Shown here in pieces: positions 1-64,000 of a DNA stretch of 64,000 bases. The position numbers were made by a program, and so were the translations under genes. The DNA comes from an uncultured Candidatus Micrarchaeota archaeon (GTDB lineage: Archaea; Micrarchaeota; Micrarchaeia; CAILAH01), in assembly GCA_903832205.1 (NCBI GenBank), contig CAILAH010000038.1:4456-68455 (forward strand). Reading direction: 5' to 3'. Position 1 is the first letter of the stretch. The number at the start of each line of letters is the position of its first letter. The notes beneath the pieces were generated by a model. The model was not told where the DNA came from, searched no databases, and saw nothing but the letters and a program-made list of their open reading frames with translations.

Positions 1-254
1 AGGGCGGGGTTGATATGCTGAACGAGACCCAGCTCATTGAGGCCGGACATATGGTGGTTGTTGATGCCAATGGGATAATGACAATCACATCGCTTTCCGA
101 GCAGGACTGGGCATTGCAGGCCGCAGCATTTGATAGCATAATTATCCCTGGCGTCACAGATGATCAGGCGCCCGCAAGCCCCTGCGCCACAACAGCCCTG
201 CTATTATTATCTGGACTATTTCTTTTCGCTTTTGCACATCTGAAAAGAAGATAA
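1..254 (+). CDS. C-terminal fragment of a secreted/surface protein (5' end outside window) ending in a hydrophobic helix plus basic tail (…SPCATTALLLLSGLFLFAFAHLKRR)
   Basis: Open frame runs off the window start. The C-terminal tripartite tail resembles the tails of the Cys-rich family at 2253-3565. Confidence 0.4.
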   Translation, partial: GGVDMLNETQLIEAGHMVVVDANGIMTITSLSEQDWALQAAAFDSIIIPGVTDDQAPASPCATTALLLLSGLFLFAFAHLKRR

Positions 255-1112
255 TCAGAGCCCGCCCAGAAGATATGCAACCATTCCTAATGTGAGGGAA
301 AGCAGTGAGATTTTCTTGGCGGTTTCCTGGTCGTGGGGTGTGCCGAAGAATCGGACGGATGCGTAGAGGAGCCCGATTATGGAGCCGAGCGCGGGAATAA
401 GATAGAGATAGTTGCCCTGGAGCGGGGGCATGCTGAGGAATGGCCAGAGCGCAAGAAGCGATGCGGCAATGGTGAGCAATAGTGCCAGCACAAGGGACGG
501 GTTTTTTCCGATGAGGACGGGGAGCGTCACCGACCCACGCGCTTTCACATCGCCTTCAACGTCCTGTACCGTTTTTTGGATTTCCCTGGCCAGCCCGAAG
601 AGGAACGATGTGGCTACCACCACCATTGTGAGCGCGGAGATGGTGCCGCTCAATGCAACATCCGTGAATATGAATACAATCGCCATTGATGCCGCAATGA
701 TTGCATTGCCCAGGAGCGCCACATCCTTGAGCTTCCAGTCATATAATATGGAGAGGGAAGCAAACAGGAAAGCGATGTTGAGCGCATTAGTGCCCAAAGG
801 GACCGCAACAAGCACGCCCATTAAGAGCAAGGCAATACCGAGCCATTTCGCCTCCCACTCGCTTATCTCCCCCTTTACTATTGGCGTCTTCTTCTTGTTT
901 ATCCTGTCGCTCTCAGCATCAAAGTAATCATTGAGTGCAAATGCGCCCGCGGAAACTAAGAATGGGCAGAGTAAAAGAGAAACAAGTTGGGCATAAGTGA
1001 AAGAGAGGTGAAGAAGCACAATCGCGGTAATGACACCGAGCATTAGTATTACGGAATGCTCAATCCTGGTTAATTGTGCGATTGCTTTCAGGTTCATATG
1101 GATAATACTCAA
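255..1112 (-). CDS. UbiA-family prenyltransferase, 285 aa, polytopic membrane protein; possibly the archaeal DGGGP synthase
   Basis: Asp-rich motif ALNDYFDAESDRINKKKTPIV (NDxxDxxxD) within about 8 predicted TM helices. The DGGGPS call is an inference from the nearby GGGPS, GGR and UppS genes. Confidence 0.7.
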   Translation of the reverse strand: MSIIHMNLKAIAQLTRIEHSVILMLGVITAIVLLHLSFTYAQLVSLLLCPFLVSAGAFALNDYFDAESDRINKKKTPIVKGEISEWEAKWLGIALLLMGVLVAVPLGTNALNIAFLFASLSILYDWKLKDVALLGNAIIAASMAIVFIFTDVALSGTISALTMVVVATSFLFGLAREIQKTVQDVEGDVKARGSVTLPVLIGKNPSLVLALLLTIAASLLALWPFLSMPPLQGNYLYLIPALGSIIGLLYASVRFFGTPHDQETAKKISLLSLTLGMVAYLLGGL

Positions 1113-1128
1113 ATGGAAATATTAAAAA

Positions 1129-2217
1129 CTAGAATTCAAGGATGGACTTCTGCCCTTTCCCTTCCTCAAGATTCTCCACGCGTACCCCAATCCTCCTGAG
1201 CTCGGCGCTCGTGCCCGCGAGCAGCTCCCTATAGAGCGCCTCAACCGCAACATAGATGATCTTTGGGTCGGCAGTGGCGCGGGGAAGCTTGCGCGATTTG
1301 GAGTGTGGCTCCATATTCTCATCCACCGCGTTGATGCCCACAACGGAGCATACCTTCCCCTCCTCACTAAGCTGTGCGGCCACATCTTTTACAAGCGGCT
1401 CAACATTATTCATAATATAGGAGATGTCGCGCGAATCCTCCTTGAGCGTCCTAATCCTGCTGATTTGCTTCCTTTCCAGCTTCTGCTCAACGTTATCATC
1501 GCTCTCGCCGTGGGCTGCAAGCACGAGCCAGGCGCCGAATTTCTTACCGAACGTCTCAATCAGGAGAGCGGGCGAAACCTTCTGCAAATCCGCAACCTTA
1601 TAGACGCCCATCAAATCGAGCGCCTCCGTGGTCTTGGGCCCAATCCCGGGAATCTCAGAGACGGGGAGCGTGCGCAGGAATTTCTCAGAACCCTTCGGAA
1701 GGACTACAGTAAGCCCATCGGGCTTCTTCATCCCGCACGCTATCTTGGAGATAATCTTTGTGGCCCCAACCCCGATTGAGCAGGTGAGCCCCACATCCGC
1801 AAGCACCTCTTTCTTAATTTTCCTAGCCAATTTCTCAGCAAGGGCAAAATCACCCTTGCATCTCTCAGTGACGTCAATGAACGCCTCATCAATGCTGACC
1901 TGCTCGAACTTATCGGCATTCCTTATGAGCACTTCCATCACTTTCATTGAATATTCCTCATAAAGCTCATGCCGAACGGGAAGGAATGCAGAATCAACAC
2001 CTGCCAATCTCTTTTTCGCAAAAGCAATGGGAATGCCTGACTTGACGCCGAACTTGCGCGCAGTATAATTAGAGGTGGCAACCGCACCGCTTGATTCACT
2101 GCGGCCGGAGAACATGCAAACCACAACGGGCTTTCCCCTTAGCGAAGGGTCAAGCAGCTCCTCAACCTGCGCATAGAAGTAGTCCAGGTCCATGAGCATT
2201 ATTACCCGCTGCTGCAT
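1129..2217 (-). CDS. dinB: Y-family DNA polymerase IV (DinB/Dpo4-like)
   Basis: N-terminus MLMDLDYFYAQVEE… and SIDEAFIDVT are classic Y-family palm motifs. The 362 aa length also fits. Confidence 0.85.
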   Translation of the reverse strand: MQQRVIMLMDLDYFYAQVEELLDPSLRGKPVVVCMFSGRSESSGAVATSNYTARKFGVKSGIPIAFAKKRLAGVDSAFLPVRHELYEEYSMKVMEVLIRNADKFEQVSIDEAFIDVTERCKGDFALAEKLARKIKKEVLADVGLTCSIGVGATKIISKIACGMKKPDGLTVVLPKGSEKFLRTLPVSEIPGIGPKTTEALDLMGVYKVADLQKVSPALLIETFGKKFGAWLVLAAHGESDDNVEQKLERKQISRIRTLKEDSRDISYIMNNVEPLVKDVAAQLSEEGKVCSVVGINAVDENMEPHSKSRKLPRATADPKIIYVAVEALYRELLAGTSAELRRIGVRVENLEEGKGQKSILEF

Positions 2218-2252
2218 ACTCTCATATCCTGTTTTTCTTTTATAATACTTAC

Positions 2253-2729
2253 GTGAGAAGTGTTCTTATGAAACTCTGGATGCTTCTTCTTATACTGCTT
2301 GCCACGCCGCTGGCGTTTGCGGATTGTGTAACTACCTACGACTCCTGCACGGCTTCCTGCTGTACTAACGTGGACGGGCAAGTCGATTACTCGAGTGGCA
2401 GCCCTACCTGCTCCGGCTATGGGGCAGTGAGCAAGGACAACTATGACACCTGCATCAGTATGGAATGTGTCTCGCCACTATTGACCTGCGTCGGCAGCTA
2501 CAGCTGCGCTGCAAAGCACTCCTCATGCCAGAACAGCTGCACGGGCGCACCTGGAAGCGGAGTGGGTGACTGCTACGCAACCTGTGATTCAGAGGGCGCG
2601 CAGTGCGCGATTGACGAGATGGACTCAGGCAACAATAACCCGCCAAGCCCATGCTGCAACGGCATAATGCTCGTCGGCGCAATACCATTGCTGTTCCTCC
2701 TTGGATTGCACATAAATAACAAGAGATGA
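2253..2729 (+). CDS. Small Cys-rich secreted protein, family member A (signal peptide; about 18 Cys; C-terminal CC-NG + IPLLF helix + basic tail)
   Basis: Signal peptide MKLWMLLLILLATPLAFA, likely true start M6 at about 2268. Mature part is rich in C/S/T/G/D. C-terminus is …PPSPCCNGIMLVGAIPLLFLLGLHINNKR. Confidence 0.6.
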   Translation: MRSVLMKLWMLLLILLATPLAFADCVTTYDSCTASCCTNVDGQVDYSSGSPTCSGYGAVSKDNYDTCISMECVSPLLTCVGSYSCAAKHSSCQNSCTGAPGSGVGDCYATCDSEGAQCAIDEMDSGNNNPPSPCCNGIMLVGAIPLLFLLGLHINNKR

Positions 2730-3181
2730 TTGGGATGAAGTATGCATTATTTCTAATGCTTCTGGCACCGCTCTGCTTCGCAAGCTGCGGAACCGTATTT
2801 GACCAGTGCCAGTGGGACTGCTGCTCCTCAACGGGCAATACGCCCAGCGGCTCATTCAGCAGCGACACCTACTCCTGCTCTTTTGACACTGACTATATGC
2901 CATATGACTCCTGCGTAAGCACCACCTGCACTCCAAACTATCTGGACTGCAATGGTGCGCCATACAGCTGCAAATCGCAGCAGCAGAGCTGCATACAGAA
3001 ATGCTATGGAAGCAGCGATGAGTACTGCTTTGAGACCTGCGACAACAACGCAATAGACTGCATGGATGCGGGCGGCACGCCCAACCCTCCCAGCCCGGGA
3101 TGCTGCGGCGGGGTTGCGCTCCTTTTGGGCGTCCCGTTCCTGTTCGTTGCGGGCAGGCAATTTACAAAAAAGGTGAACTAA
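2726..3181 (+). CDS. Small Cys-rich secreted protein, family member B
   Basis: Signal peptide MKYALFLMLLAPLCFA. C-terminus is …PPSPGCCGGVALLLGVPFLFVAGRQFTKKVN. Start overlaps the stop of A (tandem, same strand). Confidence 0.6.
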   Translation: MIGMKYALFLMLLAPLCFASCGTVFDQCQWDCCSSTGNTPSGSFSSDTYSCSFDTDYMPYDSCVSTTCTPNYLDCNGAPYSCKSQQQSCIQKCYGSSDEYCFETCDNNAIDCMDAGGTPNPPSPGCCGGVALLLGVPFLFVAGRQFTKKVN

Positions 3182-3565
3182 ATGAAATGGGCTATATTAC
3201 TAATACTGTTGTTGGCTCCGCTGTGCTTTGCGGTGGAATATCCGAACCATTACTGCGGCCAGTATCTGACGTCGTGCGTAAAGCAGTGCTGCCCGAGCGT
3301 CCCCACAGGCAACTGGGACGAGGCACAGCAGGACTGCATCTATGACACCAATACCGTCTCTGATGAGCAGGCAATGCAGATCTGCGGCACCTGCGTGGAC
3401 GAATACGCACAGTGCGATGCGACCTACAACAGCGACGGCTCGCTGAGAGGCGGCTACACGCCGACAACCCCTTCATCCTCAAGCAGCGGCTGCTGCGGCG
3501 GATTAATCGCGCTCATTGCACTGCCCCTATTGTTTATAGCGGGAATGAAGCTTTCAAGGAAATAG
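3182..3565 (+). CDS. Small Cys-rich secreted protein, family member C
   Basis: Signal peptide MKWAILLILLLAPLCFA. C-terminus is …SSSSGCCGGLIALIALPLLFIAGMKLSRK. Abuts B. Confidence 0.6.
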   Translation: MKWAILLILLLAPLCFAVEYPNHYCGQYLTSCVKQCCPSVPTGNWDEAQQDCIYDTNTVSDEQAMQICGTCVDEYAQCDATYNSDGSLRGGYTPTTPSSSSSGCCGGLIALIALPLLFIAGMKLSRK

Positions 3566-3645
3566 GCGCAGGTGCGCACACTTTCTCATTTTTTCTTTAC
3601 CTGCTTAACGATAAAACTAATAAGCCTCAGCGCTGATACATCCAC

Positions 3646-4587
3646 ATGGATGACGCCATCTCCGTAAGGAATGGTTCCAAGACATATCGCAGCGGCAAGG
3701 AGACCGTCATCGCTTTGGATGACATCTCGCTTTCCGTGAAGAAGGGCGAGATATTCGGCCTGCTCGGGCCCAACGGCGCGGGAAAGACATCACTAATCAG
3801 CATACTCGTGGGAATCCTCAATCCGGATTCCGGCTCTGCGGTAATATTCGGGAAGGACTGCGTCGAGGAGACGCAGGCGGTGCAGAGCAGTTTGAATTTA
3901 GTCTCGGGATTTTCAGGCGCAATAGGCTCGCTTTCGGTTGAGGAAGCGCTCACCTATTATGCAATGCTCTATAACGTGAAAGACTCGAAAAAGGTAATCG
4001 CCAGGCTCCTGAAGCAGATGAACCTGTATGAATCGCGCAACTGGACCGCGGAGGACCTTTCATCGGGCATGCGCCAGCGCTATTTCATATGTAGAGGACT
4101 GCTCAACGATCCGAAGCTGCTGGTGCTTGACGAGCCCACCGTAGGATTGGACGTGGAATCTGCAATAGATGTTCGCAAGATAATCAGGGACCTTAGGGCA
4201 AAGGGGCACACAATCCTGCTCACCACGCACAACATGTTCGAGGCGGAGGAGCTCTGCGACCGCATCGCGTTCATCAACCATGGGAAGATTCTTGCGATCG
4301 GAACGCCCGAAGAATTGAAAGGCAAAATCATAAGCCAGCGCACAATCGAGATACACTGCTCGATGGAGAAATGCGTCGCGGAGCAGCTGAAGGGCATGAA
4401 GGGCGTGAAGGCGCAGATAAAATCCCCGCAAATAGTCCACGTGACCGTTGACAGCTACACAAAAACCAAGGACATAATGCGCGCACTCGCCAGCTGCAAC
4501 GGTGAAATTTATTCAGTAAACGAAATGGAGCCGACATTTGAGGAAATCTACCTCAAGTTCATGAACAACAAGGGTGGCAAGAAATGA
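3646..4587 (+). CDS. ABC transporter ATP-binding protein
   Basis: Walker A GLLGPNGAGKTS, signature LSSGMRQR, Walker B LLVLDEPTVGLD, H-loop TTHNM. Confidence 0.9.
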   Translation: MDDAISVRNGSKTYRSGKETVIALDDISLSVKKGEIFGLLGPNGAGKTSLISILVGILNPDSGSAVIFGKDCVEETQAVQSSLNLVSGFSGAIGSLSVEEALTYYAMLYNVKDSKKVIARLLKQMNLYESRNWTAEDLSSGMRQRYFICRGLLNDPKLLVLDEPTVGLDVESAIDVRKIIRDLRAKGHTILLTTHNMFEAEELCDRIAFINHGKILAIGTPEELKGKIISQRTIEIHCSMEKCVAEQLKGMKGVKAQIKSPQIVHVTVDSYTKTKDIMRALASCNGEIYSVNEMEPTFEEIYLKFMNNKGGKK

Positions 4588-4654
4588 GAGGGCTAATGAT
4601 TGGCACATTGCGAAGGGCGACGATTGGTGATGCAAAGCAAGGGGGCGCAATGCA

Positions 4655-5428
4655 ATGAATGGCTCACTATCGCGCATCCTATCGCAGGTGTACCGGGGCG
4701 TAAACATGATGCGCAGGAACACCTTCCGACTTACCGACGTGTTCGTATGGCCCATCCTCTACCTGTTCACGCTCACATTCTTCGTCACCTACCTGGGCTC
4801 AAACCAGTCCTACCTCTATATGATAATATTGGGGATGATGGGCTGGAGGGCAATGTATTTCATCAACCTGGAGATGGTGACCGCGTTCACGGAGGAGTAC
4901 TGGTCAAAATCGCTGGGCTACCTGTTCGCATCGCCCATCTCGCGCATGGAGCTCGCCATCGGCTCCGCAATCAGCGGCCTGCTCAAGGCAATCATCGTGC
5001 TGATAATATATCTTGTGCTTACATACGCAATCTACGGGTTCACCGTGCCCAACTGGGGCATTTTCCTCGTGGGCGTGGCGTTCCTGCTTTTGGCTGGGTT
5101 CACCATGGGGCTTTTCATGCTCGGTGTCGGATATTTCATGAAACAGGAGGCGTTCAACATCTCGTTCATAATCCCCGATATGCTCGCTCTTCTCTCGGGA
5201 GTCTACTTCTCAATAGAGGTGGTTTACCCAAAATGGCTGCTGCCCGTAATACGCCTGCTCCCCACAACGCAGGCGTTCGAGCTGCTAAAGTCATCCGTTG
5301 GTCTTGGTAATCCAGACTATACGCTCCTAATAGTAACTGCAGTGGGCTGGCTCGCTGTTGCATATGCATTCAACGGCTACATGTACAACAAGGCGAAGAA
5401 AGAGGGAAAGCTCGCTCGCCTCGGCTGA
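4655..5428 (+). CDS. ABC-2 type transporter permease (6 TM)
   Basis: Hydrophobic 6-helix profile, about 250 aa, immediately downstream of the ABC ATPase. Start may be the internal Met MMRRNTF. Confidence 0.7.
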   Translation: MNGSLSRILSQVYRGVNMMRRNTFRLTDVFVWPILYLFTLTFFVTYLGSNQSYLYMIILGMMGWRAMYFINLEMVTAFTEEYWSKSLGYLFASPISRMELAIGSAISGLLKAIIVLIIYLVLTYAIYGFTVPNWGIFLVGVAFLLLAGFTMGLFMLGVGYFMKQEAFNISFIIPDMLALLSGVYFSIEVVYPKWLLPVIRLLPTTQAFELLKSSVGLGNPDYTLLIVTAVGWLAVAYAFNGYMYNKAKKEGKLARLG

Positions 5429-5483
5429 TGAGAGAAGCTTATTAAATATTCTTAAGCTGAACATAATTATCAGGTGATATTTA

Positions 5484-5654
5484 ATGGCAAAATTCCCGGA
5501 AGCAGAAGCAACACTCATGAACATTAAGATTTGCAAGAAGTGCAAGTCAAGGAACGCAAAGTCCGCTATCAAGTGCAGGAAGTGCGGCTATAAGTCGCTC
5601 AGGCCACGAAAGAAGGGCAAGTCTGCCAAGGGCGGCGGCGGCGCACCCAAGTAA
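5484..5654 (+). CDS. rpl40e: Ribosomal protein L40e (56 aa; missed by the >=60 aa ORF track)
   Basis: Translation [56 protein letters not shown] shows the L40e pattern: KIC-x2-C-x-x-RN … KCRKCGY. Confidence 0.8.
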
Positions 5655-5810
5655 GGCTAGGCACTAATTTTTAATTACTTTATTTCTATCTTATTCCAGA
5701 CTCCAGGTATTCCAGTTAGTTGGGACATTCGTCTCCGGTTTTTTGCCTTGCGGCAAAAAACTGCCTGGAGTTTGTAAGCGCATATTTGCGCAAGCAAACT
5801 GCGCCCTTAC

Positions 5811-6037
5811 GCAGGGGTGGCGGAGCTCGGTCAAACGCGCGGGACTTAAGTGCCGCTCTTTCGGGTTGCCTAAAGAGCGGCGCCAGAAATGGCACTTAAG
5901 TTATGACCTCTGAAAAGAGGGATGATCTAAGAAATCCCGTGGCCTAGCGCCTACGCAGGTTCAAACGAAGGGCCCCAGCGGGCCCTTCGCAACCCATGCA
6001 ACCATGGATTGCGATTCTGGAAATCCTGCCCCCTGCA
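5811..6037 (+). tRNA. tRNA-Leu(UAA) with two introns; exons 5811-5850, 5934-5965, 6024-6037; intron 1 at the canonical 37/38 position (83 nt); intron 2 in the T-loop at 59/60 (58 nt)
   Basis: Hand-folded. Acceptor GCAGGGG/CCCCTGC plus discriminator A. D-arm GCG…GGTCAAA…CGC. Anticodon stem CGGGA/TCCCG with loop CUUAAG(A). 15-nt variable arm. T-arm GCAGG-TTCAAA|T-CCTGC. Spliced length 86 nt. Confidence 0.7.
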
Positions 6038-6122
6038 CTTTATTTTCTCTCGGAAGCTTGTGCCGTTGAAAACACAAGGTTAATTAATTTTTATCAATTG
6101 AAGCAACTGTGGGTGTGTTATA

Positions 6123-7130
6123 ATGGGACAGAAATCTGATGATTCTAATAATATCGTATTAAACCAGGAAAATGAGGCCGTATCGGGCCCGCTGGCGCGC
6201 AATAAACGAAAGAGGGCGTTTGACAGGTGCAAGGAGCTTGTTGCCGTTGCTGCCATTGTCCTCTCCACTGCCGCGGTCACCGCAGTCACGACAAGATGCG
6301 GTGATTCAACTGAAGGGTCCAATGTTACACAGTCGGATACCGCTAGCACGACTGATATTGGCGAGCAGAAAGATGCTGGTCCAAAGGATACCGGCATTGG
6401 CCCGAAAGATATCGGCAGTGAAGATGCCTTTGATGGCGGCTCGCCCAAGGATGCTCAAACAACTCCTGATGAGGAACAGCCCGATGCTGGCCCAAAGGAT
6501 ACGGGCGCAGAGATGGAAACCCCTGACGGCGGGCAAACAACGGACGGCGGAGATCAAGAGCAAGCGGATGCCTCACAGCCCAATGACACTGGTAATACTA
6601 CAGATGGGCCGCAGCAAACAGATGGCGGCGACCAATTGGAAGATGCAGGCGAAAAAGATGCAGAGACAACAGATGCTAACAAGGAGGACGGTTCCTCACC
6701 TGATGTAATAAGCACGGACGGCGGGGACCTGCTTGAAGATACTGGCGAAGGAGATGCAGGCACAGCAAAAGAATTGTGCGACGAATATCCCGGCATAACA
6801 ATACCCATGTGGGCAAATGTGTCAGTCCCCTGGGACATGTTCGTAAAATACTTCTCAGGAGTAACTGGCTTTTCGGAAAAGATTGACGCGCTGAAAAATT
6901 ATGTGACCGTAATTAACGGTAGTGGGGAGAAAGTTGTCCTTCTTGCGGGGCAATACGATGCGGCACTGCCTTCACAGATGAGAATAATTTCCGCTGATGT
7001 TTTATTCGCAGTGGCAGGTGTTGTCAAGCTGGATGGCACAACCGTGGATGGCCTATGCCTGCAACACATGTGGAGCGCCGCGGAGCTTGATGCGGCATTC
7101 CAGGCAATGATGTCTGGCACGGGGAACTGA
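6123..7130 (+). CDS. Membrane-anchored acidic low-complexity protein with a C-terminal globular domain
   Basis: Basic N-terminus, one TM (LVAVAAIVLSTAAVTAVTT), then a D/E/G/T-rich disordered linker with DAGPKDTG repeats and a roughly 120-aa C-terminal domain. Stop lies 11 nt before the subtilase start, so co-transcription is likely. Confidence 0.45.
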   Translation: MGQKSDDSNNIVLNQENEAVSGPLARNKRKRAFDRCKELVAVAAIVLSTAAVTAVTTRCGDSTEGSNVTQSDTASTTDIGEQKDAGPKDTGIGPKDIGSEDAFDGGSPKDAQTTPDEEQPDAGPKDTGAEMETPDGGQTTDGGDQEQADASQPNDTGNTTDGPQQTDGGDQLEDAGEKDAETTDANKEDGSSPDVISTDGGDLLEDTGEGDAGTAKELCDEYPGITIPMWANVSVPWDMFVKYFSGVTGFSEKIDALKNYVTVINGSGEKVVLLAGQYDAALPSQMRIISADVLFAVAGVVKLDGTTVDGLCLQHMWSAAELDAAFQAMMSGTGN

Positions 7131-7140
7131 GGGTGATGTT

Positions 7141-9990
7141 ATGGGAAACAAGACAATATTCATCGTTATGATTTTGCTCTTTGCGAGCGCGGCTTTGGCG
7201 GCCGCACTCATCACAGTTCCGGCAAAGAACACCACAGTGTCAACCGTAAAGGTTAGCCCCGCCCCGCTCGTTTTCAACTATTCTGACAATGATGCAATAC
7301 CCTCATTGTATCTCAGCCTAGGCCCAACCACGCCGATTGCAAACAAGAATTTCTCGATAGTGGTCACGGCGACGGATGATAAGGGAGTCAGTGCGATAAG
7401 GCTGCTGCTCTCAAACGGATGGCAGAACTTCTCGTGCAGCAACCAACCAACCTGCATGAAGGAATTCTCTACATACGAGCAGAACATGGGCACATACTAT
7501 TACAAGGCAATGGTTATCGATAATGCACAGAAAGCTGCAGTGGGCTCAATCCCGATTGCGCTAACGCAGAAATGCCTGGAGAACTGGATGAAATACGGCA
7601 GCACCTGCCTGAACACCGACAAGCAGTACACTTCCTATTATGAGGCAAACGGCTGCGCAGTAACCACAACGCCCGCAGACAATGGGACTTATGTCTCATG
7701 CGACTACTGCACACCGAGCTGGCAGCCGCTGCAGAATCCGTGCACCATAAACGATTCGGCATTCACCTCCTACTATGATATATACACCTGCTTTGCGCAG
7801 ACAGGGCTTGTATCAGACAATAATGTCCCGGCCAATCAGTCAACATTCTGCGACTACTGCGTCACTGACATAAAGTCAACTTCATTAGCATGCACAGCCA
7901 ACGACACGCAGTACACGCACTTTTATGACACGAAAGATTGTTTCGGCATAACCGGATTGGTTGCAGACAAGGTCCCCGCGGACCAGCCGATGCCCTGCGA
8001 TTACTGCACGCCTGCACTGGTTGGGCACAATTCCACATGCGCAATTACAGACACTTACACTAAATCATACACAGATTCAAACACCTGCTTTTCGATAACA
8101 AACCTTTCTTCTGACAAGGTTCCTGTAAACGAGACTTTGGGCTGCGACTACTGCGCACCTAACTGGCAGCCGCAGTACACATCGTGCGTTAGCGGCAACA
8201 TGACCAAATATTACGTCGATGCGAACAATTGCTTTGCCATAACCAGTTTGCCATCGGACAACAACAAGCCAGCTAACGAGACAACGGGCTGCTCATCGGC
8301 AGGCCATCTTGAGCCATATATTGTTTTGCCGAATCAGTCAATATTGGTATCTGGCACGACCCTTGTGAACCAATCAAGAAATGTCACGGTAAGGACTGGA
8401 GTCAAATGCGTCGGCGGCCCCTGCAGCAATGTGACTGCGGCGCTTGACCCGCAGTTACAGATTGTTCCGAGAAAATTAAGAACATCGGTGATTACTGCCA
8501 AGCCCGTGGTTATCGACCAGCCGGTGATTACAAACCCGCAGGTGATTATCCTCTCGGCCAACCTGATAAAGAACGTCAATGAAACGCCGAGAATGGTCAT
8601 TGTAGAATTCAAGGATGACGATTTCTCGCTGGATGACAAGGTGCAGGGAAAGAAAGTCAAGGACAACCAGGACAGGACAATAAAAACGCTGAACAGCGAC
8701 GGGGAGAATTTCAAGGTAAAGTACAAGTATTCGCTGGTCAATGCAATGGCTGGTGAGATAAACTCAAAGGGATTGGATAAGCTCCTTAAGGACCCATCCG
8801 TTTCAGCGATTTATGAGGACTTCGTAGGCCAGGGCTCGGTAGCGCAGGGAAAGGAATCGCTCGGGCTCGACCATGTGAATAATTTCGTAATTAACGGGAA
8901 GAACCTCACTGGAAAGAACTATTCCATCTGCCTGATTGATTCGGGAGTGAATTACAACCACGAATCACTGGGCGGCGGCGGATACCCAAACGCAAAAGTC
9001 ATTGGCGGCTGGAATTTCGTGCACAATATCAGCGACGTTTATGACCTGAACGGCCACGGCACCAAGATGTCCGGAATACTTGCAGGCAACGGCACGGTAA
9101 GGGGCGTGGCTCCCGATGCGACTTTGGTAGAGGCCGTAGTATTGAACGAAACCAACTGGTATGTCGGCTCAAAGGCATATGCGGCAATGGACTGGTGCTA
9201 TGCAAACAGGGTACAATACAACATTGCGGCAGTCAGCATGAGCTTTGGGGATTCCATAGAAAATAATCTGACAACCTGCCCGTCGTACTTCAATGCCCCG
9301 CTAAGAAACATGAACCTTGCGGGAATGACTTTGGCCGCAGCTTCGGGCAATGAATGGTTTAACCACGGTATTGCCTATCCTTCGTGCTCGCCCTATGTGA
9401 TTGGCGTGGGCTCCATGGATGACGGCAGGTATTTCGGCACAGGCCTCAACGACACGATAACGAACTTCACGAACATCGGCTTTGGAATGAACTTCCTGCT
9501 TGCTCCCGGAAGGGGCATAGGCACCACTGACAGGGATACGGGGACGTCCTCATGCACGGGAACATCCTGCTCAACGCCATTCGTAGCTGCGGGCGGTTTG
9601 CTGATGAACCAATATTTGACACTGAAATACAACAGGACCATTAACAACCCGAAGATGTTCAACCTGCTCAACTCAACAGGAAGGCAGATCCCGATGGAGG
9701 ACAAGGCCAGGTACAACGGGACATTCACGTTGCCCTATTTTGACGAGGCGCTGATGAGGTTTGAGGTTCCGCAGCATAAGGCGATTGTGTCTATGGTAAA
9801 CACATCAAAGCCGTTCTACACATTGCAGCAGAACCCTGCATCCTGCGGCAATATGGCTGAAAACCAGGTTTGTGAAACCCAATGGAACGTCACGGCAACT
9901 GGGATTGTAGGCACCTATGAGTTCTACACGATATACAATTCGGGCAGCTCAGCGGCGAACACGACCAAGTTCAACGTGACCATTATCTAA
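7141..9990 (+). CDS. Subtilisin-like serine protease (peptidase S8), secreted, with five N-terminal tandem 49-aa Cys-containing repeats
   Basis: Signal/TM MGNKTIFIVMILLFASAALAAA. Repeats begin CDYC(T/A)P…SYYD…C F(A/G/S)ITxL…D(N)KVPAN at 7573-8289. Catalytic motifs are D in CLIDSGVNYNHE, H in LNGHGTKMSGI and S in GTSCSTPFVAAG. Many N-x-S/T sequons. Confidence 0.85.
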   Translation: MGNKTIFIVMILLFASAALAAALITVPAKNTTVSTVKVSPAPLVFNYSDNDAIPSLYLSLGPTTPIANKNFSIVVTATDDKGVSAIRLLLSNGWQNFSCSNQPTCMKEFSTYEQNMGTYYYKAMVIDNAQKAAVGSIPIALTQKCLENWMKYGSTCLNTDKQYTSYYEANGCAVTTTPADNGTYVSCDYCTPSWQPLQNPCTINDSAFTSYYDIYTCFAQTGLVSDNNVPANQSTFCDYCVTDIKSTSLACTANDTQYTHFYDTKDCFGITGLVADKVPADQPMPCDYCTPALVGHNSTCAITDTYTKSYTDSNTCFSITNLSSDKVPVNETLGCDYCAPNWQPQYTSCVSGNMTKYYVDANNCFAITSLPSDNNKPANETTGCSSAGHLEPYIVLPNQSILVSGTTLVNQSRNVTVRTGVKCVGGPCSNVTAALDPQLQIVPRKLRTSVITAKPVVIDQPVITNPQVIILSANLIKNVNETPRMVIVEFKDDDFSLDDKVQGKKVKDNQDRTIKTLNSDGENFKVKYKYSLVNAMAGEINSKGLDKLLKDPSVSAIYEDFVGQGSVAQGKESLGLDHVNNFVINGKNLTGKNYSICLIDSGVNYNHESLGGGGYPNAKVIGGWNFVHNISDVYDLNGHGTKMSGILAGNGTVRGVAPDATLVEAVVLNETNWYVGSKAYAAMDWCYANRVQYNIAAVSMSFGDSIENNLTTCPSYFNAPLRNMNLAGMTLAAASGNEWFNHGIAYPSCSPYVIGVGSMDDGRYFGTGLNDTITNFTNIGFGMNFLLAPGRGIGTTDRDTGTSSCTGTSCSTPFVAAGGLLMNQYLTLKYNRTINNPKMFNLLNSTGRQIPMEDKARYNGTFTLPYFDEALMRFEVPQHKAIVSMVNTSKPFYTLQQNPASCGNMAENQVCETQWNVTATGIVGTYEFYTIYNSGSSAANTTKFNVTII

Positions 9991-10052
9991 TCCTTTATTT
10001 TTTTAAAAACCGAAAGCCCCTGCATGAAAAAATGCAGGGAGAATATTCAAAC
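9991..10052. terminator. Bidirectional terminator region between convergent genes: T-run plus hairpin CCCCTGCATG-AAAAAA-TGCAGGG
   Basis: TTATTTTTTT directly after the subtilase stop. Perfect 8-bp inverted repeat at 10017-10039. Confidence 0.4.
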
Positions 10053-10871
10053 CTAGCGTGACAGCGCCTTTAAAGTCACTTCGAATTCCAGCGTCTTGCC
10101 TGCAAGCGGACCGTTTTCGTCCAGCACTACTGTTTCGTTGTCGGCAGAGGCGACCTTCACAAGGCTCACGGCCCCCGAAGTTGGGTCGGCGATATTATAC
10201 GTGCTGCCCGTTACCACATCAAGCCTGATTAGCAGGGTATCGTTGCTTACGCTCACGACTTCCATCGGGAGGCCGGATTGCGTAAACTTCTGGCCAACGT
10301 CCATTGAAAACATCAGGGTAACGGTGTCGTTGGTGAAATTGTATATGGAAAGGCTGCCCACTGCAGCCGGCAGTGCCTCGCCCGCCTTGATTGTAATGTT
10401 GTCCTTTTCCAAATCGCTCCTGGCGACGTCCTGGAAGCGGGATATGTTATAGTAGCGCGGCACGCTGGCCATCTTCGCAGGGTCGGAGAGGCCGTAGCCG
10501 TCTATCGGCGCTACTGAGAAGTTCTTCGACTCGCCCACTTTCATCCCCACAACACCGTTTACAAATCCCGGAATAATACCATGGTTGGTAAGCAGCGCGA
10601 ATGTAAGGGGCTGGTAGCCCGCATTTGCATTGTAAATTCCCGCGCTCATTGCCACATCGGGCAGGGAAGTGTCCAGCACCTGCCCGTCCACGCGGAGGGT
10701 GTAATCCACCGTGACGTTGTCACCGTACTGTGCGGTGAGTGCGGCGGGCTGCGTTGAATTCTGCGTGGAATTTTGCAGCGGAGTTGTTCCCTGGTTGGTG
10801 CATCCAAAAAGGAGGATGCCGAACATCAGGAATGCGGACAACAGCAGGAATTTTTTCATAAAGATATTCAT
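10053..10871 (-). CDS. FKBP-type peptidyl-prolyl cis-trans isomerase, secreted/lipoprotein-like
   Basis: Signal peptide ending LLFGC. FKBP motifs YTLRVDGQVLDTS, IIPGFVNGVVGMKVGESKNFSVAPIDGYG and C-terminal GPLAGKTLEFEVTLKAL. Confidence 0.7.
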   Translation of the reverse strand: MNIFMKKFLLLSAFLMFGILLFGCTNQGTTPLQNSTQNSTQPAALTAQYGDNVTVDYTLRVDGQVLDTSLPDVAMSAGIYNANAGYQPLTFALLTNHGIIPGFVNGVVGMKVGESKNFSVAPIDGYGLSDPAKMASVPRYYNISRFQDVARSDLEKDNITIKAGEALPAAVGSLSIYNFTNDTVTLMFSMDVGQKFTQSGLPMEVVSVSNDTLLIRLDVVTGSTYNIADPTSGAVSLVKVASADNETVVLDENGPLAGKTLEFEVTLKALSR

Positions 10872-10909
10872 CCAGAAATGGTTTTAAAGTTTCTAAAAAT
10901 CTCCCTCAA

Positions 10910-12421
10910 TCAGTCAATCATTATTTCCCTGCCGGTTTTGGTTTCCTTGACATTGATGAGCAGTGCCAGGGCAGCGCCAATGGCCACGATTATGGAAGAA
11001 ATCACGAAGACCTCACGGTAGGAAAGTATGTCCGCGCGCAATATCATGAGAGGGACAACCTGGCTGAGTACGACAGGGTTGAGGCTGTTTATCACGCTAT
11101 TCTGCGCAATTGCCAGCACGTTTGCGTTTATTGCGCCATTAAGTATGGATGCAAATATGGCAATCCCAAATGCGCCGGCGATGTTCCGCGTCAGCGCCAG
11201 CACGGATGAGGCTTCGCCGACCTCGTCATCCGGCACGGTGGATGCGATGATCGAGGTGCGCTGGGACATCGCGAAGCCCATGCTGAACGCCATGACGAAT
11301 ATGGGTATCATAAAATCCAACGCGGTTGCGCGCGCGTCCATCGCAAACGAGAACATGTAAATGCCGATGGCAGCGCCAAAAGTGCTTATTGCAATTACCA
11401 CGCCGGGCCTGACCCTGCCGATGAGCTGCGCGCCAAGCGGTGCGGCAAGCACCATGCCGAATGCCATGGGCATGAAAAGATAGCCAGTTTCAGTTGATGT
11501 GTAGCCGAGGAAAGATTGGACGAATACAGGCAGGATAAACAGGCAGCCCATCATTCCCATGAACACGACGAAATTATTCGCAAGCGTGGCCGTAAATGCG
11601 CTATGGCTGAAGAATTTGAAATCAACCAGCGGCTCAGGATGCTTCGAGTCTATGAGATAGAACAGATAGCCGAATAGGATTACCGCCGTATAGCAGAGCA
11701 GGCTGTAGGGCGATGTCCAGCCCCATTCCAGCCCCTTATCAAGCACGAGGACAAGGCAGGAAAGCGCAACACCAAGCGTAATCGCGCCCCAAATATCAAA
11801 CTTCTCGGTCTTCTTTTCGGATACGGATTCATTGATGAACAGCATTGCCATGGCCATGCCAAGAAGGCCCACGGGGAGATTAATCAGGAACACCGAGCGC
11901 CAGCCGAACGTGTCAACGAGCGGGCCGCCAATCAACGGGCCGAAAACTGCCGCAGCTGCAAAAGATACTGACCAAATGCCAAGCGCTTCCGCACGCTCCT
12001 TTCCGTTCCTGAACGTCATCACGATAATCGCCATGGCGGTGGGATAATCGGCCGAGCTGGCAATGGCCTGTATTATGCGGAAAACAATCATGGATGACAG
12101 GTCCCAAGACAGGCCCGCAAGCACCGAGCCGATAATGAATATGGTGAAACCTGCCATATACACCTTTTTCCGGCCTATTGTATCTCCAAGCTTGCCCCAC
12201 ACCGGCACGAAAACCGCATTCGCCAGTATGTAGGCGGTGGCAATCCAGCCTGCTTCGGAAATCGTAATGGAAAAATCGCCCATTATTTTGGGGAGCGCAA
12301 GATTCACGATGGTCTGGTCAAGGCGCCCCAAAAAAGTCCCGACTATGACGGTGAGCAGCACGAGCCACTTCAGGGTATCAGCTTTGCTCGGCATCTTTAT
12401 CCCGTTGATTTGTAAACCCAC
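10910..12421 (-). CDS. emrB: MFS drug:H+ antiporter (DHA2/EmrB-QacA family, 14 TM)
   Basis: 503 aa, 14 hydrophobic segments. N-terminal motif LGRLDQTIVNLALPKIMGDF typical of EmrB. Confidence 0.8.
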   Translation of the reverse strand: MGLQINGIKMPSKADTLKWLVLLTVIVGTFLGRLDQTIVNLALPKIMGDFSITISEAGWIATAYILANAVFVPVWGKLGDTIGRKKVYMAGFTIFIIGSVLAGLSWDLSSMIVFRIIQAIASSADYPTAMAIIVMTFRNGKERAEALGIWSVSFAAAAVFGPLIGGPLVDTFGWRSVFLINLPVGLLGMAMAMLFINESVSEKKTEKFDIWGAITLGVALSCLVLVLDKGLEWGWTSPYSLLCYTAVILFGYLFYLIDSKHPEPLVDFKFFSHSAFTATLANNFVVFMGMMGCLFILPVFVQSFLGYTSTETGYLFMPMAFGMVLAAPLGAQLIGRVRPGVVIAISTFGAAIGIYMFSFAMDARATALDFMIPIFVMAFSMGFAMSQRTSIIASTVPDDEVGEASSVLALTRNIAGAFGIAIFASILNGAINANVLAIAQNSVINSLNPVVLSQVVPLMILRADILSYREVFVISSIIVAIGAALALLINVKETKTGREIMID

Positions 12422-13116
12422 ATCTTGGCCGACATGCCGTTTTTAATATCGGGATTGCCCAGGCTGTCAAAGTTGGCCCGCACCTCAAATTCCTGTTCCT
12501 GGCGCTTGTCCGATATGCTGAAAACAATATCCTGCGACCTGGGAGTGGTTCCGACTGATTCGACCGTGCCCTCAAATTGCTTTGAGCCGAACGCATCCAC
12601 AGTGAAAACAACGCGCTGCCCCGGCTTGATATCTGCAAGCCCCTTGTCTTCCGCTATCCTGCCGATTACGCGCAGCTCGCGGGGGTCAAACATCTTTACA
12701 AGCACGTCCTGCGGACCGACAATCTGCCCTGGCGTTTTCTTCACGTATGTAATAATGCCATAGCTCTTGGCCTCAACGTAATTGTCGCCGATCTTGACCA
12801 GCTTTTGGCCCGGCGCCACCTCATCGCCCTCATCAACATAGATATTATCAAGTGTCCCGGATGTTTGCGCGCTGAGCGATATGATGGGCGCGCTTATCTC
12901 GGCTTTTTCAAGGTATATCTTCTGCTGCATGTCCTGCAGGTAGAGCATCCCGCCAATCAGCGCTATAATCAGTATAACCACTAGGGCGTCGAGCAGCCGC
13001 ACGTTCTGATTTCCCATCAGGTTCCTTAGCGACCCTATTCCCAAGCCTTTTTTCGGCTCATCATGCTTTTCAAGCGCTGCCTCAATTTTCTCAAGTTTTG
13101 CCCTATGCTCCACCAT
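12397..13116 (-). CDS. emrA: HlyD/EmrA-family membrane fusion protein
   Basis: Single N-terminal TM, coiled-coil, then a biotinyl-lipoyl-like/β-barrel region. Overlaps emrB start, so translationally coupled. Confidence 0.7.
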   Translation of the reverse strand: MVEHRAKLEKIEAALEKHDEPKKGLGIGSLRNLMGNQNVRLLDALVVILIIALIGGMLYLQDMQQKIYLEKAEISAPIISLSAQTSGTLDNIYVDEGDEVAPGQKLVKIGDNYVEAKSYGIITYVKKTPGQIVGPQDVLVKMFDPRELRVIGRIAEDKGLADIKPGQRVVFTVDAFGSKQFEGTVESVGTTPRSQDIVFSISDKRQEQEFEVRANFDSLGNPDIKNGMSAKMWVYKSTG

Positions 13117-13561
13117 ATTTCTCCCTCAGTATCTTTTCCATAATTGCGTTCACATTCTCAAGCGAATTGCAAAGGTAATCCAATTCATAATCGCTAAGCC
13201 CGGAAATGTTTTTGCGGATTGCTTCCCGGACATTGCGCTTCAGCTGCTTTGTGAAGGCCCTGCCTTTCGGCGTTATCTCAATCATAACGACCCTGTGGTC
13301 CTTCTGGCCCTGCATGTGCCTGACCTTGCCTTCACGCATAAGCTTGCCGACGATTGCAGTCATATTCGGCTTTGAGCGCTGCAGCTGATAGCTCAGCTCG
13401 GTCATGGTCCTTGGCTTGCGCATGAGCATCCAAAGCACCCAGTATTGCGGGTGCAGCGGTGGCGGTTTCATCCCCTGGCTGCCCTTGCATCCCATGAGGC
13501 GGAATACCCTTACCAGTGAGATGAGCCCCTCCGCCACACGCTCGTGTTTAGTCTTTTTCAT
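13103..13561 (-). CDS. MarR-family transcriptional regulator
   Basis: 152 aa wHTH protein. MarR-like recognition helix region PRTMTELSYQLQRSKPNMTAIVGKLMREGKV. First gene of the marR-emrA-emrB operon. Confidence 0.7.
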   Translation of the reverse strand: MKKTKHERVAEGLISLVRVFRLMGCKGSQGMKPPPLHPQYWVLWMLMRKPRTMTELSYQLQRSKPNMTAIVGKLMREGKVRHMQGQKDHRVVMIEITPKGRAFTKQLKRNVREAIRKNISGLSDYELDYLCNSLENVNAIMEKILREKYGGA

Positions 13562-13670
13562 AATCCCTTTCCGCGTTTATTAAAAGCAGTAAATATAAAT
13601 AGTTAACTTTTTTAACCATTTTGCGGGTTTGTGGTTTACATCAGTGAAACGGGGCTAAGTGTAGCCAGCA

Positions 13671-13686
13671 CTTTCCCTTTTTATTT
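13671..13686 (+). promoter_or_regulatory. Putative promoter (BRE/TATA-like CTTTCCCTTTTTATTT) 22-37 nt upstream of Cys-rich gene D; an identical 16-mer recurs at 14192-14207 upstream of gene E
   Basis: Exact 16-nt duplication at equivalent distance from both ATGs. Confidence 0.45.
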
Positions 13687-13707
13687 GTTACGAGTGAATC
13701 AACTGTC

Positions 13708-14190
13708 ATGAGAAAAATGCTCCTTCTTACAATGCTATTGTTTCTTGTTTCTCTTATGCCCCTTGTGTTTTCAGCAACAGAGGTCCATACTGCGTGCTTT
13801 GACGATTACGCATCATGCGCATATTCCTGCTGTGAATCGGCTGGAGGCACATTCAATCGGGAGCAGGGGGAATGCGAATGGAATACTCAGGGCAACATTG
13901 GTAAGTATGATGTGTGTGTGAGCAAGGGATGCACACCAACGCTATTAAAATGCACTAATGCAACTGAGGCGATTATGCAGAAGCATGAGGCCTGCCAGGG
14001 CACATGCGCCTCAGCCGATGAAAGCGCGGCAGGCAGCTGCTACAAAGCGTGCGATGATGAAGCACTGAAGGCACAAACAATCGGAGTTATAACCAAGGCA
14101 GGGAACTGCCCCGGTGCGCTTATACTGCTGTCAGCAGTGCCTTTGCTGTTCCTCACCGCGGGCATGCTGTTCGCAAAAATAGATGCCTAA
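13708..14190 (+). CDS. Small Cys-rich secreted protein, family member D
   Basis: Signal peptide MRKMLLLTMLLFLVSLMPLVFSA. C-terminus is …GNCPGALILLSAVPLLFLTAGMLFAKIDA. Confidence 0.6.
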   Translation: MRKMLLLTMLLFLVSLMPLVFSATEVHTACFDDYASCAYSCCESAGGTFNREQGECEWNTQGNIGKYDVCVSKGCTPTLLKCTNATEAIMQKHEACQGTCASADESAAGSCYKACDDEALKAQTIGVITKAGNCPGALILLSAVPLLFLTAGMLFAKIDA

Positions 14191-14227
14191 CCTTTCCCTT
14201 TTTATTTCTTGCCCCCAAATCATAACC

Positions 14228-14704
14228 ATGAGAAAGATACTTTTGCTTATGGCGCTGCTCCTTGCATTCGGGGCGGCATTTGCGCTTGGTGCAGGCTGCT
14301 CGGAGAAGGCATACGTGGCGGCGTGCTCAGGCTGCTCCTTTGATGCGAACGGCAGGATGGACCAGTCCTGCTCAAGTGCGCAGAGGGCAGGAGGGATTGC
14401 ATGCGTAAGCGCTTCCTATCCGATAATGAGCGCCAAGTATTCCGCGGGCCAATGTCCGGGCGTGGATGCGTGCGCATCAGAGCTATCTTCATGCGTCTCT
14501 TCGGTCTCCTCAGGAAATGACAAGGCGAACTGTGAGGAAGGCAGCGCACATACCTGTTATGCGGCTTCAGACTCGTGCATACAGACCGCTGCAAAGAACT
14601 GCGGCGAGTTTGAGGGGCAGACGTGCTCCGGCTCAAGCGGCCTGATCCTTGCGGTTCTCGGGATAGTGGGAATGGCGTCCTACATTAGGAGCAGGAAAAA
14701 CTAA
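14228..14704 (+). CDS. Small Cys-rich secreted protein, family member E (start moved to internal Met at 14228)
   Basis: Signal peptide MRKILLLMALLLAFGAAFALGAGC. C-terminus is …CSGSSGLILAVLGIVGMASYIRSRKN. The TATA-like 16-mer lies 21 nt upstream of this ATG. Confidence 0.55.
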   Translation: MRKILLLMALLLAFGAAFALGAGCSEKAYVAACSGCSFDANGRMDQSCSSAQRAGGIACVSASYPIMSAKYSAGQCPGVDACASELSSCVSSVSSGNDKANCEEGSAHTCYAASDSCIQTAAKNCGEFEGQTCSGSSGLILAVLGIVGMASYIRSRKN

Positions 14705-14706
14705 AT

Positions 14707-15516
14707 TTAGTCAAGGCTCCACGGGAAGAAGAGCGTGGAGTATTTTTCATTTTCTTTAAGCGCCAATGTATATACGTCCTCATGATGCAGGTTGTAGAGC
14801 AGTATTGCCTTTTCCTCTCCGAGCATTTGCAGCCCATTCACCATTACCGGCGCCATTTCTTCCCTGAAATGCCCAATCAAATTGCAGCACCTGATTATGT
14901 CAAACTTGCCCACGTTAAATTCTGCGTTAAGCGCCCTAATATATTCATCCGGGTTCAGCACGTCAAACGGGAAGAACACAACCTCAGCAAAACCCTCCTT
15001 GACGCGCTCAATGCGCTGCTGCCTTATGTCGCCGCCGAATACAATATGGCCGATGCCGTGTTCAGCACAAATGTGCTGCGCAAGCTCAATGGTTGTGACA
15101 CCGATCACCGATGCGCCGCCGATGTAGCCGCCCACGCCCACATCCAATACATTCAAAGGCCACTTGCCATTGAGATGAGAGAGATATTTCGAAATGATGC
15201 GCTCGGTTGCACGCAGCCTGTGAGGCTCAGTATGCGTATTGGTCGCTTTTGAAAGCAGCTGCACAAGCTGCTCCTGCAGTGCAGGGTCTGCGATAATCTG
15301 CTGCAACAGCTGCGAATATTTGCCGTAGGAATATGATGCTGTATCGCCCAGGAGCCCGTTTACCGCCCTATATACTATAGTTGAGGTCAACTGCTCATCG
15401 TGCAGCCCGTTCATTTTCCTGAACTCGTTAATCCGCCTTTCCAGCTTTAGCCCGTAGTGCGAGCCAATAACGCTTTTGAGCGCTTCCCTTTCCATATCTG
15501 TATCTGCATGCATCAT
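14707..15516 (-). CDS. Class I SAM-dependent methyltransferase-like protein
   Basis: Motif I-like LNVLDVGVGGYIGG. Rossmann-fold spacing of acidic residues. 269 aa. Confidence 0.4.
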   Translation of the reverse strand: MMHADTDMEREALKSVIGSHYGLKLERRINEFRKMNGLHDEQLTSTIVYRAVNGLLGDTASYSYGKYSQLLQQIIADPALQEQLVQLLSKATNTHTEPHRLRATERIISKYLSHLNGKWPLNVLDVGVGGYIGGASVIGVTTIELAQHICAEHGIGHIVFGGDIRQQRIERVKEGFAEVVFFPFDVLNPDEYIRALNAEFNVGKFDIIRCCNLIGHFREEMAPVMVNGLQMLGEEKAILLYNLHHEDVYTLALKENEKYSTLFFPWSLD

Positions 15517-15589
15517 ATTGATTGGGCGTTTTCGGATTAAAATAGGTTGCGGTTGAACCTTTTATTAATTACGGGAGAATTGCATTCGT

Positions 15590-16441
15590 ATGTGTCCAGA
15601 GGCCTACGCACAAAAGCGCAAAGAGGATGAAGAGGAGACTGAAGAGAAGAAAGACAAGAAGAGGCGGGCACGGGAGAAGGTGTTTGAGCAGAAGCGCGAA
15701 TACCATTCGCCGGAAGCAAAGATTGAGACTGCTCCTAGGACAGAAACAAAGGCGCCCCAGGAAGAGCGCAGGCCCACCATTGAGGCGTCAATAAAAACGA
15801 CGGTTCAGGAGAAGGACATCGTTATTGATGACAAGGGCACATTGTCAAAGGACTATTCGGCAAAGGACACGCTCAAGTTCCAGAGGACCGACACGTTCGA
15901 GTCGCAGAGAAAGATTGAGGAGGAGACGAAGAGGAAGGAGGATGAGAACAAGCGCACGGCAAAAGAGAGCGTGGGCCAGCAGCTCAAGATGAAATCAAAA
16001 TCGCCTGAAGAGCTGCAGCGTGAGGAGATGAGAAAGCGCGTGCGCGAAGAGGAGAGGCTGGCGGAAGAGCAGAAGCAGTCAAATGAGCGCGAACGGGCGA
16101 AGAAAGACGTTGTAAGAATAGAAAAGAGGAAGCTGCAGAAGGAGGAAGTGCCGAAGGAGAAGATTGTGATTTCGCACAGGGACAGGGTTGAGGAGCAGAA
16201 GAGGGTGGTGCAGGAGCACATTGACAGGCAGAGAAAGGTTGCAGACCAGAGAACGAGGGAAGTCGAGCAGCTCAAGGAGAACCTCAACAAGAAAAAGAGG
16301 AACGTGAACAGGGAGATTGAGATATTGCAGAAGATACTATTGGGCGGCGCGTTCAGGGGCAGGAGAAAGGGTGCGATTGGAAGGTTCGCAAAATCACTTG
16401 ACGAGTTCGTAAAGTCGCTATCGGCCAAGAAACAGAGATAA
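15590..16441 (+). CDS. Highly charged K/E/R-rich coiled-coil protein
   Basis: More than 45% K, E and R; heptad-like periodicity; no hydrophobic core motifs recognised. Confidence 0.35.
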   Translation: MCPEAYAQKRKEDEEETEEKKDKKRRAREKVFEQKREYHSPEAKIETAPRTETKAPQEERRPTIEASIKTTVQEKDIVIDDKGTLSKDYSAKDTLKFQRTDTFESQRKIEEETKRKEDENKRTAKESVGQQLKMKSKSPEELQREEMRKRVREEERLAEEQKQSNERERAKKDVVRIEKRKLQKEEVPKEKIVISHRDRVEEQKRVVQEHIDRQRKVADQRTREVEQLKENLNKKKRNVNREIEILQKILLGGAFRGRRKGAIGRFAKSLDEFVKSLSAKKQR

Positions 16442-16473
16442 TGCCCCAATGGCGTAATCTATTCCTTAACAAA

Positions 16474-18183
16474 TCAGTCCGTCTTGATGAAAATCATCTT
16501 TTCCTTATTGTCAAGTATGAAGTAGCCCATCCTTTCGAACTGCACCACTTCGCCCTTTACGATATTCTTTGCCGCTGATGCCTCGCACATTCCCTTTATC
16601 TCAACCAGGCTCTTGCCATTCTTCTCCTCGCCGTTGAACGGCCTGTCAAGGTACCAGAACGTGCAGGGGACTGCGGTATTCGCATCAACCCACTGCAGTT
16701 TCTTAGAGTCCCTGACCAGCTCCTGGCTGATGTAAACTTTGCACTCGGCGCCCTTTCCCTTATCGAGCTTTACTATGTTAATGTTCCTCAGGTCTTTCAG
16801 GCGCACCAGCTCGAGCTCGTGCAATTCATCCAGGTCCTCGCCGCTAATGTACAATTCATCTCCGAATGGAACCGGCCTGGAGTTCATCTCAAGCGTCGGG
16901 TGCATCCTTATTGCAATCACGCCGCTTCCAATCCCCTCTATCTTGAGCTTCTTCGGCTCCTTCACCGCATAATAGTGCTTGGCAACCGGCTCGTAATGCC
17001 TTCTCGTTTCCGCAAGCAGCTTCTTCAGGTCCGTGTTGACCTCCAATTTACTGAGCCCGAATGAGAGCACGTATTCCTCAATTGCCTGCCTAGGTATGCC
17101 TCTCCTCCTCAACCCTGCAAGCGTGACAAGCCTCGGGTCATCATAACCGGAGAAGAACCCGCTCTCCACATAGGGCTTTATGAGCCTCTTGCTCACAGGA
17201 TAGCCGTCTATTGCAAGGCGCGCGAACTCATGGTAGGAAGGCGCTTTCAGCCCCGCATATTTGAGTATTGTTTCCTGCAGCTCAGCGCGGAGCTCAAACT
17301 CCTTGGAGCGCATCACGTGCGTAACTCCAATGAGCGCATCGCTCACAGAAGTTTCCAAATCATAGGTCGGGTAAACTCGGTATTTCTTCCCGAACTTGTA
17401 ATGCTGCGCATCTAGTATCCTGAAAATCGCAGGGTCGCGCATGGTGGTGTTGAGCGATTTCATATCGCCCTTGAGCCGCACAATCGCCTCGCCCTCTTTC
17501 ATGGTGGTCTTCATCTTCTCCCAGAGCTCGGCATTCTTTTCATTTGGGTTTGAGCGGCAGGCGCATTCCTCGCCCTTCCCCCTCTTCTCCTTTGTCTCTT
17601 CCTGGGAGCAGGTGCACACGTAGGCGTTGCCCTCCCTGACCAGCTTGTCGCCAACTTCAATTATCTTATCAAACATGTCGGAGACGAAATAGACTGCATC
17701 GGGCTTTATCCCGAACCACGCGATATCACTTAGGATTGAATCAACGAACTCCTGCCTGCTCTTCTCCGCATTGGTGTCATCGAACTTAATGTAGAACTTT
17801 CCCTTGTATGTGTCACAAACCTTCTTGTTGATTAGCATTGCCTTTGTATGGCCGATGTGCAGGTATCCGTTGGGCTCTGGCGCAAATCTCGTAACGACCT
17901 GGCCCTCAACCGCGCCCTCAATCTTCCACTCCCTCTTCTCCTCCTTTTTCTCCTCGACCATGCCATAGCTGGCGTACTCTTTCTCAACCTGCTCCTTCTT
18001 CAGGAGGTTCACATCATCGCAGGTGCCCCTGATTTTTTCCAGCAGTGATTTCATATCGGCCTTTGCATCGGGCATCTCCGCAATGGCCTTTCCCACAATG
18101 GCCTTGATATCTGCCTTGCCGTAATCGTGTGCATTCTTTATGGTGATTTTTCTAATGAGCGCATCCAGTTCCATAGGCAACAC
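16474..18183 (-). CDS. gltX: Glutamyl-tRNA synthetase, archaeal type (class I)
   Basis: HIGH motif region FAPEPNGYLHIGHTKA, KMSKS-like LKGDMKS, 569 aa as in archaeal GluRS. Confidence 0.75.
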   Translation of the reverse strand: MLPMELDALIRKITIKNAHDYGKADIKAIVGKAIAEMPDAKADMKSLLEKIRGTCDDVNLLKKEQVEKEYASYGMVEEKKEEKREWKIEGAVEGQVVTRFAPEPNGYLHIGHTKAMLINKKVCDTYKGKFYIKFDDTNAEKSRQEFVDSILSDIAWFGIKPDAVYFVSDMFDKIIEVGDKLVREGNAYVCTCSQEETKEKRGKGEECACRSNPNEKNAELWEKMKTTMKEGEAIVRLKGDMKSLNTTMRDPAIFRILDAQHYKFGKKYRVYPTYDLETSVSDALIGVTHVMRSKEFELRAELQETILKYAGLKAPSYHEFARLAIDGYPVSKRLIKPYVESGFFSGYDDPRLVTLAGLRRRGIPRQAIEEYVLSFGLSKLEVNTDLKKLLAETRRHYEPVAKHYYAVKEPKKLKIEGIGSGVIAIRMHPTLEMNSRPVPFGDELYISGEDLDELHELELVRLKDLRNINIVKLDKGKGAECKVYISQELVRDSKKLQWVDANTAVPCTFWYLDRPFNGEEKNGKSLVEIKGMCEASAAKNIVKGEVVQFERMGYFILDNKEKMIFIKTD

Positions 18184-18219
18184 TTCTTCAATTCATCAGG
18201 CATTTCATTTTTCGTGCAT

Positions 18220-19587
18220 TTAATCCATGCAGAGCCCTTTCTCAGCCCCCTGGCCAATCCAGCCCCGCAATACATTCTCCAATTTCTCATTCTTCCTGAG
18301 CCTGTAGGCGACCTTTACAATAGGTGTTCTTATCTTCAGTAATTCACTTAAATCTGTGGGTGTGGCCGAGATTACCACTGACGGCTTTGCCTTCTCAATT
18401 AACCTGCCCAAATCGGCAATCTGCGACTGTGAATAGCCTACTGCGGGCACAACCTTCACAATATGCTTGTACTTCTCATAGAGCTCCTTGTATACTCCCA
18501 CAGCAAATTTCGCCCCATCCAGAATATTGCATTTCTCGCGTTTCGCAACCAGATATCCAATCCCATAGGGCATCTCGCCGTGCGTTACCGTTGGCCCGTC
18601 ATCAATCACCAGCACTCTCTTCTTGTCCGCTGCAGTGAGATGCCTGTCCATGAACGCATCCATTGATATTTTGATTACTTTCGCATGCGGGTTGCACTCC
18701 TTGGCATTTTTCTCAATAACCTTTGCGCCCTCCTTTGCATGCTCCCACTTGTTCAGCGCAATCACATTGGCCATCCTGAAATTCGTTTCTCCGGGGTGAT
18801 AACCCATCTCATGACCCGCGCGCATCGCATCGGCAACCGTAATCATCAAATCCGGCCTGAAGAACGGGAAATCATTATTTCCCCCGTCCCAAATCACCAC
18901 GTCCGCCTCGCTCTCAGCGCTGCGCAGGATTTTTTCATAATCAATCCCCGCATACACAACAAACCCGTTGCGTATGTGCCTTTCGTAATCCTCCCTCTCC
19001 TCAATGGTGCATTCCTGCCTGTCCAAATCGTGAAGTGATGTATATCTCTGCACCGCCTTCTTTTCCAAATCGCCGTAGGGCATCGGGTGCCTAACTATCG
19101 CAACCCGTTTCCCGTTCTTCCTGAGCCAGAGGCTCAAGTATTCGGTGAGCGGGCTCTTGCCTGCGCCCGTCCTTGTGGCGCACACGGCAACAACTTTCTT
19201 TGTGCTCTTTAGCATTGTTGCGTTTGGCCCCAATAGGAGAAATGATGCGCCCGCAGCCTGCGCCCTTGATGCAAGATGCATCACCGTGTTGTGGTTCAAG
19301 TCGGAATATGCAAGACACACATAGTCAACCTTCTTCTCTGAAACAATCTTCTCAAGGTCCTTCTCGTGGAATATGGGCACGCCGTGCGGGTAGAAACTGC
19401 CGGAGAGCTTGGGCGGATATGCCTTCAGCTCAACTGGGAGCTGCTCTGCAAACGTGAAACCCACAACATCATATTCGGGGTTGTCCCTGAAGACCGTATT
19501 GAAATTGTGAAAATCCCTTCCAGCTGCGCCCAGGATGAGCACGCGCTTTCTTTTCAGCAATGAGCCGAGAATTGGCAAATGTGTCAT
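18220..19587 (-). CDS. P-loop NTPase-domain protein of uncertain function (cyclic-2,3-diphosphoglycerate-synthetase-like?)
   Basis: Walker A VCATRTGAGKSPLT and N-terminal Rossmann-like RVLILGAAGRDFHNF. Start trimmed to Met at 19587 to remove overlap with the divergent gene. Confidence 0.3.
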   Translation of the reverse strand: MTHLPILGSLLKRKRVLILGAAGRDFHNFNTVFRDNPEYDVVGFTFAEQLPVELKAYPPKLSGSFYPHGVPIFHEKDLEKIVSEKKVDYVCLAYSDLNHNTVMHLASRAQAAGASFLLLGPNATMLKSTKKVVAVCATRTGAGKSPLTEYLSLWLRKNGKRVAIVRHPMPYGDLEKKAVQRYTSLHDLDRQECTIEEREDYERHIRNGFVVYAGIDYEKILRSAESEADVVIWDGGNNDFPFFRPDLMITVADAMRAGHEMGYHPGETNFRMANVIALNKWEHAKEGAKVIEKNAKECNPHAKVIKISMDAFMDRHLTAADKKRVLVIDDGPTVTHGEMPYGIGYLVAKREKCNILDGAKFAVGVYKELYEKYKHIVKVVPAVGYSQSQIADLGRLIEKAKPSVVISATPTDLSELLKIRTPIVKVAYRLRKNEKLENVLRGWIGQGAEKGLCMD

Positions 19588-19617
19588 GCTTTTTAATTTT
19601 CCCTGAAAGTTAATAAT

Positions 19618-20874
19618 ATGTATGATTTGACCCGTCCGCTCCAGGATAACTTTTACATGTCTGAAGGCATCATCAGATACTCGCTCATTAAAAGCCATGC
19701 GGTCCCATCTATCTCGCCGTCCGTGCACTATGCGAGCGCAATATTCGAAGGCCTGAGCATAATCGCACTGCGCAAAGGCTCAAAGCTTAAGCTCGGCCTG
19801 TTCCATCCAAACCTGAATTTTGAGAGGATGCGCCACAACCTGCTGGCGCTCGGCTACAACTGGGAATTGTACAGCGATGAGCAGATTATTGAGAGCATAT
19901 TCACAATCTGCGCATTGAACGGCTGGAACAACGTCATTGAATTGGAAGGCGCGAACACGGTGATACAAAGCGATAACGGCGAGTACCAGAGGATTTATGT
20001 CCGCCCGCTCATCTACTCAAATTACAACGGCATTGGAATAACCGAGCCAAGGGATACGGAGCTCATGCTCAACCTTGCGCCAATGGGCGAGTACATCTCA
20101 TCATCTGACCCTGCTGGCGTCACTGCCCTGCTCTACCCGCACCCGCGCAATCTCGCATTCCCGCAAATCAAGGTTTCAAGCAATTACCAACTTTCAATCC
20201 ATGCGAAGACCATGCTCGCAGCCTACAACGGTGTCAATGACCTGAAGTGCCAAGAGGCAATGTTCCAAAACAGCGGGGGAAACCTCACCGAAGGCACGGG
20301 CGAAAACATGGTGATGATAAAGGATAATGAGCTTATCGCGCCGCCGCCAAGCGAAGGCGCACTGCCGGGCATAACCTACCGCATCGCATTCATGATTGCG
20401 CAGGAGCTTGGGCTCAAGACGCGTTTCGGCACGTTCAAGTACGGCGACATTGAATCCGCGGAATCGCTCTTCTTCACTGGAAATGCGGCAGGCATAGTGC
20501 CCATAAAGCGCGTCGTGCGCGTCGATGGGAAATATTCAGTTATTGATTACAAGGATTCAAAAGAGGGTGGCAGGAACAGCATAATGGCCAGGATTAAGTC
20601 GGAATACAACCGCATCCTCACGGGCGACACCGCCTATGGCAACTTTTTCACCTATATGGACGACTGGATTGATGACAGCAAGCTTACCGAGCTGAACAAT
20701 TTGGGCGCGGATTTCAAGAGATTGCTCACCGATGAGAACCGCAGGTATGACGGGACCAACAGCACCGTGCTCTCATTCATGGAAATCACGCCCGCAGTTT
20801 CCGTTTCCCGAAAATACTACGATGACAAGAAATGGATCCTCGAGAAGCTCGGCATTAAGGACTACTTGAAATAA
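19618..20874 (+). CDS. Class IV (fold type IV) PLP aminotransferase, BCAT/ADCL-like, with C-terminal extension
   Basis: ASAIFEGLS N-terminal motif. C-terminal EGTGENMVMIKDNELIAPP…LPGITYRIAFMIAQELG…AESLFFTGNAAGIVPIKRV is typical of IlvE/PabC-family proteins. Confidence 0.65.
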   Translation: MYDLTRPLQDNFYMSEGIIRYSLIKSHAVPSISPSVHYASAIFEGLSIIALRKGSKLKLGLFHPNLNFERMRHNLLALGYNWELYSDEQIIESIFTICALNGWNNVIELEGANTVIQSDNGEYQRIYVRPLIYSNYNGIGITEPRDTELMLNLAPMGEYISSSDPAGVTALLYPHPRNLAFPQIKVSSNYQLSIHAKTMLAAYNGVNDLKCQEAMFQNSGGNLTEGTGENMVMIKDNELIAPPPSEGALPGITYRIAFMIAQELGLKTRFGTFKYGDIESAESLFFTGNAAGIVPIKRVVRVDGKYSVIDYKDSKEGGRNSIMARIKSEYNRILTGDTAYGNFFTYMDDWIDDSKLTELNNLGADFKRLLTDENRRYDGTNSTVLSFMEITPAVSVSRKYYDDKKWILEKLGIKDYLK

Positions 20875-20929
20875 AAAAGGAGTGCGGCTCAACATCACTT
20901 TCGTGATGTCGCCTCATTTTCAAAAAAAA

Positions 20930-21049
20930 TGCGGCTGCCGAGATTTGAACTCGGGTCTCAGGCTTGCCTCGATTTCTTAGTGCAGGTTCCTTGCTGCGCA
21001 AAGAAAGTGCTTGGAAGGCCAGTGTCCTACCAGGCTAGACTACAGCCGC
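20930..21049 (-). tRNA. tRNA-Gly(UCC) with one intron at about 37/38 (47 nt; about 20965-21011)
   Basis: Hand-folded. Exon 1 GCGGCUGUAGUCUAGCCUGGUAGGACACUGGCCUUCCA. Exon 2 AGCCUGAGACCCGAGUUCAAAUCUCGGCAGCCGCA. One A·U mismatch in the anticodon stem. Spliced length 73 nt. Confidence 0.6.
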
Positions 21050-21102
21050 CTGTGATTTGTTTAATCTATAAAGTATTAAAAAATAGAATTAGGGGGTTAG
21101 GT

Positions 21103-21153
21103 GTAGACCACACGAGGGAAGGGGGTCTCCCCCTTCCATCAGTGAATGGGGCT
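21103..21153. repeat. Conserved 52-nt structured element (copy 1) directly abutting the tRNA-Pro 3' end
   Basis: GGGGGTTAGGTGTAGACCACACGAGG-GAAGGGGG-TCT-CCCCCTTC-CATCAGTG. Second copy at 47343-47395 with compensatory hairpin changes. Confidence 0.6.
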
Positions 21154-21285
21154 GCCCAGATTTGAACTGGGGTCTCGAAGTTTTTCATACCAACCCTCTC
21201 GAGAGGGGATTGGGTCTTATGGGAAGGGGACACTTCCCCTACCCATACCCGAACCTCGAAGCATACCAGGCTAGCCCACAGCCCC
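21147..21285 (-). tRNA. tRNA-Pro(CGG) with one 66-nt intron at 37/38 (about 21182-21247)
   Basis: Exon 1 GGGGCUGUGGGCUAGCCUGGUAUGCUUCGAGGUUCGGG. Exon 2 ACUUCGAGACCCCAGUUCAAAUCUGGGCAGCCCCA. Acceptor, T-arm and anticodon stem (with one G·U) all pair. Spliced length 73 nt. Confidence 0.65.
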
Positions 21286-22626
21286 ATATTTCTCCACGTC
21301 TTTGAAGATATCTTTACTTTTAGAAATCATAGTTTTTAAATAGTTTGACCGCCTGGCAATCTCATCATAAATCCTGCTCTCGCCCCAGCCGTTGGCGAAC
21401 GCAATCTCCTCGATGACGCGGGACTTGGCGGGCGTGCGAACGACCGTGTCCTTCTTGGGGTCATACTGGTAGATGTGCCTTATCATAATGGCGCCCTTGT
21501 TCTCAACGAGCTCGCACACCTCAAACACCTTTCTCGTCTCCTGCACCTTGCCGCCGCTGATGAATTTCAGGAATCTCCTCTGCACAATCACCAAATCAAT
21601 GGCGTTAATGTCCGAGGGCATCACGTCATTGTAGCGCAGGCGGGAGACGAGCTCCTTGGCGCTGTGCGCGTGCATGGTCGCGTAGCAGCCGCGCGCCTGT
21701 CCCGCGTTCATGCTCTCTATCATCGCGAGTATCTCCTCCTTTGAGCGCACCTCGCCGATAATCACGCGGTCAGGCCGCATGCGCAGGCTGTCCTCAATCA
21801 AATCCTTCATTTCAATCCCCAGGGGCGGATTGGTCTTCATCTTCACCTGGTGCCTGTGCGGGATAACGATCTCAGGTGTCTCCTCAAGCATTATTACGCG
21901 CTCGCTTGACGGCACAAAAGAAAATAGCGCATTGAGCGTGGTGGTTTTTCCCGCCGCGGTATTGCCGCAGATGATAACGTTCTTGTCATTCTGGAAAACC
22001 GTCCAGAGGAAAGCGAGCAATTCGTAATTATATCCCGTCTTGATGAGCTCGCGCAACGTGAGCGGTGATTTCTTGAATTTTCTTATTGTGAGCTCAAGGT
22101 CAGAAACAGGCTCAATGGTGGCGTGAAGCCGGGAGCCGTCAGGCAGCACCGCATTAAGGCGCGGATTCTGCAAAGTGATGCGCCTCCCAATCGTCCTTGA
22201 CATCTTGTTGATGACATCTATGAGCGCATTCCTGTCGGTGAACATCACGTTCGTGTCCAGCCATCCCTTCTCCCGATGAAAAACGAATATGGGATTGTCA
22301 AGGCCGATGACTGCAATCTCCTCCAGCATGTCATCCTCCAGCAAATAGGTGATGGGCCCGAATGCATAGGTCGCAAGATAGGCGGCATCAGCGAGGTAGC
22401 GCACCTGGTCATCATCGGCCTTTATGCCGTTCTTCCTGAGATTCTGCACCAAAAGCTTGTTGACAACCTGCATGGCGATGGTGCCGTTCTCAATCACTTC
22501 GTCCTTGACGGTATCGCTGAACTCCTTGCACACATCCTCTATTACCTGGAGCTCGTCAGGGCTAAGCTTCTGCACGCGCACCTTGTATTGGCCGCCGTCA
22601 AGGACTCTCCATCCCACCCAGCCCAT
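21271..22626 (-). CDS. Type IV pilus/archaellum assembly ATPase (FlaI/PilB/VirB11 superfamily)
   Basis: Walker A GNTAAGKTTTLNALFSF, Walker B/Asp box VIMLEETPEI, His box region. 451 aa. Confidence 0.75.
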   Translation of the reverse strand: MGWVGWRVLDGGQYKVRVQKLSPDELQVIEDVCKEFSDTVKDEVIENGTIAMQVVNKLLVQNLRKNGIKADDDQVRYLADAAYLATYAFGPITYLLEDDMLEEIAVIGLDNPIFVFHREKGWLDTNVMFTDRNALIDVINKMSRTIGRRITLQNPRLNAVLPDGSRLHATIEPVSDLELTIRKFKKSPLTLRELIKTGYNYELLAFLWTVFQNDKNVIICGNTAAGKTTTLNALFSFVPSSERVIMLEETPEIVIPHRHQVKMKTNPPLGIEMKDLIEDSLRMRPDRVIIGEVRSKEEILAMIESMNAGQARGCYATMHAHSAKELVSRLRYNDVMPSDINAIDLVIVQRRFLKFISGGKVQETRKVFEVCELVENKGAIMIRHIYQYDPKKDTVVRTPAKSRVIEEIAFANGWGESRIYDEIARRSNYLKTMISKSKDIFKDVEKYGAVG

Positions 22627-22701
22627 AGAACAACCTCATCCAACAATCCAGCTTTACTTTGCAGGCAACACATCTTTCCTGCTTTGCCGGCCACACAATT
22701 T

Positions 22702-23454
22702 TTACTTCCCGAACCTTCTTTGCCTGTTTGCGTAATCCGAAAGTATGGCCTCGAAATCCTCCTTTGTGAAATCGGGCCAGTACTTGTCCACGAAAAACAA
22801 TTCGCTGTAAGCGCTCTGTATCGGCAATAGTCCCGAGAGCCGGTACTCGCCTGACGTGCGTATAATCAAATCGGGCGGAGAAATCTCGCCCGTCCAGAGG
22901 CGCTTCATTATTTCTTCCTCATTAACCTCTGAAATCTTGCCGCTCTTGTAATCCTCAGCAATTTTGCGCATGCAGTCAACAAGCTCAAGCTTGCCCCCGT
23001 AATTCAAAAGGAAATTGACGTTGTACTCCTCGTTCTCTGCGGACTGCTGTTCCGCCCTGTGAATATAATCCTGCAGCTGCTTTGGCAGGCCGTCAATCAT
23101 TCCGTAGAATTTTACGCGCACTTTGGGATACTTGCTCTCATTTCCCGCGCTCTTTTCCTTATTTGCCCTCTGCAGTATGTCAATCAGTTTCGTTTCAAAC
23201 AGGCGCATGAGCCCGCGCACCTCATCCTCGGTCCTGCCCCTATTCTCCGTGGAAAATCCCCAGAACGTTGCGTTATGAATGCCCTTTTCCTTGCACCACT
23301 TTAGCACTTCCCCTATGAGCTCAATGCCTGCCTCGTGGCCTTTCAGCACGTCCAGGCTATTCTGCTTTGCCCACCTGCGGTTGCCGTCGGGAATGAACGC
23401 CACGTGATTGGGAACCCGAACCTCGCTGGGGGACGATTTATTCTCAGAAGCCAT
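22702..23454 (-). CDS. uppS: cis-Prenyltransferase (undecaprenyl-diphosphate synthase family)
   Basis: HVAFIPDGNRRWAKQNSL catalytic motif; 250 aa. Confidence 0.85.
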   Translation of the reverse strand: MASENKSSPSEVRVPNHVAFIPDGNRRWAKQNSLDVLKGHEAGIELIGEVLKWCKEKGIHNATFWGFSTENRGRTEDEVRGLMRLFETKLIDILQRANKEKSAGNESKYPKVRVKFYGMIDGLPKQLQDYIHRAEQQSAENEEYNVNFLLNYGGKLELVDCMRKIAEDYKSGKISEVNEEEIMKRLWTGEISPPDLIIRTSGEYRLSGLLPIQSAYSELFFVDKYWPDFTKEDFEAILSDYANRQRRFGK

Positions 23455-23471
23455 GATTGCACCCGATTTCG

Positions 23472-24515
23472 CTAGGGGACGATTGTGCTGATGTAATCCA
23501 TATCACCTTTCTTCTCGATGTATCCGGGGAGGCCTGCCATCCTGCCCGCCCTGATGAACATCCCGATTGCCAAATCGTTCGAGATGTTATACAGGTATCT
23601 TACGCGCGCGTGTTTTTTTAATTCATTGAAATATTTGGCCATGCGCCAATCATACTCATGAACCTTTTGGTTGGCGATGCACTCCGCGGCAATATTGGCA
23701 GAGATGGTGGAGAAATACACTCCGCCGCCGCTTGTGGCTTTTGAATAGCCGCCCGCACCTCCAATTAGTATTACGTTATCCTTTGCGTTCTTGGCGCGGG
23801 GGCCGAGGGGTATGGGGCCGCCGAACCTTCTCAGCGTCCTCTGCACGTTGATTCCCGCGAGCGCAAGGAATTTTTTCATCCGCCCGTTAACCATCTGCCC
23901 GCTCGATATGCCGAACCCGCAAATTCCCTTGCCGTCCTCCAGAGGGACCACCCAGCCGAAGAATCCCGGGAACATCTTCTGCGACAGATAGACGGAGACC
24001 ATATTATCATTGACTATATCCTTGGACTCGATAATCTCCTGGTACCCCATGGCATAGGACTTGATGGGCGCAAACCCCTCAATCCTGGCGACCGTGGAGT
24101 TGGCGCCGTCCGCGCCTATCACCGTTTTTGCCAGATAGTCGCTTTTTGAGGCAATCTTGGATGCGAGCCGTATCTCGGCACCCGCTTTCTCAGCCATGCC
24201 CACATATATATTATCAAGAAGCGCCCTGTCAACGATGTATGCCTGCACATCTTTCTTTCTGATGGTAAATTCCTCACCGTGGGGGCCAAAAACGTGCGAC
24301 CCGTATGCCTTGTTCAGGATAGACCTTTTGTAGGGGAATCCGCTCTCCTCAAGCCCCTTTACCGAGATGATGCCCGTGCAGTGCTGGGGGAGGCCGATTT
24401 GGGGGTCCTCTTCGGTTATTACGACGTCAAGACCCCTCTTTGCAAGCTGATGCCCAGCCACTCCGCCGCTCACTCCAGCTCCGACGATGTGGACATCAGC
24501 TTTCATTCGTATCAC
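23472..24515 (-). CDS. Geranylgeranyl reductase family FAD-dependent oxidoreductase (digeranylgeranylglycerophospholipid reductase-like)
   Basis: N-terminal FAD motif VHIVGAGVSGGVAGHQLAKRGLDVVITE; 347 aa. Confidence 0.75.
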   Translation of the reverse strand: MIRMKADVHIVGAGVSGGVAGHQLAKRGLDVVITEEDPQIGLPQHCTGIISVKGLEESGFPYKRSILNKAYGSHVFGPHGEEFTIRKKDVQAYIVDRALLDNIYVGMAEKAGAEIRLASKIASKSDYLAKTVIGADGANSTVARIEGFAPIKSYAMGYQEIIESKDIVNDNMVSVYLSQKMFPGFFGWVVPLEDGKGICGFGISSGQMVNGRMKKFLALAGINVQRTLRRFGGPIPLGPRAKNAKDNVILIGGAGGYSKATSGGGVYFSTISANIAAECIANQKVHEYDWRMAKYFNELKKHARVRYLYNISNDLAIGMFIRAGRMAGLPGYIEKKGDMDYISTIVP

Positions 24516-24564
24516 TTTGCAATAATTTTACTAATATCAAACCGCGACCATAGTATAGCACACG

Positions 24565-25512
24565 CTACTTTTGCTTGACAGGAAGCCCCAATAGCATATC
24601 ACAGCCGGCAGGCTGCGCTATCTGTCCCGAGCCGACAAGCTTTACGTATCCCAGGAACGGGAGAGTGAACCAGGACTTGCCGAGCACCTGCGATGAGTTT
24701 GCCAGTGAATTGGTGCGTGTAAGGGACGTATCATACGCCTGCACGTCAAACATCGGGTTATTGTCGCCCTTTATCATATAGTACGTCTCGTTATCGACGC
24801 TAATCCTAACTACCGCCCTGTGGATGATGTCGCCAATTGCTGCGAACAGGTCATCCCTCTTGGGCCTGTAAACCACAATATCGCTGGAGCGATTGGTTGC
24901 ATCAATGTACTTGCCCCCAATCGTAACACCTTCAGTGCAAATCGCCTGGCCATCCTGGCCTGCAAGCTTCACATCGCACACTGAACACTTGTACTGGAGC
25001 ACCTGCCCCAGCGCCTCCTGTCCGGTCTTGGGGTCGATTGAGCAGGGCCTCACAAACAGGTTCTCATCAAGGCACTTGCCGCAGATGTAATGCTCCTCGC
25101 CGTTCGCGATGAGCGTGCTGAACTGCTCTTTTGTAAGTGTAACCTCTTGCGTGGAAACTGGCGCGTTCTGCAAAAAGACCACATCGCCCCTCTGCAGCGT
25201 GTTGAGCATGCTGCAGGAGACCACCGCATTGAACGGCGATGATGTCCCGAAAATGATTGATGCCGCAAACAAAACAGCGAGCGCAACTGCAATGGCAACC
25301 ACAATCTCCTTGAGCTCGTGCTTCAGCCCTTTTTCCTTGGCGCTCTGTATGCTTTCCGCAACCACTCCCACCATGAACAGGAGCGCAGCAGAGACCGCGA
25401 GCATATCAATCCTGGTGAGTATGAAAACCACCGCAAGCGCAACCGCGGCGATGTAGAGCCACTTGCCCTTGTTTATCTTCGTGAGAAGTTCCATGTCTTT
25501 TTCATTCGCCAT
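24565..25512 (-). CDS. Signal peptidase I (S26) with Cys-rich C-terminal extension
   Basis: N-terminal TM helices, then VVSCSMLNTLQRGDVVFL matching the LepB SGSMxPTLxxGD catalytic Ser box. C-terminal part has CGKC…CSVCD. Confidence 0.6.
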   Translation of the reverse strand: MANEKDMELLTKINKGKWLYIAAVALAVVFILTRIDMLAVSAALLFMVGVVAESIQSAKEKGLKHELKEIVVAIAVALAVLFAASIIFGTSSPFNAVVSCSMLNTLQRGDVVFLQNAPVSTQEVTLTKEQFSTLIANGEEHYICGKCLDENLFVRPCSIDPKTGQEALGQVLQYKCSVCDVKLAGQDGQAICTEGVTIGGKYIDATNRSSDIVVYRPKRDDLFAAIGDIIHRAVVRISVDNETYYMIKGDNNPMFDVQAYDTSLTRTNSLANSSQVLGKSWFTLPFLGYVKLVGSGQIAQPAGCDMLLGLPVKQK

Positions 25513-25764
25513 TGGTGCACCCTTGGCGCAGGCGCCACATTTCCTGAGGCATCCTGCAATAATATCTGCGGCGCGAACTGGCCCATATCCGAATTCACGG
25601 ACCTGCCCGGCCGCATCGCTGTAGATTAAGCCCGTGTAAGAAATATAATACCTGCCCGCCCTGTGGATTTCCCTCAGCAGCGCATCCCAGCCGCAACTGG
25701 GGGAGCAGATTTGTCCCCGCGAACGGACGGGGCGCCATCAATCCAATAATCCGGACTCATTTCT

Positions 25765-26031
25765 TCATTTGGAGAACGCGTCCTTCATGCCCTCGAATGT
25801 CTCAACTGCCTCCTTGGCAGCCTGCTTGAGCAATTTTCTCGCGTCCCCTTTCTTCGTCTTAAGAACCAGCTTCGGCGGGTCCCTGTTCGGGTGGCCCACA
25901 ACATAGGTGACGAATTCCACGTCCTTATTCTCAATGAGTATGTCCTTTAGCACTGAGGGTATGCTGTACTCCTCGCCAATGAACTGCACTTCTATATGAT
26001 TTTTCTCGTCAACAGTGAAATTCAGCTTCAT
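25765..26031 (-). CDS. rpoL: DNA-directed RNA polymerase subunit L (Rpo11)
   Basis: MKLNFTVDEKNHIEVQFIGEEYSIPSVLKDILIENKDVEFVTYVVGHPNRDPPKLVLKTK matches the Rpo11 fold pattern. Start trimmed to Met19 of the ORF. Confidence 0.7.
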   Translation of the reverse strand: MKLNFTVDEKNHIEVQFIGEEYSIPSVLKDILIENKDVEFVTYVVGHPNRDPPKLVLKTKKGDARKLLKQAAKEAVETFEGMKDAFSK

Positions 26032-26594
26032 ACCATCACCTCTAAATATGAGGACGCGATTTTCCTCGGCTCGCTCTTGTTGCAATTTGAGCAGAACAAT
26101 TTATTATCCTTCCTGAGCACCATGGCCTGCCTGCACGATGAGCAGAACGCCTTTATCACGCCCAGGTCATTTGCCTTCATGGCAACGTCAATCCCGCCGC
26201 GTGCAATTTTCGAAACCTCAACCTTTACGAGGTCGCCCGAGCGCACCGCCTCACTCATGCACTTCATGTACACGCCGTAGGACTTCACGCCCTCAATGCG
26301 CATCATGGCGAAATCATTGGCAAGGTTAACCCTGTTTTTGCCGGTCCTGTCATAATCAAAAAGCGTCATCATGGCATGCGTCTCGCCAACATTGTCAACC
26401 ACCGCGTAGAACTGCTGCCCAACTTTCACGCCCAGGACCGTGCCGAATGATGGCTCTATGCCAAGCGTCCTCTTCTGCTCGTCCACGATTTTGTTGCCGC
26501 ACAGGCCTGCCCTGACCTGGTCGTCTTCCGAGTAGGCGCCGTCACCGGCAGCAAACTCGATTTCGTCCCCGAGCACCTTTCCAGGTGTTTCCAT
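26028..26594 (-). CDS. csl4: Exosome complex RNA-binding subunit Csl4 (S1 domain + C-terminal Zn-ribbon)
   Basis: METPGKVLGDEIEF…, S1-like core, CSSCRQ…CSNC zinc ribbon. The 355-aa ORF was trimmed to 188 aa; the upstream part is Ser-rich low complexity overlapping the divergent gene. Confidence 0.7.
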   Translation of the reverse strand: METPGKVLGDEIEFAAGDGAYSEDDQVRAGLCGNKIVDEQKRTLGIEPSFGTVLGVKVGQQFYAVVDNVGETHAMMTLFDYDRTGKNRVNLANDFAMMRIEGVKSYGVYMKCMSEAVRSGDLVKVEVSKIARGGIDVAMKANDLGVIKAFCSSCRQAMVLRKDNKLFCSNCNKSEPRKIASSYLEVMV

Positions 26595-26646
26595 GGATAG
26601 TTTAACATTATTAGGTTTAAATACTTTCCAAAACAATTTTAGTCCG

Positions 26647-27864
26647 ATGCCAAAAAAAATGCTTGTCCTCTGCATTGACAGGGATGCCGACCTGAAAGAG
26701 AAGGTCGGCATTGCCGGCCCGATAATAGGCAGGGCAAGGAACCTCGATGCGGCAAACAGGATACTGCTTAAGGATCCTGAAGAGGTGGACGGCAACACGA
26801 TTTTCGAGGCGGTAAAACTTTTCGATTCGATGAAGGCGAACGGCGAGGATGTCGAGGTCGCAACGCTCACCGGAGACCAGTCGCGCGGGTACACCGCCGA
26901 CAGGGAGGTCGCGGAGCAGCTCGATAGGGTGCTCACCGAATTCCCCGCGGAGTCGTGCATATTCGTGGGCGACGGCGCGGATGACGAGCAGATTATGCCC
27001 ATCATCAACTCAAGGATGAAAGTGGACAGCGTAAAGCAGGTGTCCATGAAGCAGTCCAAGGAGCTTGAGAGGACATATTTCCTCATACTTGACAAGCTGA
27101 AGGAGCCCTATTTCGCAAGGATGTTCATCGGGCTTCCGGCAATCATTCTTCTCACATTGGTCATCAGCTATTCATTGGGGTTCGAGTGGAAGCCGGTCGC
27201 GGCGCTTGTCGGCCTCTACCTTTTGCTTAAGGGGTTCGGCATTGAGGACAGGCTTGCAAACACGCTTTCACATTTCAAGTTCAGCGCGGAGCAGGTGAGC
27301 ACGATTGCATATTTCATCGCCCTGCCCCTGTTCGCGCTCGCATTATGGCTCTCCATTGATGAGTACATCAAGTGGGCGCCGTCAGTTGACAATCTGAAGG
27401 CTCTTGCATTCGGCGTGCGCTCGCTTGTGATATTCCTGGTGCCGCCGCTGGTGCTCGTCTTCGCTGGAAAATTCTATGACAACGTCAGGGACGGCAACAA
27501 CCTGGGCACGCTGCGCATGCTGTTCTATTGCGTGATGGTGGGCATTACGCTGTTCATAGTGTGGACATTTGCGGGCTGGGTGATTGCGGAGGCATATTTC
27601 AGCGAGCTCGTTAACGCGCTCATAGTAAGCATCATATTCGGCACAATCGCAATGGAAACCGTGCAGTACCTGAAACGCGACTCAATCCACGGCGTTGATC
27701 TGCTCGGCAAGGAAGTCTACTCATCATCGGGCAACTACCTGGGCAGGGTTGTGAGCGTGAGTGACGAGGAGAAGGATTTCGTCTACACAAACCCCTGGAA
27801 GAAAAAGCAGGTGTGCGACTACGACCAGGTCAAGGATATTGATGCGAGGATCAACCTCATATAA
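26647..27864 (+). CDS. Polytopic membrane protein with a cytoplasmic N-terminal domain (DUF373-like?)
   Basis: Soluble N-terminal domain of about 170 aa (MLVLCIDRDADLKEKVGIAGPIIGRARN…), then about 6 TM helices and a C-terminal β-rich tail. Family name not verifiable without an HMM search. Confidence 0.35.
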   Translation: MPKKMLVLCIDRDADLKEKVGIAGPIIGRARNLDAANRILLKDPEEVDGNTIFEAVKLFDSMKANGEDVEVATLTGDQSRGYTADREVAEQLDRVLTEFPAESCIFVGDGADDEQIMPIINSRMKVDSVKQVSMKQSKELERTYFLILDKLKEPYFARMFIGLPAIILLTLVISYSLGFEWKPVAALVGLYLLLKGFGIEDRLANTLSHFKFSAEQVSTIAYFIALPLFALALWLSIDEYIKWAPSVDNLKALAFGVRSLVIFLVPPLVLVFAGKFYDNVRDGNNLGTLRMLFYCVMVGITLFIVWTFAGWVIAEAYFSELVNALIVSIIFGTIAMETVQYLKRDSIHGVDLLGKEVYSSSGNYLGRVVSVSDEEKDFVYTNPWKKKQVCDYDQVKDIDARINLI

Positions 27865-27877
27865 TGGTGAAAGCCAC

Positions 27878-28330
27878 ATGATACCTGAATCACAATACAT
27901 CGAGGCCGCCATTGTTGTGCGCGACATGCGCATGCCGCAGGAGGTTACGCTCACCAAGGCATCGCTCATCAGGTGGCTCGCGCTTGCGCTCGGGCTTATC
28001 AACCCGAACGAGTCCCGCAAATCGCTCATCGATTTGGTTGAGGTTCTGCTCAACCACCAGCTGAAGGGCAGGAAGGGCATGACCGTTGATGAGATGATGG
28101 TGAAGCTCAAGGCCGCGGGCAAGACCTGCGGCGAGAAGACGGTGCGCTACCACCTGCTCCGCATGGAGAAGAAGGGAGTGGTGCGCAGGAAGAACAAGGA
28201 ATACTCATTCCTGATTTCTGATTTGGATGATGCGGGCATCGAGTCCATTGCCGACTCATACGATACGAAATACAGGAGCGCGATGGGCAAGGTCAGGATG
28301 GCGCTTGCAAAGCTAAAAGGGATGTACTAA
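27878..28330 (+). CDS. Winged-helix DNA-binding protein
   Basis: MTVDEMMVKLKAAGKTCGEKTVRYHLLRMEKKGVVRRKNKEYSF is a wHTH signature. Start set at Met 27878 to avoid overlap. Confidence 0.4.
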   Translation: MIPESQYIEAAIVVRDMRMPQEVTLTKASLIRWLALALGLINPNESRKSLIDLVEVLLNHQLKGRKGMTVDEMMVKLKAAGKTCGEKTVRYHLLRMEKKGVVRRKNKEYSFLISDLDDAGIESIADSYDTKYRSAMGKVRMALAKLKGMY

Positions 28331-29265
28331 TGGCCCGCGTTTTCGTTACCGGCGGCACGGGAAAGCTTGGCGCATACGTCATCAAACTCCTCCTTGGCAA
28401 CGGCTATGAGGTTGTTGCGCTGAGCCGGGAGAAAAACATCAAAGGCTGCAGGACAATAAAGGGCAGCATGTCGGATTTTGATTACACGCAGATTAAAGGG
28501 TGCAGGCACGCGATTCACATGGCGGGCACAATCGACATGTCCCTCTCACCGGCGGATATCTACAGGATTAATGTGGAGGGCACAAAGGGCATTGTTGAGC
28601 ACTGCGCACAGGCGGGCATCCCGCACTTTACTTTCATAAGCTCGATTTCCGTTTACGGGAAACGCAACAATAGCGACATAACCGAGAAGACCGCGCTCTC
28701 GCCGGATACGCCCTATGCGAAAAGCAAATTCCAGGGAGAGATGGTGGTGCAGGGATATGCGGGCGATGTGTGCATTTTGAGGCCGTCAATTATTTACGGG
28801 CCGGGGTTTGATACGGGGTTCAGGATGGCATACGAGCGCATAAAGGCAGGAAAAATGTTCCTGTTCGGTGACGGGAACAACCACGTCCCGCTCGTTCACG
28901 CTGCAGATGTGGCGAACGCAATCCAGCTCGCCGTTGCCGAGAACGCAACAGGAATATACAATGTGAACGATGAGGACGAGATGACGCAGAAAGAGCTTTT
29001 GGATTATGTCGCAAAGCTCACAAGCTCGCCTCTCAAATACAAGCAGATCCCAAGGCACTCAATCAGGCCGCTGCTCGCGCTCTACAATTTCTCACGCTCA
29101 TTATCGAAGAAGCCGCCCATCCCAAGTGAATTCGTCGATATGCTCGCAACCGAGCGCATCGTTAAGACGGGCAAGATAAGGAAAGAGCTCGGGTTTCGGA
29201 ATTCCTATCCGGCCAAGATAGGCATTGCTGAGTTCGTAGACTACCTATCAAAAAGGCATTCGTAA
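28330..29265 (+). CDS. NAD-dependent epimerase/dehydratase (extended SDR)
   Basis: MARVFVTGGTGKLGAYVIKLL Rossmann motif; YAKSK active-site motif (Y-x3-K). Confidence 0.8.
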   Translation: MARVFVTGGTGKLGAYVIKLLLGNGYEVVALSREKNIKGCRTIKGSMSDFDYTQIKGCRHAIHMAGTIDMSLSPADIYRINVEGTKGIVEHCAQAGIPHFTFISSISVYGKRNNSDITEKTALSPDTPYAKSKFQGEMVVQGYAGDVCILRPSIIYGPGFDTGFRMAYERIKAGKMFLFGDGNNHVPLVHAADVANAIQLAVAENATGIYNVNDEDEMTQKELLDYVAKLTSSPLKYKQIPRHSIRPLLALYNFSRSLSKKPPIPSEFVDMLATERIVKTGKIRKELGFRNSYPAKIGIAEFVDYLSKRHS

Positions 29266-29301
29266 GGTTTAAATCACGTTATATCTCCTATAATCCCCGC
29301 T

Positions 29302-30528
29302 ATGGCAGAATCCTCAGTTACCATTGTAAATTCCGGCACTGGCCTTACACAGCGCCAGATCAGCCAGGAGATTATATCCAGACTTAAGATGATGGTTAGC
29401 GAGGCAAAGAAGCTGCTCAGGCAGAATAACATACGCGGCGCGGAGAGAAGGGTACACGATGCGCTTAACCTTGACCCGAACAATCCACAGGCCACATCGT
29501 TATTGATTAAGCTTTATTCGGGCACAGGCCGCGCATTCAAGGCCAGGAAGCTGTATGAGAGCGCAATTGAGCGCGGCATCGCATCAGGGCATTCGCCCGT
29601 CCCTATTTATGAGGCGTACCTGCGTGCGAACAAATCCACCCTCGCCCACGAGCTGCATCTGTTTTCAATTGAGAAAGGCGTGGCCCCGGCCGATGCCAAC
29701 TCTGCGCTCATTGCGGCATATTGCAAGTGCGGCCTTGTTGAGGAGGCACGTTCCATATTTGACACTGCATTGCAGGCAAAAGAGGTCAACCACTTCGCAT
29801 TCCTTTCCTTGATTCTGGGCTATAGCAGAAAGGATATGCCCGCCACTGTCATTAAGATATACGGGCTTGCAGAAGCCAATAACATGTGCAATGATGACAT
29901 AAACGATGCGATGATAATCACATTCGCAAAGGTGAACGACGCAGAATCCGCAGTCAGGCTGTTCAGCGGGTCACACAGGGGAATCATCCGCTCCCATGAG
30001 ACATTCGCCTCATTAATGCAGATGTATGCAAGATTGGGTAACGTGCCCAAGGCACGCGAGATATTTGACCTGTCAGTTGAGAAGGGATATGCGGATAACG
30101 TGACTTACGGCATCATGATTGACATCTACTGCACCGGAAAAGATACTGGGAATGTAAAAGGGCTGCAGCAAAAAGCGCTTGGCGCAAACCAGCTTGATAA
30201 GAGGGCCTACGCGTCGCTCATCCACTATTACTGCTCAATCGGCGATATTGATGAGGCGCGCAAGCTCTTTGATGACGGAGCACCGAGAAGGAAGGTTGAC
30301 AGCATGGACTGCACCACGCTTATGCACGTCTACCACGTCAAGTGGGAAATAGTAAATGCAAGGGAAGTGTATGAAATCGCAATCAAGAATGGCTTCTGCG
30401 ACTCCCGCTGCCATGACTATATGTATAATATCTATGAGATGCGGGGAGACCACAAGTCGGCAAAGGAAGTCTATGAGCAGTGGCTCAGGATTATGATAGA
30501 ACGGAGAAATTCCAGGCCCCATCCCTAG
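29302..30528 (+). CDS. PPR/TPR-like helical-repeat protein (about 10 degenerate 35-aa repeats)
   Basis: Repeated units ALIAAYCKCGLVEEARSIFDTA, TFASLMQMYARLGNVPKAREIFDL, YASLIHYYCSIGDIDEARKLFDDG and YGIMIDIYCTGKD are strikingly PPR-like. Confidence 0.6.
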   Translation: MAESSVTIVNSGTGLTQRQISQEIISRLKMMVSEAKKLLRQNNIRGAERRVHDALNLDPNNPQATSLLIKLYSGTGRAFKARKLYESAIERGIASGHSPVPIYEAYLRANKSTLAHELHLFSIEKGVAPADANSALIAAYCKCGLVEEARSIFDTALQAKEVNHFAFLSLILGYSRKDMPATVIKIYGLAEANNMCNDDINDAMIITFAKVNDAESAVRLFSGSHRGIIRSHETFASLMQMYARLGNVPKAREIFDLSVEKGYADNVTYGIMIDIYCTGKDTGNVKGLQQKALGANQLDKRAYASLIHYYCSIGDIDEARKLFDDGAPRRKVDSMDCTTLMHVYHVKWEIVNAREVYEIAIKNGFCDSRCHDYMYNIYEMRGDHKSAKEVYEQWLRIMIERRNSRPHP

Positions 30529-30596
30529 TTTGCAATTGTAACAAAAAGCTATTTTTGATACATACGTATTTATTCCGCGATTTCCTAACTTAATTC

Positions 30597-30782
30597 ATGG
30601 CCGCAAAAGGCATCCTTGGCATGATTGGAAATACGCCGCTTGTGAATGTTAACGGCATTCTTGCAAAGCTTGAGGCATACAATCCAACGGGAAGCGTAAA
30701 GGACAGGATGGCGCATTATATTGTCAAAAAGGCCGCAGAGGAAACAAACAAGGCGTATGAAGTGTGGCTGAAAAACAAGTAG
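30597..30782 (+). pseudogene. N-terminal 61-aa remnant of a PLP-dependent cysteine synthase/CBS-family gene (truncated)
   Basis: MIGNTPLVNVNGI…KLEAYNPTGSVKDRMAHYIV matches the CysK/CysM N-terminus (NPTGSVKDR carries the PLP-lysine region). The frame terminates after 61 codons next to tRNA-Val. Confidence 0.55.
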
Positions 30783-30808
30783 ATTTCCTTTTTCTAAAAG
30801 AAGGACAA

Positions 30809-31081
30809 TGGACCCGCGCGGGATTGAACCGCGGATTTCTCGCGAAAGGGGATCTGCCGCCCCCACACATTTGCGAAAGCAAATGGTGGCGCTTTTTGGC
30901 ATGCGCCAAAACTGCGCTTCAACCCCAGGCTTGGGGCGCAGCCCCAAACCCCTGATTGAAAAGGCAGAAATCTTTCCCCAAACCCAATTTATACCCTGAG
31001 GGGGGATTGGGTCTTATGGGAAGGGGGCACTCCCCCTACCCATATGTGAGGCGAGCGTCTTAACCACTCGACTACGGGTCC
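30809..31081 (-). tRNA. tRNA-Val(CAC) with an unusually long (about 200 nt) intron at 37/38; exons 31081-31045 and 30844-30809
   Basis: Exon 1 GGACCCGUAGUCGAGUGGUUAAGACGCUCGCCUCACA. Exon 2 CGCGAGAAAUCCGCGGUUCAAUCCCGCGCGGGUCCA. Spliced length 73 nt. The intron 5' part is homologous to the tRNA-Pro intron. Confidence 0.6.
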
Positions 31082-31199
31082 AAAGTTGTATTTTTTAGGG
31101 CGGCTTAATATTAAAATAGTTCTACGCTTGAGCATAGCCGTGGCCGTTTCCATAAGGATTAACAATCTGCGCATTGGAAAGAAGGAATTCCTTGAGAGA

Positions 31200-31919
31200 A
31201 TGTCAAGGTTCAGCCTTACTCCTGTGGAGTGGTACGGCCAGGCGTACAAATCAGATGCGGAAAGCCTGGGCAAATCATTGGAATACCAGCTCGGTTATTT
31301 CTACATCCAATCTTTATCATCAATGGTCCCGGTACTCGTGCTCGACCCAAAGCCTGGTGATATGGTCCTGGACATGGCCGCAGCGCCCGGGAGCAAGTCC
31401 ACGCAATGCGCAATGCACATGGAAGACAAGGGCGTAGTTGTTGCCAATGATGTTTCATACATGAGGCTGAAGAGCCTGGCAAGCCACGTTGACCGCCTTG
31501 GCATCACAAGCATTGCAATGACAAATTTTGACGGGCAAAGATTCCCAAGCGTTGCACCGTTCAGCAAAATCCTGCTTGACGCGCCCTGCAGCTCCATGGG
31601 CTCAAGGAAAAACATCCTCCCGCACTCGGAAGGCCGGATAAGAAGCCTCGCAAAGCTGCAGAAGTCACTGCTGCTCAGGGGATTCGACCTGCTTGCGCCC
31701 GCAGGCACGCTGGTATATTCAACCTGCACAACGACAGTGGAGGAGAACGAGCAGGTGATTGAGAACCTGCTTTCAAAGAGGGATAATGCAAAGGTTGAGA
31801 AGCTGCAATTGCCGTTCGCGTTTGAGAAAGGCCTAGGCGGGAACTCGGAAGTAGATTCGGATGTGTGCAGGTTCACGCTTGACGAGTCATTCTTCATTGC
31901 GAAGATAACAAAGAAGTGA
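31200..31919 (+). CDS. NOL1/NOP2/Sun-family RNA (cytosine-C5)-methyltransferase
   Basis: DMAAAPGSKST (SAM motif) and LLDAPCSSMG (catalytic PC motif). Start uncertain: ATG at 31200 or an upstream non-ATG start. Confidence 0.75.
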   Translation: MSRFSLTPVEWYGQAYKSDAESLGKSLEYQLGYFYIQSLSSMVPVLVLDPKPGDMVLDMAAAPGSKSTQCAMHMEDKGVVVANDVSYMRLKSLASHVDRLGITSIAMTNFDGQRFPSVAPFSKILLDAPCSSMGSRKNILPHSEGRIRSLAKLQKSLLLRGFDLLAPAGTLVYSTCTTTVEENEQVIENLLSKRDNAKVEKLQLPFAFEKGLGGNSEVDSDVCRFTLDESFFIAKITKK

Positions 31920-31923
31920 AAAC

Positions 31924-32364
31924 ATGGATGAGGACAAGTTCGCAGTGTATTTGAAGAGCCGTTTCGGCATCATGCTCAGCGAAGAGTTCGGCATTGAGGA
32001 GAAGACGAGCAAGGTATACGTGTATTCAAAGGATTTGGAAAAATTGGGCCTGCGCTGGGTGCATCGGAGAGGCCTTTTGGCAGGCAAGCTGAATACCCTG
32101 TTCGGGATAAAGCCGTCGCTGGATTTCACGCTCGTGTTCGGCCATCTCGCACAGAAGAATTGCGCAGTGATAAGCGATGAGGAAGTCGCGCAGATATTTG
32201 CGGGCGAAGACATGGTGCTGAAGGACTCCTCAACATGCGAGGACGGCCTGGTTATGCTCAAGAACGTCAAAGGCATGGGCGTGGCAGTTGCCTTAAACAA
32301 GGGGGGCACTCTCCAATCGCTGGTTCAGAAGGACAGGCAGATAGCGAAAGAACAGGTTTTTTAA
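31924..32364 (+). CDS. Hypothetical protein (possibly PUA/Nip7-like), co-oriented with the Sun methyltransferase
   Basis: 146 aa. No diagnostic motif recognised. Gene order suggests a ribosome or RNA-modification context. Confidence 0.2.
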   Translation: MDEDKFAVYLKSRFGIMLSEEFGIEEKTSKVYVYSKDLEKLGLRWVHRRGLLAGKLNTLFGIKPSLDFTLVFGHLAQKNCAVISDEEVAQIFAGEDMVLKDSSTCEDGLVMLKNVKGMGVAVALNKGGTLQSLVQKDRQIAKEQVF

Positions 32365-32399
32365 TTATTGTATTATATAAGGACTGCAACGAGGTGCTC

Positions 32400-33179
32400 A
32401 TGATGCGTATTGGAAAGGTTGAACAGTATCTCTTGGATAAGATTGAAAACAAGAAGGCAATACTGTCGATAGTAGTCGACCCGGTTGACTATCCGTCCCC
32501 GGATATTGCAATCAAGACGGGCATTGCCGCCGCGGAAGCGGGAGCCGACATGATCGCCATTGGCGGGTCCATAGGCGCCCAGGGTGAATTGCTCGACATG
32601 GTGACAAAGGAAATCAAGCAGGGCGTTTCGGTACCTGTTATACTATTTCCGGGAAACGTCGGCACAATCACCAGGTACGCGGATGCGATTTATTTCCTCA
32701 CGCTGATTAACTCACGAAACCCCTACTGGCTCGGCCAGGCGCAGATGCTCGGCGCACCGCTTCTCAAGCAGTTCAATATGGAGTCAATCCCGACCGCATA
32801 CATTGTCGTTGAGCCCGGTGGCACGGTCGGCTGGGTCGGTGATGCAAAGCTCATCCCGAGGAACAAGCCGAAGATTGCCGCAGCACTTGCAATGACAGGC
32901 GAATTTGCAGGCAACCACATGATATTCACTGATGCAGGCTCTGCAAGCGAATTGGGCCCGGTCCCGGTTGACATGGTAAGGTATGTGCGAAAGGCGACAT
33001 CGCTTCCCTACATGGTGGCGGGCGGAGTGCGCAAGTTCGAAGAAGCGCACGAAATAATCAAGGCAGGCGCGGATATGATACAGATCGGCACGGCGGTCGA
33101 GAACGTCAGCGACATTAGGTACCGCGTCGAGACATTTTCCAAGACCATGAATGATGCAAAGCGTTTCGTGCAGGCATAG
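32400..33179 (+). CDS. Geranylgeranylglyceryl phosphate synthase (PcrB/GGGPS family)
   Basis: MMRIGKVEQYLLDKIENKKAILSIVVDPVD…AGADMIAIGGS…GGVRKFEEAHEIIKAGADMIQIGTA, a TIM-barrel GGGPS signature. Start trimmed to 32400. Confidence 0.8.
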   Translation: MMRIGKVEQYLLDKIENKKAILSIVVDPVDYPSPDIAIKTGIAAAEAGADMIAIGGSIGAQGELLDMVTKEIKQGVSVPVILFPGNVGTITRYADAIYFLTLINSRNPYWLGQAQMLGAPLLKQFNMESIPTAYIVVEPGGTVGWVGDAKLIPRNKPKIAAALAMTGEFAGNHMIFTDAGSASELGPVPVDMVRYVRKATSLPYMVAGGVRKFEEAHEIIKAGADMIQIGTAVENVSDIRYRVETFSKTMNDAKRFVQA

Positions 33180-33188
33180 GTGCGTTGA

Positions 33189-34415
33189 ATGTATGCGGAG
33201 CTATACGACCTTGTAGTGAAAATCCTGCTGGCGGGCGCGCTCGGCGCGCTCATCGGCATTGAGAGGGAATACTCAAAAAAGCAGCACCTATTTGGCGCAA
33301 GGACATTCCTCCTGGTCTCGCTGTGGGGCATGCTTTCTGTGGAGCTCTCCAAATTTGATTCCTCGCTCACCTACTTTCCGCTCCTATCATTCATGGGCGT
33401 GCTGGTGCTCACATTCTTTTTCTTCAAGATTTCTTCGGATACGCGCAAGGGCGGCCTTACAACATTCGTGCTGTTCCCGCTTGCATTTATGATAGGCATA
33501 ATGGTCGCCTATTCATTCTTCGTTCCGGCAGTGGCCATTGCGGTCATAGTCACTGCGGTGCTCTATGCAAAAAAATATTCGTCCGTTCTCGTGAAAAAGC
33601 TTACCGAGGCGGAGTGGAGCGACATCATAAGGTTTGCGCTCATCCTGTTCGTGCTATACCCGATCTCGCCGGCAATACTCACGCTCTACGGGTTCAATTT
33701 CAACCTGGACATATTCTTCAAGATGATTTATTTCGTTTCGGCAATAAGCCTGGCAGCATTTTTGCTCCAGAGGATTTACCCGAAGCTATCGCTCTCATCA
33801 GTCGGTTTCCTTGGCGGCCTGGTCAACAGCGTCTCAACGGTTTACCTTGTACTCTCAAAGGTGGGCAGGATTGACAAGTCGCTGTTCAGGGTATACAGCG
33901 CATCGCAGATTGCAAGCGCGCTCAGGAACATCTTCTTCATCGCGCTATTCTCAATGGCGCTTTTCCTGCAGGTGTGGCCGTTCTTCCTGGCGGTGATTGC
34001 AGTTCACTTTATCATACAGCTGTTTTCCCCCATACCTAGCATCAACATAGGCATGCTGAAGTTTGACCAGCCGTTCACCATGTCCCGCGCAATCAAGCTT
34101 GCCGTCATCTTCCTGTTCATATCCGCAATGATAGATTTCGTAATCCGCACTTCGGAGTTCGGGCTTTACATCGTGTCATTTGTGGGCGGCCTGTTCAGCA
34201 GCATCGCCACCATTGCGTCAATACTTGCCGGCTCGCAGAACCTGACGCAGCCGCAGGTTATTCTCGCAACGCTCAGCGCATTCCTGGGAGGGGTTGTCGC
34301 CAGCGCGGGCATAGGGTTCCTGTTCGAGCAGAAGGCGATGCGCCTAGAGGTTGCACTCTCGCTTCTTGCCTCAATAATAATCATGGGCATGCTGGCATTT
34401 TTCCTTGTGCATTAG
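33189..34415 (+). CDS. MgtC/SapB-family membrane protein with C-terminal DUF4010-type TM domain
   Basis: N-terminus LLAGALGALIGIEREYSKKQHLFGARTF (MgtC motif). About 10-12 TM helices. 408 aa. Confidence 0.65.
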   Translation: MYAELYDLVVKILLAGALGALIGIEREYSKKQHLFGARTFLLVSLWGMLSVELSKFDSSLTYFPLLSFMGVLVLTFFFFKISSDTRKGGLTTFVLFPLAFMIGIMVAYSFFVPAVAIAVIVTAVLYAKKYSSVLVKKLTEAEWSDIIRFALILFVLYPISPAILTLYGFNFNLDIFFKMIYFVSAISLAAFLLQRIYPKLSLSSVGFLGGLVNSVSTVYLVLSKVGRIDKSLFRVYSASQIASALRNIFFIALFSMALFLQVWPFFLAVIAVHFIIQLFSPIPSINIGMLKFDQPFTMSRAIKLAVIFLFISAMIDFVIRTSEFGLYIVSFVGGLFSSIATIASILAGSQNLTQPQVILATLSAFLGGVVASAGIGFLFEQKAMRLEVALSLLASIIIMGMLAFFLVH

Positions 34416-34467
34416 CTTTCGTGTCTTGCAAAATCTTTTTATTAACTGAACATGTCTAATTTTCCTG

Positions 34468-36051
34468 ATGGATTCCGGCAAGGACGGCAAGAACAAGCGG
34501 CAGGAAGCGATTGACAGGGTTATTGATGAGGTTGTGAAATCAGAGAAGGCCGATGTTGAGAAATACAAGAGGCAATACAGCAAGGAATACGGGTTGGCTA
34601 TCTTCATCAGGAATTCAGAGCTTGTTGGCAGGGCAAGGGAGCGCAATCTCGAGCAGCTCATCCCGTTTTTGCGCAAGAGGCCCATGAGAAGCATTAGCGG
34701 CATTGTGAATCTTGCCATAATGACTGTGAGCGACTGCCCGCACGGCAGGTGCACCTACTGCCCCAAGGGTGATGGGACGCCGAATTCATATACGGGGTTT
34801 GAGCCCGCGACAATGCGCGGCATCCAGAACAAGTATAATGCCTACGACCAGATAATTTCGCGCGTAACACAGCTCACTGAGATTGGGCACCCTACCGATA
34901 AGTGCGAGGTGATTGTGCAGGGCGGCACGTTCCCCGCGCAGGAGCTTTCCTATCAGCAGCAGTTCATTCTCGACATGTACAACGCACTAAACGGAATTAA
35001 ATCAGCAACAATCCAGGAAGCCATAACAAAAAACGAGAGCGCCCCGCACAGGTGCATCGGATTGACAATTGAGACAAGGCCCGACTGGTGCTTTGAGAAG
35101 CATGTTGACGGAATGCTCGCGTTTGGAGCAACGCGTGTTGAGATTGGCGTACAGACGCTTAAGCGCGATGTTCTTGAAAAGACAAAAAGGGGGCATACGC
35201 TTGAGGACGTATGGAAATCAACACAGATAGCGAGGGATTCGCTGCTCAAGGTATGCTATCACATGATGCCCGGGCTCTATGCATCGCCGAAAGAGGACGT
35301 GGACATGTTCAGGCAGCTTTTTGAGGATGCGCACTATAAGCCGGACATGCTTAAGATCTATCCGTTCCTCGTGATGAAAGGCACGGAGATTTACAAGGAA
35401 TGGGAGGACGGGAAAATCAAGCCCTACACAAGCGAGGAAGCTGCCGATGTAATCGCGGATGCCTACAGGCACATCCCCTATTACGCCAGGGTTATGCGCG
35501 TCCAAAGGGATATTCCGGCATACCTTATTGATGACGGCGTAAAGAAGAGCAACCTGCGCGAGGCAGTTGAGATACGGCTTAGGAAAAACAAGATGCCGAT
35601 TGAAGAGATGCGCTACAGGGAAGTGGGCCATAACGTGTTGAAGGGCAAAGCGAAAATGGAGGACTTAAATCCCGAACTGCTGGTGCGCAAGTATGATGCG
35701 TCCGAAGGCGAGGAATATTTCATCAGCTTTGAGGATAAGAAAACCAATCTGCTTTTTGGATTCCTGCGCCTGCGCAATCCGGCACATCCGCATCGCAAGG
35801 AGATAACCAGTAAATCCGCAGGCATAAGGGAGCTTCATGTTTACGGCGAGCAATTGCCCCTCAGCAAGCGCAGCGACACCTCACCGCAGCATACTGGTCT
35901 CGGTAAAAGCCTGATGGACGAGGCGGAGAGGATTGCAAAAGAGGAATTCGACTCCAACAAGATCCTTGTAATTAGCGGAGTTGGTGTGAGGAATTACTAC
36001 AGAAAACTGGGATACGAATTGGACGGGCCATATATGTCAAAATTAATCTAA
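34468..36051 (+). CDS. elp3: Elp3-like radical-SAM/GNAT tRNA uridine-34 acetyltransferase
   Basis: Radical-SAM cluster CPHGRCTYCP and a C-terminal GNAT domain (LHVYGEQLPL…HTGLGKSLMDEAERIA). 527 aa. Confidence 0.8.
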   Translation: MDSGKDGKNKRQEAIDRVIDEVVKSEKADVEKYKRQYSKEYGLAIFIRNSELVGRARERNLEQLIPFLRKRPMRSISGIVNLAIMTVSDCPHGRCTYCPKGDGTPNSYTGFEPATMRGIQNKYNAYDQIISRVTQLTEIGHPTDKCEVIVQGGTFPAQELSYQQQFILDMYNALNGIKSATIQEAITKNESAPHRCIGLTIETRPDWCFEKHVDGMLAFGATRVEIGVQTLKRDVLEKTKRGHTLEDVWKSTQIARDSLLKVCYHMMPGLYASPKEDVDMFRQLFEDAHYKPDMLKIYPFLVMKGTEIYKEWEDGKIKPYTSEEAADVIADAYRHIPYYARVMRVQRDIPAYLIDDGVKKSNLREAVEIRLRKNKMPIEEMRYREVGHNVLKGKAKMEDLNPELLVRKYDASEGEEYFISFEDKKTNLLFGFLRLRNPAHPHRKEITSKSAGIRELHVYGEQLPLSKRSDTSPQHTGLGKSLMDEAERIAKEEFDSNKILVISGVGVRNYYRKLGYELDGPYMSKLI

Positions 36052-37742
36052 TGGCCCAATCGATGTTTTTTTGCTTGTAAACATTCAATAGCAGCTGTTT
36101 TAAGCCCCACAACCTTTTCACATGTTATTAGTATTTTGTTAATTGCCGCTATGAGCCCCTCAACGTCCTGATTGACATCATGCCTAAAGGATATTCTAAT
36201 ATCGAGACTAACTGGCATTCCAATAGATTCATTGTATTCCCAAGTGTCCCTAAGTTCAGGTGGAACTGATAGGCCTAATGAGTTATCAAACATGTCGTAC
36301 GCCCTCGCAATCTCGTCACACCAGTCCAAATTCTTAATGTCCGTTACATGATATTCCGTCTTATTAAATCTTATAAAAAAATTCTTTGGCAATGGCGAGG
36401 GCAGCGCCAAATATCCTGAAAGGTAACGATTCGGATTAAGCAATAACTTTTGAAAATACAATTTTACATTATCTGTTGTGCTAATAGGTTTTATGTAAAA
36501 TTCAATACCGTTATTCAATCTGATCGCAGCCTTACTGCACGCATCAAGTGACCGGCGATTCCTTTTTTCAATATGTGTGAGTATGGGTTCCATAACTCCA
36601 TTAATTATTCTATTTCTCATTTCAAGCAGCACTTCATTCCTTCTATCAATTGATATTGATTCGAGGTCCTCAAGTGCCTTGTAAAGTGAATACAACTCAG
36701 GCAATGATACTCTATATTTCGGTTTCCAAATTCTATGTGAATTATTTGGTGCAAGGGCAGTTTTGTTGCTGAATTCACCTAATATCTGTGGGTGTGATGT
36801 TAATGGAAGAAATTTTTGTGTAGTGCCCAAGACCTCATCACTTACATATGATATCCCTATGGTTGGCTCTGCGCCAAGTGTCTTAGATGAAGACATAATG
36901 CATATGTCTCCAAGTAATGGCGCATCAAAATCAATTGAGCTAAAGGTATGTGAACAGTCAACAAGCTTTATTCTAGTGCTATCATACCCTATTTTAGCAC
37001 CTAATGCATCCTCATTTATTTCTCCAGTAGTCCGATGACAGTGTTCATAAACATCAATAAATGCAGCATTTTTTGCTTCAGCTTTGCCGATTGATATTAT
37101 TGGTTCTCCAGTAGTTTTCTCCAATGGAAAGTCTGCAGTGGAGTATATAAATATCAGCGCCATATCGGACAAACGAATGCCTCCGAAAATGCGACGATCC
37201 TTTTCATTAATGGAAGACAAATTTTTTGGATTTATGCGAGTGAGTACAATACTATTACGTTTACACATTTGAGCAATGCTATTTCCAATAAGCAATGCTG
37301 ATTCACATGAATTTATTCCATAATTTTGCCGTGTGAGATTTTTGTCTCTATGTTTTCCTTTAATCAAATCCTGCCAAAAATCAATATCACTTAAAGTGGG
37401 GTATAAATCATTGCCTTGATGGGTGATTATGAGCCCGTTTTTTTTATTTTTCTCAAGCAGTGCAAGAATGTGCGGAAACGCCGCGGCCGTGGCAGATGAG
37501 GAGAGCGAGACGTTTTTCGGGTCACAATGAATCCTTTTTGCAATCTTTTCGCGGACTGCCTCGGACATCTCAATTACAAGTCTCGCAAGTTTCCTGTGCC
37601 TGCCGTCGCGCTCAAACCTCATTATCTCTTCGTTCATCAGCTTTGCGCATTTGTGGTACCTATCGGTTGCACGTACGCCAGCTGCCCAGTCAAAATACAT
37701 ATTCTCTCTTATGGCATACTTGCCATCGCCTTTCATCATCAA
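36048..37742 (-). CDS. PLP-dependent class-V-aminotransferase/cysteine-desulfurase-like N-terminal domain fused to a large uncharacterised C-terminal region; lies in a low-GC island
   Basis: SSSKTLGAEP resembles the SufS/NifS PLP-lysine box S(G/S)HKxxGP. The ORF is visibly AT-rich (about 38-40% GC against about 52% in flanks). Confidence 0.4.
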   Translation of the reverse strand: MMMKGDGKYAIRENMYFDWAAGVRATDRYHKCAKLMNEEIMRFERDGRHRKLARLVIEMSEAVREKIAKRIHCDPKNVSLSSSATAAAFPHILALLEKNKKNGLIITHQGNDLYPTLSDIDFWQDLIKGKHRDKNLTRQNYGINSCESALLIGNSIAQMCKRNSIVLTRINPKNLSSINEKDRRIFGGIRLSDMALIFIYSTADFPLEKTTGEPIISIGKAEAKNAAFIDVYEHCHRTTGEINEDALGAKIGYDSTRIKLVDCSHTFSSIDFDAPLLGDICIMSSSKTLGAEPTIGISYVSDEVLGTTQKFLPLTSHPQILGEFSNKTALAPNNSHRIWKPKYRVSLPELYSLYKALEDLESISIDRRNEVLLEMRNRIINGVMEPILTHIEKRNRRSLDACSKAAIRLNNGIEFYIKPISTTDNVKLYFQKLLLNPNRYLSGYLALPSPLPKNFFIRFNKTEYHVTDIKNLDWCDEIARAYDMFDNSLGLSVPPELRDTWEYNESIGMPVSLDIRISFRHDVNQDVEGLIAAINKILITCEKVVGLKTAAIECLQAKKHRLGH

Positions 37743-37798
37743 TGCAATTGGCGAAATTCCAGTTTTTAAACGTTATGAAAAGGGAATAAACGAAAAAA

Positions 37799-39709
37799 TC
37801 AGAGCATCTTAAGTAGCGCCTTCTTTTTTGCGGAATCGTGGAGCGCATACTCGAGCACTTCCTTGAACGTCTTAACGGGAAGTATGTGCACTTTCTTGAG
37901 CATCTCCTTGCTGAGCACCACATCGTCCTTGTTGCTGTAGGGTATGATGACCGTGCCCATGCCGGTCTCGATTGCCGCCTCGACCTTTGAGCTCACCCCG
38001 CCGACGGGAAGAACCTCCCCGCGCACGCTCAATGAGCCGGTCATTGCGATGTCCTGCCTGATTGGTATATCCTCAAGCGCGGAGAACACCGCGGTGGCAA
38101 TGCTTATGCTCGCGCTGTCGCCCTCCACGCCCTCATATGTCTGGAGGAACTGTATGTGAATGTCCTTGTTCGCCACATCGGAGCCGAGATGCTTCTTGAT
38201 GATTGCCGAGACGTTCTCAACCGCCTCCTTTGCAATCTCACCGAGCTTTCCTGTCGCTATTATGCGGTTCTCCTGCTTTGAGCTGGCAGGCGTAATCTGC
38301 GCCTCAATGGGCAGCACAATGCCTGCGCTGCCGTCGCCAATCACCGCAAGCCCGTTGACCTTTCCCACCGCAACGCCCTTGTTCGCAAACACATCGTAAT
38401 CCTTTTTGAAATCGATTATCTTTGATGCAAGCTGCTGCTCAAGCGGCGCTGCGAGAAGCCTTGCCTCCTGTATGTGCCTGGCCTCGACCAGCTTTGCCTT
38501 CTGCTCAACGGCAATATCACCGGCAGCGCGGATGAGCCCGCCCAGGTCGCGCATCTTCAATGTGAGCTTGCCCTTCCTGCCGGCCATCCTCTTTGCCGAT
38601 ATGATTATTTCCTCGACCGCATCATTTGTGAAATGCGGTATCTTGCCGTCCTTCACAACTTCCTGCGCTATGAACTGCACGAACTTTTTCCTGTTCTCCG
38701 GGGTGTCATCAATGGTGTCCTCCATGTACACCTCGTATCCGTACCCCTTTATCCTTGAGCGGAGCGCGGGATGCATCTTGGAAACATCCTGCAGGTTGCC
38801 CGCTGCAACAAGCAAAAAGTCACAGGGGACCGGGTCGGTGCGCACGAGCGCGCCCGAGCTTGTTTCGCTCTGTCCCGTAATCGGGAATTTCTTGTTTTGC
38901 ATTGCGGAGAGCAGGTCCTGCTGCGATTTTCCGCCGAGCAGCGCCATCTCATCGATGAACAAAACGCCCTTATTGGCCCTGTGTATCGCGCCAGCCTCCA
39001 CGCGAAGGTGCGCTGGAGTGCCGAGGCCGCCGCTCTGCAGCGGGTCGTGCTTCACGTCGCCGAACAGCGCGCCTGCCTTTGAGCCGGTCGCCTCATTGAA
39101 CGGCGCAGTCTCCCTTAGGCTGTTGTCAACGATAAGCTTGGGCTCAGCAGATGCGAACATGGGGCCCATGCGCTTGCTAATCTGCGATACGAAAAGCCAC
39201 GCTGCTATTATGATGAATGCGCCGAGCGTACCTGCCGCAATGAGATTGGTCGAGCCCGGGGCCGCATACTGGTAAACTAACCCGGCAACCACGGATATTG
39301 CTAATATTATGGCGAATATCTTGAGGAGCGAGAACGTGCCGCCTTCGGGCACCATCCCCATTTTCCTCTGCTCATCGATAATGCGCCTTCCCTTCCCAGG
39401 CATCTTTTTCTTAAGCTCCTCTTTTGAATCGTAAGTCCTTACTACCCTTACCTTTGGGTTGTTCTCATCGATCTTGTTCGGGTAGATGAGCACGTCCTCC
39501 AAATCCTCGGCGGGCATAATCTCGCACATCGCCTGCGCGAGCATGCTCTTGCCCGTGCCCGGAAGGCCCACAAGCAGCACGTGCCTCTTCTGGCGCCCGG
39601 CTTTCTTGATAATCTCAACGGCCTTGTCCTGCCCTATGACCTGCTCTATGAGCTTCTTGGGGACCTCAATCTCACTGGTATCTTTTTCCGTGTATTTCAA
39701 TGGGCTCAC
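37799..39709 (-). CDS. lonB: Archaeal membrane-bound Lon protease (LonB)
   Basis: Walker [13 protein letters not shown], two TM helices inserted in the AAA+ module, protease Ser box [13 protein letters not shown], catalytic Lys downstream. Confidence 0.9.
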
Positions 39710-39769
39710 CGCGAGTCAATTCAAGAACCGATTGTTTTTATATTCCAGCAGTGGGGAACCGCGTAATAG

Positions 39770-39777
39770 GTTTAAAA
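39770..39777 (+). promoter_or_regulatory. TATA-like box (TTTAAAAA) upstream of tfb
   Basis: AT-rich octamer 19-32 nt upstream of the two candidate ATGs (39796 and 39802). Confidence 0.3.
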
Positions 39778-39795
39778 ACTTTACGATTATTGTTT

Positions 39796-40770
39796 ATGCA
39801 TATGCCCAAGAAAAGCAAGGCTCCAAAAAAGAGCGTAGAAAAGGCGCAGCCTAAACTAAAAAGCCCGCAGGGATCGGTCGTATGCCCCAACTGCGGAAGC
39901 AGGCGTGTCGTGAGAGATTACGAGCGCGCTGAACAGGTTTGTGCTGACTGCGGCCTCGTTCTTGCGGAGTATCTTATTGATATGGGTGCCGAGTGGAGGG
40001 CCTACGACTCAACTGAGCTGAAGAGCAAGGCGCGCGGTGGCGCACCGCTCAAGTACATAAGGCCTGACAAGGGGCTTACTACCGAGATTGACCTCTACAA
40101 CAGGGACATCCGCGGGCTTAAAATATCCGGCAAGAAGGTGGCGCAAATATCACGAATGAGAAAATGGCACAAGAGGTCTGCCGTATCGACCTCCATCGAA
40201 AGGAACCTTATGATCGCGCTCAACGAGCTTGACAGGATTGCGTCCTATCTGGCCCTTTCCAAAGATGTGAGGGAGGACGCGGCACTGCTCTACAGGCAGG
40301 TGGCCGTGAAAGGCCTCGTCCGCGGCAGGCTCATCGAGAACGTGGTAAGCGCGGTGCTCTATGCGACCTGCAGGAAGCACCAGATACCCAGGACGCTTGA
40401 CGAGATTGCGCAGGTGTCCGGCGTTGACAGGAAGGAAATCGGCAGGACGTTCCGGTTCATCCTGCACGAGATGGACATCAAGATACCGCTCGGCGGCCCG
40501 GAGCAGCTCATCCCGCGTGTCGCAACAAGGCTGAAGCTGGGCGACAAGACGGTCGGGAAAATCAATGAGCTGTTCGAAAAGGCGATGAAAAAGGATCTGG
40601 TGATGGGACGGGGCCCCCAGGGAATTGTTGCGGCAATAGTCTACATATCATGCGAATTGTCAGGCGAAAAGAGGACGCAGAAGGACATTGCCGAAGCGCT
40701 CGGTGTTACCGAAGTCACGATCAGGAACAGGTACAAGGAAATCGCAAAGGAACTCAACGTGGACGTTTAA
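39796..40770 (+). CDS. tfb: Transcription initiation factor IIB (TFB)
   Basis: N-terminal Zn ribbon CPNCGS…CADCG, B-reader, and two cyclin-fold repeats with a C-terminal HTH (VTEVTIRNRYKEI). Confidence 0.9.
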   Translation: MHMPKKSKAPKKSVEKAQPKLKSPQGSVVCPNCGSRRVVRDYERAEQVCADCGLVLAEYLIDMGAEWRAYDSTELKSKARGGAPLKYIRPDKGLTTEIDLYNRDIRGLKISGKKVAQISRMRKWHKRSAVSTSIERNLMIALNELDRIASYLALSKDVREDAALLYRQVAVKGLVRGRLIENVVSAVLYATCRKHQIPRTLDEIAQVSGVDRKEIGRTFRFILHEMDIKIPLGGPEQLIPRVATRLKLGDKTVGKINELFEKAMKKDLVMGRGPQGIVAAIVYISCELSGEKRTQKDIAEALGVTEVTIRNRYKEIAKELNVDV

Positions 40771-40848
40771 GCACAAAGTCTTGCTAATTCTCTATTCAAT
40801 CCCATTCATCCTCAGTTATCTTTTTCGCGAATTCTTTTCGTTCCTACT

Positions 40849-41916
40849 CTACTCTTCAAGTATCTCTTTCACGCTTGCGTTTGTCCTGATTATCCAGTTC
40901 TTGTAGGAAGTTGAGACTGCCTTGAATCCCATGCTGTGCAGCCTGTCAAGCGCGTCAATTGTTTTTGGAATGGTCTTGCCCTTGAATAATGTGTGCAGCT
41001 CAAAACAGAACCCGTCAAAATTCTCGTCCTTGAGCGTGTTCAGCAGCTTGAGCTCCTCTTTCATATTTTTGTACTGCCTCTTCTCAATTTCTGCAATCAT
41101 TTTTTCTAAAAATTCAGAATCCTGCAGCAGGCCGGACCAGAATGGCCCTGTAACAATCATCCTGCTTGTGCACAGTTCGCAAGTGCTCCCATCGCCCGGC
41201 TTGATGTATTTCCTATGCTTGCATTTCTCGCAGTATGCCATGAACTTTATTTCCGCCAGGCTCTTGTCGCACAGCACGGCGCTCTTGGTTACAGCGAAGA
41301 ATACCTTCAGGTAATGCCTGTGCGATATGGATAGTATGGGCGTCACCGCAAGGTTCTTCTCAGCAAAAATGGATTGTATCCGTGCAATGAGTATTCTCAA
41401 TGCGCTCTCGTGCACAATCTCATTATGGAATGGGACGGAGCCGTACATCCTTTTGCACGCCTTCGCCTCAGCACCGCACAGCACTGCCGTATCGGTTGCA
41501 GTCACGGAAAAATGCCCCGATTTTCTCCAGGAGAATGACTCCGCAAGCGATGCGAAATAGGGCGCGGGAGTGCCGAACGGGTCAATCTCCACAAAATCAT
41601 ATTTCTTTTCCATGAGCACCCTGCGGATGTCATCGTTGATTACTGTGATGCCTTTCGCATTGTTCAGCCCAATGTTACTTTCAATGATTGCGCAGGCGCG
41701 CTTGCTCAAATCAACCGCATCAACGCTCTCAACGCAATCATTCTCCAGTATTGCCCTGAGCGCCTTTATTCCAGTTGCTGAATGGCCGTCGCAAAATTCC
41801 TTTACGCCCAGTACGCCTACCGCGGCGCTGAGCAAATCCCTGTTGAGTTCCATCTTTGGATTGTAGAATACGCCATCAGCACTTGCGATGCGCACGCTTC
41901 CTTCTGTAATCATCAT
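40849..41916 (-). CDS. trm1: tRNA (guanine26-N2)-dimethyltransferase Trm1
   Basis: Hallmark YNPKMELNRDL near the N-terminus; C-terminal Cys cluster CEKCKH…CELC. ORF trimmed from 460 to 355 aa. Confidence 0.8.
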   Translation of the reverse strand: MMITEGSVRIASADGVFYNPKMELNRDLLSAAVGVLGVKEFCDGHSATGIKALRAILENDCVESVDAVDLSKRACAIIESNIGLNNAKGITVINDDIRRVLMEKKYDFVEIDPFGTPAPYFASLAESFSWRKSGHFSVTATDTAVLCGAEAKACKRMYGSVPFHNEIVHESALRILIARIQSIFAEKNLAVTPILSISHRHYLKVFFAVTKSAVLCDKSLAEIKFMAYCEKCKHRKYIKPGDGSTCELCTSRMIVTGPFWSGLLQDSEFLEKMIAEIEKRQYKNMKEELKLLNTLKDENFDGFCFELHTLFKGKTIPKTIDALDRLHSMGFKAVSTSYKNWIIRTNASVKEILEE

Positions 41917-41977
41917 TTTGAGTTCAGATGGCACAAAGTTTAAAAGATAGTTTACGCAATTAAATACGGTTATCTTA

Positions 41978-43894
41978 ATGGCTGGCAAGGGCACCGAACC
42001 TGATGAAGAAGAATCGGAATTCAAGTCGCTCGAGTTGTTTCCGGAAGGTGGGCGCAAGCCCGGCATTATGCCTAAGAAAAAGCCAAAGGAAGAAGTAAGG
42101 CCTGAAAAAATTGTTGCTAAAAAAGCCCGTAAAGAATATCCTGAGAAAGAGCGTGTTCTTGTTTTGCCGCAACCATCCCGTGAAGGGGAAATCGAATTCA
42201 ATCCCGCTTCCGTGCCAGCCTCATCGAGCAAGAGGTATTACGATGTGTGGTTTTACGTGGACCGCACCACACCTGAGGACTGGAAGAATTTTTTCAAGAA
42301 GCTCTCGGATTTTCACACGTATGTTACGCTGTACATTACCATTAAGGGCCGCGAGGTCCATTATATTATAGAAAGCAACCGGTTCCTTGAGAATGGGAAT
42401 GCGGTTTTCCATCCCTTTAGGGTGAAGCAGACCGATGCGCCCTCAATCCCGCATGCGGGTTTTCCCGGCGTGCGCATCCTGAACCACAAGGAAGTCTTTG
42501 AGTTCGAATCGCAGGAGAACGTGAGAAAGAACCGAGCCGCAAGATTAATTGTTGTGCGTGCTTTGGTCAAGTCCCCCCTGGACCGCAATGTTGCATGGGG
42601 AAAGGTTGTCTATTCAAACGGGCAGTCCGATGCCCTGTTTATTAGTGATGTGCACAAGTTTCTGTCTTTTGACATGCACAAGATGCTTGACAAGCAGTTC
42701 GAGAAGGTAAAGACTGAGCTCAGGCACTCAGACATACGCTTCCCAACCCAGCAAAAAAGCGGCGTGTTCTTCAGGAAGGAGGACATCGAGTTCGGAATTG
42801 AGGATTTCGATTTTTACAGGCACGGGCTGCTCGTGGGCCAGACAGGCTCGGGAAAGAGCAAGCTTCTCGAGCTTTACCTGCGCGGCCTCATTAATTGCGG
42901 CTACACAAAAGAGTACTCCGTGATTTTTCTTGATCCACATTTCAACATCTACAACAGCAATAAGTATGCGGGAAGCAAGCAGGTTGATTTCAGGAAAGAG
43001 GCAGTCGAGCTTTTCGCAAACGTGGGTGAGCCGCCCGCAGCGACCGAACTCACGCAGATACTATTCTCCTCATTCCTAGACCTGGATAATAATCCGCAGA
43101 TGTCACGGCTGCTTAAGCATTCATTATTCCTGCTGTTCTCCATACGGAAGATGAGCTTTGAGAATCTGAACCTTCTCTTGACAGACACGATGGCGCGCAA
43201 GGAATTCCTGAAGCATTGCGACAACCCGGTTATCAAGAAATTCTTTGATACGGAATTCCTCGAGTTCCAGACACAGAAGTACGAATCTACGATACTGCCC
43301 ATCGTCAATCTCATTAACGAGTACTCGCTTCTCAGCGCCAGCATAAATGAGGCGGACCAGCACAGGCTCGTGAGCCTCATCAACAAGCACAATGTAATTT
43401 TCCTTTCCCCGAACCCGTCGGAGCTCGGGAGGAACATGGTCAAGCTTATAGGCGGTGCGCTGGTGCAGCAGATATTCATGCTCATGCAGAGCGGCATGGT
43501 AAAGAAGAAGGTGATACTCGTGATTGACGAGTTCTCGCTTGTCCAAAACCCGGCCTTTGCGCAGATACTTGCAGAGGCGAGAAAGTTCGGGCTTACGATT
43601 ATCATGTCCCAGCAGTATCTGGGCCAGGTGGACCTGGAGCTTCTCCAGTCTATGCAGGCCAATGTCTCGAACCTTTTTTGCTTCAAGCTGAACCGCGCAG
43701 ATGCGGAAGTGGTCAAGCGCATGATGACGCTTGAGATAAGCGCGGTCTTTGAGAGCGGCAAGCAGTTTGCCGAGATTGAGGAGAAGAAGATTGAGCTCCT
43801 TACGGAGAGCAATCCCCGCGAGTGCATATTCCGCGTGGTGCAGGATGGCAATTACATGCGGCCCATGAAGGCCGGCACGGTGGATATCGATTAG
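41978..43894 (+). CDS. FtsK/HerA-superfamily P-loop ATPase (DUF87-like) with basic/acidic disordered N-terminus
   Basis: Walker A LLVGQTGSGKSKL; Walker B VILVIDEFSLV; downstream LTIIMSQQ (sensor/arginine-finger region). 638 aa. Confidence 0.55.
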   Translation: MAGKGTEPDEEESEFKSLELFPEGGRKPGIMPKKKPKEEVRPEKIVAKKARKEYPEKERVLVLPQPSREGEIEFNPASVPASSSKRYYDVWFYVDRTTPEDWKNFFKKLSDFHTYVTLYITIKGREVHYIIESNRFLENGNAVFHPFRVKQTDAPSIPHAGFPGVRILNHKEVFEFESQENVRKNRAARLIVVRALVKSPLDRNVAWGKVVYSNGQSDALFISDVHKFLSFDMHKMLDKQFEKVKTELRHSDIRFPTQQKSGVFFRKEDIEFGIEDFDFYRHGLLVGQTGSGKSKLLELYLRGLINCGYTKEYSVIFLDPHFNIYNSNKYAGSKQVDFRKEAVELFANVGEPPAATELTQILFSSFLDLDNNPQMSRLLKHSLFLLFSIRKMSFENLNLLLTDTMARKEFLKHCDNPVIKKFFDTEFLEFQTQKYESTILPIVNLINEYSLLSASINEADQHRLVSLINKHNVIFLSPNPSELGRNMVKLIGGALVQQIFMLMQSGMVKKKVILVIDEFSLVQNPAFAQILAEARKFGLTIIMSQQYLGQVDLELLQSMQANVSNLFCFKLNRADAEVVKRMMTLEISAVFESGKQFAEIEEKKIELLTESNPRECIFRVVQDGNYMRPMKAGTVDID

Positions 43895-43897
43895 GGT

Positions 43898-44620
43898 GTG
43901 ATGCTTATGGATGAGAATGAGACTTTCAGGGCGGTGTGCAAGGAGATATTCGGCCAGGATATTGGCCTCTCCCTAGAGGAGGGAGAAAAGGTGTTTGCAC
44001 AGGGGATACTCCTTCCTCCAAAGAGAAAAACCATTAGCGGTGAGACCGTTTACACCAATTATGATGCTGGTAAGTACGTGGATTTCAAGAATATCGAGAT
44101 GTCCATAAGGGAGGACACGCTTATGCGGAAGACCGCTGAGATAAAATCCCTGGAAGACCTGGAGCGCTTCTACCGCCAGGTTGATACGTTCCTTGCCAAC
44201 AAGACTATCAATAGCAAAGACTGCAGGATGTCGGACAGCGTGCTGGGAAGCATGAACGTTTATCACTCGCTGCAGGTGCGCTCATGCAAGTTCGTTGGAT
44301 TCTCACAGGAGCTTCAGGGATGCGAATATACCTACGGCTCGAAGTCAATGGCCGATTCCTCATTCTGCATCCGCTGCCAGGACAGCAAGCTGGTCAACAA
44401 CTGCTTTGAGGTCAGCTGGAGCGGGAAATGCTCGAACTGCCTATACTGCCACGACTGCTTTGATTTGAGAGACTGCATGTTCTGCTTTCATATTGTGTCA
44501 AAGCAGTACTGCATTGCTAACAGGCAGTACACGAAAGAGGAGTATTTCAGGATAAAAAAGAAGGTCGTGGCGCACCTTCTCAAGAACAAGTTCAAGATGA
44601 ATTTCTTCCCAGTGCTTTAA
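43898..44620 (+). CDS. Cys-rich protein (13 Cys in the C-terminal 100 aa) translationally coupled to the upstream ATPase
   Basis: Start lies 4 nt after the ATPase stop. C-terminal half has repeated CxxC/CxC units (FCIRCQDS…CSNCLYCHDCFDLRDCMFCFH). Confidence 0.45.
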   Translation: MMLMDENETFRAVCKEIFGQDIGLSLEEGEKVFAQGILLPPKRKTISGETVYTNYDAGKYVDFKNIEMSIREDTLMRKTAEIKSLEDLERFYRQVDTFLANKTINSKDCRMSDSVLGSMNVYHSLQVRSCKFVGFSQELQGCEYTYGSKSMADSSFCIRCQDSKLVNNCFEVSWSGKCSNCLYCHDCFDLRDCMFCFHIVSKQYCIANRQYTKEEYFRIKKKVVAHLLKNKFKMNFFPVL

Positions 44621-44708
44621 TGCCAATGCATACGCGGCTTTTCGTTCATTACACTAACGGTAACGCGCCTCTTTTAAGAATATAATGGTATGCTGCGATA
44701 CATAATCA

Positions 44709-45635
44709 ATGCAGTTTAAGGACGTGGCGCGAGTGGAGATAGCCGACGGTAGAACCATATGCCTAGATTTCAATGGGGACCTGTCATACATCTCGCACGC
44801 ACACTCCGACCACGTGGTGGGAAAGAAGAGAAATGAGGTTGTGGCTTCCGACCCGACAATCCATCTCTCAGGCATCTCGTACAATTCAAAACTGGTGCAC
44901 GACCATCTCAAGCTGCATCCCGCGGGGCACATGCTCGGGGCAACACAGGTTGAGATAAAGAGAGATGGCGGCAATTTCGTTTACACGGGAGACTTCAGCC
45001 TTGCGGACGGGTTCACCTACAAAGGTGCTAATATAGTAGAGGCGGATGAGCTGCTCATTGAATCCACCTATGGCTCGCCAGATTATCATTTCCCCAAGAA
45101 AGACGACCTGGCGCAAATCCTGAAGAAGGAGGTGCAGAGCAGGCTCCAGTACGGGAATCTCATATTCGCAGTTTATGCAACGGGCAAATCCCAGGAGCTC
45201 ATAAAAATACTGAACGAGCACTGCGGCATCACGCCGGTTGTGAGCCCCGATGTCGCAAAGGTGAGCGAGATTTACACGAAGCACGGGCAGAATCTCTCAT
45301 TCATCAATTCGCATTCCGATGAGGCAACTGAAGCGTTCAAGGGCAATTTCGTCGGCATAATACCGAAATCGCAGTTCAGGCCCGAGCTGAGGATGAGATT
45401 GACGCAGCATTACCACAGGCCCTGCTATTTCGGCTCATTGAGCGGGTGGAACGCGAAATTCCCGAGCGATGTGTACGACATCGCGCTGCCAATGAGCGAC
45501 CATGCGGACTTCAACGACCTGGTGGAGTATGTTGACCACAGCGACCCGAAGAAGGTATACGTGTTCGGCGCGTTCGCCGAGGGCCTCTCAAACGTTTTAA
45601 AGTTGCGCGGATATCAATCTTACGCAGTTGGATAA
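44709..45635 (+). CDS. Metallo-β-lactamase-fold hydrolase (possible β-CASP/RNA- or DNA-processing nuclease)
   Basis: HxHxDH motif ISHAHSDH near the N-terminus. Downstream His/Asp ligands (DHLKLHPAGHMLG, ESTYG). 308 aa. Confidence 0.5.
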   Translation: MQFKDVARVEIADGRTICLDFNGDLSYISHAHSDHVVGKKRNEVVASDPTIHLSGISYNSKLVHDHLKLHPAGHMLGATQVEIKRDGGNFVYTGDFSLADGFTYKGANIVEADELLIESTYGSPDYHFPKKDDLAQILKKEVQSRLQYGNLIFAVYATGKSQELIKILNEHCGITPVVSPDVAKVSEIYTKHGQNLSFINSHSDEATEAFKGNFVGIIPKSQFRPELRMRLTQHYHRPCYFGSLSGWNAKFPSDVYDIALPMSDHADFNDLVEYVDHSDPKKVYVFGAFAEGLSNVLKLRGYQSYAVG

Positions 45636-45647
45636 TGGTGTAAAAAT

Positions 45648-47036
45648 ATGGCGGCCAAGCATTTCTCCAAGGAAGTCTGGAACAGGATGCGCACACAGAT
45701 ACTCAAGGAGGTAAGGCCGTCGCCCGAATCGCACGCGGAGGTGCGCAAGGTCGCGGATGAGCTTGTTGAGAAACTGAACAAAATTTCCCCAACTGAAATT
45801 GACGTGATGCTTACCGGCTCTTTTGCCAAGGACACCTACGTCCGCTCGGATGTTGATTTTGACATATTCATTTTATTCCCCGAGAAATTCACACTCTACG
45901 ATTTGCAGACCATGACGTTTGAGTGGGCCAAGAAGTTCCTTGAGAACTGGGAGGTCGCCTATGCGCAGCATCCCTATCTCCGTGGCTATTACAAGGGGCA
46001 TCATGTTGATGTGGTTCCCAGCTATAGGATAAGGGAGGGCGAGCCCGTCAGGATTAAGAGTGCGGTGGACAGGACGCAGCTGCACACAAAGTACGTCCTC
46101 TCGGTAATCACGGATGCGCAGAGGGATGACGTGCGCATACTCAAGAAGTTCATGAAGCGGTTGGGAATTTACGGCGCGGAGATAAGGACAGGAGGATTTT
46201 CAGGCTACCTCTGCGAATTGCTCATAATAAAGTACGGCTCGTTCTACGATCTCATAATGGCTGCGCGCAACTGGAAGTTCCCGGTTGCGGTTGATGTGAC
46301 GGGCGGCAGGAGCGAGCGGCTTCTGCACGCGCTGTTCAAGGAGGACACATTCGTGATCACGGACCCGGTTGACAAGAAGAGAAACGTCGCATCGCCTGTA
46401 AGTTCTGATTCATTGTCAAAATTCGTCGCTGCGGCGCACGTGTTTTTCCTGAACCCGAACGCGGCAATGTTTTTCACTGAGATTGAATTGCTCGGCATGA
46501 AAGAGATACGCAAGCAGGTTGCCGAGCGCGGCACATCGTTCGTGCTGTTCGAATTCCCAAAGCCCAAGAAGGCGGATGACATTTTGTGGGGCGAGATTCG
46601 CAAGACGCTTGGCTGCATTGAATGTTCTTTTGACAAGGAGGAATTCAACTGCACGCACCAGACCGCAGAGGTGCACGAGGGCAAGTGCTACATGCTTTTC
46701 GAGCTTGTGCACGATACCCTTCCCGCAGTGACGCTGCAGGCAGGGCCCTACGTGCGCATGGGGCCGCATCTTGAGAAATTCATCCAGGAGGAAATGAACA
46801 ACGTTGATTTGTTCGTGAAGGACGAGCGCATGTGGGCAGTTAGAAAGAGAAAATACAGCAGCGTGCTCCAGCTTGTTGAGGACATACGGAAGAACCCGCT
46901 CTGCCATGGTGTGAGCAAGGGCATAATGAAGGAGATTTCAACGGCGAACATCTACACGAGTGATGATTCTATTTTTGAGGACAGCCGGAAGGTGTACACG
47001 ATGCATCTCAACAGGAAATTCTTCCTGGGGCTTTGA
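45648..47036 (+). CDS. cca: CCA-adding enzyme (class I archaeal tRNA nucleotidyltransferase)
   Basis: GSFAKDTYVRSDVDFDIFILF (Pol-β nucleotidyltransferase motif) and GGFSGYLCELLII head-domain motif. 462 aa. Confidence 0.85.
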   Translation: MAAKHFSKEVWNRMRTQILKEVRPSPESHAEVRKVADELVEKLNKISPTEIDVMLTGSFAKDTYVRSDVDFDIFILFPEKFTLYDLQTMTFEWAKKFLENWEVAYAQHPYLRGYYKGHHVDVVPSYRIREGEPVRIKSAVDRTQLHTKYVLSVITDAQRDDVRILKKFMKRLGIYGAEIRTGGFSGYLCELLIIKYGSFYDLIMAARNWKFPVAVDVTGGRSERLLHALFKEDTFVITDPVDKKRNVASPVSSDSLSKFVAAAHVFFLNPNAAMFFTEIELLGMKEIRKQVAERGTSFVLFEFPKPKKADDILWGEIRKTLGCIECSFDKEEFNCTHQTAEVHEGKCYMLFELVHDTLPAVTLQAGPYVRMGPHLEKFIQEEMNNVDLFVKDERMWAVRKRKYSSVLQLVEDIRKNPLCHGVSKGIMKEISTANIYTSDDSIFEDSRKVYTMHLNRKFFLGL

Positions 47037-47065
47037 TTTGCTTTTAAATTTTCTCGTTTCAAAAA

Positions 47066-47284
47066 ATCCTCGTAGGGGCCAGTTGCTTAGTCCGGTGGAG
47101 CGCCCGACTGATATCGGTCAAAGTGACCGGTTTAGCCCATTCTTTATGGGATGGAAATCGGGAGGCCGGGAGTTCAAACAGCTTTTCTTTTGCGAAAGAA
47201 ACGTGCGTTTTCCTTGAGGGAAAACAACGCGTCATTCGCGTAAGCGAATGAACGACCTGGGAAAAGAAAAGCCTTGAAAATCTC
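47066..47284 (+). tRNA. tRNA-Ile(GAU) with two introns; exons 47066-47103, 47147-47168, 47271-47284; intron 1 at 37/38 (43 nt); intron 2 in the T-loop at 59/60 (102 nt)
   Basis: Acceptor GGGCCAG/CUGGCCC plus A. D-arm GCUU…GAGC. Anticodon stem CCCGA/UCGGG with loop CUGAUA(A). T-arm GGGAG-UUCAAA|U-CUCCC. Spliced length 74 nt. Confidence 0.65.
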
Positions 47285-47342
47285 CCCTGGCCCATTATGG
47301 GACTTTCTCGAAAGAGAAACGTGCTACACTCTTCTCGCGTGA

Positions 47343-47395
47343 GGGGGTAGGTGTAGACCACACGAGGGAGGGGGAACCTTCCCCCTCCATCAGTG
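47343..47395. repeat. Conserved 52-nt structured element (copy 2), followed by an 11-nt direct repeat of the tRNA-Ile 3' end (CCCTGGCCCAT at 47275-47285 and 47396-47406)
   Basis: GGGGGTAGGTGTAGACCACACGAGG-GAGGGGGAA-CC-TTCCCCCTC-CATCAGTG. The hairpin arms differ from copy 1 by compensatory substitutions. Confidence 0.6.
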
Positions 47396-47410
47396 CCCTG
47401 GCCCATACCC

Positions 47411-47420
47411 TATTATAAAT
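47411..47420 (+). promoter_or_regulatory. TATA box (TATTATAAAT) upstream of secF
   Basis: 24-33 nt upstream of ATG 47444. Confidence 0.4.
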
Positions 47421-47443
47421 ATTCGCGGATAGAAAGTGGTTCA

Positions 47444-48586
47444 ATGGAGCTTCCAAATATATACAAAGGCGATTATCTCAAGCTTGCAGCGCTTCCAGTC
47501 CTTCTTGCCCTCATTTCCATATTCTTCATATTCCAGGTCCAGCCTGGCCTCGAGTTCAAGGGCGGCGCGCAAATCACGCTTGAGATGAAGAATGCGATGA
47601 CCGAGGCGCAGGTGAAAACAGCGGTTGTAAACGCGGGATTTTCAGATGCTAGCATAAGGACATACGATTTGGGCGGCTCGCACATCACGGAGATTGAGAT
47701 TGCAAACAGCGACGATGTGGTGAAGCTTGAGTCCGTGTATAAGGATTTCCTTGACACCTATGACAAGTATTCGAAGAAACAGTACGAGATTCTCGTTTTG
47801 AAGGGCTCCAATGCAAGCACGACGGTGCAGGAGAATGATGCGGCCCAGATGAGGCAGCACCTGCTTGACTTGCGCGTGCAGATTATACAGTACGCAAGCG
47901 CAATCGAGGGCAGGCCCGTGGTGCTGTCAACCGATGTGGACGCGCTCAAGCCCGAGGTGCAGTCGCTGTTCATGGGTGCCACGTTCGCCTACAGGGACAA
48001 GATCATCTCAAAGATTTCGCACGAGATTCCCTATAACAGCTTCTCATTCAAGCTCGTCAACCCGTCATTGAGCGAGGTTTTCGTGGGCAAGATATGGGGC
48101 GTGGTTCTCGCAGCCGCAGTGCTATGCGCACTCGCGGTCCTCATCATGTTCAGGGATTTCATTCCGTCAGTTGCGGTGCTTGCTGGAGCCACGTTCGATG
48201 TGATTTTCGCGCTTGGCTTCATGGGCCTTATGGGCATACCGCTCACGCTCGCGGCAGTCGCATCCCTGCTGATGCTGGTGGGATTCTCGCTGGACACGGA
48301 CATTTTGCTAACGGTAAGAATTCTCAAGAGAGGCTTGCGCGACCCGCGCAACAGCGCATACGAGGCGATGAAGACCGGAGCGACAATGAGCTTCACCGCC
48401 ATGCTCGCATTCGGCGCATTGTTCGCTGTGGGCCAGCTTACAAACATCGCAATTTACCAGGACATCTCAAGCATTGTCCTTGCAGGGCTAGTGGGCGACC
48501 TCATAGGCACGTGGATGCTTAATGCGGTCATGATGATCCATCATGTTGAAAAAGGTGTTAATCGTGCAGGAATTGTTGTCAGATAA
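47444..48586 (+). CDS. secF: Protein-export membrane protein SecF (RND-like, 6 TM with large extracytoplasmic loop)
   Basis: TM1, then QPGLEFKGGAQITLEM (SecD/F motif), then a C-terminal 5-TM bundle. SecF versus SecD assigned by size and order. Confidence 0.6.
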   Translation: MELPNIYKGDYLKLAALPVLLALISIFFIFQVQPGLEFKGGAQITLEMKNAMTEAQVKTAVVNAGFSDASIRTYDLGGSHITEIEIANSDDVVKLESVYKDFLDTYDKYSKKQYEILVLKGSNASTTVQENDAAQMRQHLLDLRVQIIQYASAIEGRPVVLSTDVDALKPEVQSLFMGATFAYRDKIISKISHEIPYNSFSFKLVNPSLSEVFVGKIWGVVLAAAVLCALAVLIMFRDFIPSVAVLAGATFDVIFALGFMGLMGIPLTLAAVASLLMLVGFSLDTDILLTVRILKRGLRDPRNSAYEAMKTGATMSFTAMLAFGALFAVGQLTNIAIYQDISSIVLAGLVGDLIGTWMLNAVMMIHHVEKGVNRAGIVVR

Positions 48587-50120
48587 GCGTGTGCTTTTCC
48601 TCATTGGGCTGGTTCTGCTTTCGCTAGCAGTCATATTCGTGAAGGGCATTAACTACGGGATTGAGTTCGAAGGCGGCGTAAGGATTCCGATTACGTTTGA
48701 CAGGGACCTTACACCCACGCAGATGGATGAAGTTGTGGAGATACTTAAGACCAGGATTTCCAAGTTCGGGCTTTCGCAGGTTATCGTGCGCCCGCTGCCT
48801 CCGCGTGAGGTGCAGGTTGAATTGGCGAAGGGCGACGAGTCGTCAATAAAGCAGATAGAAAAAATACTTCAGACCCAGGGCAGCTTTGAGTCCGTAATCA
48901 ACAACAAGATTGCAATGACGGGCGAGGACATACTTCCCGGAAGCATTGGCGAGGGCAGGCTGAGCGCCATATCAAAGACCGCCTACAAGTGGGAAGTGGA
49001 TTTCGCAATCACAGAGACGGGCGCAAACAAGTTCGCGGCGGTTGCATTGGGCCAGGCCAACAAGCCGGTCTACATGTTCCTTGACAGGCCGCAGACGGCG
49101 CTCGTGCTTCTTGAGCCGAGGCATTTCCCGAAAGCGCTCGATGCGGCATCAGTACTGACATCCATATCCGAGCTCAATAACATACAGGGCAGCGACCTCA
49201 AGATCGTGGTCATTGACGACTGGGCAATCAAGAAGGCGATTGTTGAGAACGAGATGGCCTTAAACCCGAACAGGACAATTATCTATTCGCAGAATGCATC
49301 GTTCGCAAAGGATGTGGAGCAGCTTGTAACGCAGATGAATGTTACGTCGCGCCCGCTCACCGATGCGGACATGGAATTCGAGATTGTGCCCAATGACAAG
49401 CTCGGCGACTATACAATTAACAGGTGGAAGGCAATAGGCCTGCTCTCGGCACCCATCCTTTCAGAGGGCCTTGCCAAGGGCACGCCGTCCAGGCTCGTGA
49501 GCGTGAGCGGCAGTGCGAATGACATACAGACCGCAAGCGACAACTCAAAGGAGATACGCAGCATATTGAGCGGCGGCAGGCTGCCGGTGAACGCAATCAT
49601 CGGCTCGACCATCAGCATCCCGGCGCCTCTCGGAAAGCAGTTCCTTGACATGAGCCTTGTGGGCGCTGCGCTCGCATTCGTGTTTATCGTAGTGTTCGTA
49701 TCGTTGAGGTACAGGGAGCCCAGGCTCTTCCTCCCGGTGGTTGTAATCTCATTCGCAGAAATCCTAATCCTGGTCGCCATAATAGGCGGTTTCGGGACGA
49801 TTGATTTCGCAGCCATGGCGGGAATCATTGCGGCCATGGGAGTCAGCCTTGATGCGCAGATCATCATTACGGATGAGGTGTTCAAGAAAGGCGAGGCGCG
49901 CATTTCAAAGGAGGAGCTCAACGAGCGCGTGAAGAACGCGTTCTACATCATCACCAGGAACGTGGCCATTGCGGTGATTGCAATGCTTCCATTGTTCTTC
50001 TCGGGCGTGGTGGAGATTGTGGGCTTCGCAACGTCAACAATACTTGGCGCGGTGCTCGGCCTCCTGATATCAAGGCCCGCCTATGCGGCAATAATCGAAT
50101 CTTTGGAGATGAAGGATTAG
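48543..50120 (+). CDS. secD: Protein-export membrane protein SecD
   Basis: TM1, then GIEFEGGVRIPITF, then a large periplasmic-type domain and C-terminal TM bundle. 525 aa. 44-nt overlap with secF. Confidence 0.65.
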   Translation: MLKKVLIVQELLSDKRVLFLIGLVLLSLAVIFVKGINYGIEFEGGVRIPITFDRDLTPTQMDEVVEILKTRISKFGLSQVIVRPLPPREVQVELAKGDESSIKQIEKILQTQGSFESVINNKIAMTGEDILPGSIGEGRLSAISKTAYKWEVDFAITETGANKFAAVALGQANKPVYMFLDRPQTALVLLEPRHFPKALDAASVLTSISELNNIQGSDLKIVVIDDWAIKKAIVENEMALNPNRTIIYSQNASFAKDVEQLVTQMNVTSRPLTDADMEFEIVPNDKLGDYTINRWKAIGLLSAPILSEGLAKGTPSRLVSVSGSANDIQTASDNSKEIRSILSGGRLPVNAIIGSTISIPAPLGKQFLDMSLVGAALAFVFIVVFVSLRYREPRLFLPVVVISFAEILILVAIIGGFGTIDFAAMAGIIAAMGVSLDAQIIITDEVFKKGEARISKEELNERVKNAFYIITRNVAIAVIAMLPLFFSGVVEIVGFATSTILGAVLGLLISRPAYAAIIESLEMKD

Positions 50121-50134
50121 CACTTCTTTAGGGA

Positions 50135-50173
50135 GTTGCAACCTTTGGTTGCAAATTGTGTGCAAAGCACACA
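50135..50173. terminator. Two adjacent perfect hairpins (TTGCAACC-TTTGG-TTGCAA and TTGTGTGC-AAA-GCACACAA) just after the secD stop
   Basis: Inverted repeats seen directly; located between secD and the r-protein operon promoter. Confidence 0.35.
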
Positions 50174-50250
50174 ACTGCCTAAAGACCTGCACTAGAAATA
50201 TAACCTTTCTTTTTTCCGTCAGCGAAATTCAGGCGCCAGGGCAAAAGCCT

Positions 50251-50260
50251 TTTAAATATT
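50251..50260 (+). promoter_or_regulatory. TATA-like box (TTTAAATATT) upstream of the r-protein operon
   Basis: About 45-53 nt upstream of the L3 start. Confidence 0.3.
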
Positions 50261-50303
50261 ACTTATTTGAATAAACCTACTATTCAGAGAAAGAGTGATA
50301 ATT

Positions 50304-51266
50304 ATGCCTAAGCCTCATTCGTCTAGAAAGGGGTCCCTTGCGTTCAGGCCGCGCATGAGGGCTAACACAACTAACTGTAGGATTAAAAATTGGCCCGTGT
50401 TTACCAAGCCGTGCCTGCTGGGATTTGCAGGATATAAGGCGGGCATGCTGCATTTCATTTACAACGAGGACCTGGTGGCTTCGCCCAACAAGGGAAAGGA
50501 AGTCGCCATGGCAGGGACCATTATTGAAGTTCCCCCCATGCTCGTTTATGGCATTCGTGTTTTGAAAAAGACTGTTTACGGCTGCAAGATTTTAGGCGAT
50601 TATTTTGTCAAGGATGAGGCCATCCTGAAAAAGGCGGGCATCCGCAACCAAAAGCCCGTTGAAGACCTGGAGAGGGTGAAAGGCGAGGCGTACGAAGTAA
50701 GGGTTCTTGCACTCACAAACGCCGCTGCAACGCAGATGGGAAAGAAAGTTACCGAGCAGGTTGAGCTTGGCGTCGGCGGCGAGAACATAGGGGCGCAGAT
50801 TGAATACGCGAAAGGGCTTCTCGGCAAGGAAATCAACGCCGATGATGTGTTCGCCAAGGGCGACTATGTAGACGTAATCGGGGTCACGAAGGGTAAGGGA
50901 TGGCAGGGAGTCATTAAGAGGTTCGGTATTGCCCTCCAGAGGCCCAAGGCGACAAACAAGAGGAGGCATTTGGGTAACCTCGGCGCCTGGACCCCTTCAA
51001 TCGTTCAGTACACCATTGCACAGGCGGGGCAGATGGGCTATCACAAGAGGACAATCCTCAACAACATTGTTGTGGACATAGGCCCCGGTGAAAAGCTCAG
51101 CCAGAGCGGCGGGCTGCTCCACTACGGCAATGTCAAGAACAAGTTCATACTCGTGAAGGGTTCCATACCCGGCACTAAGAAGCGCCTCATAAAATTGAGG
51201 AGGGCGCTTAGGAAACCGTTGGCCAAGAGGGAGCTCAAGGTCACGTTCCTATCAAAGGCGATTTGA
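50304..51266 (+). CDS. rpl3: Ribosomal protein uL3
   Basis: MPKPHSSRKGSLAFRPRMRA… archaeal L3 N-terminus; 320 aa. Confidence 0.9.
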   Translation: MPKPHSSRKGSLAFRPRMRANTTNCRIKNWPVFTKPCLLGFAGYKAGMLHFIYNEDLVASPNKGKEVAMAGTIIEVPPMLVYGIRVLKKTVYGCKILGDYFVKDEAILKKAGIRNQKPVEDLERVKGEAYEVRVLALTNAAATQMGKKVTEQVELGVGGENIGAQIEYAKGLLGKEINADDVFAKGDYVDVIGVTKGKGWQGVIKRFGIALQRPKATNKRRHLGNLGAWTPSIVQYTIAQAGQMGYHKRTILNNIVVDIGPGEKLSQSGGLLHYGNVKNKFILVKGSIPGTKKRLIKLRRALRKPLAKRELKVTFLSKAI

Positions 51267-52066
51267 TGAAGTTCCAAGTATTATCAGTTACTGGCGAGAA
51301 AACGGAGGACATAAACGCTCCGCCAGCATTTGCAGAGAAAATCCGCAAGGACCTTATCATACGTGCGGTGCGCTCCGAGCAGTCCAAGACGTTCCAGCCA
51401 AAGTCGCCACTCAAGGTTGCGGGCATGCAGACCAGTGCGGAATACGTAGGGGTAAAGGACGCCTACCGAACCATGAAGAACCGCGGTACCCAGAGGCTGC
51501 CGCACGAAAAGCTGCCCAAGGGAAAATATGGCAGGGTCAGGATGCTGCCGTTCGCGGTCACGGGAAGGAGGGCGCACCCGCCGAAGGTTGAAACAATTCT
51601 CATTGAGAAGATTAACAACAAGGAGTACAGGAAAGCGCTCCACTCCGCAATTGCGGCATGTGCCGATGCGGGCGTCGTAAAGGTGAGGACCGGTGCGGAA
51701 TACAAGGTCCCCTATATCATAGTCGACGACATCGAATCAATCAAGAAGACCAAGGATGTGATAACGCTGCTTGAGGCGCTTGGCATCATAGAGGATGTTG
51801 TGAAGTCAGAGAGGAGCAGAAAAAGGATCTCCGGGCTTCGCAGGCATAGGCTGTCGCGCGCATACAAGGTGCGCAAGTCCGTACTTTTTGTCGTCGCAAA
51901 AGACTGCTCATTGCTCCGCAGCGCCGCCAGCATTTCCGGCGCAAAGGCTGTGAAGGTTATGAATCTTAAGGTAAGCGATCTCGCTCCCGGCGGCCTGCCA
52001 GGCAGGCTCGTAGTGTGGAGCAAAAGCGCAGTGGAAAAGTTGGGTGAATTGAATGCCAATAATTAG
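51263..52066 (+). CDS. rpl4: Ribosomal protein uL4
   Basis: Position after L3; L4/L1e family features (…GRVRMLPFAVTGRRAHPPK…). Confidence 0.85.
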   Translation: MMKFQVLSVTGEKTEDINAPPAFAEKIRKDLIIRAVRSEQSKTFQPKSPLKVAGMQTSAEYVGVKDAYRTMKNRGTQRLPHEKLPKGKYGRVRMLPFAVTGRRAHPPKVETILIEKINNKEYRKALHSAIAACADAGVVKVRTGAEYKVPYIIVDDIESIKKTKDVITLLEALGIIEDVVKSERSRKRISGLRRHRLSRAYKVRKSVLFVVAKDCSLLRSAASISGAKAVKVMNLKVSDLAPGGLPGRLVVWSKSAVEKLGELNANN

Positions 52067-52304
52067 GGTTGTAAACTCAGAAAAGTCGAGCATGCTGCTC
52101 GAGAGGAACAATAAGCTTACGCTCATAATTGACTCCAGGACCGATAGGGCCACGCTTATCGAGGAGCTGAAGGCCATTTACGGGCTCAAGGTGCTTAAGG
52201 TCAACGTGCTCCACACGTCAAAGGGCGAGAAAAAGGCAATGGTGACGCTTGACAAGTCGCACACTCCGGATGAGATTGCGACCAAGTTCGGGCTCGTGGT
52301 TTAG
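52053..52304 (+). CDS. rpl23: Ribosomal protein uL23
   Basis: 83 aa; operon position between L4 and L2; ATLIEELKAIYGLKVLKVNVL motif. Confidence 0.85.
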   Translation: MPIIRVVNSEKSSMLLERNNKLTLIIDSRTDRATLIEELKAIYGLKVLKVNVLHTSKGEKKAMVTLDKSHTPDEIATKFGLVV

Positions 52305-52314
52305 GGTGGATTGA

Positions 52315-53079
52315 ATGGGAAAACGCTTAATGACACAAACGAGGGGTAAGGGAACGCCAAAGTACAGTGCGCCCTCACACCGCTATAAGTACACGATCAA
52401 ATTCAGGCAATTCGATGCAACGGAGCGCGAGAGCAAGCTGATCGGTGAGGTCGTGGGATTCGTAAGGGACCCAATTCACTCGGCAGTGCTCATGAAGCTC
52501 CTGTTTGACAACGGGGAATCACAAGTCTACTTTGCGCCCGAGGGCATAAAGGTGGGCGACAGGATAGAGGAGGGCCTCGCGGCATCACTGATGCTCGGCA
52601 GCGTGCTCCCGCTCGGAAAGATTCCGGAAGGGTCGCCGATATTCAACATCGAGCTCAGGCCGGGCGACGGCGGAAAGTTCGTGCGCACTTCAGGTGGCAT
52701 CGCCTACATCCGCGCAAAGGAGGAGGAGGGCGTTCACGTGCGCATGCCGTCAAGAAGGACAATCATACTCAGCAATGACTGCAGGGCGCAGCTTGGCAGC
52801 CTCTCAATGGGCGGCAGGCTCGAGCTCCCGCTCATGAAAGCAGGCAGCGCCCATTACAAGAAGCACGCTACCAACAGGCACTGGCCGCTGGTACGTGGTG
52901 TGCATCAGAACCCAGTTGACCATCCGTTCGGCGGCAAGCAGCATCACCCTGGAAAGGGTACTGCGACGTCGAGGAACGCACCGCCCGGAAGGAAGGTTGG
53001 GCATCTCGCTGCACGCACCACAGGAAGGAGGTCTTCACTTAAGATGCAGCTGAAACTCAAGAAAAAGAACAAAAGGTGA
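52315..53079 (+). CDS. rpl2: Ribosomal protein uL2
   Basis: …HQNPVDHPFGGKQHHPGKGTATSRNAPPGRKVG… is a highly conserved L2 C-terminus. Confidence 0.92.
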   Translation: MGKRLMTQTRGKGTPKYSAPSHRYKYTIKFRQFDATERESKLIGEVVGFVRDPIHSAVLMKLLFDNGESQVYFAPEGIKVGDRIEEGLAASLMLGSVLPLGKIPEGSPIFNIELRPGDGGKFVRTSGGIAYIRAKEEEGVHVRMPSRRTIILSNDCRAQLGSLSMGGRLELPLMKAGSAHYKKHATNRHWPLVRGVHQNPVDHPFGGKQHHPGKGTATSRNAPPGRKVGHLAARTTGRRSSLKMQLKLKKKNKR

Positions 53080-53085
53080 TGCTGA

Positions 53086-53484
53086 ATGGCAAAAGTAATC
53101 GTTTATGGAATGGAAGTTGAAAAGTTTGCTGCGGTTTCCGCTGAAGACTACATTAACAAGTATGCGAATTCGCGGTCGCGCAGGGCATATCTGCATGTAT
53201 CCGGGAATCCTTCATACAAGAAGCTGATGTTGCGCATCAGGAAAGTTCGCGAGTCAAAGAGCGCAAAGGTCATTAAGACGCATGTGCGCGAGGCGGTCAT
53301 ACTCCCCGAGTGGATAGGCATGAAGTTCGGAGTCCACAATGGCAAGGAGTTCTTTAATGTGGAAATACTGCCGCCAATGGTGGGCCACAGGCTTGGCGAG
53401 TTCGCACACACAACGAAGCGCGTGGAGCACCACGGGCCGGGTGTCGGTGCAACCAGGGGAAGTAAGTTCGTCCCGTTGAAGTAG
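53086..53484 (+). CDS. rps19: Ribosomal protein uS19
   Basis: …GMKFGVHNGKEFFNVEILPPMVGHRLGEFAHTTK… S19 core. Confidence 0.9.
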   Translation: MAKVIVYGMEVEKFAAVSAEDYINKYANSRSRRAYLHVSGNPSYKKLMLRIRKVRESKSAKVIKTHVREAVILPEWIGMKFGVHNGKEFFNVEILPPMVGHRLGEFAHTTKRVEHHGPGVGATRGSKFVPLK

Positions 53485-53494
53485 GGTGATGTGA

Positions 53495-54124
53495 ATGCAG
53501 ATGTCATATTCATTCCAGAAAAAGGGCGACAACTTTGCCTTTGCGCAGCAGTATAATCTTGACGCGTCATACAAGGACCTCACGGAAGTGTGCAAATCCA
53601 TAAAGAAGCTCTCCACCGCGAAGGCGATGGCGCTTCTTGCAAAGGCCGAGACCAAGGAGATGCCAATCCTTTACACGTCGCACAACAAGCACCTGGGGCA
53701 CAGGCGCGAGCTTGGCGGCAAGAGGGGAAGGTACCCGGTCAAGGCGGTGAAAGCTGTCAAGAAAGTGCTCATAAATGCGATTAACAACGCCAAGGTGCTG
53801 CAGCTTAATGAGAACTCTCTCACGGTTGCGCACGCGGCCGCAAACAAGCAGAGCATTTATCCGAGGCTCGCGCCCAAGGGCAGGAGGATGCACATGAATT
53901 ATGAGACGGCGCGCATCGAGATTGTCGTCCGCGGAACGGCAAAGAAGCTGGCGGAGATAACTCCAGCAAAGCCAAAGGCGGAGGCTGCAGGGGCTCCAAA
54001 GGCGGCAGAGGCAAAGCCGGTGGAAAAGAAGGAAATCTCAGAGGCAAAGGCCGAAGAAAAGCCCAAGACTGAGAAGCCCAGGAAAGATGCCACTGCAAAG
54101 CTCACTAAATCAAAGAAGGAATAA
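53495..54124 (+). CDS. rpl22: Ribosomal protein uL22 with K/A/E/P-rich C-terminal extension
   Basis: L22 core (KDLTEVCKSIKKLSTAKAMALL…) followed by a roughly 70-aa low-complexity tail (AKPKAEAAGAPKAAEAKPVEKKE…). Confidence 0.85.
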   Translation: MQMSYSFQKKGDNFAFAQQYNLDASYKDLTEVCKSIKKLSTAKAMALLAKAETKEMPILYTSHNKHLGHRRELGGKRGRYPVKAVKAVKKVLINAINNAKVLQLNENSLTVAHAAANKQSIYPRLAPKGRRMHMNYETARIEIVVRGTAKKLAEITPAKPKAEAAGAPKAAEAKPVEKKEISEAKAEEKPKTEKPRKDATAKLTKSKKE

Positions 54125-54132
54125 AAGGTGTA

Positions 54133-54954
54133 ATGATGGCTGTAGAGAGAAAATTTATTGAGGATTCGATTCTGAGATTCAGGATTGCAGAGTTCATGAA
54201 GAAGCAGCTGGAGCGCGCGGGTTTCTCGAACCTGAGCATCCAGAAGACGCCGCTCCTCACGCTCATCAACGCGGAGGTTACGAACCCGGGCAGGGTCATC
54301 GGGCGCAAGGGAAAGACCATTAACGAGATTACAGATAAGCTGAGGACCGAGTTCCACCTTGAGAACCCAAAGATTAACATTTCCGTAGTCAACAAGCCGG
54401 ACCTGGAGCCGCAGGTGGTTGCCAGGAGGCTCGTAAAGCTGATTGAGATGGGAAAGAACCCGCGCAGGATGATGCACTCAATGGTCAAATCAATCATGGA
54501 AGCGGGCGCGGTCGGCTGTGAAATCAGGGTCAGCGGAAAGCTGGTCGCAAAGGGAGGCCGTGCAAAGTCATTCCGTGCAATCGCAGGCTATCTGCCCAAG
54601 GCGGGTGAGCCCGCAAGATGGGTGAAGAAGGCGCTGCTTACCGCATATCCGAAGCCCGGTGCAATTGGCATACAGGTCAGGATAGCACCGCCGGATGTCA
54701 AGTTCCCGGACAAGCATTCCGATGAGATTGAGCTCCCGAGCGTGATTCGCGCGACGGAAAAGTTCATTGACAGGGATGCGGTTGCTGCACAGGTGGCACT
54801 TGCAGCGCCTGTTGCGCTTGAAGCGCCACTGGCACAGGCTATTGCGCTCGAAGCGCCTGACGTTGAAGAGGCGCAGGCACCAGTCGTAGGGCAGAAAGAG
54901 GCGCCCAAGCCCAGGAAGGAGAAAAAGGCGCCGAAGAAAAAAGAGGGTGAATAA
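54133..54954 (+). CDS. rps3: Ribosomal protein uS3 with A/E/P/K-rich C-terminal extension
   Basis: KH domain (LINAEVTNPGRVIGRKGKTINEI) and the S3 C-terminal domain, followed by a roughly 60-aa repetitive tail (ALAAPVALEAPLAQAIALEAP…). Confidence 0.9.
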   Translation: MMAVERKFIEDSILRFRIAEFMKKQLERAGFSNLSIQKTPLLTLINAEVTNPGRVIGRKGKTINEITDKLRTEFHLENPKINISVVNKPDLEPQVVARRLVKLIEMGKNPRRMMHSMVKSIMEAGAVGCEIRVSGKLVAKGGRAKSFRAIAGYLPKAGEPARWVKKALLTAYPKPGAIGIQVRIAPPDVKFPDKHSDEIELPSVIRATEKFIDRDAVAAQVALAAPVALEAPLAQAIALEAPDVEEAQAPVVGQKEAPKPRKEKKAPKKKEGE

Positions 54955-54956
54955 TC

Positions 54957-55160
54957 ATGGCAGTCCTTCGCATTAAGGAAATAAGGGATATGGACGACAA
55001 GACTCTGAAGGAGAAAGTGTACCAGCTGCAGGCGGAGCTTGTGAAGGAGAATTCCACATCCCGCAGGAGCGGAAAGAATATAAATACAGGGCGCATAAAT
55101 GAATTGAGGAAAGCCATTGCGAGGCTTTTGACAGTTTTGAAAGAACGGGGTGCAAGTTAA
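54957..55160 (+). CDS. rpl29: Ribosomal protein uL29
   Basis: LRIKEIRDMDDKTLKEKVYQLQAELVKE L29 coiled-coil signature. Confidence 0.85.
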   Translation: MAVLRIKEIRDMDDKTLKEKVYQLQAELVKENSTSRRSGKNINTGRINELRKAIARLLTVLKERGAS

Positions 55161-55162
55161 AG

Positions 55163-55468
55163 ATGGCTGGTATATGTCCGAAATGCGGTTTGCCAATGGA
55201 TATCTGCGTTTGCGATACCCTAGAGAAAGAAATTCCCCATCAAATTAAGATTTACGTTGATAAGAAGCGTTTCGGAAAGCTTGTCACTATTGTTGAGGGC
55301 CTTGACGCCAAGGAGCTTGACAAGATTGCCAAGGACCTGAAGCATATGCTGTCAACCGGCGGGACATCCAAGAACGGCATTATCCTTTTGCAGGGCAACC
55401 ACAAGGAGCACGTCAAGACCGCTTTGCTCAAGCTTGGCTTCAAGGAAGAGCACATCTCGATGAGATAA
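55163..55468 (+). CDS. sui1: Translation initiation factor aSUI1/eIF1
   Basis: N-terminal CPKCGLPMDICVC Zn-knuckle, then IKIYVDKKRFGKLVTIVEGL SUI1 fold. Confidence 0.85.
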   Translation: MAGICPKCGLPMDICVCDTLEKEIPHQIKIYVDKKRFGKLVTIVEGLDAKELDKIAKDLKHMLSTGGTSKNGIILLQGNHKEHVKTALLKLGFKEEHISMR

Positions 55469-55503
55469 ATTTTTGATTAGTGCTTAATTTTGGGTGCTGA
55501 TTC

Positions 55504-55785
55504 ATGATTACGAAAAAGAACCTAATTGTCCACGAGCTTATCGGGCTTAAGATTAAGGTTGCATCAAGCGATTCAAAGCCCTATGTCGGGATTGAGGGCG
55601 TTGTCTTGGATGAGTCCCTGAACACGTTCGTTATAGAGTGCAAGGACGGGAAAACGAAGAGGGTGCCCAAGGGCAATTGCGTTTTTGAGTTCATACTCCC
55701 AACTGGCGAAAAAGTTAAAGTGAAGGGCGAAGAGCTCGTCAATCTCCCAGAAAACAGATTGAAGCGCGGAATACATAAGATCTAA
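55504..55785 (+). CDS. rnp1: RNase P protein component 1 (Rpp29/Pop4)
   Basis: LIGLKIKVASSDSKPYVGIEGVVLDESLNTFVIE matches the Rpp29 Sm-like barrel; conserved operon position after SUI1. Confidence 0.8.
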   Translation: MITKKNLIVHELIGLKIKVASSDSKPYVGIEGVVLDESLNTFVIECKDGKTKRVPKGNCVFEFILPTGEKVKVKGEELVNLPENRLKRGIHKI

Positions 55786-55789
55786 TGCC

Positions 55790-56203
55790 TTATTTTGGTT
55801 TGAACTTTTTACTTACCTCTTTCAAGCTCGCGCCAACTATAACTTTCCAGTAAAATATCGCTACCAAGATCGCAATTACAAACACTATAATGGCCATGTA
55901 TATTTGGCTATAAATCAAAAGCACAGAAGTTGCGATTAGGCAAGCACATATAACTATCCTGATAATAAAGCGAGTAAGACCAGATTTGAAATTGTTTGAT
56001 ACTGCCTTCCATATAACACCTAATAAAAGTATTAAGTACAGCGGCAATGTAATCCAGCCAATTAACGGTGCAAACGGAGAAAGATCCATGATATATTCAT
56101 CGCCGCATGTATTTTTATTTGTGTATTTAGTCGTTTCCAGAAAAGTCGCTAATCTTTTTAGGCCATTTTCTAACAGTAGTTTCCCCATCAAGCAATATCT
56201 CAA
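55790..56203 (-). CDS. Small membrane protein (3-4 TM), hypothetical
   Basis: Hydrophobic helices; no motif. Confidence 0.3.
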   Translation of the reverse strand: MRYCLMGKLLLENGLKRLATFLETTKYTNKNTCGDEYIMDLSPFAPLIGWITLPLYLILLLGVIWKAVSNNFKSGLTRFIIRIVICACLIATSVLLIYSQIYMAIIVFVIAILVAIFYWKVIVGASLKEVSKKFKPK

Positions 56204-58814
56204 GCGTTATGAAGTCATCATCCCAGCTTACTTTTACGGTTGGCTTAATGTTCTCCGTTCTCACGGGCCTTATCCCCAGTTTTGGATAGCTGTCGTTCAA
56301 GTGGAATTTTCCGTCCCAGCATGGCTGTGCAAGAAGATGTATGTATGACCTGCAGGGTATCACTATGTCAGCATCGGGCTCCCAGTATCTCCAAAGCTCC
56401 CTGTTGCCGTACTCGTTCGGCGGCCTCACCGATTTTGGAATTCCCGTTTGCCTGTCAATATCCTTAGGGTGTACGAGCCCCGGCTTTCCTGGAGGCACAA
56501 TGACATTTCTCTCAATTCCAGAGAGGTCATCTAGCGGATGGTCAATAAGCACGTTGTGGTTCTTAATCACGCTGTCAAAAAACTCAACGAAATTCGAGCC
56601 CTGCATGCTGGCAGACATCTGCGTGTCATACGCCAGCTCCGCATCATCAAGAACTTTCCAGTATTCCGATATGCTGAGCATCCCAAGACCAAGGCGCTCA
56701 GCAAGCCTTTTTGCCTCAACATATCTTATCCTGTTTATCCTTCTCTCATTATCTTGGCTCAGCTCCATGCCGATGCCAGAAGCAGCTTTCTGGGAATCTT
56801 TTGTTGTTTTCAGGAAATCCCTTCCCACCCACTGATTTATTGACGGCGCGTAGAAATACTGATTGAATGCGGAAACCACTGCCTCAATGACCGGTGCGGT
56901 TTTTTTGCGTGAAAGCTGCATACCGTTCCCCCAGAACTCGATGTAATCCGGCCCGTGCCTAATCTGGCTGTCGGGGAACTCAAACCTAATAATGCCCTCA
57001 AGCACTTTCGTTGCTGCACTGATAAATTCTGCGGATGCCGTTTTATTGAAGAATAGGTACACGCACTCCCTGTTGACCGTCTCGTTATCATCGTTATAAT
57101 CAGTAACCTTCAGCAGCGTAAGCGGCAGGTTCTTTTTCCTGTTGTTAATCTGTGCAAATATCTTGATATCCCCGAGAAGGGTGCTCTTGCATACCTTGCC
57201 ATCGCGTGTAAATGCATCCTTTAGCTTCGCGACGGCAAAGCCAAATCCCCAGTCTTCCTTGTAATCGCGTTTGAAAAGGAACTCTGAGTCATCCGTATTT
57301 AACAGGCTTAACATGAGGCTCTGGTATAATTCATCATCATGTGCCACGCCCGCATCCGCCTTCAAGCGGTCCATTATTGCCAAATCAACCGTGGTCATTT
57401 TGTGCTGCACGCGGTTCTCCGTGTCCATTAGCGTGGCGCCGTAAATTATCCTTGCGGTCTCCCGCGGGATGGGAATCCCCATGCCCAGGCATTTTCTTGT
57501 TACAAGCGCGGCACAGGAGCCGGTCATCTCAAGCGTCTTTGGGATGTCCCTGTTTTTCGCAATCTCGGAAACGATGTGGTGGTCAATAATCTGTATGAAA
57601 TATCTCTGCACTTCGGGCTCGACGTTCTGGTCCACTGAAATCCATCTTGCAAGGCCTGAGTTTTTTGCCCTTTCATAGTATGGGTCTTCCGTAATCACGA
57701 TTAAATCGGTAATAGGACCCAGCAGCTGCCTCACCTCATCCGGTATGCGCCAGCTCTGAACTACCGGAATGTACACTGTGCTGGGATCGCGCAGGCTGTT
57801 CCGCCATGCTTCAATAAGAGAAGAGACAATGGTATCCGTATCAGGATTCTTATGCCCCATGACGAAGACGATATCTTTGCCTTTAGAAAGCGCATCCATT
57901 AGGCTATATCTTGAGCCTGAAACAAATTTCACAAAATCATCATGCGAAGTTTCCTGTGGTTTGCACAACACCCTGCTCGCGGAAGATGTGTCATAGGCAA
58001 ATGACATTTCGCCCAGGACGTCGAAGAACTTCTCACGGAGCTTGCACACCTCGCTGTCGTTGCCTGTGAAGAGATATCCGTGCTTAGTAATAAATCCGAT
58101 AATTCGCGGGTCTTTTGTGGCAGTAAGGCTTCTTGCCTCCTCAAGAATGGCTGCATCAATCACCTGGCTTAGCGGTGATGCGCGCGCTTCACGCATCATC
58201 AGGAGCGGCTGCTGTGAATCCACAGGAATCCCCAGGTCGAGCGAGGGCATGCCGACCGAAGTGACATATCCCCTTATGGGCGCACATGCACCAAGTTTTG
58301 TCACGCTGAGGTCGGGCGACCAGTATTTCCATGATGCGCTGTGCCTGCCGCGGTCACTATCCGCACTGATGGGCTCGCCGGTTTCATAATTAATGTTGCC
58401 TTCAGGATTGAACCAACCCGGCCTTCCATATGGGAAGCTGTTTTTTAAAATCCTGCCGGAGTACTTATACTTACTGACTATTTCAGGGTTGTCAATGTAG
58501 CCTTCAGGAACATAGACCCTGTTCAGCCATTCAGTATACCTATCCGAAACGAGTTGGGCGACCATCTCCCCGTCGTTTGCCTCATTCGCATCCCTGAACA
58601 CTTTCCAGAATTCAATTGGGCTAAGAATTGCAGAGCCCAGCGCACCGATAAGCATCTTAGCATTATCAAAATCAATATTGTTTATTCTTCCCTCGTCATC
58701 CCATGCTAATTTCATCTTCTGCTTGTCCGCCGCTTCCTTAATCCTGGAGTTGATGCTCAGCGGCTTTCTCGCAACGTAAAGCCCGGTGCTCTTGCTGAAG
58801 AAGAAGTCACCCAT
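56127..58814 (-). CDS. Large (about 900 aa) DHH/DHHA1-family phosphoesterase with homologous N- and C-terminal extra domains
   Basis: DHH motifs VFVMGHKNPDTDTIVSSL and IIDHH. N-terminal and C-terminal regions both contain W(K/R)YW(S/E)PD… segments. Start trimmed to Met28 to limit overlap with ndk. Confidence 0.55.
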   Translation of the reverse strand: MGDFFFSKSTGLYVARKPLSINSRIKEAADKQKMKLAWDDEGRINNIDFDNAKMLIGALGSAILSPIEFWKVFRDANEANDGEMVAQLVSDRYTEWLNRVYVPEGYIDNPEIVSKYKYSGRILKNSFPYGRPGWFNPEGNINYETGEPISADSDRGRHSASWKYWSPDLSVTKLGACAPIRGYVTSVGMPSLDLGIPVDSQQPLLMMREARASPLSQVIDAAILEEARSLTATKDPRIIGFITKHGYLFTGNDSEVCKLREKFFDVLGEMSFAYDTSSASRVLCKPQETSHDDFVKFVSGSRYSLMDALSKGKDIVFVMGHKNPDTDTIVSSLIEAWRNSLRDPSTVYIPVVQSWRIPDEVRQLLGPITDLIVITEDPYYERAKNSGLARWISVDQNVEPEVQRYFIQIIDHHIVSEIAKNRDIPKTLEMTGSCAALVTRKCLGMGIPIPRETARIIYGATLMDTENRVQHKMTTVDLAIMDRLKADAGVAHDDELYQSLMLSLLNTDDSEFLFKRDYKEDWGFGFAVAKLKDAFTRDGKVCKSTLLGDIKIFAQINNRKKNLPLTLLKVTDYNDDNETVNRECVYLFFNKTASAEFISAATKVLEGIIRFEFPDSQIRHGPDYIEFWGNGMQLSRKKTAPVIEAVVSAFNQYFYAPSINQWVGRDFLKTTKDSQKAASGIGMELSQDNERRINRIRYVEAKRLAERLGLGMLSISEYWKVLDDAELAYDTQMSASMQGSNFVEFFDSVIKNHNVLIDHPLDDLSGIERNVIVPPGKPGLVHPKDIDRQTGIPKSVRPPNEYGNRELWRYWEPDADIVIPCRSYIHLLAQPCWDGKFHLNDSYPKLGIRPVRTENIKPTVKVSWDDDFITLEILLDGETTVRKWPKKISDFSGND

Positions 58815-59268
58815 GCATATCACTCCCGAAGAATGCAGCAATGTCCCTTGCAGCTTCCCCTTTGCTGTCCGCCGCGTGGAACACGTTGAGCGCAATCTTT
58901 CCTTCCTTGATTAATCTGTTATAGTCCTGGTCTTTTGCATAATCGCCGCGGATGGTGCCAGGCGGTGAATCCGCCGCATTGGATGCGCCCCTAATTTCTA
59001 GAAGCATTCTTAGTGCATCCTCGCCGCCCACAATTAAAGCCATTGACTGATTATTGGTCAGGTAATTTCTCATCAGTGGGTAGAGATGCGGGACTTTGCC
59101 TTTAACGTGACCGTAGAGCAATTCAAACTGCAATTCATTCATGACAAAAATACGCTTCTCCTCTACTAAGAGGCCTTTTGCGGCAATCCTCCTCAATATT
59201 TCTGTTGCCAGCTTTCTCTGCAGGCCTTCCGGTTTAATGAGCCCAAATGTCTGCAAACTCGTTCCCAT
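58807..59268 (-). CDS. ndk: Nucleoside diphosphate kinase (divergent)
   Basis: …FGLIKPEG…, NVFHAADS (active-site His region, canonical NxxHGSDS). 153 aa. Confidence 0.65.
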   Translation of the reverse strand: MGTSLQTFGLIKPEGLQRKLATEILRRIAAKGLLVEEKRIFVMNELQFELLYGHVKGKVPHLYPLMRNYLTNNQSMALIVGGEDALRMLLEIRGASNAADSPPGTIRGDYAKDQDYNRLIKEGKIALNVFHAADSKGEAARDIAAFFGSDMHG

Positions 59269-59336
59269 AATGGCTTACCCTTTTAATCGGGAAATGTAGG
59301 TATTTGAACCTTTCGATTGGCACTTTTTCCGGCATT

Positions 59337-60185
59337 TCACAGGCTATCGTAATACTTCTTCGCCTTTAGCGCATCTACTTCAATGTTTGGGCTCTCGCAT
59401 ATGGCGATTCCCTCAATCTTGTAATCCTTCCACGCCTTTACCATGTCGCGCCAGAGGAATAGCGGCTTGCCCCTGGGGCTCTTCTCATCAAAAATAAGAT
59501 GGTTCCTCTCGCCCTTGTCGCTGTATTCTATGCCTGCAAAATGTATGTGCATATTCTGGAGCCCCTCTTTTCCCAATCCCTTCTCAATCTTGCCCAGCAA
59601 TTCGCAGAATGCATCATAGCCATTCTTCGTCCCGTTGTGCAGCGCAACATAATGCGCAAAATCCACGCAGGGCAAGACGCCCTCAAGCTCAGCGCACATA
59701 TTCACAAGGTCATCAATATCGGCGAATTGGGAGGCCCTGCCCATCAGTTCAGGCCTAAGAAAAACGTCATCATATCCCTTGTTCACCAATTCCTTTCTCA
59801 GAATCTTGTACTGCTCTTTCACCCGTTCAAAAACTTCGCGAGTATCCATCTTCAAGTAATACGCTGAGTGTATCACAACGGACCTTGCTCCCGCAAAATG
59901 CGCCATTCTGGCACTACTAATTATCCTCTTATGGCTGGCCTCAAGCGTTACCCTATCGGGGCTGTTAAGATTGATGAAATAGGGCGCGTGCGCGCTCAGT
60001 GCGACCTTCTCCTTTTTTGCGAGCGTGCCAATCGCCTCGGCATCCTTTTCATGCTTAATGTAGACCTGCCTAACGAACTCAAGCTCCATCGCATCAAGCC
60101 CGAGCTTCCTTACCTGCAAAATTCCTGCCAGCGTATCGCGTGTTTCAGTTGAAAGCGGCACACCTGCCGTCCCTATGCGAAGCAT
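59337..60185 (-). CDS. nfo: Endonuclease IV-like AP endonuclease (xylose-isomerase TIM barrel)
   Basis: …LSAHAPYFINLNSPD… (EndoIV HAPYLINLAS motif), VVIHSAYY, DFAHY metal-ligand motifs. Confidence 0.65.
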   Translation of the reverse strand: MLRIGTAGVPLSTETRDTLAGILQVRKLGLDAMELEFVRQVYIKHEKDAEAIGTLAKKEKVALSAHAPYFINLNSPDRVTLEASHKRIISSARMAHFAGARSVVIHSAYYLKMDTREVFERVKEQYKILRKELVNKGYDDVFLRPELMGRASQFADIDDLVNMCAELEGVLPCVDFAHYVALHNGTKNGYDAFCELLGKIEKGLGKEGLQNMHIHFAGIEYSDKGERNHLIFDEKSPRGKPLFLWRDMVKAWKDYKIEGIAICESPNIEVDALKAKKYYDSL

Positions 60186-60246
60186 AATCCCACGTCATAT
60201 ACTTCCATCACAAACTATATATATAATCCTGGGCTAATTTTATCTT

Positions 60247-60771
60247 ATGAAGATTTATACTCGAACCGGTGATTCCGGTGAAACTTCCATATTCGGTGGT
60301 GCGCGCGTGCGCAAGAACACGCCGCTCATTGCCGCCTATGGCACGCTTGATGAGCTGAGCTCTTACCTTGGCATGTGCAGGACGCACTGCGAGGATAATA
60401 AGGAGTTCCACGATTTGCTCAAAGAGGTGCAGCACGATTTGTACATGATTGGCAGCCATCTCGCGGGCGCAGAGGACTGCATTCCCGAGGCCCGCATAAC
60501 CGCGCTTGAAAACGCCATAGACAAGTATGAGGCGCAGCTTCCGGAGCTGCACGCATTCATTCTTCCATGCGGCACAAGGCTTTCAACACATCTGCACGTT
60601 GGGCGCTCGGTATGCAGGCGCGCAGAAAGGAAGGTTGCGACCATATTTGAGAATGAGGGCTCGTTCCACACGGAGCTCAAGTACCTCAACAGGCTCTCCG
60701 ACCTCCTGTTCATACTGGCAAGATACTCAAACAAAATTGCCGAGAGAAAAGAGGAGCACGCGACACGCTGA
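60247..60771 (+). CDS. ATP:cob(I)alamin adenosyltransferase, PduO/MMAB type
   Basis: MKIYTRTGDSGETSIFGG… hallmark N-terminus; 174 aa. Confidence 0.85.
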   Translation: MKIYTRTGDSGETSIFGGARVRKNTPLIAAYGTLDELSSYLGMCRTHCEDNKEFHDLLKEVQHDLYMIGSHLAGAEDCIPEARITALENAIDKYEAQLPELHAFILPCGTRLSTHLHVGRSVCRRAERKVATIFENEGSFHTELKYLNRLSDLLFILARYSNKIAERKEEHATR

Positions 60772-60797
60772 TTTTTATTCTTTCTCCTTTTACCTTA

Positions 60798-61592
60798 TTG
60801 CAGATGGACTACTTAACGGCAATCGTTCTTGGCATTATTCAGGGCATATTCGAGTGGATACCAGTAAGTTCTGAAGGAATGGTGACGCTTGCTGGCAAAT
60901 TCTTTTTCGGGATGCAATACCAGGATGCGCTCGCAATGGCCATCTGGCTGCACACTGGAACGCTTATAGCCGCATTGATTTACTTCAGAAATGACCTAAT
61001 TGATATCGTGAAGAGCATTTACACAAAGGATGCGAATAGGGACCTCCTTGTATTCCTCGTCATAACAACGATTGCATCTGCAGTCACCGCTTTGCCGCTC
61101 ATTATGCTCGCTTTCACAAAGGAGGCAGCGCTTGTTCCCGAGTATGCGTTCACAATTCTTATCGGATTATTCCTAATAGTGATCGCATTCCTGCAGAAGG
61201 GCCAGAAAGAGGGCAAGGAGCAGAGGCCCACGCCGTTGAATGCGCTCATTGCCGGCCTGGTGCAGGGCATTTCCGTGCTTCCAGGATTGAGCCGCTCCGG
61301 CCTCACTCTTGCAACGCTAATGGCGGAGAAATACCACATCGCATCCGCACTGCGCCTTAGCTTTCTCATGGCCATTCCAGTAACTTTTGGAGTGCAATTT
61401 GTGCTCCCGCTCGTTAAGAATGATTTTGCAGTTACTGCGCCGATGCTTGCAGGCACGGCTGTTGCTGCAGTTGTCGGGCTTATCACAATTAGCTGGCTTC
61501 TTGATATTGTGAGAAGGACGAACTTCCACAAGGCAACGCTTATTCTCGGAATTATTATCGTCATTGCAGGCATTCTCTACGCACTGGTATAA
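60798..61592 (+). CDS. uppP: Undecaprenyl-diphosphatase (BacA/UppP)
   Basis: IVLGIIQGIFEWIPVSSEGM and GLSRSG motifs; 8 TM; 264 aa. Confidence 0.85.
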   Translation: MQMDYLTAIVLGIIQGIFEWIPVSSEGMVTLAGKFFFGMQYQDALAMAIWLHTGTLIAALIYFRNDLIDIVKSIYTKDANRDLLVFLVITTIASAVTALPLIMLAFTKEAALVPEYAFTILIGLFLIVIAFLQKGQKEGKEQRPTPLNALIAGLVQGISVLPGLSRSGLTLATLMAEKYHIASALRLSFLMAIPVTFGVQFVLPLVKNDFAVTAPMLAGTAVAAVVGLITISWLLDIVRRTNFHKATLILGIIIVIAGILYALV

Positions 61593-61640
61593 TCGAAACG
61601 TTTTTATTCGGGCTAAAAGAGAGATTACCTGAGAATTAAC

Positions 61641-62654
61641 ATGTCACAGGTATATTTGCCCACAAGGAAGATTGTTCTAGTGTCGGGTTTTGAGGAGACG
61701 CTTACCGACAGGTCGTCACGGACCGCCTACTGCGCACTGCGCGCATATAAGACGCTGCTGGAGGAAAACCGTGTGAGTGGCACGGGTTTTATTAAGTCCA
61801 AGCTCGACATGGAAAAGTTCTGCGGCGAAAAGATGGCCGATGCATCATTTGTCAGGGCATTCATCCAGCTCTCGCGCATAGCGCTTGATGTCAGCGATTA
61901 CGTGCCACTTTGCATGACCATTGATTACGGGATGTCAATCGTTGCGGAATACCTGAAGGACACGAAAAATCCCTCTCATGTTGAGTTTTTCACAAGGAAA
62001 TTGCGCGAGGTTAGGCAGAAGCATTCACAGGCAGACCATCTTGGCGGCAATTACTACATGTATGAGGAAATGCTTTTTGACTCTTCAAGATGGCTCACCC
62101 TTTCAGAGCCTTACCTGAATATTATCGGCCAGCTGAGGCAGCTTAGGGAGCTTTATGTTGTGGATTCGGTAAGGCATGGGCACAGGAATGCCTATGAATT
62201 GTATTTTCTTAACGAGGAGAAGAAGGGCAGTGACTACAGGGCATTCAATTATGCGAAATCACTTGCCGCCAAGTCAATCCTAAAGCCAAGCGATGTAGGC
62301 GAGGCAAAATTATCCCGGCCTGCTGATGCCATGCAGATGCTTTTCATAAAGGAGCATCTGATTTATTGCTCGGATTTCGGCTGCGCAACAGATGAGCCTG
62401 CTGAATTGCTAAGAAGGCTTGCGCAGATTGCTGCAGCAGAAAAAGTTGTCCCCGAGCAGGTGTGGCTCCTTTCAAGCGGGTTCATTGACCGCAAGGGCCT
62501 ATTGCGCGCTGCGGGATTCACAAACCAGTTTTTCATTACATGTGATACTACAAATGCGTTCCTAAAGGACGCAACAAACAAAGGAATGATTTTGGTACAA
62601 CGGGGCGGCCTTGCAGAAAGGATAGATTACGAAGCAAAGCGCATGAAATTTTAG
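61641..62654 (+). CDS. Hypothetical cytoplasmic protein
   Basis: 337 aa; no motif recognised. Confidence 0.3.
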   Translation: MSQVYLPTRKIVLVSGFEETLTDRSSRTAYCALRAYKTLLEENRVSGTGFIKSKLDMEKFCGEKMADASFVRAFIQLSRIALDVSDYVPLCMTIDYGMSIVAEYLKDTKNPSHVEFFTRKLREVRQKHSQADHLGGNYYMYEEMLFDSSRWLTLSEPYLNIIGQLRQLRELYVVDSVRHGHRNAYELYFLNEEKKGSDYRAFNYAKSLAAKSILKPSDVGEAKLSRPADAMQMLFIKEHLIYCSDFGCATDEPAELLRRLAQIAAAEKVVPEQVWLLSSGFIDRKGLLRAAGFTNQFFITCDTTNAFLKDATNKGMILVQRGGLAERIDYEAKRMKF

Positions 62655-62681
62655 TTAGGGTTCTTTAGTGATTCAAAGAAT

Positions 62682-63797
62682 TTAGTTGGGATTTTTCAAT
62701 GATTCGAATTTTGAGTATTGCAGCCCGTAGGAGTTCCATACATTCTCTTCAAAGAGGTAGAGGTCGTCATCCGTAACCAAAATGTAAATTGGCAAATCAT
62801 ATCCCTGCGTATTCAGGTAAAGCTTGTCTGTTCCGTCCCCTGGATTGTAAACGTGCCCCATCACAAGCCCGCTCTGCGGCTCAACGGCAATCGAGCCGTT
62901 CAATTTTTCCAATACGGTGTCTCCGGGAGCTGTCTTGTTTGTGAACGCGAGAATGCAGTGGCCCTGAGCACCCATATCATAGCAAATCACCGTTGTATCA
63001 AGGTCGCCCTTCCTTCCTATCTTCACGTCGCGCGAGTTTGAATAGAAGTAGATGTTGCTTCCGTCTTCATAAATCTTGTAGTCCTCAGAGCCGCCATCCT
63101 CATATGCGCGAATCAGCTTGTTGTCGGATTTGCTGTTGATGTACGCCTTCATGAACAGGGACCAGTCCTCGCAGTCCCCGCCCTTCTCCGTAATGAAATC
63201 CTTAACAGGCTTTATCTGGTCGCCGTAATCCTGTATGTAATGGAAGTCCTCCTTCATGTTGAGCACGATTGGGATGCAAGGTATCTTAATGTCCGGGCCG
63301 CAGTACTCATCAAGCGGGTCCTCAATCTTGCTCACCTGCACGGGCTGCATAACTGCATTATCCCGAATCCACTGCCATTTTCCCATTAGCGTGGTCTCGA
63401 ACGCGTCAAGCTGGTTGCTTAGTGCAGTGGAGTAGTTCTCTAGGTTGACGTACTTGTCCTTCAGGTCAATGTACTTGGACTTGAACTGCGTAAAGTTGCC
63501 TTCTAGCGTGTTCACGGATTTGTTAAGTCCTGTAAGCTGCGATTGCTGCGAGCCGAGCTGCACTCCATATTCATCATGCTCTTTCTTGAGCTGGTCATAA
63601 TCCGAAAGATGCGTGTTGATTATTGTGCCGATGCTCGATACGGTTATCTTAAGCGCGTCAATGTCTTTTTGCGATTTGTTCAGTTTGTTTCCCAAGTCGA
63701 ATATCATAAATAGTGAAACTGCCAGAATAAGAACTAAAAATACATTCGCGGCAACCAAGCCGTAAATCAGCAGCCTATCCTGGGAAATCGCCATCAT
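62682..63797 (-). CDS. N-terminally membrane-anchored protein with coiled-coil and a C-terminal domain that may be transglutaminase-like
   Basis: TM LLIYGLVAANVFLVLILAVSLFMIF, then a coiled coil (…LKKEHDEYGVQLGSQQSQLTGLNKSVNTLEGNFTQFKSKYIDLKDKYVNLENY), then GGDCEDWSLFMKAY (possible catalytic Cys) followed by a His (QGHCILAF). Confidence 0.3.
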   Translation of the reverse strand: MMAISQDRLLIYGLVAANVFLVLILAVSLFMIFDLGNKLNKSQKDIDALKITVSSIGTIINTHLSDYDQLKKEHDEYGVQLGSQQSQLTGLNKSVNTLEGNFTQFKSKYIDLKDKYVNLENYSTALSNQLDAFETTLMGKWQWIRDNAVMQPVQVSKIEDPLDEYCGPDIKIPCIPIVLNMKEDFHYIQDYGDQIKPVKDFITEKGGDCEDWSLFMKAYINSKSDNKLIRAYEDGGSEDYKIYEDGSNIYFYSNSRDVKIGRKGDLDTTVICYDMGAQGHCILAFTNKTAPGDTVLEKLNGSIAVEPQSGLVMGHVYNPGDGTDKLYLNTQGYDLPIYILVTDDDLYLFEENVWNSYGLQYSKFESLKNPN

Positions 63798-64000
63798 TAC
63801 ACCTAATTTACTTGGGGCATTCGCCTTTGGTGAACCTCACTTCGGGCGCGCTCTCAAGATAAAGCGTCTTTGTCTCCTCATCGTATATGACGCGTGAGGA
63901 AACGTTCTGCTTTTTTACTGAGTCATAATAGTGTGCCTCAAGCGTCTTTGAGTCAATTCTTGTCCAGCTTCCGGCAACCTGCACGAGCGGGTTATCAAGC

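Follow-up and report, generated by a model that had tools for sequence, protein, structure and literature searches.

We found that the ATPase gene and the cysteine-rich gene that follows it in the window (the entire 64,000-nucleotide stretch of Micrarchaeota DNA analyzed here) form a two-gene operon, with an ATPase encoded by gene 1 and a partner, predicted to be a beta-solenoid, encoded by gene 2, and that these genes are inherited and exchanged together. An earlier note on this DNA had proposed a three-gene module that also contained the downstream metallo-beta-lactamase (MBL) gene, but a homologue of that gene was absent from all 166 related loci compared. In contrast, the partner homologue was directly preceded by an ATPase homologue on the same strand in each of the 76 informative loci, that is, those with upstream DNA present, which come from two domains of life. 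Such adjacency is far more frequent than chance would give. The intergenic gap had a median of -4 nt and was ≤30 nt in 74 of the 76 relatives, bearing out the suggestion that they are translationally coupled. The pairwise identities of the ATPase and the partner were strongly correlated (r = 0.97; 69 loci), and the two proteins co-evolve. Because the two genes are conserved together, the possibility raised beforehand that the cysteine-rich ORF is absent or pseudogenized in relatives does not hold. Neither the four curated family libraries nor the keyword-searched literature contained a description of the combination, in keeping with the earlier note, which had called its trio undescribed. The pair is an undescribed unit, although the ATPase-plus-partner type of system is itself known.

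Features of the two-gene unit and of the genes downstream (positions are those of the window)
Feature	Position	Strand	Details
TATA-like box (TTTAAAAGATAG)	41939..41950	+	~28-39 nt upstream of the ATPase ATG; read from sequence
ATPase ORF	41978-43894	+	638 aa; stop TAG 43892-43894
Charged N-terminal tail	41978-42232	+	residues 1-85; 41% K/R/E/D
Walker A VGQTGSGKSK	42833..42862	+	residues 286-295
Walker B VILVIDEF and EARKFG	43511..43591	+	sequence motifs; residues 512-519 and 533-538
GGTG, Shine-Dalgarno-like motif	43895..43898	+	between the ATPase stop and the likely partner start, ATG 43907
Partner ORF	43898-44620	+	240 aa from GTG 43898, or 237 aa from ATG 43907
Predicted beta-solenoid region	44198..44533	+	residues 101-212; Ser/Cys every 6th position (residues 106, 112, ... 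193)
Intergenic spacer with T-run (GGCTTTTCGTT) and TATA-like box (TTTTAAGAATATAA)	44621..44708	+	read from sequence
MBL ORF	44709-45635	+	308 aa, compact; HAHSDH residues 30-35, nt 44796-44813
cca (CCA-adding enzyme)	45648-47036		tRNA_NucTransf2 match, 4.7e-38

The product of gene 1 is a soluble P-loop ring-motor ATPase of the HerA/VirD4/VirB4 clade, with catalytic motifs that are intact and invariant. Both Walker motifs named in the earlier note were located. Positions G287, G290, G292, K293 and S294 of Walker A, residues D517, E518, E533, R535 and K536, and the EARKFG arginine-finger and QQY motifs were invariant in 20 homologues. The protein consists of a clade-specific tail, an N-domain that is alpha/beta and uncharacterized, and a motor domain carrying a helical insertion. 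The tail is as charged as had been noted; it could be aligned only to close Micrarchaeota relatives and is missing in bacterial homologues. Neither the ATPase nor the partner has a transmembrane segment. The TATA-like box upstream of the ATPase gene lies in the 60-nt divergent spacer between this gene and trm1, and may act as the ATPase promoter.

Pfam DUF87 was the only curated family whose cut-off was reached by the ATPase (26.4 bits vs 23.2). The match to Pfam TrwB_AAD_bind fell just short (20.3 bits vs 20.5), and the best NCBIfam matches, TraD, CedD and EccC, were far under their cut-offs (23 bits vs 366-600). PADLOC profiles for mad8 (1.1e-13) and HerA were matched weakly. The best Foldseek matches of the AlphaFold model (pLDDT 77) were HerA 4d2i (3.6e-11), Sir2-HerA, DUF4297-HerA, TrwB (1.6e-8) and VirB4, in agreement with the earlier assignment to the FtsK/HerA superfamily. 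There was no FtsK sequence match in Pfam, and the ATPase is not a housekeeping FtsK/SpoIIIE.

HerA acts with the nuclease NurA in archaeal DNA-end resection. The pair resembles HerA-NurA in having a HerA-clade motor with a DUF87/HerA central domain and a tightly coupled partner gene, and no structure was matched better than HerA; the ATPase also has DPH and ARK motifs that resemble those of HerA. However, the partner is a protein other than NurA and lacks a nuclease fold, the ATPase N-domain matches no family and has no evident HAS barrel, and solved HerA structures resemble the ATPase in sequence only around the P-loop. The anti-phage systems Sir2-HerA and DUF4297-HerA (PDB 8wld, 8ziq, 8sub), which are among the top structural matches, likewise consist of an ATPase and a partner, and horizontal mobility and the weak PADLOC matches are further likenesses. 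Unlike these systems, the pair has no Sir2 or DUF4297 effector and no defence-island context, and the ATPase of a Bacilli member scored 16 bits against NCBIfam HerA_antiphage, which has a cut-off of 800.

From its model and repeat pattern, the partner is predicted to be a new serine/cysteine-ladder beta-solenoid protein with a narrow solenoid core, flanked by a small N-domain and a C-terminal helix. In the AlphaFold model (pLDDT 75), the solenoid extends from approximately residue 100 to 211. Cys/Ser occupancy had autocorrelations of 0.54, 0.62 and 0.53 at lags 6, 12 and 18, and the ladder columns were 82-100% Cys or Ser, with the share of Cys within a column ranging from 0 to 0.88. The earlier note had correctly described 13 cysteines packed toward the C-terminus (13 of 14 are within residues 109-205), and had suggested a multi-zinc or Fe-S module. 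We rejected that suggestion: only 2 of the ~13 cysteines are invariant, the others interchange with serine at a strict 6-residue period, and the number per family member varies from 2 to 14. Since serine can replace the cysteines, the protein need not have a ladder of disulfides or of metals. The ORF begins 3 nt after the ATPase stop if read from GTG 43898, not 4 nt as had been reported. Translation more likely starts at ATG 43907, because GGTG is 8 nt upstream, all of 17 homologues have Met in this alignment column, and P0001, the copy in the database, has 237 aa.

Solenoid architecture is shared with gamma-carbonic anhydrase, LpxA, bactofilins and pentapeptide-repeat proteins. The period of 6 (strongest at 12), in which each sixth residue is small (Ser or Cys), is like that of hexapeptide left-handed beta-helix proteins; the Tenebrio antifreeze protein is a Cys-ladder solenoid with a 12-residue coil. 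The partner had no significant match to a known beta-solenoid protein by sequence or structure. No family in Pfam, NCBIfam or PADLOC was matched, including the Pfam Hexapep, Bactofilin and Pentapeptide models, and there was no significant fold match in PDB or BFVD (best E > 0.1, TM-score ~0.15). We recognized no enzyme domain in the partner, nor any effector domain (a nuclease or NADase, for example). The partner has no signal peptide and is cytoplasmic. Most family members are acidic (median pI 5.1), and the net charge of the solenoid has a median of -3 in the family and is +2 in the window protein.

A profile search with the partner recovered 2241 cluster representatives, only 193 of which were family members at E ≤ 1e-30. 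Among the best 80 of 100 confirmed matches from a motif-seeded scan, in which some MAG labels are clearly wrong, the pair was found in Micrarchaeota, Patescibacteria (CPR bacteria) and low-GC gut Bacilli. Apart from the pair and the regulator, no flanking family was common to more than 5 of these 80 loci, and pair-bearing contigs obtained by exact protein look-up had six distinct neighbourhoods; the cassette sits at different chromosomal positions. Sequence comparisons gave signs of inter-domain transfer: the ATPase at Micrarchaeota locus L017, which has a TnpB-like gene beside it, shares 47-48% identity with its CPR Microgenomates counterparts and ~30% with the window ATPase, and a Bacilli-type cassette is present at two Saccharibacteria loci. 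A Rob-like regulator (AraC HTH plus GyrI-like/Cass2 domain) is encoded upstream on the same strand at 39 loci, all Bacilli-type, and directly upstream at 36. Micrarchaeota relatives have a divergently placed tandem Lrp/AsnC regulator, and locus L005 a MerR plus GyrI-like regulator. On DPANN-like contigs there were arrays with as many as 9 paralogues of the partner, interspersed with HTH_10, TrmB and Lrp regulators.

We tentatively propose, at low (somewhat less than even) confidence, that the pair encodes a ring translocase, accessory and inducible, on which the partner docks, with a role in conflict or stress response. Like its relatives, the ATPase would assemble into a hexameric ring and travel on nucleic acid, and the partner, by analogy with NurA, Sir2 or DUF4297 on HerA, would dock on the ring and gate or target it. 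A dimer is the probable working form of the partner, given that forms with two fused domains exist as well as alternating pairs of single-domain proteins. The movement between lineages, the varied positions, the adjoining ligand-sensing regulators and the DPANN-like arrays lead us to infer that the function is inducible and accessory, not core housekeeping, and that a conflict (anti-virus or anti-mobile-element) or stress-response system is the likeliest. Resemblance to the defence ATPases of PADLOC was counted in favor of a conflict role. Counted against it were the placement of the window pair among core genes, the lack of a recognizable effector domain, and the scarcity of mobile-element or defence genes in the flanks, which are mostly housekeeping, with two serine recombinases, two RhuM and two reverse transcriptases among 150. 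There was no defence-island, phage or plasmid signature at the loci compared, and searches of phages, plasmids and IMG/VR gave no homologue of the partner. Conservation is higher in the partner than in the ATPase (median pairwise identity 48% vs 37%), which is atypical of a fast-evolving conflict effector.

The same conservation, unusual for an effector in both length and sequence, together with the lack of a signal peptide, also counts against a second reading, in which the ATPase would be a type IV coupling protein of the orphan kind (VirD4/TraD/CedD-like) that feeds DNA or protein to a channel encoded elsewhere, and the partner would be an adaptor or a translocated substrate or effector. 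Such a role would suit host-dependent ultra-small cells, and the paralogue arrays look like effector repertoires. The motor with its helical insertion, the TrwB fold, the TraD, CedD, EccC and TrwB_AAD_bind matches and the T4SS-DNA_transf domain of the nearest outgroup ATPases all point to coupling proteins such as TrwB, VirD4, TraD and archaeal CedD. Nevertheless, we consider this reading unlikely: the ATPase family lacks the N-terminal membrane anchor, the NCBIfam cut-offs were missed more than tenfold, and VirB4, relaxase and channel genes were unlinked to the pair among the best 80 of 100 matches. There is a precedent for coupling-protein genes away from virB4 in Patescibacteria, where 5,713 VirD4-like homologues were counted across 2,918 genomes, only 148 of them near virB4, and its authors suggest that the orphans may have been co-opted for other functions (PMC12102498). 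The same study reports that the t4cp homologue of Ca. Southlakia epibionticum is dispensable for epibiotic growth (PMC12102498), which would count against this reading if that gene is of the same family. In the portions of the coupling-protein literature that we covered, we found no mention of an obligate beta-solenoid partner.

Housekeeping flanks, which occasionally include UvrB, DnaG, HhH-GPD and RecG, and retention of the pair in ~1-Mb genomes, which suggests that it is useful, would fit a role in chromosome or cell organization, with a solenoid that polymerizes like bactofilin and an ATPase that is a segregation or repair translocase of genome-reduced lineages. The solenoid, at ~110 residues, is comparable in size to the bactofilin domain, and the weak, non-significant PDB and BFVD matches of the partner were left-handed beta-helix proteins, one of them a 'polymer-forming cytoskeletal protein'. 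This role seems improbable to us, given the lack of conserved synteny, the small and patchy family, the evidence for inter-domain transfer, the dedicated ligand-sensing regulators, and the lack of a sequence match of the partner to bactofilin or of the ATPase to FtsK.

Pentapeptide-repeat proteins such as Qnr and MfpA protect or mimic their target, and MfpB is a helper of MfpA. By this model, a Rob-like or MerR/GyrI-like sensor would induce the pair in response to a xenobiotic or antibiotic, the solenoid would shield or mimic the target, and the ATPase would be an energy-dependent helper. The effector-binding regulators at the 39 Bacilli-type loci and L005, and a beta-solenoid partner that is usually acidic, are as expected for such a response. 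However, most CPR loci and the window lack GyrI-like/Cass2-type regulators, and the ATPase is of the ring-translocase type and not a small GTPase. The solenoid is only mildly negative, and the idea of a DNA mimic therefore gains no support. We regard a xenobiotic response as improbable.

The MBL-fold hydrolase with HAHSDH, followed by the CCA-adding enzyme, was found as the earlier note described. It is a beta-CASP nuclease in its own right, linked to cca and outside the conserved pair. The T-run and TATA-like box in the spacer that precedes it suggest a likely transcript boundary; with its own TATA-like box and only 12 nt between it and cca, the MBL gene is probably co-transcribed with cca. 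The protein aligned over its full length to NCBIfam TIGR04122 (1.9e-34; 119 bits vs a cut-off of 325), and its PDB sequence matches were CPSF73, aCPSF1, Integrator subunit 11 and Cas14. It is not RNase Z; of the possibility raised beforehand that the MBL protein is plainly RNase Z and unrelated to the other two, only the second part stood. It shares HxHxDH with the TIGR04122 ligase-associated exonuclease and aCPSF1/CPSF73, but is compact, falls under the TIGR04122 cut-off, and is linked to cca and not to a ligase. Although the three genes are on the same strand with short spacers, and HerA-type ATPases are often paired with nucleases, as in HerA-NurA and DUF4297-HerA, a module of ATPase, Cys-rich metal-binding protein and MBL nuclease for translocation, repair or defence is highly improbable, being refuted in the sample examined (0 of 166 loci) and at odds with the spacer elements, the MBL-cca spacing and the lack of conserved metal ligands.

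The pair in the window is not in a variable island, a possibility that had been raised for checking: GC is flat around it, and its neighbours, TFB, Lon, Trm1, cca, SecDF and a ribosomal protein operon, are core genes. The program-called ORF at 40849-42231 (- strand), which overlaps the 5' end of the ATPase gene, over-extends Trm1, the real start of which is near 41917.

Homologues of the window's 638-aa ATPase and of the Cys-rich protein encoded by the next gene (the partner) occur together as a two-gene unit. In six differing neighbourhoods containing homologues of either protein, the gene for the ATPase and that for a ~237-aa partner were always side by side, and none of the six contained an MBL gene, the metallo-β-lactamase-fold ORF that an earlier note had proposed as the third member of the module. 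A motif-seeded scan, with one genome per species, gave 100 confirmed hits, of which the best 80 were kept as loci. An ATPase homologue was directly upstream of the partner gene, on the same strand, at all 76 loci with upstream DNA, as assessed by tblastn; at the remaining four, the end of the contig cuts off the upstream DNA. No MBL homologue was detected by tblastn at any of the 80 loci. From the ATPase stop to the partner start, the median distance was -4 nt (≤30 nt at 74 of 76 loci), and the pairwise identities of the ATPases correlated with those of the partners (r = 0.97, 69 loci). In the window, the partner gene is followed by an 88-nt spacer with a T-run and a TATA-like box, beyond which the MBL gene begins. 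The invariable adjacency, short gaps, co-varying identities, absence of MBL genes and spacer in the window show that the conserved unit consists of the ATPase and partner genes, which are co-evolving and translationally coupled. A three-gene module is effectively excluded because none of the 166 related loci compared had an MBL gene. The adjacency is kept in relatives, so the Cys-rich ORF is not absent there.

The three ORFs described in the earlier note are present with the motifs claimed for them (see the table). The coupling of the ATPase gene to the adjacent Cys-rich gene also held, but the length of 240 aa for the Cys-rich protein probably did not: a start at ATG 43907, giving 237 aa, is more likely, since this codon has GGTG 8 nt upstream and its Met column is invariant among homologues. 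On the other side of the pair, the mechanical ORF for Trm1 carries ~104 surplus codons and runs into the ATPase start. Residue 109 is the first of its Pfam TRM domain, and there is an ATGATG at ~41917; the ORF is over-extended and its true start is near that position. With the start so moved, the divergent spacer between trm1 and the ATPase gene is 60 nt long and AT-rich.

Coordinates of features in the window and at related loci discussed in the text
Feature	Sequence	Coordinates	Strand	Remarks
tRNA	window	20930-21049	-	120 nt
564-aa ORF	window	36048-37742	-	39% GC
Archaeal Lon	window	37799-39709	-	
TFB	window	39700-40770		
Trm1, mechanical ORF	window	40849-42231	-	over-extended
ATPase	window	41978-43894		638 aa; Walker A residues 286-295, Walker B residues 512-519
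Partner (Cys-rich)	window	43898-44620		14 Cys, 13 within residues 109-205
MBL gene	window	44709-45635		HAHSDH residues 30-35
Suggested nuclease-cca unit	window	44709-47036		
Second ATPase	L039 (Shapirobacteria)	8334-10646		770 aa
Rob-like regulator	L018	2276-3058		also at 38 other low-GC loci
Partner paralogue array	L017 (Micrarchaeota)	493-9347		
Partner paralogue array	L027 (Micrarchaeota)	170-5821		locus cut at contig end

The window is archaeal, with archaeal Lon, TFB, Trm1, a class I CCA-adding enzyme and SecF/SecD around the pair and the ribosomal protein operon from L3 to S3 also nearby. Close homologues of the two proteins are encoded in Micrarchaeota MAGs. The composition of the pair is unremarkable, and a genomic island, which the earlier note had considered, was ruled out by the flat GC and core-gene neighbours.

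The MBL gene is more plausibly a neighbour, better placed with cca, the gene for the CCA-adding enzyme, than with the pair. As the earlier note described, it encodes a nuclease-like hydrolase with HAHSDH and is followed by cca. The protein matched TIGR04122 over its full length (1.9e-34), and Cas14 and aCPSF1 at ~1e-14; its matches in the PDB were CPSF73 and aCPSF1. On the basis of the HxHxDH motif and this homology, it is a predicted compact β-CASP metallo-β-lactamase nuclease. It differs from TIGR04122 itself, a ligase-associated DNA damage response exonuclease, in scoring 119 bits, below the cut-off of 325, and in having cca as its immediate downstream gene. No RNase Z family or structure was found among its matches, every one of which was β-CASP, and the protein is not RNase Z, an identity that the earlier note had allowed for. 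The gene has its own TATA-like box and ends 12 nt upstream of cca, an arrangement that suggests a nuclease-cca transcription unit, possibly with a role in tRNA 3'-end processing or RNA turnover.

The ATPase is a member of the FtsK-HerA superfamily, as had been claimed from its motifs, and belongs to the HerA/VirD4/VirB4 clade, based on its DUF87 score, its invariant motifs and its fold matches. The DUF87/HerA central domain was the sole Pfam model above cut-off (26.4 bits vs 23.2); TrwB_AAD_bind fell just short (20.3 vs 20.5). FtsK_SpoIIIE scored 13.6 bits against a cut-off of 24 and covered the P-loop only, and a grouping with housekeeping FtsK/SpoIIIE therefore fails. Solved structures in the PDB, including FtsK and EssC, likewise matched the sequence around the P-loop only. 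An AlphaFold model of residues 86-638 (pLDDT 77) was matched by Foldseek to HerA (4d2i, 3.6e-11), TrwB (1.6e-8) and VirB4 (6.5e-8), with Sir2-HerA and DUF4297-HerA complexes also among the matches. PADLOC gave mad8 (1.1e-13), on which the MADS paper was uninformative, and weak HerA matches. The Walker A, DPH, Walker B, ExRK and QY motifs were invariant in 20 homologues from archaea and bacteria, and the ATPase is thus very probably catalytically active.

Outside the motor core, the N-domain of the ATPase matched no Pfam family, including DUF8128 of the nearest outgroup, and the charged N-terminal tail was limited to the window's Micrarchaeota clade in the 20-homologue alignment. The nearest outgroup consists of CPR proteins with DUF8128 and DUF87 (T4SS-DNA_transf in one of two), and no partner gene was found beside them. 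A homologue search with the ATPase alignment gave one new sequence among the matches listed, the distant P0178. Remote matches to the motor on Bacillus and archaeal plasmids had 23-24% identity over half its length.

The partner is a β-solenoid protein outside any described family. Pfam, NCBIfam and PADLOC contained no family for the window partner, its bacterial homologues or double-domain forms; the sole weak match was to a PHROG without known function (5.5e-5). Searching 1.84 billion cluster representatives with a profile recovered 2241 relatives (819 at ≤1e-10, 193 at ≤1e-30), many of them ~525 aa long with two tandem copies of the domain, and the profile had no match among PDB sequences. 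The best AlphaFold model (pLDDT 75; the other four were lower) has a small N-domain, a stretch of uninterrupted β structure spanning residues ~100-211 and a C-terminal helix. Foldseek found nothing significant for this model in the PDB or BFVD, and the weak top matches were left-handed β-helix proteins (best E 0.14, TM-score ~0.15). Hexapeptide proteins of that fold also have a period-6 repeat, but the strongest signal in the partner is at 12, and the partner had no Hexapep or significant fold match.

The cysteines of the partner had been read in the earlier note as a possible multi-zinc or Fe-S module, and their conservation argues otherwise. In the alignment, Ser or Cys recurs with a strict period of six (residues 106, 112, 118 ... 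193), forming a ladder whose columns are 82-100% Cys-or-Ser with a Cys share of 0 to 0.88; the Cys/Ser autocorrelation was strongest at lag 12 (0.62), against 0.54 at lag 6 and 0.53 at lag 18. Only C196 and C205 were invariant among 17 partner sequences, the double-domain family has Ala as its consensus residue where C205 stands, and the number of solenoid cysteines ranged from 2 to 14 per family member. From the interchange of Cys and Ser, the few invariant cysteines and the variable count, we infer that the cysteines are small core residues of a narrow solenoid and not a conserved set of metal ligands. Zinc and Fe-S Cys-cluster proteins have conserved Cys/His ligands, whereas the partner has no such set, and a cluster of this kind is effectively excluded on conservation. 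The majority of the partners are acidic (median pI 5.1), and the majority of the ATPases basic (median 9.1). The net charge of the solenoid had a median of -3 and was +2 in the window protein; a DNA-mimic solenoid had no support because this charge is just mildly negative. The partner is more highly conserved than the ATPase. A solenoid with Cys and Ser freely alternating at each sixth position is of interest as a protein structure in its own right.

Regulatory genes accompany the pair at many loci. At 39 Bacilli-type loci, a gene encoding a ~264-aa protein with an AraC HTH and a GyrI-like/Cass2 effector-binding domain (closest named relatives RobA, SoxS and RamA) was upstream of the ATPase gene on the same strand, directly so in 36, and the commonest spacer between this Rob-like regulator and the ATPase gene was 76 nt. 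One or two extra genes, one with a transglutaminase core, separated the two at L026, L028 and L048. Micrarchaeota relatives had a divergent tandem Lrp/AsnC regulator, and one bacterial (CPR-like) contig had a MerR and GyrI-like regulator. There was no regulator of these kinds beside the pair in the window, where the divergent neighbour is trm1.

Partner genes were also found in arrays. Two Micrarchaeota loci (L017 and L027) contained 6-8 tandem partner paralogues, which at L017 come after one ATPase gene. At 77 metagenome loci with archaeal marker genes (L090-L166), double-domain family members formed arrays of up to nine genes, in which (for example at L103, L117 and L149) fused forms of ~525 aa alternate with pairs of ~255 aa; HTH_10, TrmB and tandem Lrp regulators were interspersed. 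An ATPase homologue was within ~6 kb at 11 of these 77 loci. The occurrence of both fused and paired forms suggests that the partner works as a dimer.

The 80 loci, which indicate where close relatives live rather than how prevalent the pair is, fell into three groups. One is Micrarchaeota and another Patescibacteria (Saccharibacteria, Microgenomates-type phyla, Taylorbacteria and others); the third, a large one, comprises gut MAGs of 21-32% GC that bear the labels Bacilli, Tenericutes, Mollicutes or Erysipelotrichaceae. MAG labels contradicted the sequence clustering at L010, L018, L019, L031, L043, L051, L055, L061 and L064, including a few labelled Muribaculaceae or Gammaproteobacteria and others labelled Dehalococcoidales or Bdellovibrionales. 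By sequence, these contigs group with Micrarchaeota, CPR or low-GC Bacilli. The ones that fall in the Bacilli-type group, Muribaculaceae-labelled contigs included, are also as low in GC as the rest of that group; the labels are therefore probably binning or labelling errors. Transfer between archaea and bacteria is indicated by sequence comparison at L017, where the ATPase was 47-48% identical to those of CPR Microgenomates and ~30% identical to that of the window. A TnpB-like (TnpB/Cas12f-like) gene adjoins the pair upstream at this locus. Two Saccharibacteria MAG contigs (L029 and L075, GC 0.45) had the Bacilli-type cassette with its Rob-like regulator and ATPases 48-51% identical to those of gut Bacilli (~25% GC), which suggests transfer between Saccharibacteria and Bacilli in the gut, or else mis-binning.

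Apart from the regulator, no family flanking the pair was common to more than five of the 80 loci. A census of 150 flanking proteins found mostly housekeeping functions and few mobile-element or defence matches, with at most four proteins per Pfam family and two per PADLOC family. Location in a defence island or mobile element is unsupported by this census. Searches of phages, plasmids and IMG/VR yielded no homologue of the partner.

An ATPase plus a partner is a known type of system. By analogy, the motor would assemble into a ring translocase for nucleic acid, the partner would dock on it as NurA, Sir2 or DUF4297 docks on HerA, and the cassette would provide an inducible accessory function. 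In HerA-NurA the operon partner is the NurA nuclease, in contrast to the β-solenoid found here at 76 of 76 loci. We lean tentatively toward a role in conflict or stress response, because the cassette is mobile and comes with regulators, because the partner has diversified, and because there is structural kinship to defence HerA systems. Several results count against such a role: the flank census lacked a defence-island context, there is no effector domain, and the partner is conserved more than its motor. Anti-phage HerA systems have an adjacent Sir2 or DUF4297 effector and are located in defence islands or mobile elements, whereas the partner had no PADLOC match and the 150 flanking proteins showed no such location; the HerA_antiphage model (NF042943) did not match the window ATPase and gave a Bacilli member 16 bits against a cut-off of 800.

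A rival to the conflict or stress role is that the ATPase is a coupling protein serving a transport system encoded elsewhere, a reading with which its TrwB fold match agrees. A survey of Patescibacteria reports 5,713 VirD4-like homologues in 2,918 genomes, just 148 of them near virB4, and its authors suggest that such homologues may have been taken over for other functions (PMC12102498). The ATPase family may be part of this orphan population. The ATPase missed all curated models of type IV coupling proteins: its best NCBIfam matches, to TraD, CedD and EccC, reached ~23 bits where 366 to 600 are required (SXT_TraD 23.1 vs 366; CedD 22.9 vs 600; TraD_Ftype 16.1 vs 521). Coupling proteins such as VirD4, TrwB, TraD and CedD have an N-terminal transmembrane anchor, whereas the ATPase family has none and is soluble. 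The maximum 19-residue Kyte-Doolittle hydropathy of the window ATPase was 1.40, neither it nor the partner had a signal peptide or membrane segment, and a hydrophobic N-terminal segment was present in 3 of 70 ATPase-family ORFs, one of which is a separate second ATPase at L039. Coupling proteins are also linked to VirB4, relaxase or channel genes, and no such family recurred in the flanks of the 80 loci. The second ATPase at L039, whose gene follows the soluble ATPase-partner pair at a distance of 3 kb, has a strongly hydrophobic N-terminus and looks like a canonical coupling protein.

Further rivals are a housekeeping function in the cytoskeleton or in segregation, and a role in protecting the targets of xenobiotics. 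A broader proposal, which we consider unlikely, is that the pair is a new two-component machine, consisting of a soluble ring motor and a Ser/Cys-ladder β-solenoid rod of new fold, that has spread horizontally among co-occurring ultra-small, genome-reduced DPANN, CPR and reduced Bacilli and performs a function absent from model organisms. If so, it could represent a new class of immune system with specificity in the diversified solenoid paralogues or, alternatively, use its motor to exchange DNA or protein with hosts.

Accessory genes are few in genome-reduced lineages (DPANN, CPR and Mollicutes-like Bacilli), and for most families enriched in these lineages no function is known. The pair is one clearly delimited unit of this kind: strictly coupled, co-evolving, linked to regulators and with signs of transfer between archaea and bacteria. 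Both protein families, alone and together, appear to lie outside every curated model searched, and keyword searches of the literature found no description of the pair, in agreement with the earlier view that the combination was not a described one. The partner family, without a detectable relative in any library searched, would be a new partner type for the growing set of HerA-type ATPase systems. In gut Bacilli, the regulator, ATPase and partner genes make a concrete, clonable three-gene cassette. The interest of the pair comes chiefly from its occurrence across domains in genome-reduced lineages and from its unusual solenoid.

Two other features of the window were observed. The 564-aa ORF between Elp3 and Lon has a low GC content compared with the window average of ~51%. 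It matched no Pfam family, lacks a membrane segment and may have been acquired recently or be specific to the lineage. A tRNA that ARAGORN missed was detected by Rfam (54.5 bits); given its length, it presumably contains an intron, consistent with an archaeal genome.
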